NCBI GenBank assembly: GCA_000002445.1
Contig: CP000069.1
Span: 480,001-544,000, forward strand
DNA length: 64,000 bases
Direction of reading: 5' to 3'
Source: Trypanosoma brucei
Taxonomy: Eukaryota
Positions within the stretch are counted from its first letter, which is position 1; every line of letters starts with the position of its first letter. A model generated the notes under the pieces. It ran no database searches and had not been told where the DNA came from. It was given only the letters and a program-made list of their open reading frames with translations. This document shows positions 1 through 64,000 of this stretch, piece after piece. Position numbers and translations under genes: made by a program.

Positions 1-3000
1 ACTGTGGCAGAGTCTCCCTTTTTCATTCATCCTAACACACCCTCTATAATTTTTGTTGTATTTCCGCATATGAACGGAATACAGCAGATGGGGCGAGAAG
101 CCTCCCACCCTGGACTCTCCCAAAGATGCCAATTGGCAATCCTTTTTTGGAGGTCCACATCACCGGACAGCAGCATCTTAGCGCGGATGATACTGCTGAT
201 GGCACGCTGGCACGTGCCCAGGGACCGACAAATGAAAAACGGTGTCCCAGCAAGACGCTGCTGATCCCTGTGCTGTATGATGCCGTAGCCGGAGCACAGC
301 AGTGTTCCCCATGAAAGGAACTCTGCTGGCTCTTGGCTTCCCCCGATGATACGGGGTACTGGACCCTGGCACCACGTTGAGGTGGCCGACATCGCCAGGG
401 AATCTTTTTTCAGACATCCTACCCGAAAGCACCTTCGCGCATCGCTACTTCTACTCAAAGGGCCGTAATATCTGGTGGCCGAGGTGACTTTCAACATCAC
501 TGTTTCCACGCGCATAAGGGGGGGGGGAAGAAACGAGACGAAGCAGGGTGTTTCACGGATTGATTTCACTGTGTTCGGCATTTCATGCAGACAGTGTCGA
601 CTCGGGACCCACTACTGCTTATGGGCAGTCTCCCCCGAATGGGAAGGTGGTTCCTCTCGCAAAATGTTGAGGTAGCATGAAGTAGATGGAGGCAGGAGTG
701 CGTTAGTTGCCAACGGGTGTCCGCGGGGGATGGAGTCGCTTCCCCATCGGTACCGGTTGTTGTGGCGGTGTCTTCCATGGCTTTGGACTTTCCTGTTCTT
801 TTTGGGAAGTGTTAGCATGAAGTGTGGCACCGGCACGGGCGGTTACAGGGCGAGGGTGCCGAGAAACATGCTTTTGGTTGGCCAGTTGATTATTCCAAAG
901 ATGGTCGTTAGAGGTGTCCCGTGGATAGTCACGATGGATGTTTAATGACTGCGGACTGCGCTAAACAGGGACCCAGTAGGTCACAGCGAATAGGCGGAGT
1001 AAAAGATATGGGTTATAGTGAATGGGATCCCTAAACTGCTGGTCAATTTACCCTTCAATGATACTGTGGCTGCTGCGGGCATTCGTAAATAGGTTTACCA
1101 ACGAGTATTCAAGGGATCGCGTAGCACAGTGGAAACGATGCTAAAACCACCGCCGTAAAGTGGCGCGGAAACGCTCGTGTTCCGGAAAACTCGAGAGGTA
1201 GCGGTCCCCCTCATTAAGGCGCAACGGTCGTCGGTATCAGTTGCGTTGTACAAAACCAATAGATATTGGTTTGTGTGTGTATATTCTAATGCTGGAAGAA
1301 AATTTGTTCAACTGTAAACGCTTCGGCTCGCTGGGGTGCACTGAGGAGATAGGAATGTATATATTTAATTGCTTTCGATGATGAAGGAGCGTTCAACGAC
1401 GCGCAAATCGTGCACTTGTCAGTCAGTGGGATCCGTTTTGTTGTTTGTTGTCACTCCCCATGATCCGAGCTTCGTGAGCATGACACCGCCATGAAACTAA
1501 GGATGGATGAGGCGAATGTCAGCTGTATGTCAACGAAAATCGTGTTTCCACTACAGCAGTTCGGTGGTTACAAGGTTTTCAAACCTTAGGGTCTAGCATA
1601 CGTGTATATAAATGTGACCGTCTAGCGGTCGCTACGACGTTTAAATGTGATGTCTGCGATGAGGTATGTGTTACCAGAAGAAGTACTCAGAGGTAGCGGA
1701 GTCAGCGCAATTTAAATCAAGTTTCTAACGGCGTGTATAGCCGGAAGTTAATGAAACCGACTCCACCCATGCCATACCCGACCCATGCAGACATTAATGC
1801 TGCAGAGAGAAAGGGAGTAATCACATCATACTCTTCATGAGTGGGTGGAGGGGCTCAAAATTGTTGTGAAATTGCAGAAACGGTGAAATAGTTTGACGGA
1901 GAAAAATACCTAGTTTTAATTACTCACGCGTAACTCAAAAATTGCTGACGCCGCCGAATATTTTTACTTGGCTTAACTTGTCGACAGATGACGATACGCG
2001 TACATAAGGGAACAACATTTTAGTGATTGGAAAATTGCATTTCCGTACTGCTGTGGTGTAGAACCAGCATTGGCGTCAACAAAATTAACAAAAGTTCTGC
2101 TTGCACTACCCTGACTTGGCTATTTCAGTTGTGAAAAGTTGATGGAGACAATTAAAGAGTTTCCGGAGAGGAGAACTGTTGCAGATCATGTTTTCTTCTA
2201 GTTAACACACTGACTGTGTTGCCTTATGGCAATTACACTGGGTGAAGGGCAGTTCGTGTGTGCATTGGAGATCTTTCGGTTAGTTTATTACTAAATCTTT
2301 TTGACAGTTTGGTGCTCCCCGTAACCGACATGTTTGCTTTAGAGCATGTTTACTCTGGATCATGTCCATGTAAATTACCTGTTAAAGGCTATGTTATTGT
2401 TTAAGTAAGGCCCTCTATTTGCATTCTATGCAACACTTCATTTGCGATGCGGGCGCACTTTCGCTACTGTTTGTCGTTCCGCCTATCCTGAATTTTAAAT
2501 GCTAGCGCTCGGTGTCCAAGCGTTTTTAGCGTGGCATTCAGAGCATCTACCGCTGTCGTTTTCAACAAGATGAGGTAAATTTTCTGCCGACCGTCGCATG
2601 GATCCTTTACACAATGATTCTGTGGTTGCCTCATCTATGTTTAAACTTTGCGAATGTGTTTATGCTTGGCGTCCTGTTGTATTCATTCCACTTTTCATGC
2701 TTTCCTATGAGAAAAAAAATACACAAATTTCGTTGCCTTTTAGTCTGCACAGCGTTGACGGTGAAGTGGTGACTGTGGTGCTGGTTGTTTAGCATTTACA
2801 TAGTTCTATCCTGTTGTGCAATCACCGGAGCAGTTACTGCACAACGTTTTGTTTGTGTGTTCGCGAGTTTTTTTTAATTACTTGGGAAGAGTTGGATAAA
2901 TAACCTTTTTTCATCCGTAAAGTGAACGAAATGACAAATGCCGATGGTGTAGCAAAGAAGCACCGTTTCACTCTCCGTTTACATTTACCAACTTCTGACA

Positions 3001-4319
3001 ATATCTGATTGTACATCTTTTATTGGAATGCTAAAAATATAAGAGGTGTGAAGCCCGTGAACCCATATGAAAGCGCTGAGAAGTTATCGGAATCATCATG
3101 TAGAATATGTTGGGGGACTCCCCCCTTTTCAGTTTTGCTGATGCACCTAACTAATAATCACATTTAAGTAGGGTGGTACATTTCACACGGCGTATAATAC
3201 ACCTGGTAAATTAACTTGCTTACCTAGTGTTGGCTGTAGCATTTCCAGGGGAAAGTGGGTTGGACGTGACATCTTCGCTTACAGGACTTGAAAAAGCTGC
3301 ATCTTTGAGTAACTGTTTGTCGGTAATCAATTTTTTTATTATTAAAAAGGACCTTAGTGGTCACTGCTGTTTTCATACCCCAGGGATGTATTTTTTGATT
3401 GCATAAACTCACCTTGTGGGGCCAAGTCTACTGAAAAGGAATGATACATCTTGGGAAGTGCATGTATGCGGTCTCATGGGTCAGGAGAGTGAGTAAGGTG
3501 AACTGCTGAAATTCATGTCGTTTATGTTGGGGCTTCCGCCAACAGCATGCTGCCAAGACGCACCAGTAATGTTCCACACTGTGCGGAAACATCCCCCCTC
3601 CCCGTACATACCGCCAGGGCATGGCAATACTTTCTTCTGGAATGTGCATTACTTTTGATCAACAGGAAATGCTTAACCACCGCTTGAGGATTAAATTGTT
3701 GCCACTGACTGTTTCGAACGTGAGGTTATCTCGATGTGTTTTTGAGTATTTTTTTTTTTTTTGCGGAATGTTTTCCCCACCCCTCTCATTTTATGCTTGA
3801 TTCTTACCACGTGGCGCGGATTCTGTCTGAATTTGACGCAACTCGTTCAGGGTTAATGGGAGGAAGTGGTGTTGGAAACATTGACCTATTATTGAAGGGA
3901 TAATGATATGACATGGAGGTACAGGAGGTACCGGTGGCGCTGCCTCAAATGAGGCCTAATCCGTAAAACCAGGCAATTGTTAACCCAAGCGATGGTTCAT
4001 TTCCCCAATGAACCTTCGCTACCTTAATATATATGGGTTCTGCGGTTTTCGTTTTGATGTCGCAGTTTTTTGGAGCGGGCTTTTGGGTGTTTCATAACAG
4101 AGCCGAGTCATACTCAATAGTTGCTGTAGTGTCAATGTTTATTTATGTGGGCTTCTTTGTGTTCCTTTGCTTTTTCTGTGCTTGTTGCGTGTTGTATGTG
4201 GAATGCTTTATTATTTTTTTTCCTGTGTGTGTGTGTATTTATGGGGTTTCTGTTGATGTGGGGTAAGTTGTACTTCTGAGGGCTACAGGAAGTAAGACAT
4301 AGAAATACGGAAAATAGCA

Positions 4320-5252
4320 ATGGCGACATTCACTTGCGGAGTGACGCTACTGCTTTTTTCTTTCCATTTCTTGGCAATTCAGTCAGAGGCAATTCCGCAC
4401 ATATGTGTTAATGCAGCTAATTATAGCCATACCCAGTTTGAAGAGTGTCTTACTCACATGTGTGACCTAAGCGAGGAGTTAAGTGCTTTTAAACGTACCG
4501 CGGTTTCCCTTAAGCGGCAAGCTACGGGAGACGCCGAAACTTCGAAATTGGCGCTGCAGTATATGGAAGAGGCACTTGAAAAGGTCCTCCACGTGACGCA
4601 GGGTGTGAAGGAAGGTAACAAAACGATCGGAACGGCCGCTGCAGTCAAGAAGTCCGTGATTGAGGCAAAAATTGCGTCAGACATAGCGGATGAAGAAGCT
4701 TCCAAAGTGGAGAGGAAATTAGATAAGGCTACGAGGGACGCAGGAAATGCAGAGAAAAACCTTCAGCGCATATTGATATACACCGCTAGAAAAGCTTGTT
4801 CGTCTGAGGGTATATCCTCTCAAGATGAGGAAGTAAAGGAGGCTCAGTGCAACGTAAGTACGGAGATCGTCTACAGCTGCACCCGCAGGCCGTTAAAGAT
4901 AAAGTCTGATACGTTACGTAAGACGTATGAAAGGCTTAAAAGTTTCACTCGGACGCCGAACAAGACAATAAACGAGCATTTACCGAAATGCCATATGTGG
5001 ACGGAATTACTCGAGCCGGCAGTGGCGAGCCTGACTGATATGGAAAAATCGGCGTCTGTTGCTCGTGCGTATAGAAACCAGGTAATCAAAGCGAGAGGGG
5101 AAGCGCAGCAAGCGGCATGGACAGTCGGCGTTACTGTTCAGGATGTGGATGGTTTGGATGAAGTGTCGGAGGAGGACGACTTTGCCCTTGCACCCGTGGT
5201 GCTCGTCGCGGTGCTTATTGTTGGCGCTGTGTTAATTGACCAGCACCCATAG
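4320..5252 (+). CDS. Secreted or membrane surface-protein-like gene, 310 aa. It has an N-terminal signal peptide, a helical Ala/Lys/Glu-rich ectodomain with Cys pairs and several N-X-S/T sites, and a C-terminal hydrophobic segment.
   Basis: ATG confirmed at 4320. MATFTCGVTLLLFSFHFLAIQSEA is signal-peptide-like. The C-terminus ...EEDDFALAPVVLVAVLIVGAVLIDQHP is a single transmembrane span or atypical GPI signal. It is the only convincing plus-strand gene, and it converges on the minus-strand unit. Confidence 0.55.
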   Translation: MATFTCGVTLLLFSFHFLAIQSEAIPHICVNAANYSHTQFEECLTHMCDLSEELSAFKRTAVSLKRQATGDAETSKLALQYMEEALEKVLHVTQGVKEGNKTIGTAAAVKKSVIEAKIASDIADEEASKVERKLDKATRDAGNAEKNLQRILIYTARKACSSEGISSQDEEVKEAQCNVSTEIVYSCTRRPLKIKSDTLRKTYERLKSFTRTPNKTINEHLPKCHMWTELLEPAVASLTDMEKSASVARAYRNQVIKARGEAQQAAWTVGVTVQDVDGLDEVSEEDDFALAPVVLVAVLIVGAVLIDQHP

Positions 5253-7652
5253 TAAAAAATGCAAACAACGATATTATATGTAAAGATATGCTGCTTGTAG
5301 GAGCAGTTGAGCCAATAGGTATAGACTTGCGATCTTTGCTTCTGTCCTTTCACCTTCTTCCGGCGGATGTGGCACGGTAATTTGTTAACGTGAATAATCC
5401 CGCTAGTAGTGTTTTACGTGACCCCATATAGTTTATTTTTGAATGCTTTAATTAGATAATTTCTTTTTTTTTTTTCAGGGAATCGACTTTGCGTGTCTAA
5501 CTCACGTTCATGGTCATCTGACCTTCCTTGGTTTGGCCGAATTCCATTACTGGACGACGTGATCACCCCACCATTTGGATAAGAGTGTGCATCTCTACCT
5601 TTTCCCTTCCGTGTCGTTTACATTTCCTCTTCATGTTGTTCGTCAGGGCCTCTACTGATGGTTGGAAATAGGGGCAACATGATCGGGCTGCGGCGTAAGG
5701 GAGAGCAAAGAAGCAAGGGAGAGTGCAAACCTTACATTGCCACGGCATATTTTTCTGTACTCGTCCCCGAGTTGTATTTGTATTGTAGAGTGTTGAGATA
5801 TCCTCGGCAGGGGAGACCGGCGGTTGCGGCTCCAGTTTCCCATAAAAACAGCGTAAAAGAAAAAGAGGTGATTGGGACCCATTTCATTGTGATGAGCACA
5901 TCAAACTTTGACGTTTCAGTGGTGGACCGCTGTTGAACCAGTTTGGGGGCAACATTTTGCCTGAGGTTGTCCAAACATGAACGGGCAAAGAATGGCTTCA
6001 CAAGCTCAAGGTTCCTAGTTGTGCCACTTTAACGCCCTGCTTCCTGATTTGAATGTTGTTATGAACCACACGCGGGGTGTTATGCATGGGAGCTCTGACC
6101 ACGAGGTGACAGGGCCGAGCTGCGTGTTCTCGCCGAGGTGCCGCATCCACGGGTGTCAACACACGAAACTAACGTTTGAACAACGGAAAGACGGAGTAGA
6201 CGCTGTAAATGCGGTGAGCACATCAAACAAATACGCTCCCGTTGTGGGACTTATTCCAGCAGTAGGAATAAGCACCAGGATAAAGGTACAATGAAAAGTA
6301 TGGATGATGGGACTCTCCTGGTATCAATGTTGGGTCCAAAGACCATCCAATGCCCAACCAAACACACTGAACAACTTGCACTCACGAAACACGCGCGGCA
6401 ACAAGGACGGACACTAGGAAAGCGACGCAACAATATGAAGATAGAGCGCGAGATTTTTTTTAGTGGATTTACCGCTTTGCTCATTCGTCAAGGTCCTTGG
6501 AGAATAGTGTGAGGTGGAAGGCCTCGTGCAGACATGATTGCCACTTCACAGAAACATGGAAAAATTCATTTGAGAGGTGTTTGTTCTAAAGGATGTAGAA
6601 TCGGAGGCGCTGTCTCCCTTTCCCTTGCCGTGCAGATACCCAAACAACAAGGGGTGAAAGTTCCCGTCGACCGAAGCCACGACACTCAAGATGGCACACC
6701 AAAAGATGGCGAGATGCTGTTTCTGGGAGTGCAAATGGGCATGTCGAACCGCTGCGCCCAGTGCCAAAATAAAACAATCGACTAGGGTTAAAGCGGCGGC
6801 AAATGGAAAATGTAACGCACCGGGCCGTAGGTCACTAACCAACTGAAGTAAAGGCTCGAAGGGGATCCTGCCGCGCCGCGAACTGTCAAAAAAACGGAGA
6901 CCAAAAACATTCCACAAACAGCAGAATCCCGGAAACCTCAATACTATCAGCACGAAGTACCTCGCACTCTCCATATTAAGTCGTGCCCATACCAACCGAG
7001 CCCCAAAGACAACAGCATCGCAGCCGCTACACAAGTTTCCATTTTCAATCTTCCTCCTTCCTCTGACAAATGCGGTCGCCAACGAGACACGTAGCGCCAC
7101 GTTCCACATCATCTCATAGCTTCCTAATTTGCACTATACAAAAGGACAAAAAAAAGAGGAAAGATATTCACACAACAAAGCGCACTCAGTACCCATCCTC
7201 CCTCTAATGTTAGTTTCCCAACCAATATACTGCACATCATATGCGCAGTAAACGTGAGCTAATATATATGGATATCTGGTGACCGCAACTGGCGGTTGCA
7301 ACAATAGCCAATACGGTGCACATAAATTTTATGAGTTCTTACGAACAAAGTTATTCCATCAACAATATGAAACACAAGATGATATATAAACACACAAGAC
7401 AAACAAACCCCATCTCTGCCAAATGCACTTTTACATTTCTGCGGGTGAGCCATTATTGGAGTCCCGTGGCAGTAAACACTATTACAAACATTATTCGGGA
7501 AAGCTTTGAAATAAGATATATAAAATAAGGAAATCAGTAACACAACACATTTGAATGCTTACATTAGTTTATAGAATATTGATGCGTATGATAGCGTTGC
7601 GGCAAACAGTTTACATTGCAATATGCTTTTGAATCGTTCCTTATTATGATAG
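5253..7652. other. Convergent strand-switch region between the plus-strand gene ending at 5252 and the minus-strand polycistronic unit whose most distal gene ends at 7653.
   Basis: Gene orientation flips here and only short or low-confidence ORFs lie between. In trypanosomatids this is where Pol II transcription terminates. Confidence 0.55.
6546..7112 (-). CDS. Hypothetical small membrane protein, 188 aa, with hydrophobic segments. It abuts the left boundary of the tandem array.
   Basis: Double ATG confirmed at 7107-7112. Hydrophobic stretches include FVLIVLRFPGFCCLWNVFGL and LAIFWCAILSVVASV. No recognisable domain. It could be a remnant created at the array edge. Confidence 0.3.
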   Translation of the reverse strand: MMWNVALRVSLATAFVRGRRKIENGNLCSGCDAVVFGARLVWARLNMESARYFVLIVLRFPGFCCLWNVFGLRFFDSSRRGRIPFEPLLQLVSDLRPGALHFPFAAALTLVDCFILALGAAVRHAHLHSQKQHLAIFWCAILSVVASVDGNFHPLLFGYLHGKGKGDSASDSTSFRTNTSQMNFSMFL

Positions 7653-8708
7653 TCAGATAAAACAGAGGGATACTGATAGTAACGTAATTTTGAGTGAGGG
7701 AAATGATGCAATATTCTGTTTTTGTGTTTGTGTGGGTTGAGCATCGGAATCCTTTCGTGCTGCAGTTTGGGGTGCTGTTCTCGAGGGTTGCGCGCCTTCA
7801 GCTCCAGCTCCAGATTCCTTTAATGCTTTTACTTCCTCTTCATTTTTCGCTTTACCGTAAGTTCCCTTTAACTTTTTAACTTTCTCTCTCAACTTTTGAA
7901 GAGCTGCATCTCTTTTATTCATGTGACCCATCGCCTGATTCAACTGCTCAACCCACGGCTTTGAAGCAAGTGGATCAGGTTCCTCCTCAACTCTTGGCGG
8001 TGGGGGAACGCCGTGTGGTGGGAACGGAGGTTGTGGTGGTGCTGGTGGCGGCTGTGGAGATCCGTTGTTTTGGCCATCTGAATACCAATTTCGCAAATCC
8101 TCCAAGTCCTGTTTTATAGCCTTAACAGTAACCTCAACGCTACCAGATCCTACTGTACACCTACCTTTAAGTTCCTTCCATAACTGCAGACGGTCTTCCG
8201 GTGTTTGATGCTCCCTCTGATTTTGAGCAGTTCCCGCAACAAAGCAGCTTTCAGTGGCTCCACTTGCAGAGCTGCAAAGGCATACAATTTCTTTCGGTAT
8301 TGTTGTTGAACGGCTTGTTTCATTGCAGGGTTGGTTTTCCCCACGGGATCCAAAAGTTTTGTCCGCATTCTCGGTTTCGATGTCATCCCCATACGCTGCT
8401 TTCCGAAACGCTGTCCTGGCGCTATTTTCATGACTCTGCACTTCGTCTTCTAACTCTTTAACTTTATCCACCTCTGTTTTCAAAGCCGCTGAATCCCTGG
8501 CACCTTTATTAAACCACTGATAATTACTATCATCTTTTAACTTATCAATGTAATTTTCTTTCGCTCCCTTTTCCGCCTTCGTGAAGAGTCCACACAAAAG
8601 ATCAAATCCCTTCCCGTGCTTCCTGTAGTCTATCACGTTATCGTCTCCAGCCGTTACCAACGTTACCGACACTCCCACAACGACCACTTGTACAATTGCT
8701 TGCCACAT
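7653..8708 (-). CDS. Surface-protein family copy 1, 351 aa. It has a signal peptide, a conserved-Cys helical domain, a Pro-rich hinge, and an invariant C-terminal tail with a GPI-anchor-like signal.
   Basis: ATG confirmed at 8706-8708. N-terminus MWQAIVQVVVVGVSVTLVTAG. Pro tract PQPPPAPPQPPFPPHGVPPPP. C-terminus ...QKQNIASFPSLKITLLSVSLCFI is a hydrophobic tail after small residues. Paralogous to copies 2-5. Confidence 0.8.
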   Translation of the reverse strand: MWQAIVQVVVVGVSVTLVTAGDDNVIDYRKHGKGFDLLCGLFTKAEKGAKENYIDKLKDDSNYQWFNKGARDSAALKTEVDKVKELEDEVQSHENSARTAFRKAAYGDDIETENADKTFGSRGENQPCNETSRSTTIPKEIVCLCSSASGATESCFVAGTAQNQREHQTPEDRLQLWKELKGRCTVGSGSVEVTVKAIKQDLEDLRNWYSDGQNNGSPQPPPAPPQPPFPPHGVPPPPRVEEEPDPLASKPWVEQLNQAMGHMNKRDAALQKLREKVKKLKGTYGKAKNEEEVKALKESGAGAEGAQPSRTAPQTAARKDSDAQPTQTQKQNIASFPSLKITLLSVSLCFI

Positions 8709-10368
8709 TCCTGTGATTCTTCATTATGCACGACAAAGCAAGAAACAAAAAACAGAATTCACATTAAACACAACAGTAATATCAAATAAATGTTGTCTAT
8801 CATGACATGCGCATGTATTATCCCACAGAGCAGTTATTGACTTTCAACCATCGGCGCAAAATGATATATCTTCAAAGGCAGAGCAAACAAACTAACATAA
8901 CATCCAACAGGCCATCTCAACAAGCTCACTATACACGAGGATAGTAAATTCGTCAAATCACTTTACAGATGCCATCGTCGTGATTTCCATTAAACTTTCT
9001 GAATTCCATGTCCCTCTCTCTCTCTCTGAAAGGAATTTGCTTAAAGCATAACATCTAATTCCCCAAAAATGAGTTACACATCCCACATCAAGTCTTTCAC
9101 CCGCCTTACCCTGGTGTATTTCAATCACTCAACTTCTGACAATTCCTATATTCATATTCTTTTCGTTACACTTCCTTAAAATCCTTCCAGACAACCAAGC
9201 ACATCACATTGTTTTATCTTTACATCACTATTAAATGAACAGCAAAAAAAAAATGTACACATCTCCAACACACATGCCGAGTAAACTTCTTGACACCTGA
9301 GGCCGCTCCCACTCCAATCTCGATGGCCTTAACATCAATAACACTCTTGACTAACACTAATATTATTGTGTGATAAAAGAATTGGAAGGATACATTCCCT
9401 AACATGATACCGAAAATTACTGAAACACAAATGTGTAAAGAGTCTAGGAATGGATATACAAAAGGTGGTGTTTAGTAAGAGAAGGGCAATTAACTGCCAC
9501 CCGGAGTGTCTATTTCGTTTAACCTCATCCCGTATATTGTCAACAATACAAAGTCTTATAAAACACACCACCAGTTGTTCTCCAATAAATATACGTTATA
9601 CATGCCAATATCACAAACACTGCAACATCCTCTTTCTTCAACACTTCAAATACGTAACTCATATATCACTTGCTAAAGGTCTTAGTACCATATCCATGCC
9701 TCACTGAAGGGTTTGTGCCGTAACCCAATTAAATGTTGCTTCCTCTCCTCCTTCCATTTCCTCACAATAGGATACGCAGAGCTGCAACTTTGTAATATGT
9801 GCGCAGTTGATGGGGACTTCAGCCGTTATCACTTTAAATTGCAAATGGAAATTCTGAAACAATTCCAATACTCCCTCATGAATACCAACTGTTGCGTGTG
9901 TGTCTCCCATATACCGGCAGTTGCCATTACTGCAATGTTATGCTCAATGAGGATCTTTTTAATATCAAGTGTTAACGGCAACTATTTTATTGTTCATGTC
10001 AGGCTCATATTCATGTAAGTGAAATGGGTGAAACTGTTCTTTTCCTTACTTTGCATTATATAAATAAGAGGAAATAAGGGATGCTTGTTAGAGGCACGCA
10101 ACAGACACATACACATATGAGAGTTTCCATCCAACAATACATACATACCCTTTAAATAGTCCACCAACTGGAGGATGACACCAGCATGTCAGTGAGGGAA
10201 GCAGTATGTCTAGGAATAACATAAAAGACACGCGTGAAGGAATTTACATATTTGTTGCCTTGCTTTGCCTGCTGCGAATACCATATCACCTCCATCAGTA
10301 AAGTTACGGAATTCGGTAAACTTCCATGAATGCACATAAGCAACTGATACACACACACTTTTCCCTTC

Positions 10369-10983
10369 CTATTCCTCTCCTGCACAACTCACATGTTCAC
10401 TTGACGCACTGTCATCCGCTGCAGCAAGTAACTGTTGTCTTCCAGGTGGTTTCTCTCCAGTCAATGCACCACAGAAGCTTACAGTTACTGGCAAAACGGG
10501 TCTGCCCACATCATCAAGAGGAACTGCCTCAAGTTTCTCTAGCAGTGAGAGATCATCAATGGCACGTCCAAACACAACTTGCTTGAAATCAAGAGATGGA
10601 GAAGGACCAAGTGTAATGCCAAATACGGAGCCACTTGTGTGAGGACCCTCAGAGATCATTGTGAGGAGCCCACGTTCCGTGTGTCGGTGACGGTATCCTT
10701 CATCCGCTATTGGTGTGCCAGTGGAGGAGAGGTTAAAGGAATCCAATTCACCCAACACAATGATATTATTGTTGTGATCCACATGATGCACTTGTGTGCC
10801 AAGGTAATCCAATTTCACACCCGTGTTGGTGTCAATCCCACATGACCCAGTGATTAATGCCCTGAAGTTTTCTACGGTTTGTGGCACTACATCGTCAAAG
10901 AGCTCAAATACCAGTCGTCCGCTGAGAACGTCATCAATAGACATATCCAGGAAGGCACGGCAGGAGTTCTGTTCCTCCTTCAT
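10369..10983 (-). CDS. Cyclophilin-like protein, copy 1 (cyclophilin-type PPIase fold, divergent). It is 204 aa from the first ATG; the ORF track extends it to 11034 with an apparent GTG.
   Basis: It aligns to the cyclophilin A core: RLVFELFDDVVPQTVENFRALITG matches [23 protein letters not shown], and FKQVVFGRAIDDLSLLEKLEAV matches [22 protein letters not shown]. Several catalytic positions (Arg55, Gln63, Asn102, Trp121, His126 equivalents) appear substituted. ATG at 10981-10983 checked; the codon at 11032-11034 is cac, i.e. GTG in sense. Confidence 0.7.
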   Translation of the reverse strand: MKEEQNSCRAFLDMSIDDVLSGRLVFELFDDVVPQTVENFRALITGSCGIDTNTGVKLDYLGTQVHHVDHNNNIIVLGELDSFNLSSTGTPIADEGYRHRHTERGLLTMISEGPHTSGSVFGITLGPSPSLDFKQVVFGRAIDDLSLLEKLEAVPLDDVGRPVLPVTVSFCGALTGEKPPGRQQLLAAADDSASSEHVSCAGEE

Positions 10984-11581
10984 GCGATGACTCCGCTGGT
11001 AATTTTCCCATTCCTTTAAGCGGTGCTGTCTCACATAATCTCATAATTTCCTAGTTTGCACTTTACAAAAGGACAAAAAAAAAAGTAAATATATTGACAC
11101 AACGAAGCACACTCCGTACCCATCCTCCCTCTATTGTTAGTTTCCCAACCAATATACTGCACATTATATGCACAGTAAACGTAAGCTAAAATATATAGAT
11201 ATCTGGTAACCGCAACTGGCGGTTGTAACACTAGTCAATACGGTGCACATAAATTTTATACGAGTTCTTACGAACAAAGTTATTCCATCAACAATATGAA
11301 ACACAAAATGATATATAAACACACAAGACAAACAAACCCCATCTCTGCCAAATGCACTTTTACATTTCTACGGGTGAGCCATTATTGGAGTCCCGTGGCA
11401 GTAAACACTATTACAAACATTATTGGGGGAAGCTTTGGAATAGGATATATAAGACAAGGAAATCAGTAACACAACACATTTGAATGCTTACATTAATTTA
11501 TAGAATATTGATGCGTATGATAACGTTGCGGCAAACAGTTTACATTGCAATATGCTTTTGAATCGTATTTCATTATGATAG

Positions 11582-12607
11582 TCAGATAAAACAGAGGGAT
11601 ACTGACAGTAACGTAATTTTGAGTGAGGGGGATGATGCAATATTCTGTTTTTGTGTTTGTGTGGGTTGAGCATCGGAATCCTTTCGTGCTGCAGTTTGGG
11701 GTGCTGTTCTCGAGGGTTGCGCACCTTCAGCTCCAGCTCCAGATTCCTTTAATGCCTTTACTTCCTCTTCATTTTTCGCTTTACCGTAAGTTCCCCTCAA
11801 CTTTTCGACTTGCTCTCTCAACTTTTGAAGAGCCTCATCTCTTCCCTTCATGTGGTCTGTTGCCTCATTCAAGTTCTTAACCCACGGCTTAGAAGTAAAT
11901 ATATCAGGCTCCTCCTCAGGCATTGGTGGACCGCCGGGCGGCGGGGGTGGTGGACCGTCATGTATTGGTTTTTCAGGATACAATCCTCGCAAACCCTCCA
12001 AGTCCTTTCTTATGGCATCAACAGTAACCTCAACTCTATTGATACCCTTTGTACATTTTCCCTTAAGTTCAACCCATGCCTGAAGACCGTCTTCGGCGTT
12101 TCCGTTCTGGCCATACTCTCGGGCTTTCCCGCTCCCAAGGCAGTAGTCGGTGGCCTCACCAACAGAGCTGCAAGTGCAGACAATTTCTTTTGGTAATGCT
12201 GGCCACTCGCTAGCTGGGTTACAGGGCTGGTTGCCCCCATGGGACCCAAACGTTTTGTCCGCATCCTCTTTTTCAATGTTTTCCCCATACGCTGCTTTTT
12301 GAAACGATGACCTGGCGCCATTTTCATGACTCTTTACTTCGTCTTCTAACTCTTTAACTTTATCCACCTCCGCTTTTAAAGCTGGTGAATCCCTGGCATC
12401 TTTATTAAACCACTGATAATCTTCGGTTTCTTTTAACTTATCGAGGTGACTTTTTTCTTTCGCTCCCTTTTCTGCCTTCGTGAAGAGTGAGCACAAGAGA
12501 TCAAATCCCTTTTTGTTTTTTTCATGGTCAACTGCGTTATCGTCTTGAGCTGTTATCCGCGTTACCAACACTCCCACCATGACCACTTTCATAATTACTC
12601 TCCACAT
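11582..12607 (-). CDS. Surface-protein family copy 2, 341 aa.
   Basis: ATG confirmed at 12605-12607. Architecture matches copy 1. Pro tract GPPPPPPGGPPMPEEEPD. The C-terminal ~75 aa are identical to copies 4 and 5. Confidence 0.8.
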   Translation of the reverse strand: MWRVIMKVVMVGVLVTRITAQDDNAVDHEKNKKGFDLLCSLFTKAEKGAKEKSHLDKLKETEDYQWFNKDARDSPALKAEVDKVKELEDEVKSHENGARSSFQKAAYGENIEKEDADKTFGSHGGNQPCNPASEWPALPKEIVCTCSSVGEATDYCLGSGKAREYGQNGNAEDGLQAWVELKGKCTKGINRVEVTVDAIRKDLEGLRGLYPEKPIHDGPPPPPPGGPPMPEEEPDIFTSKPWVKNLNEATDHMKGRDEALQKLREQVEKLRGTYGKAKNEEEVKALKESGAGAEGAQPSRTAPQTAARKDSDAQPTQTQKQNIASSPSLKITLLSVSLCFI

Positions 12608-14251
12608 AGATGTATACCTTTATTATTCGTAATAACAACACAGTAAAAAATAATAGAACATTCATAATAAACACTACAATAATATCAAATCAATGTTGTC
12701 TATCATAACATTGCGTATATTATCCCACAGAGCAAGTGTTAATTTTAAACTCTCGGCAGAAAGTGATATATCTTGCACAGGCAGAGCAAACAGGCTGAAA
12801 TAAAATAGCACCCAACAGGCCATCTCCACAAGTTCACTATACACACAAGAATGATAAATTCACTCAGTTACTCAACAGATGCCAGATATTTGATTTCCCA
12901 TAAACTTTTTTTATTCCTTACTGCTCTAACTCTCTGAAAGGAATTTCCCTCATACAGTAGATTCAGCTGGGTCAAGAAGAGGCACACATCCCACCTCAAC
13001 TTTTTCACCTGCCCAATTTCGGTTTATTTCGGCCAGATACCTTATGATAATTCCCATACTCATATCATTATAGTCACACTTTCTCCATGTCCTCTCAGAC
13101 ACACAAACAAATCATGTTCCTCAATCTTCACATCGCTGTTAAAAACAACAACAGCAAAAAGAAAATACCCACGGTATATTCATTGCTATCTTGTTCCAAA
13201 GCTAGTTCCGTGACCGTAACGTCAGCGACATTCCCTACGAACACAAATATTATCATGTGATAAAAGAATTGGAAGGACACATTTCCTAATATGAAACCGC
13301 AAATCACTGAAACACAAATGTGTAAAGTGTCTAGGAATGGATATACAAAAGGTGGTGTTTAGTGAGGGAAGGATTATTAACTGCCACCCAGTGTGTCTAT
13401 TTCTTTACACCTCATTTCGTATATTGTCAACAATACAAAGTCTTATAAAACATACCATCAGTTGTTCTCCAATAAATATACGTTATACATGCCAATATCA
13501 CAGACACTGCAACATCCTCTTTCTTCAACACTTCAAATACGTAACTCATATACTACTTGCTAAATGTCTTAGTACCATATCCATGCCTCACTGAAGGGTT
13601 TGTGCCGTAACCCAATTAAATGTTGCTTCCTCTCCTCCTTCCATTTCCTCACAATATGATACGCAGAGCTGCAACTTTGTAATATGTGCGCAGTTGATGG
13701 GGACTTCAGTGGTTATCACTTTAAATTGCAAATGGAAATTCTGAAACAGTTCCAATACTCCCTCATGAATACCAACTAGTGTGTGTCTCCCATATACTAG
13801 CAGTTGTCATTACTGCAATGTTATGCTCAATGAGGATCTTTTTATTATCAAGTGTTAGCGCCAACTATTTTATTGTTCATGTCAGGCTCATATTCATGTA
13901 AGTGAAATGGGTGAAACTGTTCTTTTCCTTACTTTGCATTATATAAATAAGAGGAAATAAGGAATGCTTGTTAGAGGCACTCAACAGACACATACACATA
14001 TGAGAGTTTCCATCCAACAATACATACATATCCTTTAAATAGTCCACCAACTGGAGGATGACACCAGCAGGTCAGTGAGGGAAGCAGTATGTCTAGGAAT
14101 AATATAAAAGACACGTGTGACAAAATTTACATATTTGTTGCCTTGCTTTGCCTGCTGCGAATACCATATCACCTCCATCAGTAAAGTTACGGAATTCGGT
14201 AAACTTCCATGAATGCACATAAGCAACTGATACACACACTCTCTTCCCTTT

Positions 14252-14866
14252 CTATTCCTCTCCTGCACAACTCACATGTTCACTTGACGCACTGTCATCC
14301 GCTGCAGCAGGTACCTGTTGTCTTCCAGGTGGTTTCTCTCCAGTCAATGCACCACAGAAGCTTACAGTTACTGGCAAAACGGGTCTGTCCACATCATCAA
14401 GAGGAACTGCCTCAAGTTTCTCTAGCAGTGAGAGATCATCAATGGCACGTCCAAACACAACTTGCTTGAAATCAAGAGATGGAGAAGGACCAAGTGTAAT
14501 GCCAAATACGGAGCCACTTGTGTGAGGACCCTCAGAGATCATTGTGAGAAGCCCACGTTCCGTGTGTCGGTGACGGTATCCTTCATCCGCTATTGGTGTG
14601 CCAGTGGAGGAGAGGTTAAAGGAATCCAATTCACCCAACACAATGATATTATTGTTGTGATCCACATGATGCACTTGTGTGCCAAGGTAATCCAATTTCA
14701 CACCCGTGTTGGTGTCAATCCCACATGACCCAGTGATTAATGCCCTGAAGTTTTCTACGGTTTGTGGCACTACATCGTCAAAGAGCTCAAATACCAGTCG
14801 TCCGCTGAGAACGTCATCGATGGACATGTCCAGGAAGGCACGGCAGGAGTTCTGTTCCTCCTTCAT
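14252..14866 (-). CDS. Cyclophilin-like protein, copy 2, 204 aa.
   Basis: ATG confirmed at 14864-14866 (MKEEQNSC...). It is near-identical to the other copies, with DDVDRP in place of DDVGRP. An upstream in-frame stop comes from a c-to-a change (ttttacc versus ttttccc). Confidence 0.7.
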   Translation of the reverse strand: MKEEQNSCRAFLDMSIDDVLSGRLVFELFDDVVPQTVENFRALITGSCGIDTNTGVKLDYLGTQVHHVDHNNNIIVLGELDSFNLSSTGTPIADEGYRHRHTERGLLTMISEGPHTSGSVFGITLGPSPSLDFKQVVFGRAIDDLSLLEKLEAVPLDDVDRPVLPVTVSFCGALTGEKPPGRQQVPAAADDSASSEHVSCAGEE

Positions 14867-15466
14867 GCGATGACTCCGCTGGTAATTTTACCATTCCTTT
14901 AAGCGGTGCTGTCTCACATTATTTCATAATTTCCTAATTTGCACTCTACAGCAGGACAAAAAAAAAAAAGAGGAAATATATTGACACAGCAAAGCACACT
15001 CAGTACCCATCCTCCCTCTATTGTTAGTCTCCACACCAATATATTGCCCATTATATGCACAGGAAACGTAAGCTAAAATATATATAGATATCCGGTAACC
15101 GCAACTGGCGGTTGCAACAGTAGCCAACACGGTACACATAAATGTTTTAAGTTCTTACGAACAAAGTTATTCCATCAATAATATGAAACACAAAATGGCA
15201 TAAACACACAAGACAAACAAACCCCATCTCTGCCAAATGCACTTTTACATTTCTGTGGGTGAGCCATTATTGGAGTCCCGTGGCAGTAAACACTATTACA
15301 AACATTATTCGGAGAAGCTTTGAAATAAGATATATAAGACAAGGAAATCAGTAACACAACACATTTGAATGCTTACATTAGTTTATAGAATATTGATGCG
15401 TATGATAGCGTTGCGGCAAACAGTTTACATTGCAATATGCTTTTGAATCGTTCCTTATTATGATAG

Positions 15467-16504
15467 TCAGATAAAACAGAGGGATACTGATAGTAACGTA
15501 ATTTTGAGTGAGGGAAATGATGCAATATTCTGTTTTTGTGTTTGTGTTTGTGTGGGTTGAGGATCGGAATCCTTTCGTGCTGCAGTTTGGGGTGCTGTTC
15601 TCGAGGGTTGCACACCTTCAGCTCCAGCTCCAGATTCCTTTAATGCCTTTACTTCCTCTTCATTTTTCGCTCTACCGTAAGTTCCCTTCAGCCTTTTAAC
15701 TTTCTCCTTCAAGTTTTCCAGCGCTGCATCTCTCTTATTCATATGGCTCATCGCCTCATCTAACCGCTTAACCCATGGCTTAGAAGCAAGAGGATCAGGC
15801 CTTTCAGGTATTTGTAGTGGTGAACTGTCTGGTGGTGGTGGTGATGGTGGTGGTGGGGGTGGTGGGGGTGGTGGGGAATCAACTTCCTGGTCTTCTGAAT
15901 ACAATCCTCGCAAATTCTCCAAGTCTTTTCTTATGGCTTCAATAGTAACCTCAACTCTTTCGCTATCCTTTGTACACCTGCTCTTAACTCCATACCATGC
16001 CTGTAGACCGTCTTCCGCTGTCCCGCTTTGGTCATGGCCATAACTTCGAGCCTTCCCGCTCCCAAGGCAGTAGTCGGTGGCCTCGCCAACAGAGCTGCAA
16101 ATGCAGACAATTTCTTTTGGTATTGTTGGCCACTCACTAGCTGGGTTACAGGGCTGGTTGCCCCCATGGGATCCAAAAGTTTTGTCCGCATCCTCTTTTT
16201 CAATGTTTTCCCCATACGCTGCTTTCCGAAACGCTGTCCTGGCATTATTTTCATGACTCTGCACTTCGCTTTCTAACTCTTTCACCTTTTCCGTCTCCGT
16301 TTTCAGAGTCGATGAATCTCTAGCATGTTTCAACTTACCGATGTAGTTTTCTCCTTTTGCTCCCTCTGCCGCCTTCGTGAAGAGCGAGCACAAAATATCA
16401 AACATCTTCTCGTTTTTGCCATGGTTCCTCCAGCTGTCCTCGCCGACAGTAACCTGCGATACCAACACTCCCACCATGACCACTTGCATAAATGATCGCC
16501 ACAT
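15467..16504 (-). CDS. Surface-protein family copy 3, 345 aa, the most divergent N-terminal and central region.
   Basis: N-terminus MWRSFMQVVMVGVLVSQVTVG. Longest Pro tract, SPPPPPPPPPPSPPPPDSSP, encoded by a (GGT/GGG)n run on the plus strand at ~15830-15880. Shares the invariant C-terminal tail. Confidence 0.8.
   Translation of the reverse strand: MWRSFMQVVMVGVLVSQVTVGEDSWRNHGKNEKMFDILCSLFTKAAEGAKGENYIGKLKHARDSSTLKTETEKVKELESEVQSHENNARTAFRKAAYGENIEKEDADKTFGSHGGNQPCNPASEWPTIPKEIVCICSSVGEATDYCLGSGKARSYGHDQSGTAEDGLQAWYGVKSRCTKDSERVEVTIEAIRKDLENLRGLYSEDQEVDSPPPPPPPPPPSPPPPDSSPLQIPERPDPLASKPWVKRLDEAMSHMNKRDAALENLKEKVKRLKGTYGRAKNEEEVKALKESGAGAEGVQPSRTAPQTAARKDSDPQPTQTQTQKQNIASFPSLKITLLSVSLCFI
15828..15880. 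repeat. (GGT/GGG)n trinucleotide-like tract encoding the poly-Pro hinge of surface-protein copy 3
   Basis: ggtggtggtggtgatggtggtggtgggggtggtgggggtggtgggg on the plus strand encodes PPPPPPPPPPSPPPP on the minus strand. Shorter, different-length equivalents lie in the other four copies at ~8000-8050, 11930-11960, 19680-19720 and 23560-23600. Confidence 0.85.
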
Positions 16505-18097
16505 TGTTGTCTTTCTTCACTGTAAACAACAGCACAGAGAAAAACAGCATTCATATTAAACACTACCGTAAAATCAAATAAATGCTGTCTACCTTAAAAC
16601 ATGCACATGTATTATCCCACAGATCAAATATTAATTTTCAACCATCGGCATAAAAAGATATGCCTTTCGTAGGCAGAGCAAACAAACTAACATAACATCC
16701 AACAAGCCACCTCAACAAGCTCACTATACACGAGGATAGTAAATTCGTCAAATCACTATACAGATGCCATCGTCGTCATTTCCCTCATACAGTAGATTCA
16801 GCTGGGTCAAAAAGAGACACACATCCCACATCAAGTCTTTCACCTGCCTTATCCTGGTGTATTTCAATCACTCAACCTCTGACAATTGCTATATTCATAT
16901 TCTTTTGGTTACACTTTCTTAATATCCTCTCAGATACACGAGCACATCACATTGCTTATCTTTACATGGCAATCCAAAATAACAACAGAACCAAAATGCA
17001 CACAGTAAACTTCTTGACACCTGAGGCCGCTCCCACTCCAATCTCGAGGGCCTTAACATCAGAGACACTCTTGACTAACACTAATACTATTGTGTGATAA
17101 AAGAATTGGAAGGATACATTTCCTAACATGACACCGAAAATTACTGAAACACAAATGTGTAAAGTGTCTATGGATGGAAATGCAAAATATGTGGTGTTTA
17201 GTAAGGGAAGGATTATTAACTGCCACCCGGAGTGTATATTTCGTTTAACCTCACTCTGCATATTCTGAACAATACCAAATCTTATAAAACACACCACCAG
17301 TTGTTCTCCAATAAATATACGTTATACATGCCAATATCACAAACACTGCAACATCCTCTTTCTTCAACACTTCAAATACGTAACTCATATATCACTTGCT
17401 AAAGGTCTTAGTACCATATCCATGCCTCACTGAAGGGTTCGTGCCCCTACCCAATTAAATGTTGCTTCCTCTCCTCCTTCCATTTCCTCACAATATGATA
17501 CGCAGAGCTGCAACTTTGTAATATGTGCGCAGTTGATGGGGACTTCAGCCGTTATCACTTTAAATTGCAAATGGAAATTCTGAAACAATTCCAATACTCC
17601 CTCATGAATACCAACTGTTGCGTGTGTGTCTCCCATATACCGGCAGTTGCCATTACTGCAATGTTATGCTCAATGAGGATCTTTTTAATATCAAGTGTTA
17701 ACGGCAACTATTTTATTGTTCATGTCAGGCTCATATTCATGTAAGTGAAATGGGTGAAACTGTTCTTTTCCTTACTTTGCATTATATAAATAAGAGGAAA
17801 TAAGGGATGCTTGTTAGAGGCACGCAACAGACACATACACATATGAGAGTTTCCATCCAACAATACATACATACCCTTTAAATAGTCCACCAACTGGAGG
17901 ATGACACCAGCATGTCAGTGAGGGAAGCAGTATGTCTAGGAATAACATAAAAGACACGCGTGAAGGAATTTACATATTTGTTGCCTTGCTTTGCCTGCTG
18001 CTACGAATACCATATCACCTCCATCAGTAAAGTTACGGAATTCGGTAAACTTCCATGAATGCACATAAGCAACTGATACACACACACTTTTCCCTTC

Positions 18098-18712
18098 CTA
18101 TTCCTCTCCTGCACAACTCACATGTTCACTTGACGCACTGTCATCCGCTGCAGCAAGTAACTGTTGTCTTCCAGGTGGTTTCTCTCCAGTCAATGCACCA
18201 CAGAAGCTTACAGTTACTGGCAAAACGGGTCTGCCCACATCATCAAGAGGAACTGCCTCAAGTTTCTCTAGCAGTGAGAGATCATCAATGGCACGTCCAA
18301 ACACAACTTGCTTGAAATCAAGAGATGGAGAAGGACCAAGTGTAATGCCAAATACGGAGCCACTTGTGTGAGGACCCTCAGAGATCATTGTGAGGAGCCC
18401 ACGTTCCGTGTGTCGGTGACGGTATCCTTCATCCGCTATTGGTGTGCCAGTGGAGGAGAGGTTAAAGGAATCCAATTCACCCAACACAATGATATTATTG
18501 TTGTGATCCACATGATGCACTTGTGTGCCAAGGTAATCCAATTTCACACCCGTGTTGGTGTCAATCCCACATGACCCAGTGATTAATGCCCTGAAGTTTT
18601 CTACGGTTTGTGGCACTACATCGTCAAAGAGCTCAAATACCAGTCGTCCGCTGAGAACGTCATCAATAGACATATCCAGGAAGGCACGGCAGGAGTTCTG
18701 TTCCTCCTTCAT
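18098..18712 (-). CDS. Cyclophilin-like protein, copy 3, 204 aa from the first ATG. The ORF track extends it to 18763.
   Basis: The translated protein is identical to copy 1. Confidence 0.7.
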   Translation of the reverse strand: MKEEQNSCRAFLDMSIDDVLSGRLVFELFDDVVPQTVENFRALITGSCGIDTNTGVKLDYLGTQVHHVDHNNNIIVLGELDSFNLSSTGTPIADEGYRHRHTERGLLTMISEGPHTSGSVFGITLGPSPSLDFKQVVFGRAIDDLSLLEKLEAVPLDDVGRPVLPVTVSFCGALTGEKPPGRQQLLAAADDSASSEHVSCAGEE

Positions 18713-19316
18713 GCGATGACTCCGCTGGTAATTTTCCCATTCCTTTAAGCGGTGCTGTCTCACATTATTTCATAATTTCCTAATTTGCACTCTACAGCAG
18801 GACAAAAAAAAAAAAGAGGAAATATATTGACACAGCAAAGCACACTCAGTACCCATCCTCCCTCTATTGTTAGTCTCCACACCAATATATTGCCCATTAT
18901 ATGCACAGGAAACGTAAGCTAAAATATATATAGATATCCGGTAACCGCAACTGGCGGTTGTAACACTAGTCAATACGGTGCACATAAATTTTATACGAGT
19001 TCTTACGAACAAAGTTATTCCATCAACAATATGAAACACAAAATGATATATAAACACACAAGACAAACAAACCCCATCTCTGCCAAATGCACTTTTACAT
19101 TTCTACGGGTGAGCCATTATTGGAGTCCCGTGGCAGTAAACACTATTACAAACATTATTGGGGGAAGCTTTGGAATAGGATATATAAGACAAGGAAATCA
19201 GTAACACAACACATTTGAATGCTTACATTAATTTATAGAATATTGATGCGTATGATAACGTTGCGGCAAACAGTTTACATTGCAATATGCTTTTGAATCG
19301 TTCCTTATTATGATAG

Positions 19317-20360
19317 TCAGATAAAACAGAGGGATACTGATAGTAACGTAATTTTGAGTGAGGGGGATGATGCAATATTCTGTTTTTGTGTTTGTGTGGG
19401 TTGAGCATCGGAATCCTTTCGTGCTGCAGTTTGGGGTGCTGTTCTCGAGGGTTGCGCACCTTCAGCTCCAGCTCCAGATTCCTTTAATGCCTTTACTTCC
19501 TCTTCATTTTTCGCTTTACCGTAAGTTCCCCTCAACTTTTCGACTTGCTCTCTCAACTTTTGAAGAGCCTCATCTCTTCCCTTCATGTGGTCTGTTGCCT
19601 CATTCAAGTTCTTAACCCACGGCTTAGAAGTAAATATATCAGGCTCCTCCTCAGGCATTGGTGGACTGCCAGGTGGGAACGGAGGTGGCGGTGGTGGCGG
19701 TGGAGGTTCTTGGCCTTTTGAGTCGTCTGAATACAAACCCCTCAAACCCTCCAAGTCCTTTTCTATAGCTTCGACAGTAACCTCGGCACTGCTGCTGGCA
19801 CTCGTACATTTTCCCTTAACTCCATTCCATGCCTGTAGACGCTGTTCAGCCGTGGTATCGTCGTGATTTCGGGCATTCTCGCTCCCACCGAAGCAGCTTT
19901 CAGTGGCACCTTGTGTGGGGCTGCAACTACAGATGATACTGTTAGGTATCGTTGACCATCGGTTTGTTTCGTCGCATGGATTGCCTACTGTATGGTGTCC
20001 AAAAGTTTTGTCCGCGTCCTCTTCTTCAATGTTATCCCCATAGGCTGCTTTCCGAAACGCTGTCTTGGCGCCACTTTCATGGCTCTGCACTTTGTTTTCT
20101 AACTCTTTAACTTTATCCACCTCCGCTTTTAAAGCTGGTGAATCCCTGGCATCTTTATTAAACCACTGATAATCTTCGGTTTCTTTTAGCTTATCGAGGT
20201 GACTTTTTTCTTTCGCTCCCTTTTCTGCCTTCGTGAAGAGTGAGCACAAGAGATCAAATCCCTTCTTGTCTTTCTCGTGGTCAATCCAGTCATTCTTTCC
20301 CATTGCAACTCCCGTTACCAACACTCCCACCATGACCACTTTCATAATTACTCTCCACAT
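19317..20360 (-). CDS. Surface-protein family copy 4, 347 aa.
   Basis: N-terminus MWRVIMKVVMVGVLVTGVAMGKNDW. Pro tract EPPPPPPPPPFPPGSPPMPEEEPD. It differs from copy 5 at only ~6 residues. Confidence 0.8.
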   Translation of the reverse strand: MWRVIMKVVMVGVLVTGVAMGKNDWIDHEKDKKGFDLLCSLFTKAEKGAKEKSHLDKLKETEDYQWFNKDARDSPALKAEVDKVKELENKVQSHESGAKTAFRKAAYGDNIEEEDADKTFGHHTVGNPCDETNRWSTIPNSIICSCSPTQGATESCFGGSENARNHDDTTAEQRLQAWNGVKGKCTSASSSAEVTVEAIEKDLEGLRGLYSDDSKGQEPPPPPPPPPFPPGSPPMPEEEPDIFTSKPWVKNLNEATDHMKGRDEALQKLREQVEKLRGTYGKAKNEEEVKALKESGAGAEGAQPSRTAPQTAARKDSDAQPTQTQKQNIASSPSLKITLLSVSLCFI

Positions 20361-21987
20361 AGATGTATACCTTTATTATTCGTAATAACAACACAGTAAA
20401 AAATAATAGAACATTAATATTAAACACTACAGTAATATCAAATCAATGTTGTCTATCATAACATTGCGTATATTATCCCACAGAGCAGTTATTACTGTTT
20501 AACTCTCAGCAGAAAGTGATATGCCATTCATAGGCAGAGCATGCAAACTAACATAACATCCAACAAGCCATCTCCACAAGCTCACTATACACGAGGATAG
20601 TAAATTCACGAAGTCACTTTACAGATGCCATCGTCGTGATTTCCCTCAATCTTTTTTTATTCCTTACTGCTCTAACTCTCTGAAAGGAATTTCCCTCATA
20701 CAGTAGATTCAGCTGGGTCAAAAAGAGGCACACATCCCACATCAAGTCTTTCACCTGCCTTATCCTGGTGTATTTCAACCACACACCTTCTAGGAATATT
20801 CATATATAATTATAGTCACACTTTCTCCATGTCCTCTCAGACACAAGAACAAATCATGATCCTCTACTTTTACATCACTATTAAATGAACAGCAAAAAGA
20901 AAATACACACAATATATTCATTGATATATGGTTCCCACTGCTGGTTCCGTGACCGTAATGTCAGTGACACATTTTACGAACACAAATACTATGATAAAAG
21001 AATTGGAAGGACACATTTCCTAACATGACACCGAAAATTACTGAAACACAAATGTGTAAAGTGTCTATGGATGGAAATGCAAAATATGTGGTGTTTAGTA
21101 AGGGAAGGATTATTAGCTGCCACCCGGAGTGTATATTTCTTTACACCTCATTTCGTATCTTGTCAACAATACAAAGTCTTATAAAACACACCACCAGTTG
21201 TTCTCCAATAAATATACGTTATACATGCCAATATCACAGACACTGCAACATCCTCTTTCTTCAACACTTCAAATACGTAACTCATATATCACTTGCTAAA
21301 GGTCTTAGTACCATATCCATGCCTCACTGAAGGGTTTGTGCCGTAACCCAATTAAATGTTGCTTCCTCTCCTCCTTCCATTTCCTCACAATATGATACGC
21401 AGAGCTGCAACTTTGTAATATGTGCGCAGTTGATGGGGACTTCAGTGGTTATCACTTTAAATTGCAAATGGAAATTCTGAAACAGTTCCAATACTCCCTC
21501 ATGAATACCAACTAGTGTGTGTCTCCCATATACTAGCAGTTGTCATTACTGCAATGTTATGCTCAATGAGGATCTTTTTATTATCAAGTGTTAGCGCCAA
21601 CTATTTTATTGTTCATGTCAGGCTCATATTCATGTAAGTGAAATGGGTGAAACTGTTCTTTTCCTTACTTTGCATTATATAAATAAGAGGAAATAAGGAA
21701 TGCTTGTTAGAGGCACTCAACAGACACATACACATATGAGAGTTTCCATCCAACAATACATACATATCCTTTAAATAGTCCACCAACTGGAGGATGACAC
21801 CAGCAGGTCAGTGAGGGAAGCAGTATGTCTAGGAATAATATAAAAGACACGTGTGACAAAATTTACATATTTGTTGCCTTGCTTTGCCTGCTGCGAATAC
21901 CATATCACCTCCATCAGTAAAGTTACGGAATTCGGTAAACTTCCATGAATGCACATAAGCAACTGATACACACACACTTTTCCCTTC

Positions 21988-22602
21988 CTATTCCTCTCCT
22001 GCACAACTCACATGTTCACTTGACGCACTGTCATCCGCTGCAGCAAGTAACTGTTGTCTTCCAGGTGGTTTCTCTCCAGTCAATGCACCACAGAAGCTTA
22101 CAGTTACTGGCAAAACGGGTCTGCCCACATCATCAAGAGGAACTGCCTCAAGTTTCTCTAGCAGTGAGAGATCATCAATGGCACGTCCAAACACAACTTG
22201 CTTGAAATCAAGAGATGGAGAAGGACCAAGTGTAATGCCAAATACGGAGCCACTTGTGTGAGGACCCTCAGAGATCATTGTGAGGAGCCCACGTTCCGTG
22301 TGTCGGTGACGGTATCCTTCATCCGCTATTGGTGTGCCAGTGGAGGAGAGGTTAAAGGAATCCAATTCACCCAACACAATGATATTATTGTTGTGATCCA
22401 CATGATGCACTTGTGTGCCAAGGTAATCCAATTTCACACCCGTGTTGGTGTCAATCCCACATGACCCAGTGATTAATGCCCTGAAGTTTTCTACGGTTTG
22501 TGGCACTACATCGTCAAAGAGCTCAAATACCAGTCGTCCGCTGAGAACGTCATCAATAGACATATCCAGGAAGGCACGGCAGGAGTTCTGTTCCTCCTTC
22601 AT
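21988..22602 (-). CDS. Cyclophilin-like protein, copy 4, 204 aa from the first ATG. The ORF track extends it to 22653.
   Basis: Identical to copies 1 and 3. Confidence 0.7.
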   Translation of the reverse strand: MKEEQNSCRAFLDMSIDDVLSGRLVFELFDDVVPQTVENFRALITGSCGIDTNTGVKLDYLGTQVHHVDHNNNIIVLGELDSFNLSSTGTPIADEGYRHRHTERGLLTMISEGPHTSGSVFGITLGPSPSLDFKQVVFGRAIDDLSLLEKLEAVPLDDVGRPVLPVTVSFCGALTGEKPPGRQQLLAAADDSASSEHVSCAGEE

Positions 22603-23202
22603 GCGATGACTCCGCTGGTAATTTTCCCATTCCTTTAAGCGGTGCTGTCTCACATAATCTCATAATTTCCTAGTTTGCACTTTACAAAAGGACAAAAAAA
22701 AAAGTAAATATATTGACACAACGAAGCACACTCCGTACCCATCCTCCCTCTATTGTTAGTTTCCCAACCAATATACTGCACATTATATGCACAGTAAACG
22801 TAAGCTAAAATATATATAGATATCTGGTAACCGCAACTGGCGGTTGTAACACTAGTCAATACGGTGCACATAAATTTTATACGAGTTCTTACGAACAAAG
22901 TTATTCCATCAACAATATGAAACACAAAATGATATATAAACACACAAGACAAACAAACCCCATCTCTGCCAAATGCACTTTTACATTTCTACGGGTGAGC
23001 CATTATTGGAGTCCCGTGGCAGTAAACACTATTACAAACATTATTGGGGGAAGCTTTGGAATAGGATATATAAGACAAGGAAATCAGTAACACAACACAT
23101 TTGAATGCTTACATTAATTTATAGAATATTGATGCGTATGATAACGTTGCGGCAAACAGTTTACATTGCAATATGCTTTTGAATCGTATTTCATTATGAT
23201 AG

Positions 23203-24246
23203 TCAGATAAAACAGAGGGATACTGACAGTAACGTAATTTTGAGTGAGGGGGATGATGCAATATTCTGTTTTTGTGTTTGTGTGGGTTGAGCATCGGAAT
23301 CCTTTCGTGCTGCAGTTTGGGGTGCTGTTCTCGAGGGTTGCGCACCTTCAGCTCCAGCTCCAGATTCCTTTAATGCCTTTACTTCCTCTTCATTTTTCGC
23401 TTTACCGTAAGTTCCCTTTAACTTTTTGACTTGCTCTCTCAACTTTTGAAGAGCCTCATCTCTTCCCTTCATGTGGTCTGTTGCCTCATTCAAGTTCTTA
23501 ACCCATGGCTTAGAAGCAAATTGATCAGGCTTCTCCTCAGGCATTGGTGGACTGCCAGGTGGGAACGGAGGTGGCGGTGGTGGCGGTGGAGGTTCTTGGC
23601 CTTTTGAGTCGTCTGAATACAAAGCCCTCAAACCCTCCAAGTCCTTTTCTATAGCTTCGACAGTAACCTCGGCACTGCTGCTGGCACTCGTACATTTTCC
23701 CTTAACTCCATTCCATGCCTGTAGACGCTGTTCAGCCGTGGTATCGTCGTGATTTCGGGCATTCTCGCTCCCACCGAAGCAGCTTTCAGTGGCACCTTGT
23801 GTGGGGCTGCAACTACAGATGATACTGTTAGGTATCGTTGACCATCGGTTTGTTTCGTCGCATGGATTGCCTACTGTATGGTGTCCAAAAGTTTTGTCCG
23901 CGTCCTCTTCTTCAATGTTATCCCCATAGGCTGCTTTCCGAAACGCTGTCTTGGCGCCACTTTCATGGCTCTGCACTTTGTTTTCTAACTCTTTAACTTT
24001 ATCCACCTCCGCTTTTAAAGCTGGTGAATCCCTGGCATCTTTATTAAACCACTGATAATCTTCGGTTTCTTTTAGCTTATCGAGGTGACTTTTTTCTTTC
24101 GCTCCCTTTTCTGCCTTCGTGAAGAGTGAGCACAAGAGATCAAATCCCTTCTTGTCTTTCTCGTGGTCAATCCAGTCATTCTTTCCCATTGCAACTCCCG
24201 TTACCAACACTCCCACCATGACCACTTTCATAATTACTCTCCACAT
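23203..24246 (-). CDS. Surface-protein family copy 5, 347 aa.
   Basis: Near-identical to copy 4, with substitutions clustered around EEKPDQFASK and EQVKKLKG. These are states that copy 1 also carries. Confidence 0.8.
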   Translation of the reverse strand: MWRVIMKVVMVGVLVTGVAMGKNDWIDHEKDKKGFDLLCSLFTKAEKGAKEKSHLDKLKETEDYQWFNKDARDSPALKAEVDKVKELENKVQSHESGAKTAFRKAAYGDNIEEEDADKTFGHHTVGNPCDETNRWSTIPNSIICSCSPTQGATESCFGGSENARNHDDTTAEQRLQAWNGVKGKCTSASSSAEVTVEAIEKDLEGLRALYSDDSKGQEPPPPPPPPPFPPGSPPMPEEKPDQFASKPWVKNLNEATDHMKGRDEALQKLREQVKKLKGTYGKAKNEEEVKALKESGAGAEGAQPSRTAPQTAARKDSDAQPTQTQKQNIASSPSLKITLLSVSLCFI

Positions 24247-25873
24247 AGATGTATACCTTTATTATTCGTAATAACAACACAGTAAAAAATAATAGAACAT
24301 TAATATTAAACACTACAGTAATATCAAATCAATGTTGTCTATCATAACATTGCGTATATTATCCCACAGAGCAGTTATTACTGTTTAACTCTCAGCAGAA
24401 AGTGATATGCCATTCATAGGCAGAGCATGCAAACTAACATAACATCCAACAAGCCATCTCCACAAGCTCACTATACACGAGGATAGTAAATTCACGAAGT
24501 CACTTTACAGATGCCATCGTCGTGATTTCCCTCAATCTTTTTTTATTCCTTACTGCTCTAACTCTCTGAAAGGAATTTCCCTCATACAGTAGATTCAGCT
24601 GGGTCAAAAAGAGGCACACATCCCACATCAAGTCTTTCACCTGCCTTATCCTGGTGTATTTCAACCACACACCTTCTAGGAATATTCATATATAATTATA
24701 GTCACACTTTCTCCATGTCCTCTCAGACACAAGAACAAATCATGATCCTCTACTTTTACATCACTATTAAATGAACAGCAAAAAGAAAATACACACAATA
24801 TATTCATTGATATATGGTTCCCACTGCTGGTTCCGTGACCGTAATGTCAGTGACACATTTTACGAACACAAATACTATGATAAAAGAATTGGAAGGACAC
24901 ATTTCCTAACATGACACCGAAAATTACTGAAACACAAATGTGTAAAGTGTCTATGGATGGAAATGCAAAATATGTGGTGTTTAGTAAGGGAAGGATTATT
25001 AGCTGCCACCCGGAGTGTATATTTCTTTACACCTCATTTCGTATCTTGTCAACAATACAAAGTCTTATAAAACACACCACCAGTTGTTCTCCAATAAATA
25101 TACGTTATACATGCCAATATCACAGACACTGCAACATCCTCTTTCTTCAACACTTCAAATACGTAACTCATATATCACTTGCTAAAGGTCTTAGTACCAT
25201 ATCCATGCCTCACTGAAGGGTTTGTGCCGTAACCCAATTAAATGTTGCTTCCTCTCCTCCTTCCATTTCCTCACAATATGATACGCAGAGCTGCAACTTT
25301 GTAATATGTGCGCAGTTGATGGGGACTTCAGTGGTTATCACTTTAAATTGCAAATGGAAATTCTGAAACAGTTCCAATACTCCCTCATGAATACCAACTA
25401 GTGTGTGTCTCCCATATACCGGCAGTTGCCATTACTGCAATGTTATGCTCAATGAGGATCTTTTTATTATCAAGTGTTAGCGCCAACTATTTTATTGTTC
25501 ATGTCAGGCTCATATTCATGTAAGTGAAATGGGTGAAACTGTTCTTTTCCTTACTTTGCATTATATAAATAAGAGGAAATAAGGGATGCTTGTTAGAGGC
25601 ACGCAACAGACACATACACATATGAGAGTTTCCATCCAACAATACATACATATCCTTTAAATAGTCCACCAACTGGAGGATGACACCAGCAGGTCAGTGA
25701 GGGAAGCAGTATGTCTAGGAATAATATAAAAGACACGTGTGACAAAATTTACATATTTGTTGCCTTGCTTTGCCTGCTGCGAATACCATATCACCTCCAT
25801 CAGTAAAGTTACGGAATTCGGTAAACTTCCATGAATGCACATAAGCAACTGATACACACACACTTTTCCCTTC

Positions 25874-26656
25874 CTATTCCTCTCCTGCACAACTCACATG
25901 TTCACTTGACGCACTGTCATCCGCTGCAGCAGGTACCTGTTGTCTTCCAGGTGGTTTCTCTCCAGTCAATGCACCACAGAAGCTTACAGTTACTGGCAAA
26001 ACGGGTCTGCCCACATCATCAAGAGGAACTGCCTCAAGTTTCTCTAGCAGTGAGAGATCATCAATAGCACGTCCAAACACAACTTGCTTGAAATCAAGAG
26101 ATGGAGAAGGACCAAGTGTAATGCCAAATACGGAGCCACTTGTGTGAGGACCCTCAGAGATCATTGTGAGAAGCCCACGTTCCGTGTGTCGGTGACGGTA
26201 TCCTTCATCCGCTATTGGTGTGCCAGTGGAGGAGAGGTTAAAGGAATCCAATTCACCCAACACAATGATATTATTGTTGTGATCCACATGATGCACTTGT
26301 GTGCCAAGGTAATCCAATTTCACACCCGTGTTGGTGTCAATCCCACATGACCCAGTGATTAATGCCCTGAAGTTTTCTACGGTTCGCGGCACTACATCGT
26401 CAAAGAGTTCAAATACCAGTCGTCCGCTGAGAACGTCATCAATGGACATATCCAGGAAGGCACGGCAGGAGTTCTGTTCCTCCTTCATGCGATGACTCCG
26501 CTGGTAATTTTCCCATTCTTTTAAACGGCGCTCCTCCACATCGTCGTAACGACTCTGAAGTGTCGCAGAGTCTTCATCATTTTCTGGTCGTTGTAACCTC
26601 GAATCTCCCTTTTTCCTGCGGGAGTGCCGTACACCTTCTAGTTTTGTCGTTGACAT
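25874..26656 (-). CDS. Cyclophilin-like protein, copy 5, the full-length form: 260 aa from the ATG at 26656. The ORF-track start at 26692 is an apparent TTG.
   Basis: It has a unique ~56-aa N-terminal extension (MSTTKLEGVRHSRRKKGDS...RYDDVEERRLKEWENYQRSHR) that the internal copies lack. Homology to the internal copies begins at RLKEWENY, which is the array junction. ATG checked at 26654-26656. Confidence 0.65.
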   Translation of the reverse strand: MSTTKLEGVRHSRRKKGDSRLQRPENDEDSATLQSRYDDVEERRLKEWENYQRSHRMKEEQNSCRAFLDMSIDDVLSGRLVFELFDDVVPRTVENFRALITGSCGIDTNTGVKLDYLGTQVHHVDHNNNIIVLGELDSFNLSSTGTPIADEGYRHRHTERGLLTMISEGPHTSGSVFGITLGPSPSLDFKQVVFGRAIDDLSLLEKLEAVPLDDVGRPVLPVTVSFCGALTGEKPPGRQQVPAAADDSASSEHVSCAGEE

Positions 26657-26898
26657 CAAAACAATCACTAGGCCTATTCCGCGCTGAAGCAAGATGTCGA
26701 ATAAGTGAATGCTATCTCAATCCTCTGAAGTTTTAAAATGAAAGCCGAAGAAAGAGGAGAAATAAAGGATGGAAGAGTGAGGGATGCTGGGCGTATTGGT
26801 AGTGTAACCATAAACACTATAGGTGATGTGAAAACAATGATTCCCTGAAGCCTCTTGGGTGGGGGTAAGGGAAGATAAAGGAGGAGAAAGAAGATCAG

Positions 26899-27588
26899 TC
26901 ATCCCTTGCCGATGGACTGCAGCCACGCGGAGTATGCCTCATTCACGTGTTGCTTACCTCCATAGGATTCCTTGAATTGCCGATCAAACTCCAGGAACTT
27001 CCGCCGAGTGATTTGCCCATATTGAGGTAAACCTTTTGTATGTTTGTTAAGATCCTCGCGCTGGATGTATTTCGCCGCTTCCTCTGAAAATCTGTCATTC
27101 ATCCAGTTGTCCTCCATATGCCGCTTCCGCAGATGAGCATAAGGATCGCCCCTAAGTGAAGGGGGAATGAGTGCTTCCTCAAGTAACTTCACCACCTCGT
27201 ATGAAATGTATTTCGCCACACACGTGTCTGTTGGTTTATAGCGTCGGTACCACGGCGTACGCTGGAATTCCTCGACAGTAGTCCACGTGTTTAGCGATGA
27301 GCGGCAGCCTTGTGTTTTCCTCTCAAAGATTTCACTCATCTCCCGCTGCACCTCCGCCTCACACCATCCTTCTTTTTTGAGGATGTCCATAACGACGTCT
27401 TCCATACGGTCTGTTAGTTTATAGCGACAAGACCATTCCTCCTCCCGCGCAACGGGACGTGGGTTTCCTGTAAGCACGGGGATATCGCGCATTTTGTGAC
27501 TAAATCCTAGCTCCTTTCCGAACCGTGTGGTGCTGTCGAATGATCTACCGAACTTCACTAACACGGCAGCGGATCTCACGCATCGCAT
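26899..27588 (-). CDS. Hypothetical protein, 229 aa, with a basic N-terminus that could be an organellar presequence.
   Basis: ATG confirmed. MRCVRSAAVLVKFGRSF... is Arg-rich and amphipathic-like. No recognisable domain. Confidence 0.5.
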   Translation of the reverse strand: MRCVRSAAVLVKFGRSFDSTTRFGKELGFSHKMRDIPVLTGNPRPVAREEEWSCRYKLTDRMEDVVMDILKKEGWCEAEVQREMSEIFERKTQGCRSSLNTWTTVEEFQRTPWYRRYKPTDTCVAKYISYEVVKLLEEALIPPSLRGDPYAHLRKRHMEDNWMNDRFSEEAAKYIQREDLNKHTKGLPQYGQITRRKFLEFDRQFKESYGGKQHVNEAYSAWLQSIGKG

Positions 27589-28168
27589 CTTCCCCCCTTA
27601 GTTTGGGAACGTTTGTCACGATAAATGTTTCCCTCGCCACTTGCTTTGTGTATATTTGGTGGCACCGTTGCCTCTGTCCTCAATCAGTTCGCTATTTCAC
27701 TCCCTTGGTCCCACAACTGTACCTCAAATACTGCTGCTGTGTATGTATTCCCCTTTTCTTCTTGTGCTACTGCCCCCCTGCACGTGTATGCGCACCTTTG
27801 TTCGGTATGGTCAATGGCAAGAGAAGAGAATGGTATCCCAAACAAAAACAAATGTATGTGCGAATACATATGCGTCCATACACTCGTGTAAGGTGCGCAG
27901 CGTGGCGTAGGCTCAAAGAAACCCCTCCGTTCACATGTGTGGGCGCACAAATGCCCCTGCATGGAAAAGTTGAGAGTTCACAACCGGTCACAACTGATCG
28001 TCTTCACCTTCTTCATTCCCTCCTTTCTCCACTCCAATGGAGCAGCTACGCAACAGCAACAATATGAGCGGGGAAAACATCCTTCCGCTTGTCAATACCT
28101 CCACACCCAATCCACAAACACTAACTAGCACCCGAGGTCACTTGATGTTTTCAACAGTTGTGTCACTT

Positions 28169-28915
28169 TTACAAACCAGTAACAGCAAACTGTTTTGCCC
28201 ACAAAAAAGTGCAGCCGGCGAGCGACACCAAATTCGTAAAAATCACGAGTGCAACGCCCGGGGCAGCCCTCGTTCGCCCCTGCAAGCCGCTGAAGCTCTT
28301 ATGGCACACAACAAGTGCGCTAGTGGCAGAAGTAACGCACAATATCCAACCAAGTAAGACGACTCCCTTTGCACTGTTAACGTTGTTCCTGATATCCGTA
28401 GGAGAGGCACGAGTAAGCAACACGAAACCCACCACGGAGATGAGAGCGGGAAGCAATAACACCAACGATACGCGGTATTGTGCATTTGGTTCCCCCCGAG
28501 CGACAATGATTAGGTCGAGCAGCAACATAAGCGCTGAACCGAACATGAAACCAGCTACCCCGAAGGGTGTCAGCAACGAGCGCGGTGTTAGTTTGCTCAT
28601 TGTTCCACCCGCAGTTACGGTGTATCCTTCGGTGACCTTGAATATTTTAGGCATGAATAGCAAGCAACAAACAAGGTGGGGGGAGAGAAGAAAGAGCAAA
28701 GGAAAAGAAAAGAAGAGCGTGACCTGGAAGTGCACAACGGAGAGGAGCAAATACTTCATGGGGTGTATCAGGGTCGCATGCTCCACGCGGAAGTGGGACA
28801 ACCCAATAGGCCGCTGACTTCCACACTGGTTCAGTTGCTGCACTGCCGACTCCGGTTTGAGGGTTGCAGCGTGAAGCAAGGCGTTTCTCTCCCTCTCTTT
28901 CCTCCTTCTCAACAT
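28169..28915 (-). CDS. Hypothetical multi-pass membrane protein, up to 248 aa. The real start may be the internal MPKIFKV...
   Basis: At least four hydrophobic spans: FMFGSALMLLLDLIIV, VSLVLLLPALISVVGFVLL, GVVLLGWILCVTSATSALVV and LVIFTNLVSLAGCTFLW. ATG confirmed at 28913-28915. Confidence 0.5.
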   Translation of the reverse strand: MLRRRKERERNALLHAATLKPESAVQQLNQCGSQRPIGLSHFRVEHATLIHPMKYLLLSVVHFQVTLFFSFPLLFLLSPHLVCCLLFMPKIFKVTEGYTVTAGGTMSKLTPRSLLTPFGVAGFMFGSALMLLLDLIIVARGEPNAQYRVSLVLLLPALISVVGFVLLTRASPTDIRNNVNSAKGVVLLGWILCVTSATSALVVCHKSFSGLQGRTRAAPGVALVIFTNLVSLAGCTFLWAKQFAVTGL

Positions 28916-29158
28916 CCAAAAGGGGGGGGGGAATGTACGTTTCCTTTCTCCCCTTTATTTCTCCTTCGGGTGCTAGTTGCCTTCCTTCCCTTTTTGTCCC
29001 AATTACGGAGTTCAGTATCTCGGGCAGCAACAATGCAAACTGCAGACACATTAACTAATCACTTACACGCTAGATGAAAGCGACCTTAGACAACAATTAA
29101 GTCGGTTTAACTGCTTTGCCTTCCCCCTTACCTCTCGGCACCCACAACTTTGGAGGTC

Positions 29159-31468
29159 TCACGACAATCTCTCGAGGATGTCCTGAAGTTGTGCCGACAC
29201 GATTTCGTCAATTCCATCGCTTTCGCCACCTACCGGAAATGAAAGCACTGGGTCCTGTTGCAACTCTTCCAGATGATGCTGACCCTCCGAAATCTTGGTT
29301 TCATACGATCTTATTTTCTTCAACAGCGTGGCCTTCCGTTCAGCAATGACATTGAGTTCGTTAGCGAGTTTCTCACCGGCTTTCTTGAGCTCCTTAATGT
29401 CGTGGGTGAGTTCCTTCTTTTCGCGAGCAAGATTGGTGATGGTGCGCTTCATTTCTTCAATGCCCCTTGCCATCTCCGCATTTTGCTCTTGGGCTTGTTT
29501 GATAATCTCTTGTTCCCTCTGGCGTTCTAACTGCTCCCGGCGCTCGCGTTCGGCCAATTCCCTTACGATGCGTTGCTTTTCGCTCTTAAAGCGCTCCAAA
29601 ATATCGTGAAAGCCCTTAGTTGCCCGCTGTACCGTATCCTTTCGTGTCTTCTCCTCGTCTTTCAGCGTCTTCGATATCTCCTGCTTAACTCTTTTTTTCA
29701 ATTGCGCAATCTTTTCATCCTCGATGAGTTGGCGCACCGCCCTTTCGTCTACTTTTGGTCCGGCGGGTTTATCTTTGTTGGATACATTCTTCGAAGAAAC
29801 GGTCGTCTTGGGAGCCTCTACGATAACAATGCCAACCTCAATGGTGATGCTGTCATTTTCCTTGTGCCAGAAGCCTTTGCGCGGGTTCAGCAACTCATCG
29901 AATCGGGCAACGTTGTTGAATCCCCAATCATTTTCCTGCGACCTCGCGAAGAAACGCTGTGTGCCCTCGTTGCAGATAGAATCGTCCTTACTTAGGTGGT
30001 TGATAACCGATATTAGAAACTTGCAGTACACTGTCTCCGTTTGGCAGAGGTAGAGTGCTAAATTACTCTTGTTTGCCATACAAAGAAGGCTCCACTTCAT
30101 CTGACCGAACTCAAACTCGGGTGAGTAACGACGCTCACTGTCTTTGGGTAAGAGGGATATATTTTCCACCTGAAAGGTGATAAACCCCATGTCACCCTTA
30201 CACCGCATCAGGGAAGGCGGAACCGTGAAGGCGAGTGTCTTTTGCCTCTTGGAGCGGGATTTCCTAGCACGAACGCGCTCCCGTGGGAAAGCAGCGAAGA
30301 CGATGGCCTCGCAGAATTTCTCCGTGGAATTCGTGTCTGGGACCGAGACTCCCAACTCGGAGGTGATTCTTTTCAGTGGTTTGAGTCGGAGATTGGTTAA
30401 GACTGCAAGAAAACCCATTGCTACCATGCGCTCCCACATTTCTTCCACCTGCGGGCTTTCTTCCCACAGACCCAACATGTGGCTCAGCGCATGCTTCAAC
30501 TGCTCTGGAAGGGACTGAAGAAAATCAATGCTTGCTGCGGTCTGAAGGGGTCCCGTCTGCACGCGGTTGGTCATATCCTCAATGAACTTGTGCTTGTCTA
30601 TGAGAGCGCAAGCCTTTTCGCACCCAAGCCGAACGGCCGTTTTGACTATTTGAACAATGTACTCACGGTTAGAAGAGGATGGTTTCACCTTAACCTTCGC
30701 GCTCTCGCTCATCTTTTTTAGCGAGTCGTTGGAAAGTGGCTCCATAAAGCTTGTTAGGTGCGACACTGCCTCTCCACTTCCCGATGAGCAAAGAGAGGTA
30801 ACATCCACGTTTGCGGCTTCCTCATCACCTGCTTCATCTTCCCCAGACGACGATTCGGCAGGTGGAGGCACGGTACGCTGCTCCAGTGACCTACGACTCG
30901 GAAAGGTGTACGTGGTGGCCCTAACGGTGAGACGCGGAGGGGCGAATGGGCCGACGGTATTGAGAACGGTTCCCTTATCATCCACAACCTTCTTTTGTTC
31001 GATCAACATCGTTTCGTCATCCTCACGTTTCTTGCGGAGTTCTTCCTTCTTCCTTAAGCTTTGTTCTTGTTCCCTTAACATAGGCTTTGAACCGCCGTCA
31101 AAGTCGTCATCACCCCCGCGTTCTTCGTCCGAGTCAAAAATGCTATCCGTCTTGAAGTACTCTTCCTCGTCTCTAGTAACTGGGTACTCACGTGGAGCCA
31201 CATTGTCAAAATAAGTGTATGGCGCAGCACGGTGAGCTGCCGACATGAGCGAGTCCACCAGGGGTTTCAGCATGCCCCAAATAACATTCTTATACTCTTC
31301 CGAATCATTGTTTTCCTGTGCACGGATCAGCTCCTTTTCCAGAGCTAGCGTCATATCCAGCCCCGTCGACCCTCTGATTGGGGACTCGTGCGCGAGCCGG
31401 TGGAGGATACTCCTATAAAAGTCCTGGTCCTCAGGTGCTAACAGCGGTTGCGAATACTGGGGATCCAT
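29159..31468 (-). CDS. MATH/TRAF-domain protein with a long C-terminal coiled coil, ~769 aa from the first ATG. The ORF track starts at 31486 with an apparent TTG.
   Basis: MATH-like segment ...FEFGQMKWSLLCMANKSNLALYLCQTE...ENDWGFNNVARFDELLNPRKGFWHKENDSITIEVGIVIV. Heptad-rich Glu/Lys/Arg C-terminus ...ERERREQLERQREQEIIKQAQEQNAEM.... ATG checked at 31466-31468. Confidence 0.6.
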   Translation of the reverse strand: MDPQYSQPLLAPEDQDFYRSILHRLAHESPIRGSTGLDMTLALEKELIRAQENNDSEEYKNVIWGMLKPLVDSLMSAAHRAAPYTYFDNVAPREYPVTRDEEEYFKTDSIFDSDEERGGDDDFDGGSKPMLREQEQSLRKKEELRKKREDDETMLIEQKKVVDDKGTVLNTVGPFAPPRLTVRATTYTFPSRRSLEQRTVPPPAESSSGEDEAGDEEAANVDVTSLCSSGSGEAVSHLTSFMEPLSNDSLKKMSESAKVKVKPSSSNREYIVQIVKTAVRLGCEKACALIDKHKFIEDMTNRVQTGPLQTAASIDFLQSLPEQLKHALSHMLGLWEESPQVEEMWERMVAMGFLAVLTNLRLKPLKRITSELGVSVPDTNSTEKFCEAIVFAAFPRERVRARKSRSKRQKTLAFTVPPSLMRCKGDMGFITFQVENISLLPKDSERRYSPEFEFGQMKWSLLCMANKSNLALYLCQTETVYCKFLISVINHLSKDDSICNEGTQRFFARSQENDWGFNNVARFDELLNPRKGFWHKENDSITIEVGIVIVEAPKTTVSSKNVSNKDKPAGPKVDERAVRQLIEDEKIAQLKKRVKQEISKTLKDEEKTRKDTVQRATKGFHDILERFKSEKQRIVRELAERERREQLERQREQEIIKQAQEQNAEMARGIEEMKRTITNLAREKKELTHDIKELKKAGEKLANELNVIAERKATLLKKIRSYETKISEGQHHLEELQQDPVLSFPVGGESDGIDEIVSAQLQDILERLS

Positions 31469-31791
31469 GGCCTTCTTAACCTTCAACGCTTCTTTAACTT
31501 ACTTTTCAGCCAACTTTTTCCTACTGTATGATCCGTCAACGCGATCGAATACAAGTGTCGGCACAGGCACACGTGTTTTCATATATGCGGGTACCGGTGC
31601 ACAATGAAGGGAAGTCACAAAGTAATTGAAGAAAGCGCAAGAGTGAGGGGGAAACCATACATGTCGTAAATATTGTGGGAAAGAACGAGACTCAAAGGGG
31701 TTACTTAATAAAAGGGTCGATATTATGACGTATGACTGTGCATTTACACACACATACAAGAGGCAAACAACGAGAGACACTTCAGTATTCG

Positions 31792-32700
31792 TCAAGACGT
31801 CGACGCTGTTGTCGCCTCGAGCTGTGAGCCAGCCTTATGTTCCTCTTCACCAGCAAGGGCTTTACTGCTCGAGGAGTCGGTAAGGACCTCGTCGGCCCGC
31901 TGCTGAACGTCGCGCGTTTCATACCACCACATGAAGTTGACCTTCCCGTTCAGGTCAGTATACGGCAAATAGTCTATTTCCCGCTGTTGGAATCGGCGCA
32001 GGTACCTTGTGGTGTTTGCTACCTCCTCCTCCAGACGCCGCGCGTGCGCCTCCTTCGCCTCAACATTCATTTCCCTAAATTTCTCCGCGTATGTGGAGGT
32101 TTCCGTTGCGGCCGCACCTCGCAAACCTGAATGGGCGTCCACCGCCTCTGATTTTGCTGTGACGATCCTCTGTACTTCTTCATATCGCTCGCGTGTAAGG
32201 AAGCAGAGCCACTCATTGGAAATGGCATCCCGCTCAAATGTGACGAATCCCTCCTCGCGTGCCTGTTTTAGCACCTCACGAAGATGCCTCTTACTATCGA
32301 GCACGATCTCCGGGTCGTTCGTGCAGTGTTCCCAAAGGCCTCCTACCTCACATGGCTGATGCCGATAAAGAACGCCAAGTACAAAGTTACGGGGGATGGT
32401 GCCAACATCGCGTGGAATAGCCTTGGTACGGAAGCGCTGTTCCTCCGTAAACTTAAAGTTTTCTGGAATGCGCTGTTCCGGCCAGTTCTTCATTTTAGCA
32501 CCGCGGTAAACAACTCCATGCGGTGTATGCACGCCGCTCTGCCAACGCGCGATCAAGGACCTCTTCATGACGGAGAAGTCGCCGCTGCCGCAAGGGATGG
32601 AACGGATTTGCGGGGCGCTAACACAACGAACTATACGAGGTAACGGAGACACAACTAGAGAAGACCAGAAAAACACGTCCGAAGTGTACAAACAACACAT
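31792..32700 (-). CDS. Hypothetical protein, 302 aa. The real start is possibly the internal MKRSLIARWQSG at ~32568.
   Basis: Long minus-strand ORF inside the polycistronic unit with no recognisable domain. The N-terminal 44 aa are low-complexity and may be 5'UTR. Confidence 0.45.
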   Translation of the reverse strand: MCCLYTSDVFFWSSLVVSPLPRIVRCVSAPQIRSIPCGSGDFSVMKRSLIARWQSGVHTPHGVVYRGAKMKNWPEQRIPENFKFTEEQRFRTKAIPRDVGTIPRNFVLGVLYRHQPCEVGGLWEHCTNDPEIVLDSKRHLREVLKQAREEGFVTFERDAISNEWLCFLTRERYEEVQRIVTAKSEAVDAHSGLRGAAATETSTYAEKFREMNVEAKEAHARRLEEEVANTTRYLRRFQQREIDYLPYTDLNGKVNFMWWYETRDVQQRADEVLTDSSSSKALAGEEEHKAGSQLEATTASTS

Positions 32701-33112
32701 GTGTGTGCTGCGCCAGCGTTAACATGGAGTTAAGCCACAATGTAAGCACGATCGAGTAACAACCCAAAAAGGAAATTCCCATCGGTGGTAAAACACGAAA
32801 ACAAAACTTGCAAGTAAATACCGACACTTGCACACGACAGTGAGCTGCCTTGGAGCTGTCCGGGCGTGATTTTCTCGGATCCGCGTACCGGTCACCGCCT
32901 CTAGGAGGTTCACAATGGGACGAAACAAACAAAAAGAGAGAGGGATATCGGTAATACTGTGACAAGCGTAGGTGTAATTAAGGGAGAGAGTGGAATATAA
33001 AAAGTCTTGTGATGATTTAAACTTATCGTCTTCCTCAAGGACGATAAATAAATAAATAAATATATATATGTATTTACAACGCTCGAGCAGTTAGAAAAGT
33101 CACCACGGAACA

Positions 33113-34081
33113 CTAAGTGAGGTTCTTACTTCGCTCGGGCGTGGGACCGGGTTGTGAGGTCATGAATTGGAGCACGCGCTTGGAGGTTGGAAAACAAGCC
33201 ATCAAGCAGAGAACGTATGCAATACATTTCAGGAAGAGAAATCCCAGCTGCCTTACGTGACATCCTCCAACGAACTGCCTCGCCTCCTCCGCCGGGTTTA
33301 CGCTCCGCGACGGATCTAAAATCAACTTTCCCTGCGTGATACGTGTAAACCCAACTGAGAATCCCAGTAGGGGCGTTCCACTCAAGTAAAGAAAACTACC
33401 CGTTTTGTTCCCGCATTCATCCAAAACTGATACCATGGTGAAGTGCATAAGTAGAGGAATACTGACATCGAACCCCTTTCCCAAATGTATCACATGTGGG
33501 ATAGAGCGGAAGGTGACTTTGGGTGATATCCATCCAACTTGCATACGAATGAGAGCCTCAAGCCTTAACCCCCTCCTCGATTCTAGCAAGCAGCGATACC
33601 GAACTCTCGACATGTTTCCCTCCTTGTCGCTCACTGTTATTTGAGCATTGGGGTTCATAGGTTTTCCCGGGCCGGCAGCTATGTGTGGGTCAATGGCCAG
33701 AAAGAAACCTGAGACACGGATGGGACCCTTAAACGGTTCCTCCACACGAAACAAACCCTTAGTTCCAAAGACGGGGTGATCTGTGGGGAGTAACCGACGG
33801 CTGCTCTGCGCAGTTGGGAGTGTGGCCTGTTGTTGGCCGAAGAGGGGATGGCTGGTGCTTAAGAGGGTACGCCTGGGACGGGCGGGTTCTCCCCTCTTCC
33901 GTGTCCACAAATGAAGGGGAAGAAGCCGCCTCCAGCAGCGCACGTATGGTGCCATCACTGCGCTTAGGACGAAAAAAAAAAGGGGAGGGAAAACAAAAGA
34001 AGAAATGAGAAGAGACAAAAAAGGAGAAACATCACGTGGAGGGGGGAGGGGAGAAAAGCGTTGACAAAGACAATTGGACAT
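33113..34081 (-). CDS. Hypothetical protein, 322 aa. The real start is possibly the internal MAPYVRCWRRLLPLHLW at ~33955, which is presequence-like.
   Basis: ATG confirmed at 34081. The first ~40 aa are Pro/Phe-rich, consistent with a translated polypyrimidine tract. No recognisable domain. Confidence 0.45.
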   Translation of the reverse strand: MSNCLCQRFSPLPPPRDVSPFLSLLISSFVFPPLFFFVLSAVMAPYVRCWRRLLPLHLWTRKRGEPARPRRTLLSTSHPLFGQQQATLPTAQSSRRLLPTDHPVFGTKGLFRVEEPFKGPIRVSGFFLAIDPHIAAGPGKPMNPNAQITVSDKEGNMSRVRYRCLLESRRGLRLEALIRMQVGWISPKVTFRSIPHVIHLGKGFDVSIPLLMHFTMVSVLDECGNKTGSFLYLSGTPLLGFSVGFTRITQGKLILDPSRSVNPAEEARQFVGGCHVRQLGFLFLKCIAYVLCLMACFPTSKRVLQFMTSQPGPTPERSKNLT

Positions 34082-34513
34082 GTAGATAACAATGGCAAAG
34101 TACGGCTGGCGGCAAGCGAAGCAACCTGCAGCTGTACGTGTACCATTTTGATAGCTTTGGTAATAAGACGTTGTTGAGTGAAGTGTGGGAATAAATCAGC
34201 CACCGCCTTCATATTAAAGCAAAGAGTTCAACGAGAATAGGAGAAAAAAACGACAACAGTGAGTGAGATAGGGTCCAAGAAAGGGGTTAAACGTGAATAA
34301 ATGAACCAGCACAGGGCATCTGCTTTCTTTTTTTTTTGTAGTGTATTTGAGTTGCGTCTCAGTGAAAGAATTATTCCCCTACCGGGAACAAAAGGAGAAA
34401 AACAGCAAAATCTTCAATAGCACAGCGGGTCGAAGAAAAAAAGGGGCAGAGGAGTCAAAAGTCCCTGCCTCCCTTCCCGACATTTAGGGAAAAGGGGTAT
34501 ATCAAGCAGGGAT

Positions 34514-35758
34514 CTATGAATTTCTTGTCGCAAGGCACATATCCAACCGCTCCATAATATCCTCAGGCAACTGCGGAAGTTTGACAGACTTACGGTACTC
34601 TTCAATTGTTTCCCTGTACTTAACGCAAAGAAGTCGGGCAGCAGCAAGACATCGACTAGATGATATACCAAGTTTACCCTGAATGTAATTAATAGCACTT
34701 TTCCCTTCGACCATATTTGTAGCCAAAATACACATGGAAAGCATCAGAACACCCAGTGCCGTGACATGACTGGGTAATTGTATGAATTCAACATGTAGAA
34801 CGACTTCCTGGACGAGCACTTGACACTGATTCAAGAAGCGTTTATTAATATTACGCGGAACAACCAAAGTGCCACGCTCCACAAAAACGAAATTGACCCC
34901 TCCATTAGATAAACACAACCGGCTCTCCCTTTTACTATCCACGTACAGAGAGCGTAACGGCGTGTCGAGCGCAGTGCGGCGGGTAACAAGGACGTTTTCC
35001 CCAAACACCTGAAAAACTTCGATGTTGTTGCTTGCAGGAATTCCCGCAATTGCGCACAGTTGTGGGACAATGCTTGTGATGATGCAGTCCTCCGTCGCCT
35101 CGAGGCGCTTCCACTTGTGCACATCTTCCTCTACTACAAGAATATTAAGAATGACAATCTCTCCGGGTTCTCTTTTCACCACTGAACCACATGAAACGAG
35201 GTCTTCGCTTCCGAGCATGTGCAGTTGCAAGTAAAGGTGGTTGATGACAGTTGTGTGTGGAAGCCGCCACTTGAAGAAACAAAGTATTGTTTCCTCCATC
35301 TCCAATATTTGCTCACTAGAGTAGGCATCATCGCAAACGCGGACAATTTTCTTAAGTGAGGGTAAGCTATTGTCCATCTCCTCAAATTTCGCCGCATCCC
35401 ACAAACATGTCGCCGCCGCCAGTTGACACTTCTCAATTGGGAGTGTTTGCAAAGAGCCCGAAATGAAGGCGTCCGTCAGCTGTATCGCAAGGCACAACGT
35501 TGTCCCCTTCAAGTTCAAAGCCACACAAACGTCACGCAGCCAGTTCGTAATTATCTTCCTATTCCTATAGCTATAAACGGACTTCTTAAGTTTCTTAATG
35601 TCGTCGAGTGGTGTCATTTCCTTCTTTTTCATCATTTCAAATATAGCGACATGCGACACGGTATCACCCTCTCCCGGATGTGACTTATAGTCAATGGAAG
35701 AAGGATCCCCGAATGGCCCCGGTATGGAGTTTAGCGTCACAGTTGTACGTATGTTCAT
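34514..35758 (-). CDS. Cyclin with N- and C-terminal cyclin folds, ~415 aa from MNIRTT. The ORF-track start at 35959 is an apparent TTG, and there is another ATG at 35869.
   Basis: Cyclin box KIITNWLRDVCVALNLKGTTLCLAIQLTDAFISG...KCQLAAATCLWDAAKFEE...SEQILEMEETILCFFKWRL. By position this is probably the chromosome 6 cyclin CYC3; that is recollection only. Confidence 0.65.
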   Translation of the reverse strand: MNIRTTVTLNSIPGPFGDPSSIDYKSHPGEGDTVSHVAIFEMMKKKEMTPLDDIKKLKKSVYSYRNRKIITNWLRDVCVALNLKGTTLCLAIQLTDAFISGSLQTLPIEKCQLAAATCLWDAAKFEEMDNSLPSLKKIVRVCDDAYSSEQILEMEETILCFFKWRLPHTTVINHLYLQLHMLGSEDLVSCGSVVKREPGEIVILNILVVEEDVHKWKRLEATEDCIITSIVPQLCAIAGIPASNNIEVFQVFGENVLVTRRTALDTPLRSLYVDSKRESRLCLSNGGVNFVFVERGTLVVPRNINKRFLNQCQVLVQEVVLHVEFIQLPSHVTALGVLMLSMCILATNMVEGKSAINYIQGKLGISSSRCLAAARLLCVKYRETIEEYRKSVKLPQLPEDIMERLDMCLATRNS

Positions 35759-37182
35759 CGTGACCGCCCGCGATATAAATGTTAAATGTTCCGATGACAC
35801 CACCGTAACGCCCAGCTTTTCCTCCCATACATACACACATATCCAAAATGTATGAGGGGAATGTGACATAAGCAGAGGGAGACGAATACCACATGAAACC
35901 ACCAGCGAGGTGAAGAGAAGGGATAAGGGGAGTAAGTCGAGATAATTGAGTAAAGACAAGTAAAATGTTGTCGTTTCTCCCCCTTTTTAAATATTGAACT
36001 GGTATGTGGTGCCTGCGTCGTTGGTGGAGGTAAAGTGGCCAACAGAGGCGAAGATAAATTATCCGTAACAAATGAACACGAGTTTTCTTTTTTTTTTTCT
36101 GGAAAGAAATTATGGAGGAGAAGAAGAAGGAACCAAATAAGTTTTCGGCTTCACGTGCAGAAGTACTAATGGCAGCTACAAATCCTCATCTGCGAACGTT
36201 GATCGTACCTCCCCCCTCCCCGGCAGCTCCTTCTATTCGCAATGGTGCTGAGAATTACGCCACTTTACGCACGTGCGGCTCACTGTCCCCTCTTTTTTTC
36301 TTTGCCATTCACAAATTTGCCCCCGTCTCGTCCACAACAATCCTTTCGTTTCGTTTCTTTACCTGTCACTCCTCCATTACCTCTTCTTCTTCCTTTTTGG
36401 CACTTGGGGGACCGCTGCTATTTTTCCTTATTTCTGTTACATCAGGTAAAGGTAAGTAAAGGTTGGGAACCAAATGTCATTGAAGCCACTGTGTAAAAGA
36501 GTCCAACTGCACCTGTCAGCGCGCTCCGGCCGTGTCACGGCGCCTTCATGCTCTCGGCCGCGTGTACTTTTTTTTTTCCTTTACTCCGTACAAGACGGAG
36601 TAAAGAAATTGCTTGGGGAGACCAGCTTCGTACCTCCTCGTGACCATCCGCAAACTGGCGGCGACAACACGATAGAGGCGTGACATTAAATGAAGTGTGA
36701 GCGCACCTGTCCGGCGAACATCAATATTAACTCAGTTCAGTACCATCGCGGGCATTGTGCCTCCTATTGAGGTGCAGCTGTAGAACTTTTTGACGCATTA
36801 TTGGGAGAAAAGATCAAGCTGTAAAAGGAACCAAATGACTGCAGAAAGGTATTTCCTGTTTCACATGTTTTACACCAACATAGTGGGCATGTGCGCCTTT
36901 TGTCTACCATGTTTCTACTTCTCATACGCGCACGAGTGTCTGTACCCCCTTGCGGTGCCCCTCGTTCCTACATAGATGAAAATTTCAACTCCTCCACACT
37001 TTTCTTTTGGTTACCACTCGCCTAATCATTTTTGCTTTCAACTAACTTACAAGTTTGTTCTCATTTCCCCACTTTATTAATAGTTATACTTCTTTCCCTC
37101 TTTGGTTCACTCTTTTGTTATGGTGGTAGAAGTCCCATTTCCGCCCTTCAACAGCCTTCAGAGTTTCAAAACTACTCCTCCA

Positions 37183-37854
37183 TCAAGCCGCCCCTCGGAA
37201 CCGATCCAACTGCTCATCAAGACCCTCGCGCGTCATGGGCCCACTTCTGCGAGCCCCTTCTTTTTTATTGTGTGCGGAGTTGTTGCCTCCACGGGAGGAG
37301 CGGTTGGTACGTTGTAACAGTTCGTCATCCAGTTTCCTGCGCTGAGGTTGCTGCTGGGGCCGCTGGCGGTCGTTCTCGCGTTGAAGTCTGCGTCGCCTCC
37401 CTTCCACCAGACGCCGACGAAGACGGCCCATGGCCACTCCGCCGCGCAGAGGCAACCGCTCACGCAGACGATCACGGCGCTCCAAGCGCTCGAGTCGTTC
37501 AAGTCGTTCCAGGCGGAGCAAACGTTCCCTCCGCTCGCGACGCAGCTGCCGCTCAATGTCCTCATCCCGCGCAAAGCGGTCCGCAGCACTGCGTCGGAAG
37601 AGGCGCCGGTCGCTGAAGCGTCGGCTACGTTCCCCATCTCGGGAACGGCGGCTTCTGCGGACCTGGCGGTCACCATACCCGAAACCCTCAAGCCGTGTCC
37701 GGCGCTCACTGACAAGGTAGCGACGTGGTGCTGGGAGATCATCTTCCCTGTCACTTCTTCGTTGATCCCGCGCTTCAGCAAGTGCCCGGACGCGGCGCAC
37801 GTTCCGGTCGTACAAGTCGCGAAGACGCCTGCGGTCGAAGTCGTCTCGGCGCAT
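37183..37854 (-). CDS. Low-complexity Arg/Asp/Glu-rich protein, 223 aa, with (LER)n repeats.
   Basis: ATG confirmed. Contains RRERRERLLRLERLERLERLERRDRLRERL. The region is GC-rich and open in several frames; this frame is chosen because it matches the minus-strand unit and looks like an RD/RE-type charged protein. Confidence 0.4.
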   Translation of the reverse strand: MRRDDFDRRRLRDLYDRNVRRVRALAEARDQRRSDREDDLPAPRRYLVSERRTRLEGFGYGDRQVRRSRRSRDGERSRRFSDRRLFRRSAADRFARDEDIERQLRRERRERLLRLERLERLERLERRDRLRERLPLRGGVAMGRLRRRLVEGRRRRLQRENDRQRPQQQPQRRKLDDELLQRTNRSSRGGNNSAHNKKEGARRSGPMTREGLDEQLDRFRGAA

Positions 37855-38219
37855 AGCTTCAAGCCTGTTTCGTATATTTATTTATTTTTCTATTTTCCTT
37901 CCTCACTCCACCTTGATTCGTTCTCTTCTTTCACTCGCTCTAGTCGTATTGACCCTCTGGGTGTCCTTTACTCCTCTTACGCTGCCGAAAAGCAATAGCG
38001 TTTGCGATGCGAACGGCCAAAAACGTAAGCTTTGTGTCCTCCACATCGGTGGACAAACACGTGGCGATGCGTGATGTGTGTGACAGACATTTGAAGGAAA
38101 GTGGGGAAAGCGAAAACGGTCTCATGACTGCCTTTCCTTCGTCTCCCGTATGTCACAAGGACACATTTCAACGAAGAGGGAGAGATACAACACAAAGGGG
38201 AAGCCACTTCTTTACATAT

Positions 38220-41200
38220 TTATGGCCCGTGGCGAACGCCGTTCAGGAGAACCTCGCCGGTTGTGTGGCCAGTCAGCACGAATGACTCAGGACCGTTCTT
38301 ATATGTAGCAACGCAGAGGCATTTGTAATTTGATAACTTGGTCGCTGCTCCCCCCCGCCTGACATTCACCAGGAAAACTGATCCGCACCCGGCCACTACC
38401 ACAACCAACCCTGAAACGTAAACGCATTGCACAGGCTTCAGAGTTGCTGGTGGGGGTAATGTGGAGACCTTCTGCACTTCGAAACGAGCGGAAGAGTCAA
38501 CACCATCTACGTGTAGATGAAAGAGATGGAAATAAACATCGAAAAAGAAGAGTGAGACCACCGGTGATTCTGTGTCACGCGCTGCGGCTGCTATTTGGAA
38601 GGGATGCTTGTAGGAAGTCCTCTCTGCGTGATTTTGAAGACTCCAGCAGCGCACCGTGAGATCCTTGCAGACACTGATCAAAACATCTTCGACAAAGAAG
38701 CCATAAAAAACGTGGCCGCTGTGTCCAATAAACTGGTTCAGTAGGGACCAGGTGGACACCTCGTACACGTAAAGTGTAGATCCTTTATCGAAGTTTGAAA
38801 CAACGGCAAGGTACCTGTCGTCCGGGTCGGCTACAAAGTCCAGTGAAGCTTTTTCTCTTGCATCAGTCGGCAGAAGCATTTCCGATACTTTGAACTCCTC
38901 TTCATCCAGATCAATGTAACAAAAACACCCCGCCTTTTCCTTAAAAGAGAACACGAGATAGTTACAGAGGAACACCATGCCCTCGACCTCTTTGACAGCG
39001 CAGACAGTTGGTGGACCGCCTTTCGTTGGTTGAAGCAACAATGCGCCGTCGGAGTCCAAAGCCGCGAAAAGTGTTCCTTTGGAATTTGCGGTAATACGTT
39101 CAATTGACACAGCTGACAATTTACCGCTTAACCGCCAATTGGACGACAAGGACTTCTTCTGGAGCACCTTCGTGGAGAGGAATGGGTTGTCACCCAGACG
39201 CCACACTTTCACTTCATTCCGAGAAGTAAGTGCCATGACCAGTTGATTCCGTTCTTGCACAAAGGTAATTGCCCCGATGGCGCACGTGAGGACACCCACA
39301 GGTCGCCGGGTGCTGGCATCCCACACATAAAGGTAATAACCACACAAAGCAATGATGAAGGAATCACTCCCCGTTATGAGCAACTGCGTGGGGATTTCGT
39401 CGAACAGCTGATCCAATTTCTTGAACCTTCCGCTGGACGTCTCCCACAATTTCAGTCCCTCTTGCTGCCTGGAGAGCAGTTGCCCACCGTTAGAATTGAG
39501 GTAAAGTTCTTCAATAGGGGTTCGCCCAGCATTAGCAATGTGTAAAAGCTCGCCAGCGCCGGACCAAATCCATATGTCTTCGTCCACTGACGAGGCAATG
39601 AGACGATCGCTTGCGGGGAAAGCCACACATCGGATTACCCCCGTATGTGAAAGTTTCTGCACCCTGCATCCCCTGATAATAAATAAATCGTACAAACTGG
39701 TAGCGAGGACGGAACTACCGAAAAAGTATGCTTCACGTGCCTCCGCCTCTAGGGTTGGTAATATTATGACTTTATTTTTCTTAGTCAGGTCCATAATTGA
39801 GAGAGATTTGCTCAAATTATGCTGTACAGCAATATTAGTCCCCAACACGTCGAGTGCCCTGTCAGACAGTGTAGCGGTGACATCATCAACATTAGAGTGA
39901 CCACCCGTCAAAAAGTCAAACGTTGCGAGATGTCTGTCCCATATCAAAACAATGCGGGTACCACAAGCGCTGAGCGCACCCTGGAAAACGGCGTCTTTGT
40001 TGCAAGTAGTGTCAAACGTGGCAACTACCTTATCGAAATTCCCAGTGGAGTACACAAACACAGTTGTTTTAGTCGATATCACGAGGTATTTCTCACGCAA
40101 GTGAACATAAATCGGCGTTTCATTGACGGGGATGGAAATTGAGGAGCCCTCCTCCCCAGCCGTGTTCAGAGGTGCAAGCACCGAATATGGCACTTCCTCT
40201 GAAGTGGAGGCGTCTCTGTAATATGGCGAAACCTCCGACAACTGAAGCGCGGACTGAAAAAAGAAACAGTCAAATGATTGAATATCTTTAGCCGCATTCA
40301 GCAGGGCGGAACGGCGTTGGCTCTGATCCTGCTTATCGAACACAAAGTACTCCCCATCGTGCAGCTGCGACAGGAGTCGATAGGAATTCAAGAGACGGAA
40401 AATGATGTCAATGGCATATTGGGTATTGCTCTTTTCTCTAGAAAAAGCGGCATCCATTATACTGGCATCCAAAATGAGCGAGTACGCGTTCTCAAAACTA
40501 CCGTTGACAAAAATGAGAGGTCCAATTTGCCTGAAACACAGAGAGAGATCAGGGCTCCGTGTTTTGACTAGGCGATACAAATGATTTTCCACCAATGCAT
40601 TGACATTATCCAACAAATCGCTGTAGAGGGAGTTCACAACCTCGTGTACCTCTGGCCCCGCCAAATGCGCCACAGAACCACCGTGAATTTCCACAATGCC
40701 GTCATCAATGAGCATGAGAAGAACTGGGATCGTTTTATTGCGTGGGCATGGCCCGAGATCTTCACACACGCATACAACCTCTGTGACAGGCAGGGAAGCC
40801 GCAGCAAGGCATGTGAGGACGTAGCGCACAGTAAGAGGATCTCCCTGGTCTTCGTGGACCTTCAGAAGCTTAACCAACAGCTCCCTCATCGTATTAGGGA
40901 CCTCCGAGGGGAGGAAGAAGGTGACATCCTCTGAGTCGGTAGTTAGTGAGAAGCGGAAAAGAAGTGATGCTGCGTAAGTGTCAAAACTTGTAAACTTGGA
41001 CCCATCCTTATTCAAGAATGCGTTACCCACCACTCTTTTCCATGCTTCACAGTTAGAGGTGTCCCCGCCATCCTCCTGATGTCCACCTGCAGTTCCCCCT
41101 AATATGCCGCGCCGCACAAGTTCTTCAGTAAAGAGCCATGAACGCACCTCGTCTGGAAGTGGGGCGTTTAACACTTCAAACGGTTGAGGAAGTCGCTTGC

Positions 41201-42833
41201 GAAAGGCGACTAGAATGGGACTCTCTGTTTTAATTGAGACAACAAGGGTAATTTTAGGAGGCAGGGTCGAGGGCAACCAATCCAGGCTACAGCAGTAGTC
41301 GTTTCCGCAGCTATCAAGTGTGTCCATCGATGGAATGATCATTAACAACGGCTCGTCCTCGTAGTGACTAATTGCATCATGGACTTCATTGCATAACGTA
41401 TCAAGAGAAAGGTACAACTCCATGGGGGATTTGGACAGCACGCCAAGAAGATAACTCAAAAACACAACCATACTACGGTTGTCACGTTTATAAGGGTAAA
41501 ACACCACCTTCATAGGGCCACTTTCCGCATACTTGTTAGCCAACCACGAGAGGACATTGTTGTGAGCCTTCACGTCCGTTCCGATAAGAACAATAGGTAC
41601 GCATGTGCTCCACAAACGTTTCTCCACGTGCAATACTATCTCTTTGCACATTGGGTATGATGAGAACAGGGACTCTTTTTCGCTAGTCAGAATGTACGCC
41701 TTCTCCTCGTCAACCTCCTTCTCTTCGTTCTGAGAACCCTCCTCCATGGTGAATTTCCGCGAGAAGACATCAGTCAATGCACAGTATAGATCACTCTGAC
41801 AGCGGACCTTCCAGCAATTCTTGGTTCTCAAACGCACTGCCGATGGAACATCGCAGTCTCCAACTTCGTCCCAGTTCACCGCTGGAAACCACTTTTCCGG
41901 AGGCACCTCAACTACTCCTGCAGTGTCCGGTTTCTCTTCCCCTTTCTCATCTGATTCGCTCAGTAATGTTACATCGTACACAAAAAAGTTGGTAACGCAC
42001 TTTATCGCGGGACTACATATGGCGCCAAATTTGTCCTTGAGCGGCTTTGTAATGGGTCGTGTTTGCTGAACTGTTGCCATAACGGCCTTCAGTGCAGCCT
42101 CATTCCATGGCACGGCGTCGTCCACGAGCGCAACACACCAACTCAAACCGTGATTATACCTCTCGGCGCACCGCTCTATTTTCGCAACCGCCACGTCCGG
42201 CGTATCATTTTCATCGATTGCTAGTAAACAAACGCGAAGTCTATACTGCGCGAGAAGACTGCTTACAGGGGGCAATATCTCGGTTGAATACTTCTCCACA
42301 TATGAGGCAGGTCCGGCCACCGCAACAAACACAACATCCCATTGCATTGGATTCAGATCCTCCGCACATGGTGCGATAACCGCTGCCTGTGTTTCCTCGT
42401 TGGACTTGCAGCACCGCTCCAATCGGCGCGGCCACTCATCCTCTAATTCGCACTTCTCAACATTAATTTCCGTCAGTGTTGGTACAATCCGCGCGGTCTC
42501 CCATAGCACCCGCGCGGCGGCCACGTTCATAGGATTCTCAGATACATCAACATGACAAACGTAGCGGGAGCCGCGTAGAAACCTACAGAGATGCTCAACA
42601 CAAGTGGTAGACAGGCCATTTTTTTTTAGCACCACCCTTCGAATCCCCACGTGGCAGGAAATGCAGTCAAGCAACGCCTTTACGCCAAGCTCGCCAAGGA
42701 GCGTTCGGGAGGCGTCAATCTCCTCCAACATGAGCTGTGGTGTGTCCACCTGCTGAAGAATCTCTGTGTTTGGTTTGACATTATAAAATTGACAGCATTC
42801 CTTGTAGAGGCTGATTGATTGGGAGGCAAACAT
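38220..42833 (-). CDS. Large protein with N-terminal leucine-rich repeats and C-terminal WD40 repeats, ~1537 aa from MFASQSIS. The ORF-track start at 42968 is GTG.
   Basis: N-terminal RNI-like LRR ...LGELGVKALLDCISCHVGIRRVVLKKNGLSTTCVEHLCRFL.... Multiple WD-like GH...W/D units, for example GHTGVIRCVAFPASDRLIASSVDEDIWIWS, GHSGHVFYGFFVEDVLISVCKDLTVRCWSL and VLTGHTTGEVLL. Codons checked at 42966-42968 (cac) and ATG at 42831-42833. Confidence 0.6.
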   Translation of the reverse strand: MFASQSISLYKECCQFYNVKPNTEILQQVDTPQLMLEEIDASRTLLGELGVKALLDCISCHVGIRRVVLKKNGLSTTCVEHLCRFLRGSRYVCHVDVSENPMNVAAARVLWETARIVPTLTEINVEKCELEDEWPRRLERCCKSNEETQAAVIAPCAEDLNPMQWDVVFVAVAGPASYVEKYSTEILPPVSSLLAQYRLRVCLLAIDENDTPDVAVAKIERCAERYNHGLSWCVALVDDAVPWNEAALKAVMATVQQTRPITKPLKDKFGAICSPAIKCVTNFFVYDVTLLSESDEKGEEKPDTAGVVEVPPEKWFPAVNWDEVGDCDVPSAVRLRTKNCWKVRCQSDLYCALTDVFSRKFTMEEGSQNEEKEVDEEKAYILTSEKESLFSSYPMCKEIVLHVEKRLWSTCVPIVLIGTDVKAHNNVLSWLANKYAESGPMKVVFYPYKRDNRSMVVFLSYLLGVLSKSPMELYLSLDTLCNEVHDAISHYEDEPLLMIIPSMDTLDSCGNDYCCSLDWLPSTLPPKITLVVSIKTESPILVAFRKRLPQPFEVLNAPLPDEVRSWLFTEELVRRGILGGTAGGHQEDGGDTSNCEAWKRVVGNAFLNKDGSKFTSFDTYAASLLFRFSLTTDSEDVTFFLPSEVPNTMRELLVKLLKVHEDQGDPLTVRYVLTCLAAASLPVTEVVCVCEDLGPCPRNKTIPVLLMLIDDGIVEIHGGSVAHLAGPEVHEVVNSLYSDLLDNVNALVENHLYRLVKTRSPDLSLCFRQIGPLIFVNGSFENAYSLILDASIMDAAFSREKSNTQYAIDIIFRLLNSYRLLSQLHDGEYFVFDKQDQSQRRSALLNAAKDIQSFDCFFFQSALQLSEVSPYYRDASTSEEVPYSVLAPLNTAGEEGSSISIPVNETPIYVHLREKYLVISTKTTVFVYSTGNFDKVVATFDTTCNKDAVFQGALSACGTRIVLIWDRHLATFDFLTGGHSNVDDVTATLSDRALDVLGTNIAVQHNLSKSLSIMDLTKKNKVIILPTLEAEAREAYFFGSSVLATSLYDLFIIRGCRVQKLSHTGVIRCVAFPASDRLIASSVDEDIWIWSGAGELLHIANAGRTPIEELYLNSNGGQLLSRQQEGLKLWETSSGRFKKLDQLFDEIPTQLLITGSDSFIIALCGYYLYVWDASTRRPVGVLTCAIGAITFVQERNQLVMALTSRNEVKVWRLGDNPFLSTKVLQKKSLSSNWRLSGKLSAVSIERITANSKGTLFAALDSDGALLLQPTKGGPPTVCAVKEVEGMVFLCNYLVFSFKEKAGCFCYIDLDEEEFKVSEMLLPTDAREKASLDFVADPDDRYLAVVSNFDKGSTLYVYEVSTWSLLNQFIGHSGHVFYGFFVEDVLISVCKDLTVRCWSLQNHAERTSYKHPFQIAAAARDTESPVVSLFFFDVYFHLFHLHVDGVDSSARFEVQKVSTLPPPATLKPVQCVYVSGLVVVVAGCGSVFLVNVRRGGAATKLSNYKCLCVATYKNGPESFVLTGHTTGEVLLNGVRHGP

Positions 42834-43149
42834 TCTCACAACACAACAATCAGCACCACGCCTTGAGAAACATGTTCGATAGACAAGAAGATGTGAAAAT
42901 AACAAACAAAAAGAACGACGAAATACCAAGTAACGGAGGAACATTAGTAACAGATGAGCAAAGGCCACAAATGAAACTTAAACAAGAATTGAACCAGTAA
43001 AAACATTAGGAAAGGGAGTGTACGGATGATGACATTCACATCCCTTATGTTCGTTGTTCCTCCACCACTTCCTCACTGGATCACAAATGCCAAGCCACCT
43101 TTACCTCGTGACAAAATAACTTCACCGCCTTCTGGTGGCGGTAGGCCGC

Positions 43150-44460
43150 TTACATGGAGCAAATGTGGCAACGTACCCCCCTTCCGCACAACTCTGCCAC
43201 GCCATTCTCCTCCAGCAAACTGCGGCGGGAGACGGTCACCTCGCGGATGTGTTTCAAAGCCAAAAGGCTTCTGAGGGACGTCACGAGCCACATGCATCTC
43301 GCAATGGAAATCCTTTCCAGATATATGAGCGATGAGCATAGCAGCGACAACTCTCTTTCAATGAGGCGCGTGCCATCCAAGTACAAATCGCCAAGGCATA
43401 TTGCGGTTGCTACCCACGTGTACCTGGGACACCTCACATCTTTTAGCGAGAGGCGTTGTACCTTCCAGTGAGTCCTGTGAGTCCTAATTGTCCCTTCCAC
43501 TTCACCAAAGCTCAGCTGATCGAGAACAAGCCCACGAATTCCCATAAAACCCTTAAGACCCCGTCGAAGGTCCTCGGAAGAAACAGCAGTACTGGATATA
43601 TTTGCGTATTCCAAGGTTGGAATTGTACCGAGTGATCCCACCTGACGAAGATTCGGACACCCTGCCGCCGAAAGGTGACGCAACGAGGGATGACCGGTAA
43701 ATGGTGTAAGGCTTATGACGCCCGTGCAACCATCAACGACTAAGCTGCGCAGTTGTGCCATTTGACCCAATAAATTAACGTCGCGGTGCGTGATGGACAC
43801 ACCACTTACATCGATGTCCAACAGTGTCTTCGAACCCCGGAGGGCAGAGAGCGAGGATAAATTTCCACCTGAGACATGAAGGGACTGCAATTTAGTCAAC
43901 TCATGTACAATCATGGGTGTGAGGTCCACTTCGCAAGCCCCCTCCAGCACAAGACATACCACCGTCCGAAGGATATCAAGTACTTGAGCTGGTCGCAGCC
44001 GATGGCGTTCCAACAGAGCACCGAATTCAGTGGTCTGAAGCCGGAGCAACTCCACTACCAGGCAACCACCTGAGGCACGTTGAAGGGAGTTAAAGAAATC
44101 ACCCAATGCTTTAACGCAATTGGAGTCAAATATCGCACGGACAGGACACTTGCCTAGTGCTGCAGCTAACTTCACATGCGCTGCCGCCGCCAGCAACGGC
44201 ACGCGGACGGTACTTCCATTCAGTTTCACACCATGGAGAGAAATGTTCGCCCTAACTGTCATTTTCCCATCACTATCCACTGATGGGAGTCGCTGATACA
44301 CGTATCGCTGCTGCTTCGACGGTGTTGCAATCATCGCAAGCGCAGACCGCGGGTGCGTCGCGTACCAGACCCACGGTGTGTTTTCATGTGGTTGTTGCGC
44401 AATGTAACTCGTAATGCACGTGAACAATGCGCAACTAATTCCCCCGGGGTTGGAACACAT
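43150..44460 (-). CDS. Leucine-rich-repeat protein, ~436 aa from MCSNPGG. The ORF-track start at 44598 is TTG.
   Basis: LRR consensus runs such as LTKLQSLHVSGGNLSSLSALRGSKTLLDIDVSGVSITHRDVNLLGQMAQLRSLVVDGC...LRHLSAAGCPNLRQV. ATG checked at 44458-44460. Confidence 0.55.
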   Translation of the reverse strand: MCSNPGGISCALFTCITSYIAQQPHENTPWVWYATHPRSALAMIATPSKQQRYVYQRLPSVDSDGKMTVRANISLHGVKLNGSTVRVPLLAAAAHVKLAAALGKCPVRAIFDSNCVKALGDFFNSLQRASGGCLVVELLRLQTTEFGALLERHRLRPAQVLDILRTVVCLVLEGACEVDLTPMIVHELTKLQSLHVSGGNLSSLSALRGSKTLLDIDVSGVSITHRDVNLLGQMAQLRSLVVDGCTGVISLTPFTGHPSLRHLSAAGCPNLRQVGSLGTIPTLEYANISSTAVSSEDLRRGLKGFMGIRGLVLDQLSFGEVEGTIRTHRTHWKVQRLSLKDVRCPRYTWVATAICLGDLYLDGTRLIERELSLLCSSLIYLERISIARCMWLVTSLRSLLALKHIREVTVSRRSLLEENGVAELCGRGVRCHICSM

Positions 44461-45228
44461 GCCGAAAAGAACATGCGGAGGAGGGGTGGAAGGGATTAAA
44501 TCAAGGACAATAGGGAAGGGGAAGAAGTGACGAGTGCTAATCGGTTCCCAACAACGACAACGACGACGACAGGAGAAAGCTGGAAAAGCCAAAAACAAAA
44601 CCCTTCGACCACGCTAACACAAAAACGTCCACCTAATGACGCATATATTTGTATGAACGTAAAACATGTCCGAAGACGAGCAAAGGTGGGGCGTTTGAAG
44701 GTGCGGGAAACACAAACGGAGTTGTGATAATAAAGACAACGTAAGGAACAAATGGGGGGAAGTGCATAATGCTGTACCGGCAGTTCTTGAGAACAATCCC
44801 GTGGAAAAAAATGCACGTTATTTCCGAGGAAACCTCCTGTAAATAACGTTACTATAATAGAACCTCAACCCAATAGCCCCTCTAACGACCAGTCTCCCAG
44901 ACGGCCGCCTTGCACCGCCGAGTTGTGCTACCATTACCTTAATTTTTCTCCTTTTTATTTTCCCGTTGTCGGTTGCATGCACTGTATTATTTCGTTTTAA
45001 ACACAAGGACCTAATGTGATAGTGCCCCCGTGGGGCTAAACATAGGTAACATGGTCGTTACGCTGTCAACAATTTTTACGTACCAGGATAACCAAGTATG
45101 TATTGCTCACCACAGATTATACTTAACCGCAGCCGCACAACTATCTTAGCGAGACTTTTTGCACACATAACACAATTTCCCCGCTGGTAAACCAACGGGC
45201 ATGAGTGTGCATAAATACATATGACCCC

Positions 45229-47070
45229 TCAGAGGTGAGCCTGAAGAGCCCCGGGAATGCCCATTTTGTCAAACATCATTTCACGATTCTGACGGGCCTG
45301 TGTGGCCTTTGGTGTTTCCTTCTCCGAAGGGGGTGAGGGGAGCAGTTTTCCCGGGTTACATATGTTCTTTGGATCAAGCGCTTTCTTGAACTTCATAATT
45401 GCGTCTAACCCACCCTCACCATTGTAACGCTTCATCCATGGGACGTGCTCATAACCTATTCCATGGTGGTGAGTTAGGTTTCCTCTGTGCTGTAACATGA
45501 CTTCCATCGCCCTTTTTTTTACTTGCAAAAAGATCTTGAGGTCATTTTCGTCGGCCTGCCCGCCAATAAAGGTGAAATACAAACAGCAACCAAAACGGTA
45601 CTGATGTGCAGTGTGGCAGCCTATCCATGCGTTCTTACCATTCTCGGCCATCACTTCCGCAAACGATTTCTTGACTGCTCTCCAGCAGTGAATAGCGTCC
45701 GTGTAGAGGACACTCGTCTCAAATACGTCCGCCCAAAAATTGTGAGCCAGAGCGAAATCGCGAAGGTACGGAAGGTCGTATTTCTTTTCTTGCCACGTGT
45801 TACCCGGCTTGGTTCCCAAGCATGTGGCACCGAAGGCTTGGAAGACGCCAACCAATTCACTCCGCTGACAGTTCGTTTGGGCTTTGGTTCCTTCAAATCC
45901 GACAACCACAAGTGATATTTTGCTGAGGTTCCATCCCTTCACAGTTGCGATGTATTTCTTAAAGCACTTGCTGAAGAATGTACTAACCAACCCGGAGTCT
46001 GTACTTGCTGCAAAACTGAGCCGTGTGTCGTCTTCGTCGTATAACCTCATTGTGCACGGGTGGATCCCCTTGCGTGTGCATGTATGGAAAGCAGTAAAAG
46101 CAACTTCAAATGAGGGAAAGAGCCAGCCTTCGTAACGCTTCACCTCTGGTATGCGTTCAATCTTAACAACAGCCTCTGTAACAAGTCCAAAGGCACCCTC
46201 GGACCCAACAAACATGGCGTTCAAGTCGACACCGCAGGGTCGCGAGGTAAGGGGTGTTTCCACCACGCCAACAGGTGTCACCACCCGCATGGCGAGAATC
46301 ATGTTTTCAATATCTCCATATTTATTCGACATGGCACCGCTGCCTCGCGCAGCAATCCAGCCACCAAGAGTCGAATATGCATAACTATCAGGGTCATGAC
46401 CCATCATGAAACCGTAGCGGCTCAGTTGCTCATCTATATCTGGGCCAAGCACTCCCACTTCAAACACAGCGGTACCAGATTCTGTGTCTATATGAAGCAT
46501 TCGCCCCATCCGTCGCATGTCAATGGAGATAACCATACGTCGCGTCTCAAAGGGATTCGGCTCCACGCCACCTGTCACATTTGTGCCACCACCGAATGGC
46601 ACAACAACAACGTTGTGTTTTTGTGCCAATTCCATAATCTTTACGCAATCATCGTGGTTGTTGGGGAGAATGACCGCATCGGGTGGGCGGTCGATCATAC
46701 CACGCCTTACACGCCAAAGGTCGCGATAATTTTTACCAAAGATGTGCGTCAGGCGGGCATATGCGTCGAGACGGATCTGATCTTTTGACAGAACCTGACG
46801 CAACTCATCCACGAATGGTTGTTTCACTACAGGCGGTGGGAGCCGTTTAATGGCCTCCTCTTTTGTTAGCCCGGGTGTGGGCTTAATTTTAAACTCTCCC
46901 TTCACCTTGAGGACATCGTCCTTCATGAACTTCAGAAGATGCTTCATCGGCTTTCCATTTGTGTGTATGGGGAGTTGCCTCGCCTCATCGTATTTGATAC
47001 ACACGCCAGTGTCCCCCCAGCCATTCCATTTGATTTCTTCAAATGCATCAGTAATCATTCTCTTATCCAT
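45229..47070 (-). CDS. Alkyl-dihydroxyacetonephosphate synthase, 613 aa, FAD-linked oxidase family, with a C-terminal AHL (PTS1-type glycosomal signal).
   Basis: FAD-binding PCMH-type region PNNHDDCVKIMELAQKHNVVVVPFGGGTNVTGG. C-terminal ...NICNPGKLLP.... Terminal tripeptide AHL. ATG confirmed. Confidence 0.8.
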   Translation of the reverse strand: MDKRMITDAFEEIKWNGWGDTGVCIKYDEARQLPIHTNGKPMKHLLKFMKDDVLKVKGEFKIKPTPGLTKEEAIKRLPPPVVKQPFVDELRQVLSKDQIRLDAYARLTHIFGKNYRDLWRVRRGMIDRPPDAVILPNNHDDCVKIMELAQKHNVVVVPFGGGTNVTGGVEPNPFETRRMVISIDMRRMGRMLHIDTESGTAVFEVGVLGPDIDEQLSRYGFMMGHDPDSYAYSTLGGWIAARGSGAMSNKYGDIENMILAMRVVTPVGVVETPLTSRPCGVDLNAMFVGSEGAFGLVTEAVVKIERIPEVKRYEGWLFPSFEVAFTAFHTCTRKGIHPCTMRLYDEDDTRLSFAASTDSGLVSTFFSKCFKKYIATVKGWNLSKISLVVVGFEGTKAQTNCQRSELVGVFQAFGATCLGTKPGNTWQEKKYDLPYLRDFALAHNFWADVFETSVLYTDAIHCWRAVKKSFAEVMAENGKNAWIGCHTAHQYRFGCCLYFTFIGGQADENDLKIFLQVKKRAMEVMLQHRGNLTHHHGIGYEHVPWMKRYNGEGGLDAIMKFKKALDPKNICNPGKLLPSPPSEKETPKATQARQNREMMFDKMGIPGALQAHL

Positions 47071-48031
47071 TTTGTTGTTTTGATTTTAAATTGCGGTAAC
47101 GGAATTAATATGTAAAAATATTGCCGAATTACAACGATGAATACTGTTATTTTTTATTATGTTATACCAGTATGTCGTGCAACAATTGAGTTGCTCTAAA
47201 ACTTCTATGAGTGGCTTTTTGTTCCCCTTTAGTTTTTCAACTTCTTTTCGTTAAAATTATCCTGGATTTAACTGCAAAAGAAAAAAAAAAGTAATAATAA
47301 TAGCAGATGCATCAAGGACATCGTATGTGATAGAAACAACAGAGGATCAGGGATGGAATGCAAACAATATCCCTTTTGGTGTTCTGTGGACTTCTTTTCT
47401 CTTTCATTATTGTCTCTTTCCTTGTGAGGATTTCCTTCACAAGAAAAGGTTGAGATGAAAGCCATACGAAACTCGCTGCCGCCACCGGGAAAGCATTTAA
47501 AAGACAACTGCTTCACTTTTCTTTTAGGCATCCCGATGGGTTTCCACAAACAATGAGGGACTTCATAACGCACCCAAACAGAGACCCATGCAAAACAAAT
47601 AATCAGGTAAACACACAAATAAATACATGTGTATATACACGCATGTGTTTATTTCTTCCTTTTTATTTTTATATTTGCATATGGTACCTTCCCAATTGTA
47701 CAAGGTGTGAAAGAAGAAGGGGACGGGAAACCTTAAAAAAAAAAACGAAGAGACGAAAACAATAGGACACCACAACACAAGTGGCAGTAGTAAGTGCATA
47801 ACCACACGCTGGCAAGGGCATGTCTCCGACATCAACTAACACTACAATACAACTATAACCCACCCAGCCACAACACTGAGCTAAGGATCGGTAACCATAT
47901 GGAGCGCTCAATGAGAAAAAAAAAAGAGGCAACAAATAATCGTAACAATTGTGGTAACAACTAAGTAGACTGAAGAAAATTTCGCGCAGGCAAAATTTCA
48001 CATAGGCATTCCCTCCCCCCCAAAAAAAAAA

Positions 48032-49936
48032 TCAGGAACGTGGTCTACCACACATCAGCCGAATCATAGTTTTTGTCAGACCCGGCCACCATTCACCGCA
48101 GTTAAAATTTGTTAAATCCGACTCACCGCTTCGCTGCCCCAAGTCTCGAATAGTCTGCCGCAGCTCGCGAATATGAGCACATGATGCCTCGGGGAAGCCA
48201 CGTCTTTTCATTTCCTGCTCAACGCCACTAAGACACAAGAGTGCCATTTGGTGATTGAAATCAAAAAATGTGGCCACCCGGTGCCGCCGCTTGCAATCAT
48301 GCGATCTCGTATCCTGCCGTAGTAAAGGGAAAATGATTCCATCTCGTATGGTACTTGAGCCGCTTAGCAGCATTACAACTCGGTCAATGCCCATTCCCCA
48401 ACCAGCAGTTGGTGGAAGACCAACTTGCAGGGATTTCAAAAAGGTCTCGTCCAGCGGCATGGCCTCCTCGTCGCCACCTTGTCGATCTATTAACTGTTGC
48501 TGGAACCGATGACACTGTTCCTGTGGATCATTAAGTTCACTGTATGCGTTGCAGTATTCAATACCATTGATAAACAACTCAAAACGCTCAGCCAAACCAG
48601 GCCGAGATGAGTGTTCCTTCGCGAGAGGGCTCATGAAGATGGGATGATCCATCACGAAGGTTGGCTCTACTATGTGACTTGTAATAAAGAAGTCAATGAG
48701 TTTATCAAACATCTTTGCCGCTGTGCGTACGGCTGGAAACTGAATGTCATGGCGCAGCATGATGGCGGACATGTATGCAAGTCCCTTTGGTGTGTTAAGT
48801 TCATTGGGTGGTGGGAGCTCGACACCGGATGCACTCTGAATTTCATCATAAACACTAATGCGCCGGAATGTTGCACCCAAATCAATCTCCCGTGTGATAC
48901 CAGCCCGCTCACACTGGATTTGCAGTTGCGTCGTCCCGTTTGCCCGTAGCGCGAGATGGCGAAAGATGTCTTCTGTCATGGTGATAAGGTCTTCGTATGT
49001 GTGGTATGCTGCGTAGAATTCACACGTGGTAAACTCCGGGTTGTGACTGCGATCAGCATCCTCGTTACGAAATACTTTACCAATTTCATACACCCGTTCC
49101 AAACCTCCGACGACGCACTGTTTCAGGTATAACTCTGGTGCAACGCGTAGGAAGAGGTCTGCATTATTTGCGTTGTGATGCGTCACAAAAGGTTTTGCAT
49201 TCGCACCGGACGCTACAGTGTGAAGAATCGGTGTCTCTACCTCAACAAAGTGTCTCATATCCAAGTACTCACGGAGTGACTGCAGCACTGTGTGACGCTT
49301 TCTAATAGTGTCGATAACGGACCGATTGGTCATCATATCCACAAAGCGATATCGATACCTCACATCATTGTCTTGCAGTTGCGTAAAACCACGTAGATCT
49401 GGGCAGACTACCTGGTCCCTACAAACATATGGCGCCAGCACCTCCACACGACTAGCAGCTAAAGACAACTCACCGCGCTGCATCCTACATGGAATACCTT
49501 CAGCTCCCACAATGTCTCCAACACGCAATGAAGCTCTCAGTTGCTTCAAGCAGTCTCGTGTGAAATGTTCCCCGACATGCACGACTAACTGCAGATCCAC
49601 ACCACTAGATCGTACTGTCGCAAAAAGCATCTTTCCCATATCCCGCAAACTTGTGATACGACCAGCGACTCGGGCCGTTACTGATGTTTCCCTCTCGCCT
49701 GCCGCCAGGTATTTGTAATTTTCCCTAAATTCCTCAATGGTTTCTGTGCTACGGAAGGAACTGTACGCTGCCGGGGTTTCGAGTTTTGATCTCGGCCTCT
49801 CCATGGCCTTCACATGTGCCGGTGCATCACTTATTGGTATTTTAAGTTGTGCGGGCTGCCGCCTTCGGGCCGCTGAAGCCACCTGCCGGAGCTGAAGGCC
49901 GCTCCGAAGAGGTCCCGCCGCTCCCCAACGGCGCAT
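48032..49936 (-). CDS. KRS2: Class II lysyl-tRNA synthetase, 634 aa, with an Arg-rich N-terminal extension that suggests the mitochondrial isoform.
   Basis: OB-fold plus class II core: FLRVAPELYLKQCVVGGLERVYEIGKVFRNEDADRSHNPEFTTCEFY (motif 2) and ERFELFINGIEYCNAYSELNDP. N-terminus MRRWGAAGPLRSGLQLRQVASAARRRQP is presequence-like. ATG confirmed. Confidence 0.8.
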   Translation of the reverse strand: MRRWGAAGPLRSGLQLRQVASAARRRQPAQLKIPISDAPAHVKAMERPRSKLETPAAYSSFRSTETIEEFRENYKYLAAGERETSVTARVAGRITSLRDMGKMLFATVRSSGVDLQLVVHVGEHFTRDCLKQLRASLRVGDIVGAEGIPCRMQRGELSLAASRVEVLAPYVCRDQVVCPDLRGFTQLQDNDVRYRYRFVDMMTNRSVIDTIRKRHTVLQSLREYLDMRHFVEVETPILHTVASGANAKPFVTHHNANNADLFLRVAPELYLKQCVVGGLERVYEIGKVFRNEDADRSHNPEFTTCEFYAAYHTYEDLITMTEDIFRHLALRANGTTQLQIQCERAGITREIDLGATFRRISVYDEIQSASGVELPPPNELNTPKGLAYMSAIMLRHDIQFPAVRTAAKMFDKLIDFFITSHIVEPTFVMDHPIFMSPLAKEHSSRPGLAERFELFINGIEYCNAYSELNDPQEQCHRFQQQLIDRQGGDEEAMPLDETFLKSLQVGLPPTAGWGMGIDRVVMLLSGSSTIRDGIIFPLLRQDTRSHDCKRRHRVATFFDFNHQMALLCLSGVEQEMKRRGFPEASCAHIRELRQTIRDLGQRSGESDLTNFNCGEWWPGLTKTMIRLMCGRPRS

Positions 49937-52495
49937 CGTTCAATTGGGGGATATCTGTAAGAAAAAAACAAAAAACAAAAAAACAAAACAAAACAAAACA
50001 ACGAAGACAATAATAGGAATAATGAGAGTAAATAATATACGGATGAAATGGATTGTGTGATGCGTGTTTAGTTTTCTTTTCTTTTTCTTTTTTTTTTCTT
50101 ACCGATTAAATAACACAAACGTGACAAAAGCGAAACAAAGGAAAAATAAAAAATAAAATAAAAAGTAAAAATAAAATGAAGTGATCCTAAGGTGTACTGT
50201 AATAACCTTGATGTGGCTATTGTAATTGCTATTTGCTTTGATGTATGTGTATACATGTGTGATTGTGTGGTGATGTTAATAGTAACGGAAGGAAGGGGAG
50301 TTTACATAAAATGATAGAGAAAAAAAAACAAAAAAGAAGACAAATAGACGAAAAGAAGGGGAAAGTGATAAAAAGTCATTCATATTTGTATCAGTGCATA
50401 GAGTTGTATGAGTAAGTTTCAAAAATAATAAAATAATAATAATAGATAAAATAACAGTCAAGCGCACCTTCCCTTTTCCTTTTCCTTTGATTTATATTTC
50501 TTTTTTTCTTTTCTTTTCTTTTCTTTTTAAACTCGTCATATTACCCTCTATTTCCCTTATCTCCTCTACCATATGGCAGCAGAAAGAAATGAAGTGGTCT
50601 CTCTAAAAAAATAAATAAATAGAGAGAGTGAAAAGAGGATGGAAAGACAATTGAAGAAATAAGAAAGAAAAAGAAGACGGGGTAAAGAAAAACAAACAAA
50701 CAAAAACAAACACAAACACAAACAAAAACACACACACAAAAAAAGAATATAACATAAACATTGACGATCATGATTTCTTTTCCCTCTCATTTCACTTTTT
50801 TTTTCCCCCCCTCCCCCATAACTCTCTCCCCTATTCGCTCCTTAATTCATTGCTTTATTTCATTTACATTACCGTTCATCATCAATGTTTTCCCTTTTTT
50901 CCTTTTTCTTTTTCCTTTTCTTTTTTGCTTAATTGTTCAATGAAGGCTTTCACAAACAAATTAACCAATCAATCAACTTATCAATTAAATTACTTGTTTG
51001 TTCATTCACCAATGAAAAAAAACTGAACAAAGGAAGCAAAACAGCTGTACAATAAGGGAAAACAAAACAAAGCAGCAGCGGAAATATAAGAATAAAATAA
51101 ATAAAATAAGATATAAGAAGATATACGCAAGTAAAATAAAAAAAAAAGCAAAAGGAAAGGGGAAACCGTTCGCTCTTATTTCAATATTTGGAAAGGAATA
51201 GTGGACAGAGGAAAACAAAAGGAAAAAAGATATAACAAAAAAAAAAAATTTAAACAATCGACCATTTAAAAGTAGGGGGGAAAAACACAACTACGAAACG
51301 CTCAATAAAAATACGTGTAACAAAAAGAACAAAGTGACGGTGAGGCAAAAGAGAAAAAAAACAATAAAAAAATCCCTTTTTTTTTAAATTTCGAAGGAAG
51401 GAAGAGTTAACAAAGAAAAAAGAAGGGTGGGAAAGGCGGAATTTGATTTTAAAAGAAAAATCACGCTCAAAAATGCCTTTTCCGAAACACTTCACTTCAC
51501 ATCACATCACTTCACTTTCCTTCCTTCTTGTTTTTTTTTCTCGTTGCAACTCTTACAGACACTTTTCACCCTTTTCTTTCATTTTATTTTTCCCTTTGGA
51601 CATAAAGTTGGGAAGTGGAGGAGGAGGAGGAGGAGGATTAATTAAATACAAACAAACTGAAAATAAACACACACAGACACAGACACACACACACAGACAG
51701 AGAGAGAGAGAGTTAACAGTAACACCAACAGCAACAGCAAACCCAACATAACAGAACGCGAAGACGAATCAAAACACCATATCCCCATTCTTCTTTCTTT
51801 CTTTCTTTTTTTTTTCGTTTTTGTTGCTGTTACTGTTGGTTACTTGCATTTTCCGCTACTTAATTAAACAAATTAAGAACAACGAAAACAACAACAGAAA
51901 AACATCGTTTCGAACATTTGCTTCGTCCAGTACATTTTATCGCTTATTAATGTCACTTAATGATACTGATTTTAATAATCGTAAGCATGATAGTGATGAT
52001 AAACAAACAAAGAATTAATAATAATAATAATAGTTAATCGTTATACTCGTTTTGATATTTCCACTTCCCAACATTCGTTTCTTTTTTTTGTTTTTGCCTT
52101 TTTTCATCCCTCTCTTCTTAAATCCCTTTTTTCCCCCCTTTAAATGGACCCCTTCCATTTTCTGTTTGCTTCTCGCGAGAGTCGCAAGCACTTGAATATG
52201 CAAATGCGCAAAGAAAATGTCACGGTTACACTTCAGAGCTTATCTTTAAGTCTAAATGCTACAACCCGCAAGCGGTTCCCTTTCCCCCTTTTCCCTTCTT
52301 TTCTTCCTTCAACATCAGTACAATTTTCATTCGTTTACTTTCATTTTGTCTTGTTCTTTTCCCCCCTTTTTTTTTGGCTCTGTTTCTTTTTTTTGTTTTC
52401 CTTTTTTTTTTTTGGAGAGGAAGGGGAGAAAAGGGAGAAGGAGAAAAGGGGGTTGTTTTCACTACGTTGCTCGTCTTATAACCTTTGCGCGTGTA
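49937..52495. other. Long (~2.5 kb) AT-rich low-complexity intergenic/UTR region between LysRS and AQP1. The plus strand is purine-rich, so the transcribed minus strand is polypyrimidine.
   Basis: Contains (AAAAC)n at ~49962-50002, (CAAA/CA)n at ~50681-50745, (GGA)7 at ~51616-51637, (CA)n(GA)n at ~51667-51712, and many A/G homopolymer runs. Most of it is probably AQP1 3'UTR plus trans-splicing signals for LysRS. Confidence 0.5.
51667..51712. repeat. Compound (CA)n/(CAGA)n/(GA)n microsatellite
   Basis: acacacagacacagacacacacacacagacagagagagagagag. Confidence 0.9.
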
Positions 52496-53461
52496 TTAGT
52501 AGGGAACAAAGTATTTGTAGAGGAAAAGGCCAAAAATGCCTCCCAAGAAGGGGATAAACAACGGCACCCAAAAGTAATAATTTCCCGTCGTAAACACCTC
52601 GGAACCGAAGAGAATAGCGGAGAAAACTCTTGGACCAAAATCACGAGCCGGATTAATCGCATAACCGGATGCATAACCAATGTTGTTTCCAATAGCAAAC
52701 ACAAGAGCACCAACTGCCAGCGGTTCATGTCCTTTGGCAGGTGAGTTATTGGGATCAAATATGCCACCGACGCAAAAGAGAAGAATTGCTGTGCAGATAA
52801 ACTCGGAAAAGATGCAGTAAAAGAGACGATTCCCTTCGCGTGGGTACGTGCTGAACATACCGGCAAAACCCTTATCACCAAAACCAACCAACCCACCGCT
52901 GTGTTGCTTCAGAAGATCAGCATAAACACCATAAGCACATGCCGCACCAACAAAAGCACCGAGCATTTGTGCTGCGATGTAACCGGGTACCCGCCTCCAT
53001 GGGAAACAACCAAAAACGGCATTGGCGAGGGTAACCGCCGGGTTAAGATGACCACAAGATATTCCCAATGAAATATAAAGACCCATCGTAACGGCAATTC
53101 CCCAACCAAGCGTGATGCTGAGAAATCCCAAATCCTTATCCAAAATTGTTGTGGCCACTACACCATTACCCATGAAAAGTAGGACGAAGGTTCCAAGAAA
53201 CTCACCCATATAGTTGCGGTAATCCAAACGCAGTTGTCGTGGAGCCCAGTAGTTGACATCAACGGCATCATGTGCTTCATTGTCCGCATTATCACCCACC
53301 AACTCGTTTTCATTCTTTTCCTGTGGATTGGCACTCCGGTTGGGAATGGGTTCATTATTTTCTTCAAAAGGAACCTCACAGGCACCTCCGTTTCGGGCTT
53401 TCAAGCCACGCACATCGGTCTCTGATGGATATTGATGCACGTTAATTTTTTCGTCAGACAT
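52496..53461 (-). CDS. AQP1: Aquaglyceroporin of the MIP family, 321 aa, with canonical NPA/NPA motifs.
   Basis: [13 protein letters not shown] and [13 protein letters not shown], with six hydrophobic helices. The length of 321 aa and the position next to LysRS match my recollection of TbAQP1, which is not AQP2 (AQP2 has NSA/NPS motifs). ATG confirmed. Confidence 0.8.
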
Positions 53462-54105
53462 GGTAATAGTTATAGTAGTAGTAATAATGATAATAATAAT
53501 AGTAATAATACGCCAACAGCACCAGGGGGAAGTAACAAAAAAGAAAAAAACAAAAGTGTTTACCGGTCTATTTTTGATTGTGGTGGACCCCTTTCCTTTT
53601 TTTTCTTTATATATATTGTTCTCCCGCTTGTGTGGTTGTTGTTTTTTTTTTTTTGATAGAACGAACGAAAAACAACAACAACAACAAAGAAGATGCCTGC
53701 TTTATTCTGTGATATATCTGAATAATTTTCTTTCTTCCTTTTTTTCGAGTTGACCAATTAAATATATGTATTTATTTACCGTACCATAACCAATGGTAAT
53801 AAGTTGTTGGAGCACGGAGAAAAAAGAAAGCAAAGCAGAATAAAATAAAAATAAAAGGGGAAAAGAGGGAATACATGCAAATAGTATAAACACAGCCACA
53901 TATATTTATATATGCATATTAAGTCAGATGGAGAGATGCATAAATAAAAATAAAGGCGACATCGTTTGATGGGGTTAAGTGGAAGAACGTCTCCACTCCC
54001 CACGGAAATGAGTTCGTTTACCTTCCAGCTACTGCGCACAGGTGCAAGATACCTCTTTTTTTTTTTCACTGATTTTTTAAAAATTAATATCGAGGAAAAA
54101 ATACG

Positions 54106-54131
54106 CATATATATATATATATATATATATT
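54106..54131. repeat. (AT)n microsatellite
   Basis: A catatatatatatatatatatatatatt run read directly from the sequence. Confidence 0.9.
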
Positions 54132-54600
54132 TCAATATATTTCAATTTATATTCATATAAATAGGTAAAAAAAAGAAAGGTTAATAAGGAATAATTTCCC
54201 TTTTGTTTTGTTTTCGTTATTCTTGGTGTCGGAAAATAAAAAGAAGATGGGACACGATTATGCTACGCGACAAAAAAAAAATTCAGATGCTGAACGATAG
54301 AAAAGTATCAAGTGTGGGGGGGGGGAAACCGTATAAAAAAACACACAAAAAAAAAGGCAAGCACAAATATTCGCCTTCCCAGAAGCACGCGTACACCCGT
54401 TCGGTTATGTCTCCACTTTTCTCTATTACTTGCCTTTAAAAAATACACAGTTCAGCGCAAGTGTCATGGAGTGGTGAAGTAAAGCTACTTTATTTTTTAT
54501 CGATTAGTCTATCGTTCTTTTTTTGTTTTTTTTCACTGTTTTTCTGCGAGTTAAAAGTTATACCATATCTTTGGCGCAATCTTTCTGCTTTCACTCCCCG

Positions 54601-54638
<38 letters not shown>
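54601..54638. repeat. (TA)n microsatellite, interrupted
   Basis: tatatatatatatatatatatatttatatatatatattta. Confidence 0.9.
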
Positions 54639-54861
54639 TATATCTTTCCCTTAAAAAAAAAAGGAAAATTATATCCATCTCTTTTTTTTTCTTTTTGGAA
54701 ATTACTATATTTCGTTCTAACATCCATTGATTCCCTTATACTCTTTTTTTTTTTACGAAATAAACGTGCAGCTCTCGCGTATACGTGTGTCGTGTTAACC
54801 CCTTCCCTTCAAGCGCCATAATAAGATTATGGCGCCCCTCCGCCAAACTGTTGCGATTACC

Positions 54862-55806
54862 TTAAAAAAGGAAACCAGAACACCACGTGTCGTAAATACT
54901 GTCTGCAATGGGACGGTTCTGTTCGATACGTCCCTCACGAAGGCACTTTTCAATACACTCGCGTGTCATGGAACCTGGGGACACAAGTGGCCTCCCATCA
55001 GGCGTTTTCGCACCTTCCGCTCCTTTTCTGAGAATATCTGCAAGTTCCTCTTCGGTGTATAATGTGGGGAATTGAGAAGAAATGAGGCTTCTCACCTTAT
55101 CCTCATCCACTTCAGGATGAAATTGCATTCCCAGAGCAAACTGATCCCCAACCTGAAAGGCTTGATTGGCACAATATGCCCCGGTTACAATTCGGCGAGC
55201 ACCTTGTGGGATGGTGAAGGAATCCGTGTGAATATGAAACGCATCGAAGCGTTTCCGTCCACCGAACCAATCCTTCACATCCTCCGCCTCCTCCACCACC
55301 ATTTCATACCAACCAACTTCAATATTTTCTGAAAGCACAATGCGGCCGCCCAGCGCACTTGAAAGCAACTGGCCTCCGAGGCAATGCCCAATGACGGGAA
55401 TCCTCTTCTCCAAGCACGACCGCATGAGGGAGCGAATCGATTCAAAGTAGGATAATTCATCATTAACACTCATCGAGCCACCAAAGCTCGCCACGGCACG
55501 GATGCGGCAATCCTCCGCAACATTGGAAGATACGGGTGCTAAAGAGGTTGAGGTTGTTACTAATGATTCAGATTCAGTGCTGGGAGCTGCTGTGGAATTA
55601 ACCAGACACGGTACATAATGATGGGGCTTGTTTGCCACCGGTAGGCACCGAATCGTCTCACCAGCAGCTTTGGGCACAAGCGAAGCAACCCGTTCTTCCC
55701 AGCAACGAAACATGACAAAATCCATTCCTCTAGTGACGAGATACTTTATCATATATGCGCCGGTGTCTTGTTCTTCGTGGAGAAGCATCACAATCACGGG
55801 CCGCAT
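54862..55806 (-). CDS. Class-I glutamine amidotransferase-like (GATase1 fold) protein, 314 aa.
   Basis: Nucleophile-elbow-like IPVIGHCLGGQLL and downstream MQFHPE, a Cys...His-x-Glu arrangement typical of GATase1. ATG confirmed. Confidence 0.55.
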   Translation of the reverse strand: MRPVIVMLLHEEQDTGAYMIKYLVTRGMDFVMFRCWEERVASLVPKAAGETIRCLPVANKPHHYVPCLVNSTAAPSTESESLVTTSTSLAPVSSNVAEDCRIRAVASFGGSMSVNDELSYFESIRSLMRSCLEKRIPVIGHCLGGQLLSSALGGRIVLSENIEVGWYEMVVEEAEDVKDWFGGRKRFDAFHIHTDSFTIPQGARRIVTGAYCANQAFQVGDQFALGMQFHPEVDEDKVRSLISSQFPTLYTEEELADILRKGAEGAKTPDGRPLVSPGSMTRECIEKCLREGRIEQNRPIADSIYDTWCSGFLF

Positions 55807-56814
55807 TTTCCTTTTTGTTCTTTTTTGGTTAAGTATTTTTTTTTTAATTAATTTTACCTATGCTACAGCCTTTCTGTCTTTTCCTGCCCTTTGGTTTCCT
55901 TACAGCGCGCAAGGCCTGAAACATCGCATATACAGTTGGTTCCATGAAAAGCGGAAGAAAATCACGTATGTTTGAGATAGTGCAACATATTCATTAGTGT
56001 TTCTTACGTTCCACCAAAAAGAAAACAACAACAACAACAATAGTAACCACAGGTAGCACAATGTAACAAAATATAAAAATGGTATAACAGCAATACAGAA
56101 CTCGTCACAATTCCATGAAAATTGGATAGTGTGGTGGCATGGAATGCATCGGTATGTGTGAGTGAAGAGAATCAATCAGAGGGTGAGATAGAATCACCTT
56201 GTAGCTGCCTTCACATTATTCCTTCGTGAAGGCGCCAATAAAAATTCAGTAGTTTTTCTTTTTTCTTTTCCCCCTCTCAAAAAACCTTCCATATGGGTCT
56301 ATCCTCTTCTCTTCAGTTCACGCGCACATGATCGCTAGTCACTTCTTCCTTTTTCATCCTTCATATATCCATATCTTCTCTCAGTCAGTCCTTTTCACAC
56401 AACCTTTTTTTCTTTTCTTTTTCTTTCATTCGCTCCTCTCCAACGCTTACGCCTCTCCTTCCCCTCCTTTCGTCCAGTTTACCTTCCAGCCATCAATTTC
56501 TCCTTTTTCCCCCCCTTTCCCTTCCAATTATCTCGCACGTTTCTCCTTTGGTTTCCCTTTCATATCAACAACCAACCATGCCAACCCGCACCTCATCATC
56601 ATCACCTCATATCCGCTCCTCCTCTCTCCCTCCAAAACAAAAGGAAGAAGCAGAAGAAAAAAAAAAAAGGAAGTTAATAAACGGTTCATTTGGCGGTTTG
56701 GAAGGTAAGCAATAACAAAACGTTAATAGCGACGGTGGCAGTAATAACACAATAGCAACAAGTGGAAGCAGACACGGCGTGACTAACGTGTAAATATGGC
56801 GAAACGATCACCAC

Positions 56815-57975
56815 CTAAAAGCTGTAGTTAAGGAAGTAAAACTTGAACGACAATGTAATAAGGAGATGAAGCACAGCAACCAGCCCCGACAACCCAAGAT
56901 GCCACTGTGCGGGTAGCATTGCTTTCCACAGCTTTCCGAAATTCGTGAGCAGGTACGCAGTTGAAAGACCACCGCCCATCAGTACAAGAAACCACTGAAC
57001 AAATGATATAGGAATAGCACATAGGATTGTAATAGGAATAAAAACAAACATGCTGTAACCGTAGAGACATAGTGTGTCTGTTAGTGACAAGGGTAGACTT
57101 TTAAACCTCATCACACCCCACAGAATACAGCTGAAGCCAAAGCAGTAGAGGTAAATAACAAGACTCGCTATGGATGCCATAGTGAAATCATATGTCCACT
57201 TCTTGTCATGGTTGGGATTCCTACCATATTCAATGCGGCTCATGATGTTGCTCACAATACCGAGCAACATCCACAATGTGGTACAAATCCAAAATGGACC
57301 GTAGAGGTCAGGTTTAACGGTGTTTGCGGTATCCTGACCGTCGGTCGCCACATCAGCAAGTGATCCGGTACCTGCTACCCATGTGTGATTCTTCATATAA
57401 TCGGGTGTCATGGTGGGGATAAGTGAATCCCTCATGCGGTTGAGCACAACTTCAGTGGTTACATCAAAAAACTGCTGATAGAATTCGATGGTCCAAATCT
57501 TCATCGACGGTTGTGCAAAGATTTCGCCCCCTTGTTGCTGTTGAAGGGGAGGAGGTGGTGATTGGCTTCCGTAAGTTCCACCAGGCACACCGGCAGGAGG
57601 AACCATTCCTGTGGGTGACGGAGACATCTGAGGTCCTGATGGTTGTCCTCCATATGTGCCAGTGACACCCGCAAACGGTTGATTTGGTTGAGCGTATGGC
57701 TGAGGTGACGGTTGACTCATTGGAGCGTACGGTTGAGGCGGCTGCCCGTATGACGCAGCTGTTGGTTGAGCCATTGGAGGTTGGAAAGGCGTTGCAGCTG
57801 TTGGTTGACTCATTGGAGCGTACGGTTGAGGCGTTTGCCCGTATGACGCAGTCGTTGGTTGAGCCATTGGAGGTTGGAAAGGCGTTGCAGCTGTTGGAGG
57901 TGCGGCAACCGGTGCAGGGGAGCCACCAAACTCCTTGAAGGGGTCAAACGGTTCATCACTTCTACTGGCTGCCAT
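56815..57975 (-). CDS. Yip1-domain family membrane protein, 386 aa, with a Pro/Gln-rich cytosolic N-terminus and a multi-span C-terminus.
   Basis: N-terminal repeats (ATPFQPPMAQPTxASYGQxPQPYAPMSQP twice). Yip1 signature DLYGPFWI followed by ~5 hydrophobic helices. ATG confirmed. Confidence 0.65.
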   Translation of the reverse strand: MAASRSDEPFDPFKEFGGSPAPVAAPPTAATPFQPPMAQPTTASYGQTPQPYAPMSQPTAATPFQPPMAQPTAASYGQPPQPYAPMSQPSPQPYAQPNQPFAGVTGTYGGQPSGPQMSPSPTGMVPPAGVPGGTYGSQSPPPPLQQQQGGEIFAQPSMKIWTIEFYQQFFDVTTEVVLNRMRDSLIPTMTPDYMKNHTWVAGTGSLADVATDGQDTANTVKPDLYGPFWICTTLWMLLGIVSNIMSRIEYGRNPNHDKKWTYDFTMASIASLVIYLYCFGFSCILWGVMRFKSLPLSLTDTLCLYGYSMFVFIPITILCAIPISFVQWFLVLMGGGLSTAYLLTNFGKLWKAMLPAQWHLGLSGLVAVLHLLITLSFKFYFLNYSF

Positions 57976-58547
57976 GGAACAGTGTCTCTTTTTCTCCTTA
58001 CCTAATCACTCGTTACTTTCTTTCCCCTCCTTGCCTTGTCTAATAATAAGGTTCCCCTTTTGGTGGTGGAGCTCGGGTGCAGTACTCCTTTTTTTTTCTT
58101 CTCTCTTTTTACCCTTTTAGGTCCGTAGTGGTGAAATGGCCGTGTCTTATAGATTTGGAGGTAGTGGCGGCACTTTTCCTTCGGTTCTTTACATGAACAG
58201 AAGAAGGATTGACATCAAGGGGAGAGCAGTAGGAAGGTAAGATGTACATGAGAAGGGAGAAAAATCAGAAATAAAGAAACCAACCTCTGAATACAACTGC
58301 TGTTGACGAAGTTGCAACCCTCTACACGTTGACGCTGCTATTCGTTACGTCCAGCTACCTCTCTTTTTTTTTTTTTTGAAAAAAAAGTAAAAAAAGTAAA
58401 AAAAATAAAAACACAGACTCACACATGAGACCCAATATTTGTTTGCGGGAACGTAGCTATAGCTCTCCCACTGAGGCAAGTTTCTTTACGCTTCATCGTG
58501 GCTGAAGCTTACAAAATATCCGCTTTAATACATATCTGTTTCTGTAT

Positions 58548-58568
58548 TATATATATATATATATATAT
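58548..58568. repeat. (AT)n microsatellite
   Basis: tattatatatatatatatatatatatga. Confidence 0.85.
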
Positions 58569-59341
58569 GAATGGTGCATTACGTTAAGTGATTGGTAGAA
58601 ATGTAATTAAATACAAGCACGTATTAATTCATTCTTTTTTCTTTCGTTTTGAAGAGGTCCAATTGTATATGACCTTACTTTCGCTTTCGCTTCCGTTTGT
58701 TGGTTCCTTTTTTTTATACGTTACTTTTACGATTAACTTCGAGCTACGGTCTCGTTTCGTGACATACCGCCTTTTATTACCGACTTCAGTTATATGTTTT
58801 AATCCTCTCCACCTTCATAATCAAAAGACTCTACGCTCTCACTTATTTTTCCTCTGGAAACCTCACCTTTCACTTCTTCGATTTTTTATTTTTGTCTCCC
58901 ATTCCGCCACGCAGTCGGTTTAGCAGTTTAATCCTTAGTTGTTTCATTCTCTATTCCCGTCCACGTAAACACACCTCAGTACACATTGATATATATATAC
59001 ATATAATCGTTCTTCCTCACATTCATTTACTTCACACTCACGTACCTGAGTCAAAGCGAGACTGGCCGAATGAAAAGGATGAGAAGATAAATAGCCGTGA
59101 GTGTATGAAGAGGAGGCAATGCAGTAATGAAGACCACCATCCACGTTAATAATGATAATAACAATAATAATACTGTTGCTGTTGATGGAAGACAAATTAG
59201 GCACTTCGGTAAGTGAGAAATGAAAAGGGGGAAAAGGGCGGAGAAATCATGTTGACAGGTAGAGCAGGCTGATGCGTTGTGATGGAAGGAAAGTAAGGCA
59301 CAAAATGGTTCGCAGTAACATGAGGCTATTCGCCGTCTGAA

Positions 59342-60403
59342 TCAGCGCGCTGCGACCCGCCTCCTTTTAAGCAGCACGGAGCCAAGGTAGGTTAACGCAA
59401 CAACACTGAAGACGCTGGCAGCAGCAACGCAGAACCGCCGCGTGCGCATGTCCCTAATCTCCCGGTCGCTTCTCTTTGTTTTAAGTGCCGCATCCAATTC
59501 AATTTCCGTTGAAAGGCGGACGTCAGGGTTGTTGTACCACTCAATCAGTCCGATACCACACGTTGGGGAAAGCACTGCATGTACTAGCGCCTGCATATCC
59601 TCATCAGAAAGATTGGAGGAGCACAAATCCAACGAGTAGAGATGGCGCATGTGCTCCACGTAATGAATAAATGCGCACCTTCCCTCGGGCCCGACGTTAG
59701 CATTGCATCCAAGGTCTAAGTGTGAGAGGCGAGTGTTGCTAGTGCGAGACAACGCCTCCCCGATGGCGCTGAAACCCGTGTCGCCAATGACGTTGACGGA
59801 TAGAAAAACACTCTCTAGCCTCGAGTAGGGAGAGAGAAAAAGATAATCGGCGATATCAATGGCTCCCTCATCTCCGATGCGGTTGTCACTAATGTCGAGC
59901 GAGCGCAGCGTCGGATGAGCTCCGAGTGCTCGGGCGAGGAGTGAGGCTCCCGCATCACCAAGCATATTGAAAGCAAGGGACAAATTAGTGATGCACTTGC
60001 TGTTGAGGAGTCCATCACAGAGAGTTGGCACTCCACGCGGGGTTATGTGAGAGTTCACCAGTAAAAGTGTTTCGATACAACCTTGGTCAAGTAAATATGC
60101 GACATCCACCAGGGATTCATCGAGGATACTGTTTTCGCTTATATCAAGGTAACGCAGTTTGGGACAATGCCGAATGAGGGCCTTGCAGAGGCACTGCGCG
60201 CCAGGGGGGCCTACTCGATTGTTCTTGACGTCAAGTTCCTCCAGTTTCTTCATGCGAACGATATGTTCCCTCACCATATCCACAAAGACATCGGGAGGTA
60301 TACTGTTGCCGGAAACGTTGAACGTTCGGACGATTTCATGATTCGGCACAACCGTATCAAGTGAATGAGCTTCAAGGTCACCATATGAAAGATCAATGTC
60401 CAT
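59342..60403 (-). CDS. RNI-type leucine-rich-repeat protein with a C-terminal transmembrane tail, ~353 aa from MDIDLSYGD. The ORF-track start at 60415 is GTG.
   Basis: Repeats LRYLDISENSILDESLVD..., LRSLDISDNRIGDEGAIDIADYL..., LSHLDLGCNANVGPEG..., LYSLDLCSSNLSDEDMQALVHAV. Terminal FCVAAASVFSVVALTYLGSVLLKRRRVAAR suggests a tail anchor. Confidence 0.6.
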   Translation of the reverse strand: MDIDLSYGDLEAHSLDTVVPNHEIVRTFNVSGNSIPPDVFVDMVREHIVRMKKLEELDVKNNRVGPPGAQCLCKALIRHCPKLRYLDISENSILDESLVDVAYLLDQGCIETLLLVNSHITPRGVPTLCDGLLNSKCITNLSLAFNMLGDAGASLLARALGAHPTLRSLDISDNRIGDEGAIDIADYLFLSPYSRLESVFLSVNVIGDTGFSAIGEALSRTSNTRLSHLDLGCNANVGPEGRCAFIHYVEHMRHLYSLDLCSSNLSDEDMQALVHAVLSPTCGIGLIEWYNNPDVRLSTEIELDAALKTKRSDREIRDMRTRRFCVAAASVFSVVALTYLGSVLLKRRRVAAR

Positions 60404-61235
60404 AGTGTACTTCACAGTGAGGAAGAGCAGAATTCAAGGGGGGGAGAAGGCCCAAAACAAAGTTAACAAGCATCTACTACGGTGAAAGATAGCAAGCACC
60501 CCAAACCGTCATAATAATCGAATTTTCCTCGGTGAATAATAATAATTTCAACGGCAACAAACCATGCATACGCATTTACGGGATGATTGTGAACGAAAAG
60601 GAATCAGCGAATTGTAGGAGGTCCACAGACAAACCGTGCCAAGCATGCGTACTACACTCCTACGAGCAGATCCCTTTTGTCTCTTTAAAAAAATAAAAAA
60701 TAAACAAGCAACGGCGCCGCAGTGCGGAAGAACCAACAGAGAACAGTGGAGAGATGCAACAACAAACGGTGAATAATGGAACTTGCAAACACTTGACAAA
60801 AGCGAATGCTCTCCTGTAACTGCAACCTTGCACAGATAAACAGTTCGCAATGCATGTACAGGGAGTTCAAGCGGTAGAGGCGTCAACATTGACCAAAGTT
60901 GGTAGATAAATGAACAGAAATAACAAATGACGACAAAGATTCCTTGCATTAGACGGCGGCTTTCAGATTTCGTAATAAACGTGACGAACCAATGAGCTCC
61001 AACAGCCTTGACCAAGTAGGCCCAACGAACGGCAGTCTATACATGGCGAGGAATAATTAAGCAGCCAAATGAAAGCAACACGAAACAGCAGTTAATGCGC
61101 TACTTGCCGATTGCACGTATCATCACACTAACCAGTTTGGCGCGCCCACCCATTCGCAAGCCGCTCTCTCCCGTTCTTTCCTCAAATGTTTCATTCCTTC
61201 CTGATAATGTTTCTCCCTTTTAATTCCGCCACAGT

Positions 61236-62987
61236 TCACACGGCTTGCTTTACTTTCTCTGTTTCGATGGCCGCGGCTCGCACACTGCACCACTCAAGAC
61301 AACGGTTACCGATGCGCTCCAGACCCCTACGAAGTACTTTACAAAGGGTTACGTTACGTGTGTTGGTGACGATATCGTCGGTGACTTCCTCCGCTAGTGC
61401 TTCGGAGCCGGCGCTTCCTTCACAGCCTTCCGCATGGTCAACATCACCATCTGGATCTGTGGGAAGTTCAATTATGCAACGGACTGTTTCAGCAATTACC
61501 GCAATGATTTCCAGTTCGGTGCAGTGGCTAACTCTGGTGAAGGGACCATGGCGCTCCAAACTCGCAAATTCCTCGGCCTGTGCCAGGTGTATACGCATCA
61601 ATGCAATCAGGGCAGGTGGCGGTATACCACTGTAACCTATCCAACAAGAACCCGCGAGATGAAGCGAGTACTTTTGAACTAAACTGGCCCTACGCTTATC
61701 CCACTCCTTATCAATATCCAGGGTGTGAGAAGCATCAGTAGCTATAGCTGAAGTGCGAGCACATTCTCCGCCATCAGCCTCGTGAACATCAAAGGGAAAC
61801 GGTAATTTGTCGTGTTCGTTATCATCGAGAACAAACCCATAATGTTGCAGCAGCTCCCAATTCTGCAAAGGGCCATAGCTCATTCCAAGTTCTCGCCCCA
61901 CATCTTCTCTCGTTAAACCTGCACCAACTTGCATAACAAAATCCCCTCCACATGGTTCCACCCTCCGTATTAGCACGTCAGGATGATTACTGTGGTTAAT
62001 CATATCTGCACAGGGCACTAGGGCCAGAACGACGCGCCCGTCGACGTTAAGGTTAAAAGCACGTGAGTCGAAAACCGCTCGAGCCCACATGATGTTTTCA
62101 ATGGTGAAGTGCCCCATGAATTCCTCTCTTTCAATTCCTGAGCAGCCCTCAAGTGCGTCGTAAATTAGTGGTAGAACGCTTGTAACTTCCGTGTGAAATT
62201 GCCGTAGTCTCTCTTGTTTCGCAAGTACATCATCCAACACATCCAAACCATAAAGACCAGATAAGTCGTTCCAGTTCCAATAAGACGGAACCGTTGGAAA
62301 ATCAGTCGGGCACGAAAGAAGCAGATCCTTCCAGTGTGAAGTGCGCGCCACGAAGCGCTCGTAGATGAGAGCTAGCACCAGAAGTTGTTCCTCTCCTCCA
62401 ATTATATCGCTAAGTTCAGGCGAGTCGTGAATGACACGACCCAAGTCACAAAAAACTTTCACAGAATCAACAAAAAACATACGTTTACGCGATACGCGTA
62501 GGAGTTCACCAAAAGGTTCAAGTGTTCCGTTACAAACAATTAGACCTTCCTTCCCCTCAGTCGCTGGTACGATAAGATATGGGCAATCTTCACTGTCACG
62601 ACACTGCTTTTTTGCCTCCGCACGTGGGTGTGCTTGCGTCGGTGGCGGCTTCACTACAGCAGTAACGTGCTTGTGAAGTTCAACCCTCAAGGTTGTAGCA
62701 GCGGGCTCATCAACACTGTCCTCCAGCCGAACCCGCAGCAACTTGACAGCAAGTTGTTCGTTCCACATGTCAACCGGTTTCTGAAAAGAGTCAGTGAATG
62801 ACTCAGATATGTGCTCCCATACCACACGCCTGTCAGCAACAATGATGCGACACATCCAAAGAAGACGAAGAAATGGGCTTAGTTCACTTTTCTCAATAAC
62901 CTCCAGCTTAAGGTAGAAGCGTTTCACAGGGGCGCACTCGCTTGTGTCAAGCTCGCGCCAGAACCACTGCCTAAGTTCCTCTGGCAT
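61236..62987 (-). CDS. SET-domain protein, 583 aa, of the Rubisco-LSMT/SETD3-like type, a putative protein-lysine methyltransferase.
   Basis: ...RVVLALVPCADMINHSNHPDVLIRR...DFVMQVGAGLTREDVGRELGMSYG... resembles the SET core (xPxxDMxNH ... Y). ATG confirmed at 62985-62987. Confidence 0.55.
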   Translation of the reverse strand: MPEELRQWFWRELDTSECAPVKRFYLKLEVIEKSELSPFLRLLWMCRIIVADRRVVWEHISESFTDSFQKPVDMWNEQLAVKLLRVRLEDSVDEPAATTLRVELHKHVTAVVKPPPTQAHPRAEAKKQCRDSEDCPYLIVPATEGKEGLIVCNGTLEPFGELLRVSRKRMFFVDSVKVFCDLGRVIHDSPELSDIIGGEEQLLVLALIYERFVARTSHWKDLLLSCPTDFPTVPSYWNWNDLSGLYGLDVLDDVLAKQERLRQFHTEVTSVLPLIYDALEGCSGIEREEFMGHFTIENIMWARAVFDSRAFNLNVDGRVVLALVPCADMINHSNHPDVLIRRVEPCGGDFVMQVGAGLTREDVGRELGMSYGPLQNWELLQHYGFVLDDNEHDKLPFPFDVHEADGGECARTSAIATDASHTLDIDKEWDKRRASLVQKYSLHLAGSCWIGYSGIPPPALIALMRIHLAQAEEFASLERHGPFTRVSHCTELEIIAVIAETVRCIIELPTDPDGDVDHAEGCEGSAGSEALAEEVTDDIVTNTRNVTLCKVLRRGLERIGNRCLEWCSVRAAAIETEKVKQAV

Positions 62988-63496
62988 GGCTCTTTATTTT
63001 CTTTAAAACACTATGAGTAGGCATTTGAAGAACAAATCAATGACAATAAAGAACAAAAAAGCGGAGGTTAAGGGGACCTCAACGCAAAAGCGAAGTATAC
63101 CGGGAGTTTTCTTTTTCTTACAAAAAGCGAGAAGGGCGGTAAAAGAGGGGCCGACAGAACCCCACTCACACACTTGCCATGCCCGCTGTGGGGATAAAGG
63201 GAACGGAAAAGGAGCGTCAAATAAAAAGTCCCTTGGAACCGTGTTCACCAGGTGAAACAAAAGCAGGAGGAACACACGTACACACAAACGTTCTCGTCGT
63301 TAGTCTTATTCCCTTGGACCCCCCAAAGTACAACGATTATGTAATTTCGTTTTAGCACTACCCCCTCCCCTGCTTGCAGGTCCCTCAATTCGTATATTAA
63401 AATAATATAAAAGAAGAAAAATGCCCATGTGCGTGTGCGTATGCGTTTGTTGAAAACGACAAACAGTTACCGATCTGAGGATGATTGGGGAGATTG

Positions 63497-64000
63497 TCAT
63501 GGCTTGGTCTCCTTAATCTTGCAGTTGGCCATGCGCTCTAACACGCCAATGATAGCAGAGTTGTCCAAATCACCTTCGCCGTGTTGCAACATCGACTGGT
63601 ACAACTGTGTATTCACAGCTGTGCTTGGCATGGGCACACCAAATTCCCTCGCGGAATCCATTACGATGTTAAGGTCTTTGGTTTGGAGCGCTGCCTTAAA
63701 GCCAGGTTCTCTGTTACCAACGAAAAGACGTTGCGGTTTTACGTCCAGCGCCCAGCACTGCGCGGATCCACCTCTCACTGCATCGATGACCTTCTGACCG
63801 TCCACTCCGCATTTCTCAGCGAAGACTAACATTTCCCCCATTGCCACCATCTGCGCTGCGATCATGATTTGGTTTGCTGCCTTGCACACTTGTCCAGCAC
63901 CTGAGACTCCAATATGTGTGATGGTCTTCCCCATCGCTTGAAGCACTGGCCTGACTTTCTCAAGCACCTCGGGATCACCACCCACCATAATTGTCAACGT
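63497..64000 (-). CDS. 3-hydroxyisobutyrate dehydrogenase / 2-hydroxy-3-oxopropionate reductase family protein, C-terminal ~166 aa only. The N-terminus lies beyond the right edge of the window.
   Basis: ...MTIMVGGDPEVLEKVRPVLQAMGKTITHIGVSGAGQVCKAANQIMIAAQMVAMGEMLVFAEKCGVDGQKVIDAVRGGSAQCWAL... is typical of the 6-PGDH/HIBADH C-terminal domain. The ORF is still open at position 64000. Confidence 0.7.
   Translation of the reverse strand, partial: TLTIMVGGDPEVLEKVRPVLQAMGKTITHIGVSGAGQVCKAANQIMIAAQMVAMGEMLVFAEKCGVDGQKVIDAVRGGSAQCWALDVKPQRLFVGNREPGFKAALQTKDLNIVMDSAREFGVPMPSTAVNTQLYQSMLQHGEGDLDNSAIIGVLERMANCKIKETKP

What the first reader, a model, noticed from the sequence alone, without database searches (positions are those of the whole stretch)
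11031..26530. Patchwork relationships between units imply ongoing gene conversion
The units pair differently in different segments. The 5' end of each unit (the start of the cyclophilin-like region and the adjacent spacer) pairs unit 2 with unit 5 (ctcataatttcctagtttgcactttacaaaaggac... at 11040 and 22663) and unit 3 with unit 4 (ttatttcataatttcctaatttgcactctacagcaggac... at 14921 and 18770). The surface-protein CDSs pair unit 4 with unit 5 (about 6 aa differences). Unit 2 shares its N- and C-termini with units 4 and 5 but not the middle. The few unit 4/5 differences (EEKPDQFASK, KKLKG) are states also found in unit 1. A single ladder of duplications cannot give this pattern; segmental gene conversion between copies can.
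Basis: seen in the sequence. Interest (0 to 1): 0.6.

Follow-up and report, generated by a model that had tools for sequence, protein, structure and literature searches.

The report
Mosaic tandem surface-gene array in trypanosome
Five tandem copies of a VSG-like surface-protein gene in Trypanosoma brucei are patchworks of one another because the copies keep exchanging DNA segments, which is real but is a specific case of a process already well documented in this parasite's gene arrays.

Summary
The window is T. brucei brucei TREU927 chromosome 6. The array (7114-26545, five ~3.9 kb units) is the published 'Fam1' locus Tb927.6.1310-.1390: a b-type-VSG-like GPI-anchored surface gene alternating with 5'-truncated cyclophilin copies, all on the minus strand. 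Which units pair changes along the unit:
- U3=U4 and U2=U5 at the unit head
- U2=U4 in the 3' third of the CDS
- U2~U3 in the N-domain core
- U4=U5 over 1.86 kb
- U1=U3 and U2=U4 upstream
- U1=U4 in the cyclophilin part

A single tree is rejected by the PHI test (z=-23), by longest-shared-run permutations, and by 6-7 parsimony breakpoints against 0 in permuted data. Hudson-Kaplan Rm is at least 6 in the low-divergence parts. Short two-breakpoint patches (about 40-115 bp) and zero-difference tracts point to recent short-tract gene conversion, probably alongside unequal crossing-over.

U4 is a perfect mosaic of the other units with no private base. The N-domain cores are anciently diverged (dS 0.55-0.9) while the flanks are near-identical. 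The single genes of T. b. gambiense and T. equiperdum are further distinct mosaics. This argues against the published reading of recent duplication followed by rapid divergence.

The array and the general phenomenon are already known. The mosaic in this particular array was not described in the papers I could read.

The parts
7114..26545 (-). Whole tandem array: five ~3.9 kb two-gene units (Fam1 locus, Tb927.6.1310-.1390 plus the intact cyclophilin gene), transcribed right to left, ending at a convergent strand-switch region
   Evidence: Searches give the repeat structure. Searches show 100% identity to XP_845253/255/257/259/261 of TREU927. PMC3605285 and PMC2854126 describe the locus.
7114..11040 (-). 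Unit 1 (Fam1 CDS 7653-8708; truncated cyclophilin ORF 10369-10983). Its core is the most divergent. Its tail 10357-11040 is identical to the U4 tail, and 9823-10274 is identical to U3.
11041..14923 (-). Unit 2 (Fam1 CDS 11582-12607; cyclophilin ORF 14252-14866). It is a chimera. The head 11041-11190 and 11204-11795 are identical to U5. Segment 11630-11931 is identical to U4. The U3-like block is 11968-12312 (residues ~99-214). Segment 13798-14239 is identical to U4.
14924..18769 (-). Unit 3 (Fam1 CDS 15467-16504; cyclophilin ORF 18098-18712). The head 14924-15114 is identical to the U4 head, and 17549-18000 is identical to U1.
18770..22659 (-). Unit 4 (Fam1 CDS 19317-20360; cyclophilin ORF 21988-22602). 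It is a perfect mosaic with no private base, tiled by exact segments: U3 (18770-18960), U2/U5 (18961-19301), U1/U3 (19302-19364), U2 (19365-19666), U5 (19667-21533), U2 (21534-21975), U1 (21976-22659).
22660..26545 (-). Unit 5 (Fam1 CDS 23203-24246; intact 260-aa cyclophilin gene 25874-26656, which runs past the end of the repeat). It is identical to U4 over 23626-25419. It carries U1/U3-type patches at 23417-23532 and 25420-25603.
19302..19364 (.). Short two-breakpoint patch in U4, spanning the Fam1 stop codon and first 3'UTR bases. Five sites are of U1/U3 type, flanked on both sides by sequence identical to U2. This is a candidate conversion tract of 40-104 bp.
23417..23532 (.). Patch in the 3' third of the U5 Fam1 CDS. 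Seven of eight differences from U4/U2 are states seen in U1 and/or U3, but no single extant unit matches all of them. This patch causes the EEKPDQFASK and KKLKG differences.
19740..21533 (.). 1.8 kb tract of U4 with zero differences from U5 23626-25419. It covers Fam1 N-domain codons 1-207 and 1.17 kb of upstream intergenic DNA, elsewhere the most diverged part of the unit.
7102..7113 (.). End of the unique left flank (CCACATCATC). It shares imperfect microhomology with the right end of the array at 26534-26545 (CCACATCGTC, inside the cyclophilin CDS). This is a candidate site of the founding duplication.
   Evidence: sequence read directly; the role is inferred

Best explanation
The five units of the T. 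brucei Fam1 / cyclophilin array repeatedly exchange sequence by homologous recombination between misaligned or paralogous units. The main mode is short-tract, non-crossover gene conversion. Unequal crossing-over also acts and changes copy number.

Shown:
- The units have mutually incompatible genealogies in at least seven consecutive segments.
- Several exchanged pieces are 40-120 bp patches bounded on both sides by a different relationship.
- Some shared tracts (300-1860 bp) carry no differences at all.
- U4 consists only of pieces found in other units.
- Exchange is very uneven along the unit. The cyclophilin part, the Fam1 3'UTR and the last ~115 Fam1 codons are homogenised (0-4% divergence, dS 0-0.09).
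- The N-terminal VSG-like domain and the ~0.7 kb upstream of it remain deeply diverged (25-35% nucleotide divergence, dS 0.55-0.9, dN/dS 0.3-0.65).
- One limit of the homogenised zone, the end of the U2=U4 exact identity tract, lies in the length-variable poly-proline (CCN)n tract.

Inferred:
- The core types are old paralogous lineages, much older than the T. brucei subspecies split, and not recent duplicates that diverged fast.
- Sequence divergence and indels in the core limit heteroduplex formation there, so conversion homogenises the flanks and only occasionally moves core blocks. Examples are the older U3-like block in U2, now 84-91% identical, and the very recent U4=U5 tract.
- The single-gene loci of T. 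b. gambiense, T. evansi and T. equiperdum IVM-t1 are contractions or differently assorted haplotypes carrying yet other core mosaics.
- The founding duplication may have used the CCACATCRTC microhomology.
For: Mosaic identity profile. Clustered incompatible site patterns (13|245 120 sites and 45|123 74 sites, against 23, 12, 25, 34 and 24 totalling about 110). Sawyer-type run test. PHI z=-23 overall, and significant separately in cols 1-760, 760-2400 and 2400-3977. Segmentation gives 6-7 breakpoints against 0 in permutations. Rm=6 in low-divergence DNA, where homoplasy is implausible. Conflicting splits have 95-100% bootstrap. The result is robust to dropping U4 or U5. Triplet tests support the same chimeras. 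U4 tiles exactly, with no private base. Patch structure is visible in the variable-site matrices.

The right flank is 99.0% identical between TREU927 and DAL972, so a 1.8 kb tract with 0 differences is younger than that split (13.6 differences expected), and 27% divergence in the non-coding cols 1701-2290 is far older.

The gambiense and equiperdum proteins are only 64-72% identical to every TREU927 copy, and their closest unit changes segment by segment. No outside donor was found: only 6 protein clusters exist in 5.8 billion sequences, and the profile search finds only remote b-type VSGs at 35-49 bits.

Copy number differs among subspecies (PMC2854126 Table 1; PMC4288722). The general mechanism is documented for T. 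brucei arrays (PMC1855330; PMC2854126 Table 2).
Against: - Everything rests on one reference assembly of a diploid. Allelic variants or mis-joined reads in a 3.9 kb repeat could mimic some exchanges. The stretch that is 100% identical in all units (cols ~3400-3700) cannot be phased by Sanger reads alone, and U4's lack of private bases is also what an assembly chimera would show.
- Non-reciprocity, the defining property of conversion, cannot be seen in a single genome.
- Segment boundaries for the bootstraps were chosen from the data.
- Site incompatibilities within the diverged core (Rm 37) are partly homoplasy or alignment error.
- The age argument assumes similar neutral rates in the core and the flanks.
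Confidence: 0.82

Rival explanations
1. Unequal crossing-over alone (sister-chromatid or meiotic, in shifted register) built and reshuffled the array. Each unit is a hybrid made by single crossovers, with no short-tract conversion.
For: Copy number is 5 in TREU927 and 1 in DAL972, IVM-t1 and STIB805 (PMC4288722), so unequal exchange does occur. U4's broad structure (U5-like left and centre, U1/U3-like right end) fits one crossover between an upstream unit and U5.
Against: The longest U4=U5 identity is 1857 columns, not a full 3.9 kb period. At least three patches of 40-120 bp have the same background on both sides (U4 19302-19364; U5 23417-23532; alternating U5 25420-25603). Each patch would need two closely spaced crossovers plus compensating copy-number changes.
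Confidence: 0.1
2. Assembly or allelic artefact. The reference array mixes reads from different units or from the two homologous chromosomes. U4 would be a phantom or chimeric unit, and U4 and U5 could be alleles of one unit.
For: U4 has zero private variants and is tiled exactly by other units. U4 and U5 are 98.7% identical. About 300-700 bp are identical in all units. PMC2854126 itself warns that assembled copy number 'can be arbitrary' and that copy number and allelic variation are hard to separate.
Against: The mosaic remains highly significant with U4 or U5 removed. Breakpoints inside the densely polymorphic CDS (U2 block 11968-12312; col 909/910) lie where single reads are unambiguous. 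The gambiense and equiperdum genes from independent assemblies are themselves mosaics relative to the TREU927 units. A T. equiperdum OVI contig reproduces the U1 head with 2 mismatches in 7.2 kb.
Confidence: 0.06
3. Recent duplication in T. b. brucei, followed by rapid adaptive divergence of the surface-protein core. Apparent sharing of states would be due to parallel selection. This is essentially the published reading.
For: PMC2854126 describes the locus as a segmental duplication with subsequent divergence and accelerated rates. There is a single copy in three other Trypanozoon genomes. The protein is surface-exposed, being found in the flagellar pocket and endosomes (PMC3605285).
Against: Synonymous divergence in the core is 0.55-0.9 and dN/dS is 0.3-0.65, never above 1 over the core. 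The non-coding 0.6 kb upstream is also 25-35% diverged. The flank divergence between subspecies is 0.76%. Shared states come in contiguous runs that include synonymous and non-coding sites. The gambiense gene is about equally distant (67-68% aa) from all TREU927 copies, including its proposed orthologue Tb927.6.1310.
Confidence: 0.05
4. The diverged cores were imported by ectopic segmental conversion from VSG or VSG-related genes elsewhere in the genome, as in mosaic VSG formation.
For: The N-domain is a b-type VSG domain (PF13206, 34-43 bits). T. brucei uses segmental conversion to build mosaic VSGs (established knowledge; PMC7015903 abstract).
Against: No protein outside the seven Fam1 sequences is close. 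The best outside hits are VSGs at 35-49 bits. No tandem repeat of the 70-bp-repeat kind lies in or beside the units. VSG pseudogenes without protein records could not be searched.
Confidence: 0.04

Closest known systems
Concerted evolution and 'allelic' gene conversion in T. brucei tandem gene arrays (Jackson 2007, PMC1855330; Jackson et al. [quoted passage not shown]
   Same: Tandem polycistronic array. CDS and UTR/intergenic segments give inconsistent phylogenies. PHI and GENECONV-type signals are present. Non-coding parts are more homogeneous than the CDS, as in the BARP array. Isoforms are subspecies-specific.
   Different: This two-gene array was handled in those papers only as a 'segmental duplication with subsequent divergence' (Table 1 and Fig. 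S3 of PMC2854126) and was not put through their recombination tests. Here the paralogues of one genome are not monophyletic relative to other subspecies: the gambiense copy nests among the TREU927 units segment by segment. So the cladistic criterion of concerted evolution is not met.
Fam1 of the African-trypanosome cell-surface phylome (Tb927.6.1310-.1390; Jackson et al. 2013, PMC3605285)
   Same: It is the same locus. [quoted passage not shown] The genes are derived from b-type VSG, lack the VSG C-terminal domain, and have a signal peptide and a GPI signal. T. b. gambiense has a single copy.
   Different: That paper fits one Bayesian tree to the CDS and does not mention recombination (0 occurrences of 'recombin' or 'gene conversion'). 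It quotes 0.1-3.2% nucleotide divergence and calls the gambiense gene the counterpart of Tb927.6.1310. Here the units differ by 1.3-12.7% overall and by 25-35% in the core, and the gambiense protein is 67-68% identical to all copies.
Mosaic VSG formation by segmental gene conversion during antigenic variation
   Same: The protein domain is VSG-type. Chimeric genes are assembled from segments of related paralogues. N-domain diversity contrasts with conserved 3' ends that supply homology.
   Different: The locus is chromosome-internal and polycistronic, not a telomeric expression site. There are no 70-bp repeats. There are only five donors, all within the array. There is no evidence that exchange happens within an infection or is selected by antibody.
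Birth-and-death plus interlocus gene conversion in other tandem surface or immune gene arrays (for example MHC and other multigene families; from general knowledge, not tested here)
   Same: Old, diverged functional cores coexist with homogenised flanks. Lineages pass across taxon boundaries. Copy number varies.
   Different: No population sample is available here to show balancing selection, and dN/dS over the core is below 1.

Membership tests
Interlocus gene conversion within a tandem array | Homologous tandem paralogues that can pair | tested here: met
   Five units of 3846-3927 bp, 87-99% identical overall
Interlocus gene conversion within a tandem array | Different segments support incompatible genealogies, with shared polymorphisms clustered non-randomly (GENECONV/PHI-type signal) | tested here: met
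   all permutation p<=0.0014, most 2e-4
Interlocus gene conversion within a tandem array | Short tracts with two breakpoints and no change of register or copy number (non-crossover products) | tested here: met
   U4 19302-19364 (5 sites, 40-104 bp). U5 23417-23532. Alternating patches in U5 25420-25603. That no copy-number change accompanied them is inferred.
Interlocus gene conversion within a tandem array | Non-reciprocal transfer (donor unchanged, recipient overwritten) | not testable with these tools
   Needs before-and-after genomes or tetrad/progeny data; only one array sequence is available
Concerted evolution (cladistic criterion of Jackson 2007) | Paralogues within a genome are closer to each other than to counterparts in related taxa | tested here: not met
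   In the homogenised parts the gambiense unit is 98-100% identical to U2/U4/U5 but 92-96% to U1/U3. In the core it is about equidistant from all.
Unequal crossing-over (copy-number change) | Copy-number differences between related genomes at the same locus | tested here: met
   One unit in DAL972 (L001) and in IVM-t1 (L002), against five here. Also PMC2854126 Table 1 and PMC4288722. Assembly collapse is not excluded by my data, but PMC2854126 reports that the extra isoforms are absent from gambiense reads.
Unequal crossing-over (copy-number change) | A recent event leaves a full unit-length identical duplicate | tested here: not met
   The longest exact tract is 1857 alignment columns (U4/U5), less than half a unit
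Fam1 / b-type VSG N-terminal domain proteins (PF13206) | Pfam VSG_B match above the gathering score, and no VSG C-terminal domain (PF10659) | tested here: met
   34.3 and 43.3 bits against a cut-off of 25, with no PF10659 hit. The outside relatives are bona fide VSGs carrying both domains.
Fam1 / b-type VSG N-terminal domain proteins (PF13206) | Three-helix-bundle VSG-like fold | tested here: inconclusive
   The AF2 model has mean pLDDT 59 from a 7-sequence alignment. Foldseek gives no hit at E<=0.001; the weak top hits are ISG65, VSG615 and VSG11.
Mosaic VSG formation (antigenic variation system) | 70-bp repeats upstream and transfer into a telomeric expression site from a silent archive | tested here: not met
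   No tandem repeats in or next to the units. The locus is chromosome-internal, between housekeeping genes. No close outside donors.

The most novel reading that the evidence does not exclude
The Fam1 array could be a small, chromosome-internal, VSG-derived diversity cassette. Ancient N-domain core types would be kept by balancing or diversifying selection across T. brucei subspecies. Continuing segmental conversion among units, and between homologues in tsetse-stage meiosis, would generate strain-specific mosaic surface proteins expressed in metacyclic and bloodstream forms. That would be a second, germline-scale antigen-diversification system running alongside classical VSG switching.
Probability: 0.15. 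Interest if true: 0.6.

Novelty: new member of a known kind. Interest (0 to 1): 0.3.

Why it matters
Fam1 is a T. brucei-specific, VSG-derived surface protein. It has been reported in the flagellar pocket and endosomes, with transcripts enriched in metacyclic forms (PMC3605285, PMC3378594).

If its isoforms are mosaics of old lineages rather than recent duplicates, three things follow:
- Trees and orthology statements built on whole CDSs are misleading, including the published equation of the gambiense gene with Tb927.6.1310.
- The copy-number difference between human-infective and animal subspecies reflects assortment or contraction of an old repertoire, not a brucei-specific innovation.
- The locus becomes a compact, tractable place to measure conversion tract lengths, and the effect of divergence on homologous recombination, in a parasite whose antigenic variation depends on the same machinery.

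None of this changes the general picture of trypanosome array evolution.

Tried and rejected
- I first recalled the locus as the MISP family (chr 7). This was rejected: MISP proteins carry 26-residue C-terminal repeats and are Tb927.7.360-.440. The neighbouring genes then pointed to Tb927.6.13xx: an ORF I recognised from memory as aquaglyceroporin 1 at 52496-53461, and one resembling alkyl-DHAP synthase (neither annotation was tested). The literature confirmed the assignment.
- A search for outside donors of the diverged cores found nothing close. This used three word-indexed protein searches and one exhaustive profile search.
- Structure prediction and Foldseek were intended to place the variable region on a VSG fold. 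The model confidence was too low (pLDDT 59) and there were no significant hits.
- Exact-protein look-ups for the truncated and intact cyclophilin ORFs, meant to find the array in other assemblies, returned nothing on record. Look-ups with the flanking 310-aa and 229-aa proteins gave only T. equiperdum OVI contigs that stop at the edges of the repeat, plus sub-2 kb Logan contigs.
- UniProt and RefSeq accession searches in the paper library gave no hits.
- An apparent 7.5 kb duplication at 26-42 kb turned out to be my own artefact, from reading two loci out of one FASTA file.
- tRNA and tandem-repeat scans of the window found nothing relevant.
- GARD, RDP and likelihood-based breakpoint tests were not available. 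I substituted permutation, parsimony and four-gamete analyses written for the purpose.


Full report
**Identity of the locus.** The five long minus-strand ORFs of 341-351 aa (7653-8708, 11582-12607, 15467-16504, 19317-20360, 23203-24246) are 100% identical to five 'hypothetical protein, conserved' entries of Trypanosoma brucei brucei TREU927 (XP_845253, 255, 257, 259, 261). They match Pfam VSG_B (PF13206) at 34-43 bits against a cut-off of 25, and have no VSG C-terminal domain. The ORFs between them are cyclophilin-type PPIase (PF00160).

The literature identifies the locus as Fam1, Tb927.6.1310-.1390. [quoted passage not shown] Transcripts are enriched in salivary-gland and metacyclic forms (PMC3378594). 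The T. b. gambiense genome paper lists the same array under Tbg972.6.1030: unit 3865 bp, 2 genes, 5 copies, PPIase distance 0.0068, hypothetical protein distance 0.1564, with 4 isoforms unique to T. b. brucei. [quoted passage not shown] T. evansi STIB805 is also reported to lack the duplication (PMC4288722).

**Anatomy.**
- The array runs from 7114 to 26545: U1 7114-11040, U2 11041-14923, U3 14924-18769, U4 18770-22659, U5 22660-26545.
- All genes are on the minus strand. The 310-aa gene on the plus strand at 4320-5252 makes the left end a convergent strand-switch region.
- The right boundary of the repeat lies inside the cyclophilin CDS. Only the U5 copy is the intact 260-aa gene (25874-26656). 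The four internal copies lack the first ~56 codons but keep an in-frame ATG and the whole PPIase domain.
- The end of the left flank (CCACATCATC, 7102-7113) and the end of the array (CCACATCGTC, 26534-26545) share imperfect microhomology. All internal junctions share derived changes, as expected if one founding junction was later amplified. The role of the microhomology is an inference.

**The observation.** I aligned the five units with MAFFT (3977 columns). Column 1 is the unit head. The Fam1 CDS is cols 548-1621, read right to left, and the cyclophilin ORF is cols 3306-3920. Pairwise identity in 200-bp windows changes partner repeatedly.

Of the 315 parsimony-informative columns, 280 biallelic ones define a single two-unit split and 35 have three or more states. 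About 194 of the biallelic ones fit the best single tree ((1,3),2,(4,5)). About 110 columns support the incompatible splits 23, 12, 25, 34 and 24, and these come in runs. Differences per segment show the following:

| Columns | Pattern |
|---|---|
| 1-191 | U3=U4 (0 differences), U2~U5 (2), 19-21 between the pairs |
| 192-532 | U2=U4=U5 |
| 533-595 | U1=U3=U4 against U2=U5 |
| 596-909 | U2=U4 (0), U5 differs at 8 |
| 910-1300 | U2 closest to U3 (89 against 140) |
| 992-2848 | U4=U5 (0) |
| 2291-2450 | U1 with U2 |
| 2849-3293 | U2=U4 (0), U1~U3 (3) |
| 3294-3977 | U1=U4 (0), U3 differs at 2 |

The only corrections are coordinate offsets of 2-5 bp, and the fact that EEKPDQFASK is only partly a U1 state.

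**Statistics.**
- A Sawyer-type test compares the longest run of consecutive polymorphic sites at which a pair is identical with 5000 permutations of site order. It is significant at p=2e-4 for U1-U3, U1-U4, U2-U3, U2-U4, U2-U5, U3-U4, U3-U5 and U4-U5, pairings that cannot all be sisters.
- PHI is 0.124 against a permuted mean of 0.280 (z=-23). It is also significant separately in the two low-divergence thirds, p=0.0014 and 2e-4.
- Dynamic-programming segmentation over the 15 unrooted topologies finds 6-7 breakpoints with penalties of 3-4 steps, against 0.00-0.02 in permuted data.
- Hudson-Kaplan Rm is 6 using only the 61 biallelic informative sites in low-divergence DNA. It is 43 overall, but the core figure is inflated by homoplasy and alignment uncertainty.
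- Bootstraps within segments give 95-100% for conflicting splits, although the segments were chosen from the data.
- Removing U4 or U5 leaves three quartet splits that are strongly clustered along the sequence, p=2e-4.

**Conversion versus crossover.** U4 contains no private base. It is tiled exactly by nine segments of other units, in the order U3, U2/U5, U1/U3, U2, U5, a 2-bp stretch, U5, U2, U1. Of the 55 columns that distinguish U4 from U5, 40 have both states present in other units. Most of the 15 U5-private columns lie at the extreme right end, where U5 continues into unique sequence.

Several exchanged pieces are short and bounded by the same background on both sides:
- five sites at U4 19302-19341, with U2-identical sequence on either side;
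- eight sites at U5 23417-23532, where U5 carries a mixture of U1 and U3 states that no extant unit matches completely, so the donor is not in the assembled array;
- alternating U1/U3-type and U2/U4-type states at U5 25420-25603.

Such patches are what heteroduplex repair or short conversion tracts produce. Single unequal crossovers give one breakpoint and a unit-length duplicate, and the longest exact tract here is less than half a unit. Unequal exchange must nevertheless occur, because copy number differs among subspecies. Non-reciprocity cannot be tested from one genome.

**Timing.** The unique right flank differs between TREU927 and DAL972 by 59 mismatches in 7769 bp, or 0.76%. A 1794-bp tract with no difference (U4 19740-21533 against U5) would be expected to carry about 14 differences if it were as old as that split. 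The 684-, 598-, 445- and 302-bp exact tracts point the same way. Other exchanges are old: the U3-like block in U2 is now only 84-91% identical to U3, with dS 0.26. Events of several ages, including very recent ones, are what 'ongoing' predicts.

Divergence is extremely uneven along the unit.
- The last ~60 Fam1 codons have dS 0-0.09.
- The N-domain core has dS 0.55-0.9 with dN/dS 0.3-0.65.
- The ~0.6 kb of non-coding DNA upstream of the start codon differs at 25-35% of columns.
- One limit of the homogenised zone, the end of the U2=U4 exact identity tract, falls in the length-variable poly-proline tract at U4 residue ~232.

Synonymous and non-coding divergence 40-100 times the subspecies flank divergence cannot be produced by selection on the protein after a recent duplication.

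The single genes of T. b. gambiense DAL972 and T. equiperdum IVM-t1 are 64-72% identical in protein to every TREU927 copy and to each other. The gambiense gene is 68% identical to Tb927.6.1310, its proposed counterpart. Their closest TREU927 unit also changes segment by segment. For example, the gambiense unit is 91-97% U1-like in cols 1276-1425 of the 7-way alignment and 98-100% U2/U4-like in cols 2776-3225.

I therefore infer that the core types are old lineages, that the flanks are kept similar by conversion, and that the single-copy loci are contracted or differently assorted haplotypes. The alternative of import from VSG genes has no support. The whole protein universe searched contains only these seven sequences plus remote b-type VSGs at 35-49 bits. 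VSG pseudogene DNA could not be searched.

**Caveats.**
- All inference about the array itself comes from one Sanger-era assembly of a diploid clone, and PMC2854126 notes that assembled copy number can be arbitrary.
- The stretch identical in all units (about cols 3400-3700) could allow mis-joining of left and right halves.
- U4's lack of private bases would also be expected of a chimeric consensus.
- Against a purely artefactual origin: the signal survives removal of U4 or U5. Key breakpoints lie in densely polymorphic CDS. Independently assembled genes from two other taxa are mosaics too.
- T. equiperdum OVI contigs reproduce the left flank and U1 head (99.97%) and the right flank and U5 tail (99.83%). 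Both stop 370-450 bp into the repeat, as a short-read assembly of a multi-copy array would.

**Comparison with what is known, and verdict.** Incongruent CDS and UTR genealogies, PHI, GENECONV and GARD signals, and 'subspecies-specific sequence mosaics' are established for T. brucei tandem arrays (PMC1855330; PMC2854126 Table 2). This array was catalogued but, in the papers I could read, treated as duplication plus divergence and summarised by a single tree, with no mention of recombination.

The finding is therefore a correct, well-supported new instance of a known process in a known locus. It carries a modest corrective implication for how the locus has been interpreted. Interest 0.3; novelty 'new member of a known kind'.

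Noticed in passing
L002 (T. equiperdum IVM-t1, CM010677.1) 8761-9700, against window ~24566-32255: In this assembly the Fam1 upstream region (~319 bp 5' of the ATG) is joined directly to the equivalent of window 32256. About 7.7 kb is therefore absent: the cyclophilin gene, the 229-aa gene, the UPF0220 gene, the 769-aa MATH-domain gene and part of a 302-aa ORF. It is either a real deletion or a mis-assembly.
   Followed up: partly
L003 (window 357-7566) and L005 (window 36422-26172), T. equiperdum OVI contigs: Both flanking contigs are 99.8-99.97% identical to TREU927 and both end 370-450 bp after entering the repeat unit. This suggests that OVI, unlike IVM-t1, carries an unresolved multi-copy array, so copy number may vary within T. 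equiperdum.
   Followed up: partly
window 1000-4500 (left flank, mostly without long ORFs): TREU927 differs from both DAL972 and IVM-t1 by 5-10% per 500 bp here, whereas the right flank is 99.0% identical. DAL972 and IVM-t1 are nearly identical to each other from ~2500 rightwards. Two deep haplotypes therefore seem to exist next to the strand-switch region.
   Followed up: partly
window 7102-7113 and 26534-26545; internal junctions at 11040/11041, 14923/14924, 18769/18770, 22659/22660: There is imperfect microhomology, CCACATC(A/G)TC, at the two outer boundaries of the array. The internal junctions come in two types: ...cacataatc|TCATAATTTCCTAG (U1|U2, U4|U5) and ...cacattatt|TCATAATTTCCTAA (U2|U3, U3|U4). 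The second type matches the left-flank boundary of the gambiense and equiperdum loci.
   Followed up: partly
window 19655-19712 (U4) and the equivalent positions in the other units: The poly-proline (CCN)n tract of the Fam1 CDS varies in length between units. It sits at one limit of the homogenised 3' part of the gene, where the U2=U4 exact identity tract ends. It may act as a barrier to, or a hotspot for, heteroduplex extension.
   Followed up: no
whole array, compared with PMC3605285: The published figure of '0.1-3.2% nucleotide sequence divergence' among Fam1 copies does not fit the sequence. Units differ by 1.3-12.7% overall and by 25-35% in the CDS core. The figure legend of the same paper says chromosome 5 where its text says chromosome 6.
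   Followed up: yes
window 10369-10983, 14252-14866, 18098-18712, 21988-22602: The four 5'-truncated cyclophilin copies keep an intact reading frame and the full PPIase domain, with only a few substitutions (for example G->D in U2, LL->VP in U2 and U5). I did not examine whether they are expressed, or merely kept intact by conversion from the full-length gene.
   Followed up: no
window 57710-57897: There is a 93-bp x 2 tandem repeat (95% match) inside a 386-aa minus-strand ORF (56815-57975). It is unrelated to the array.
   Followed up: no
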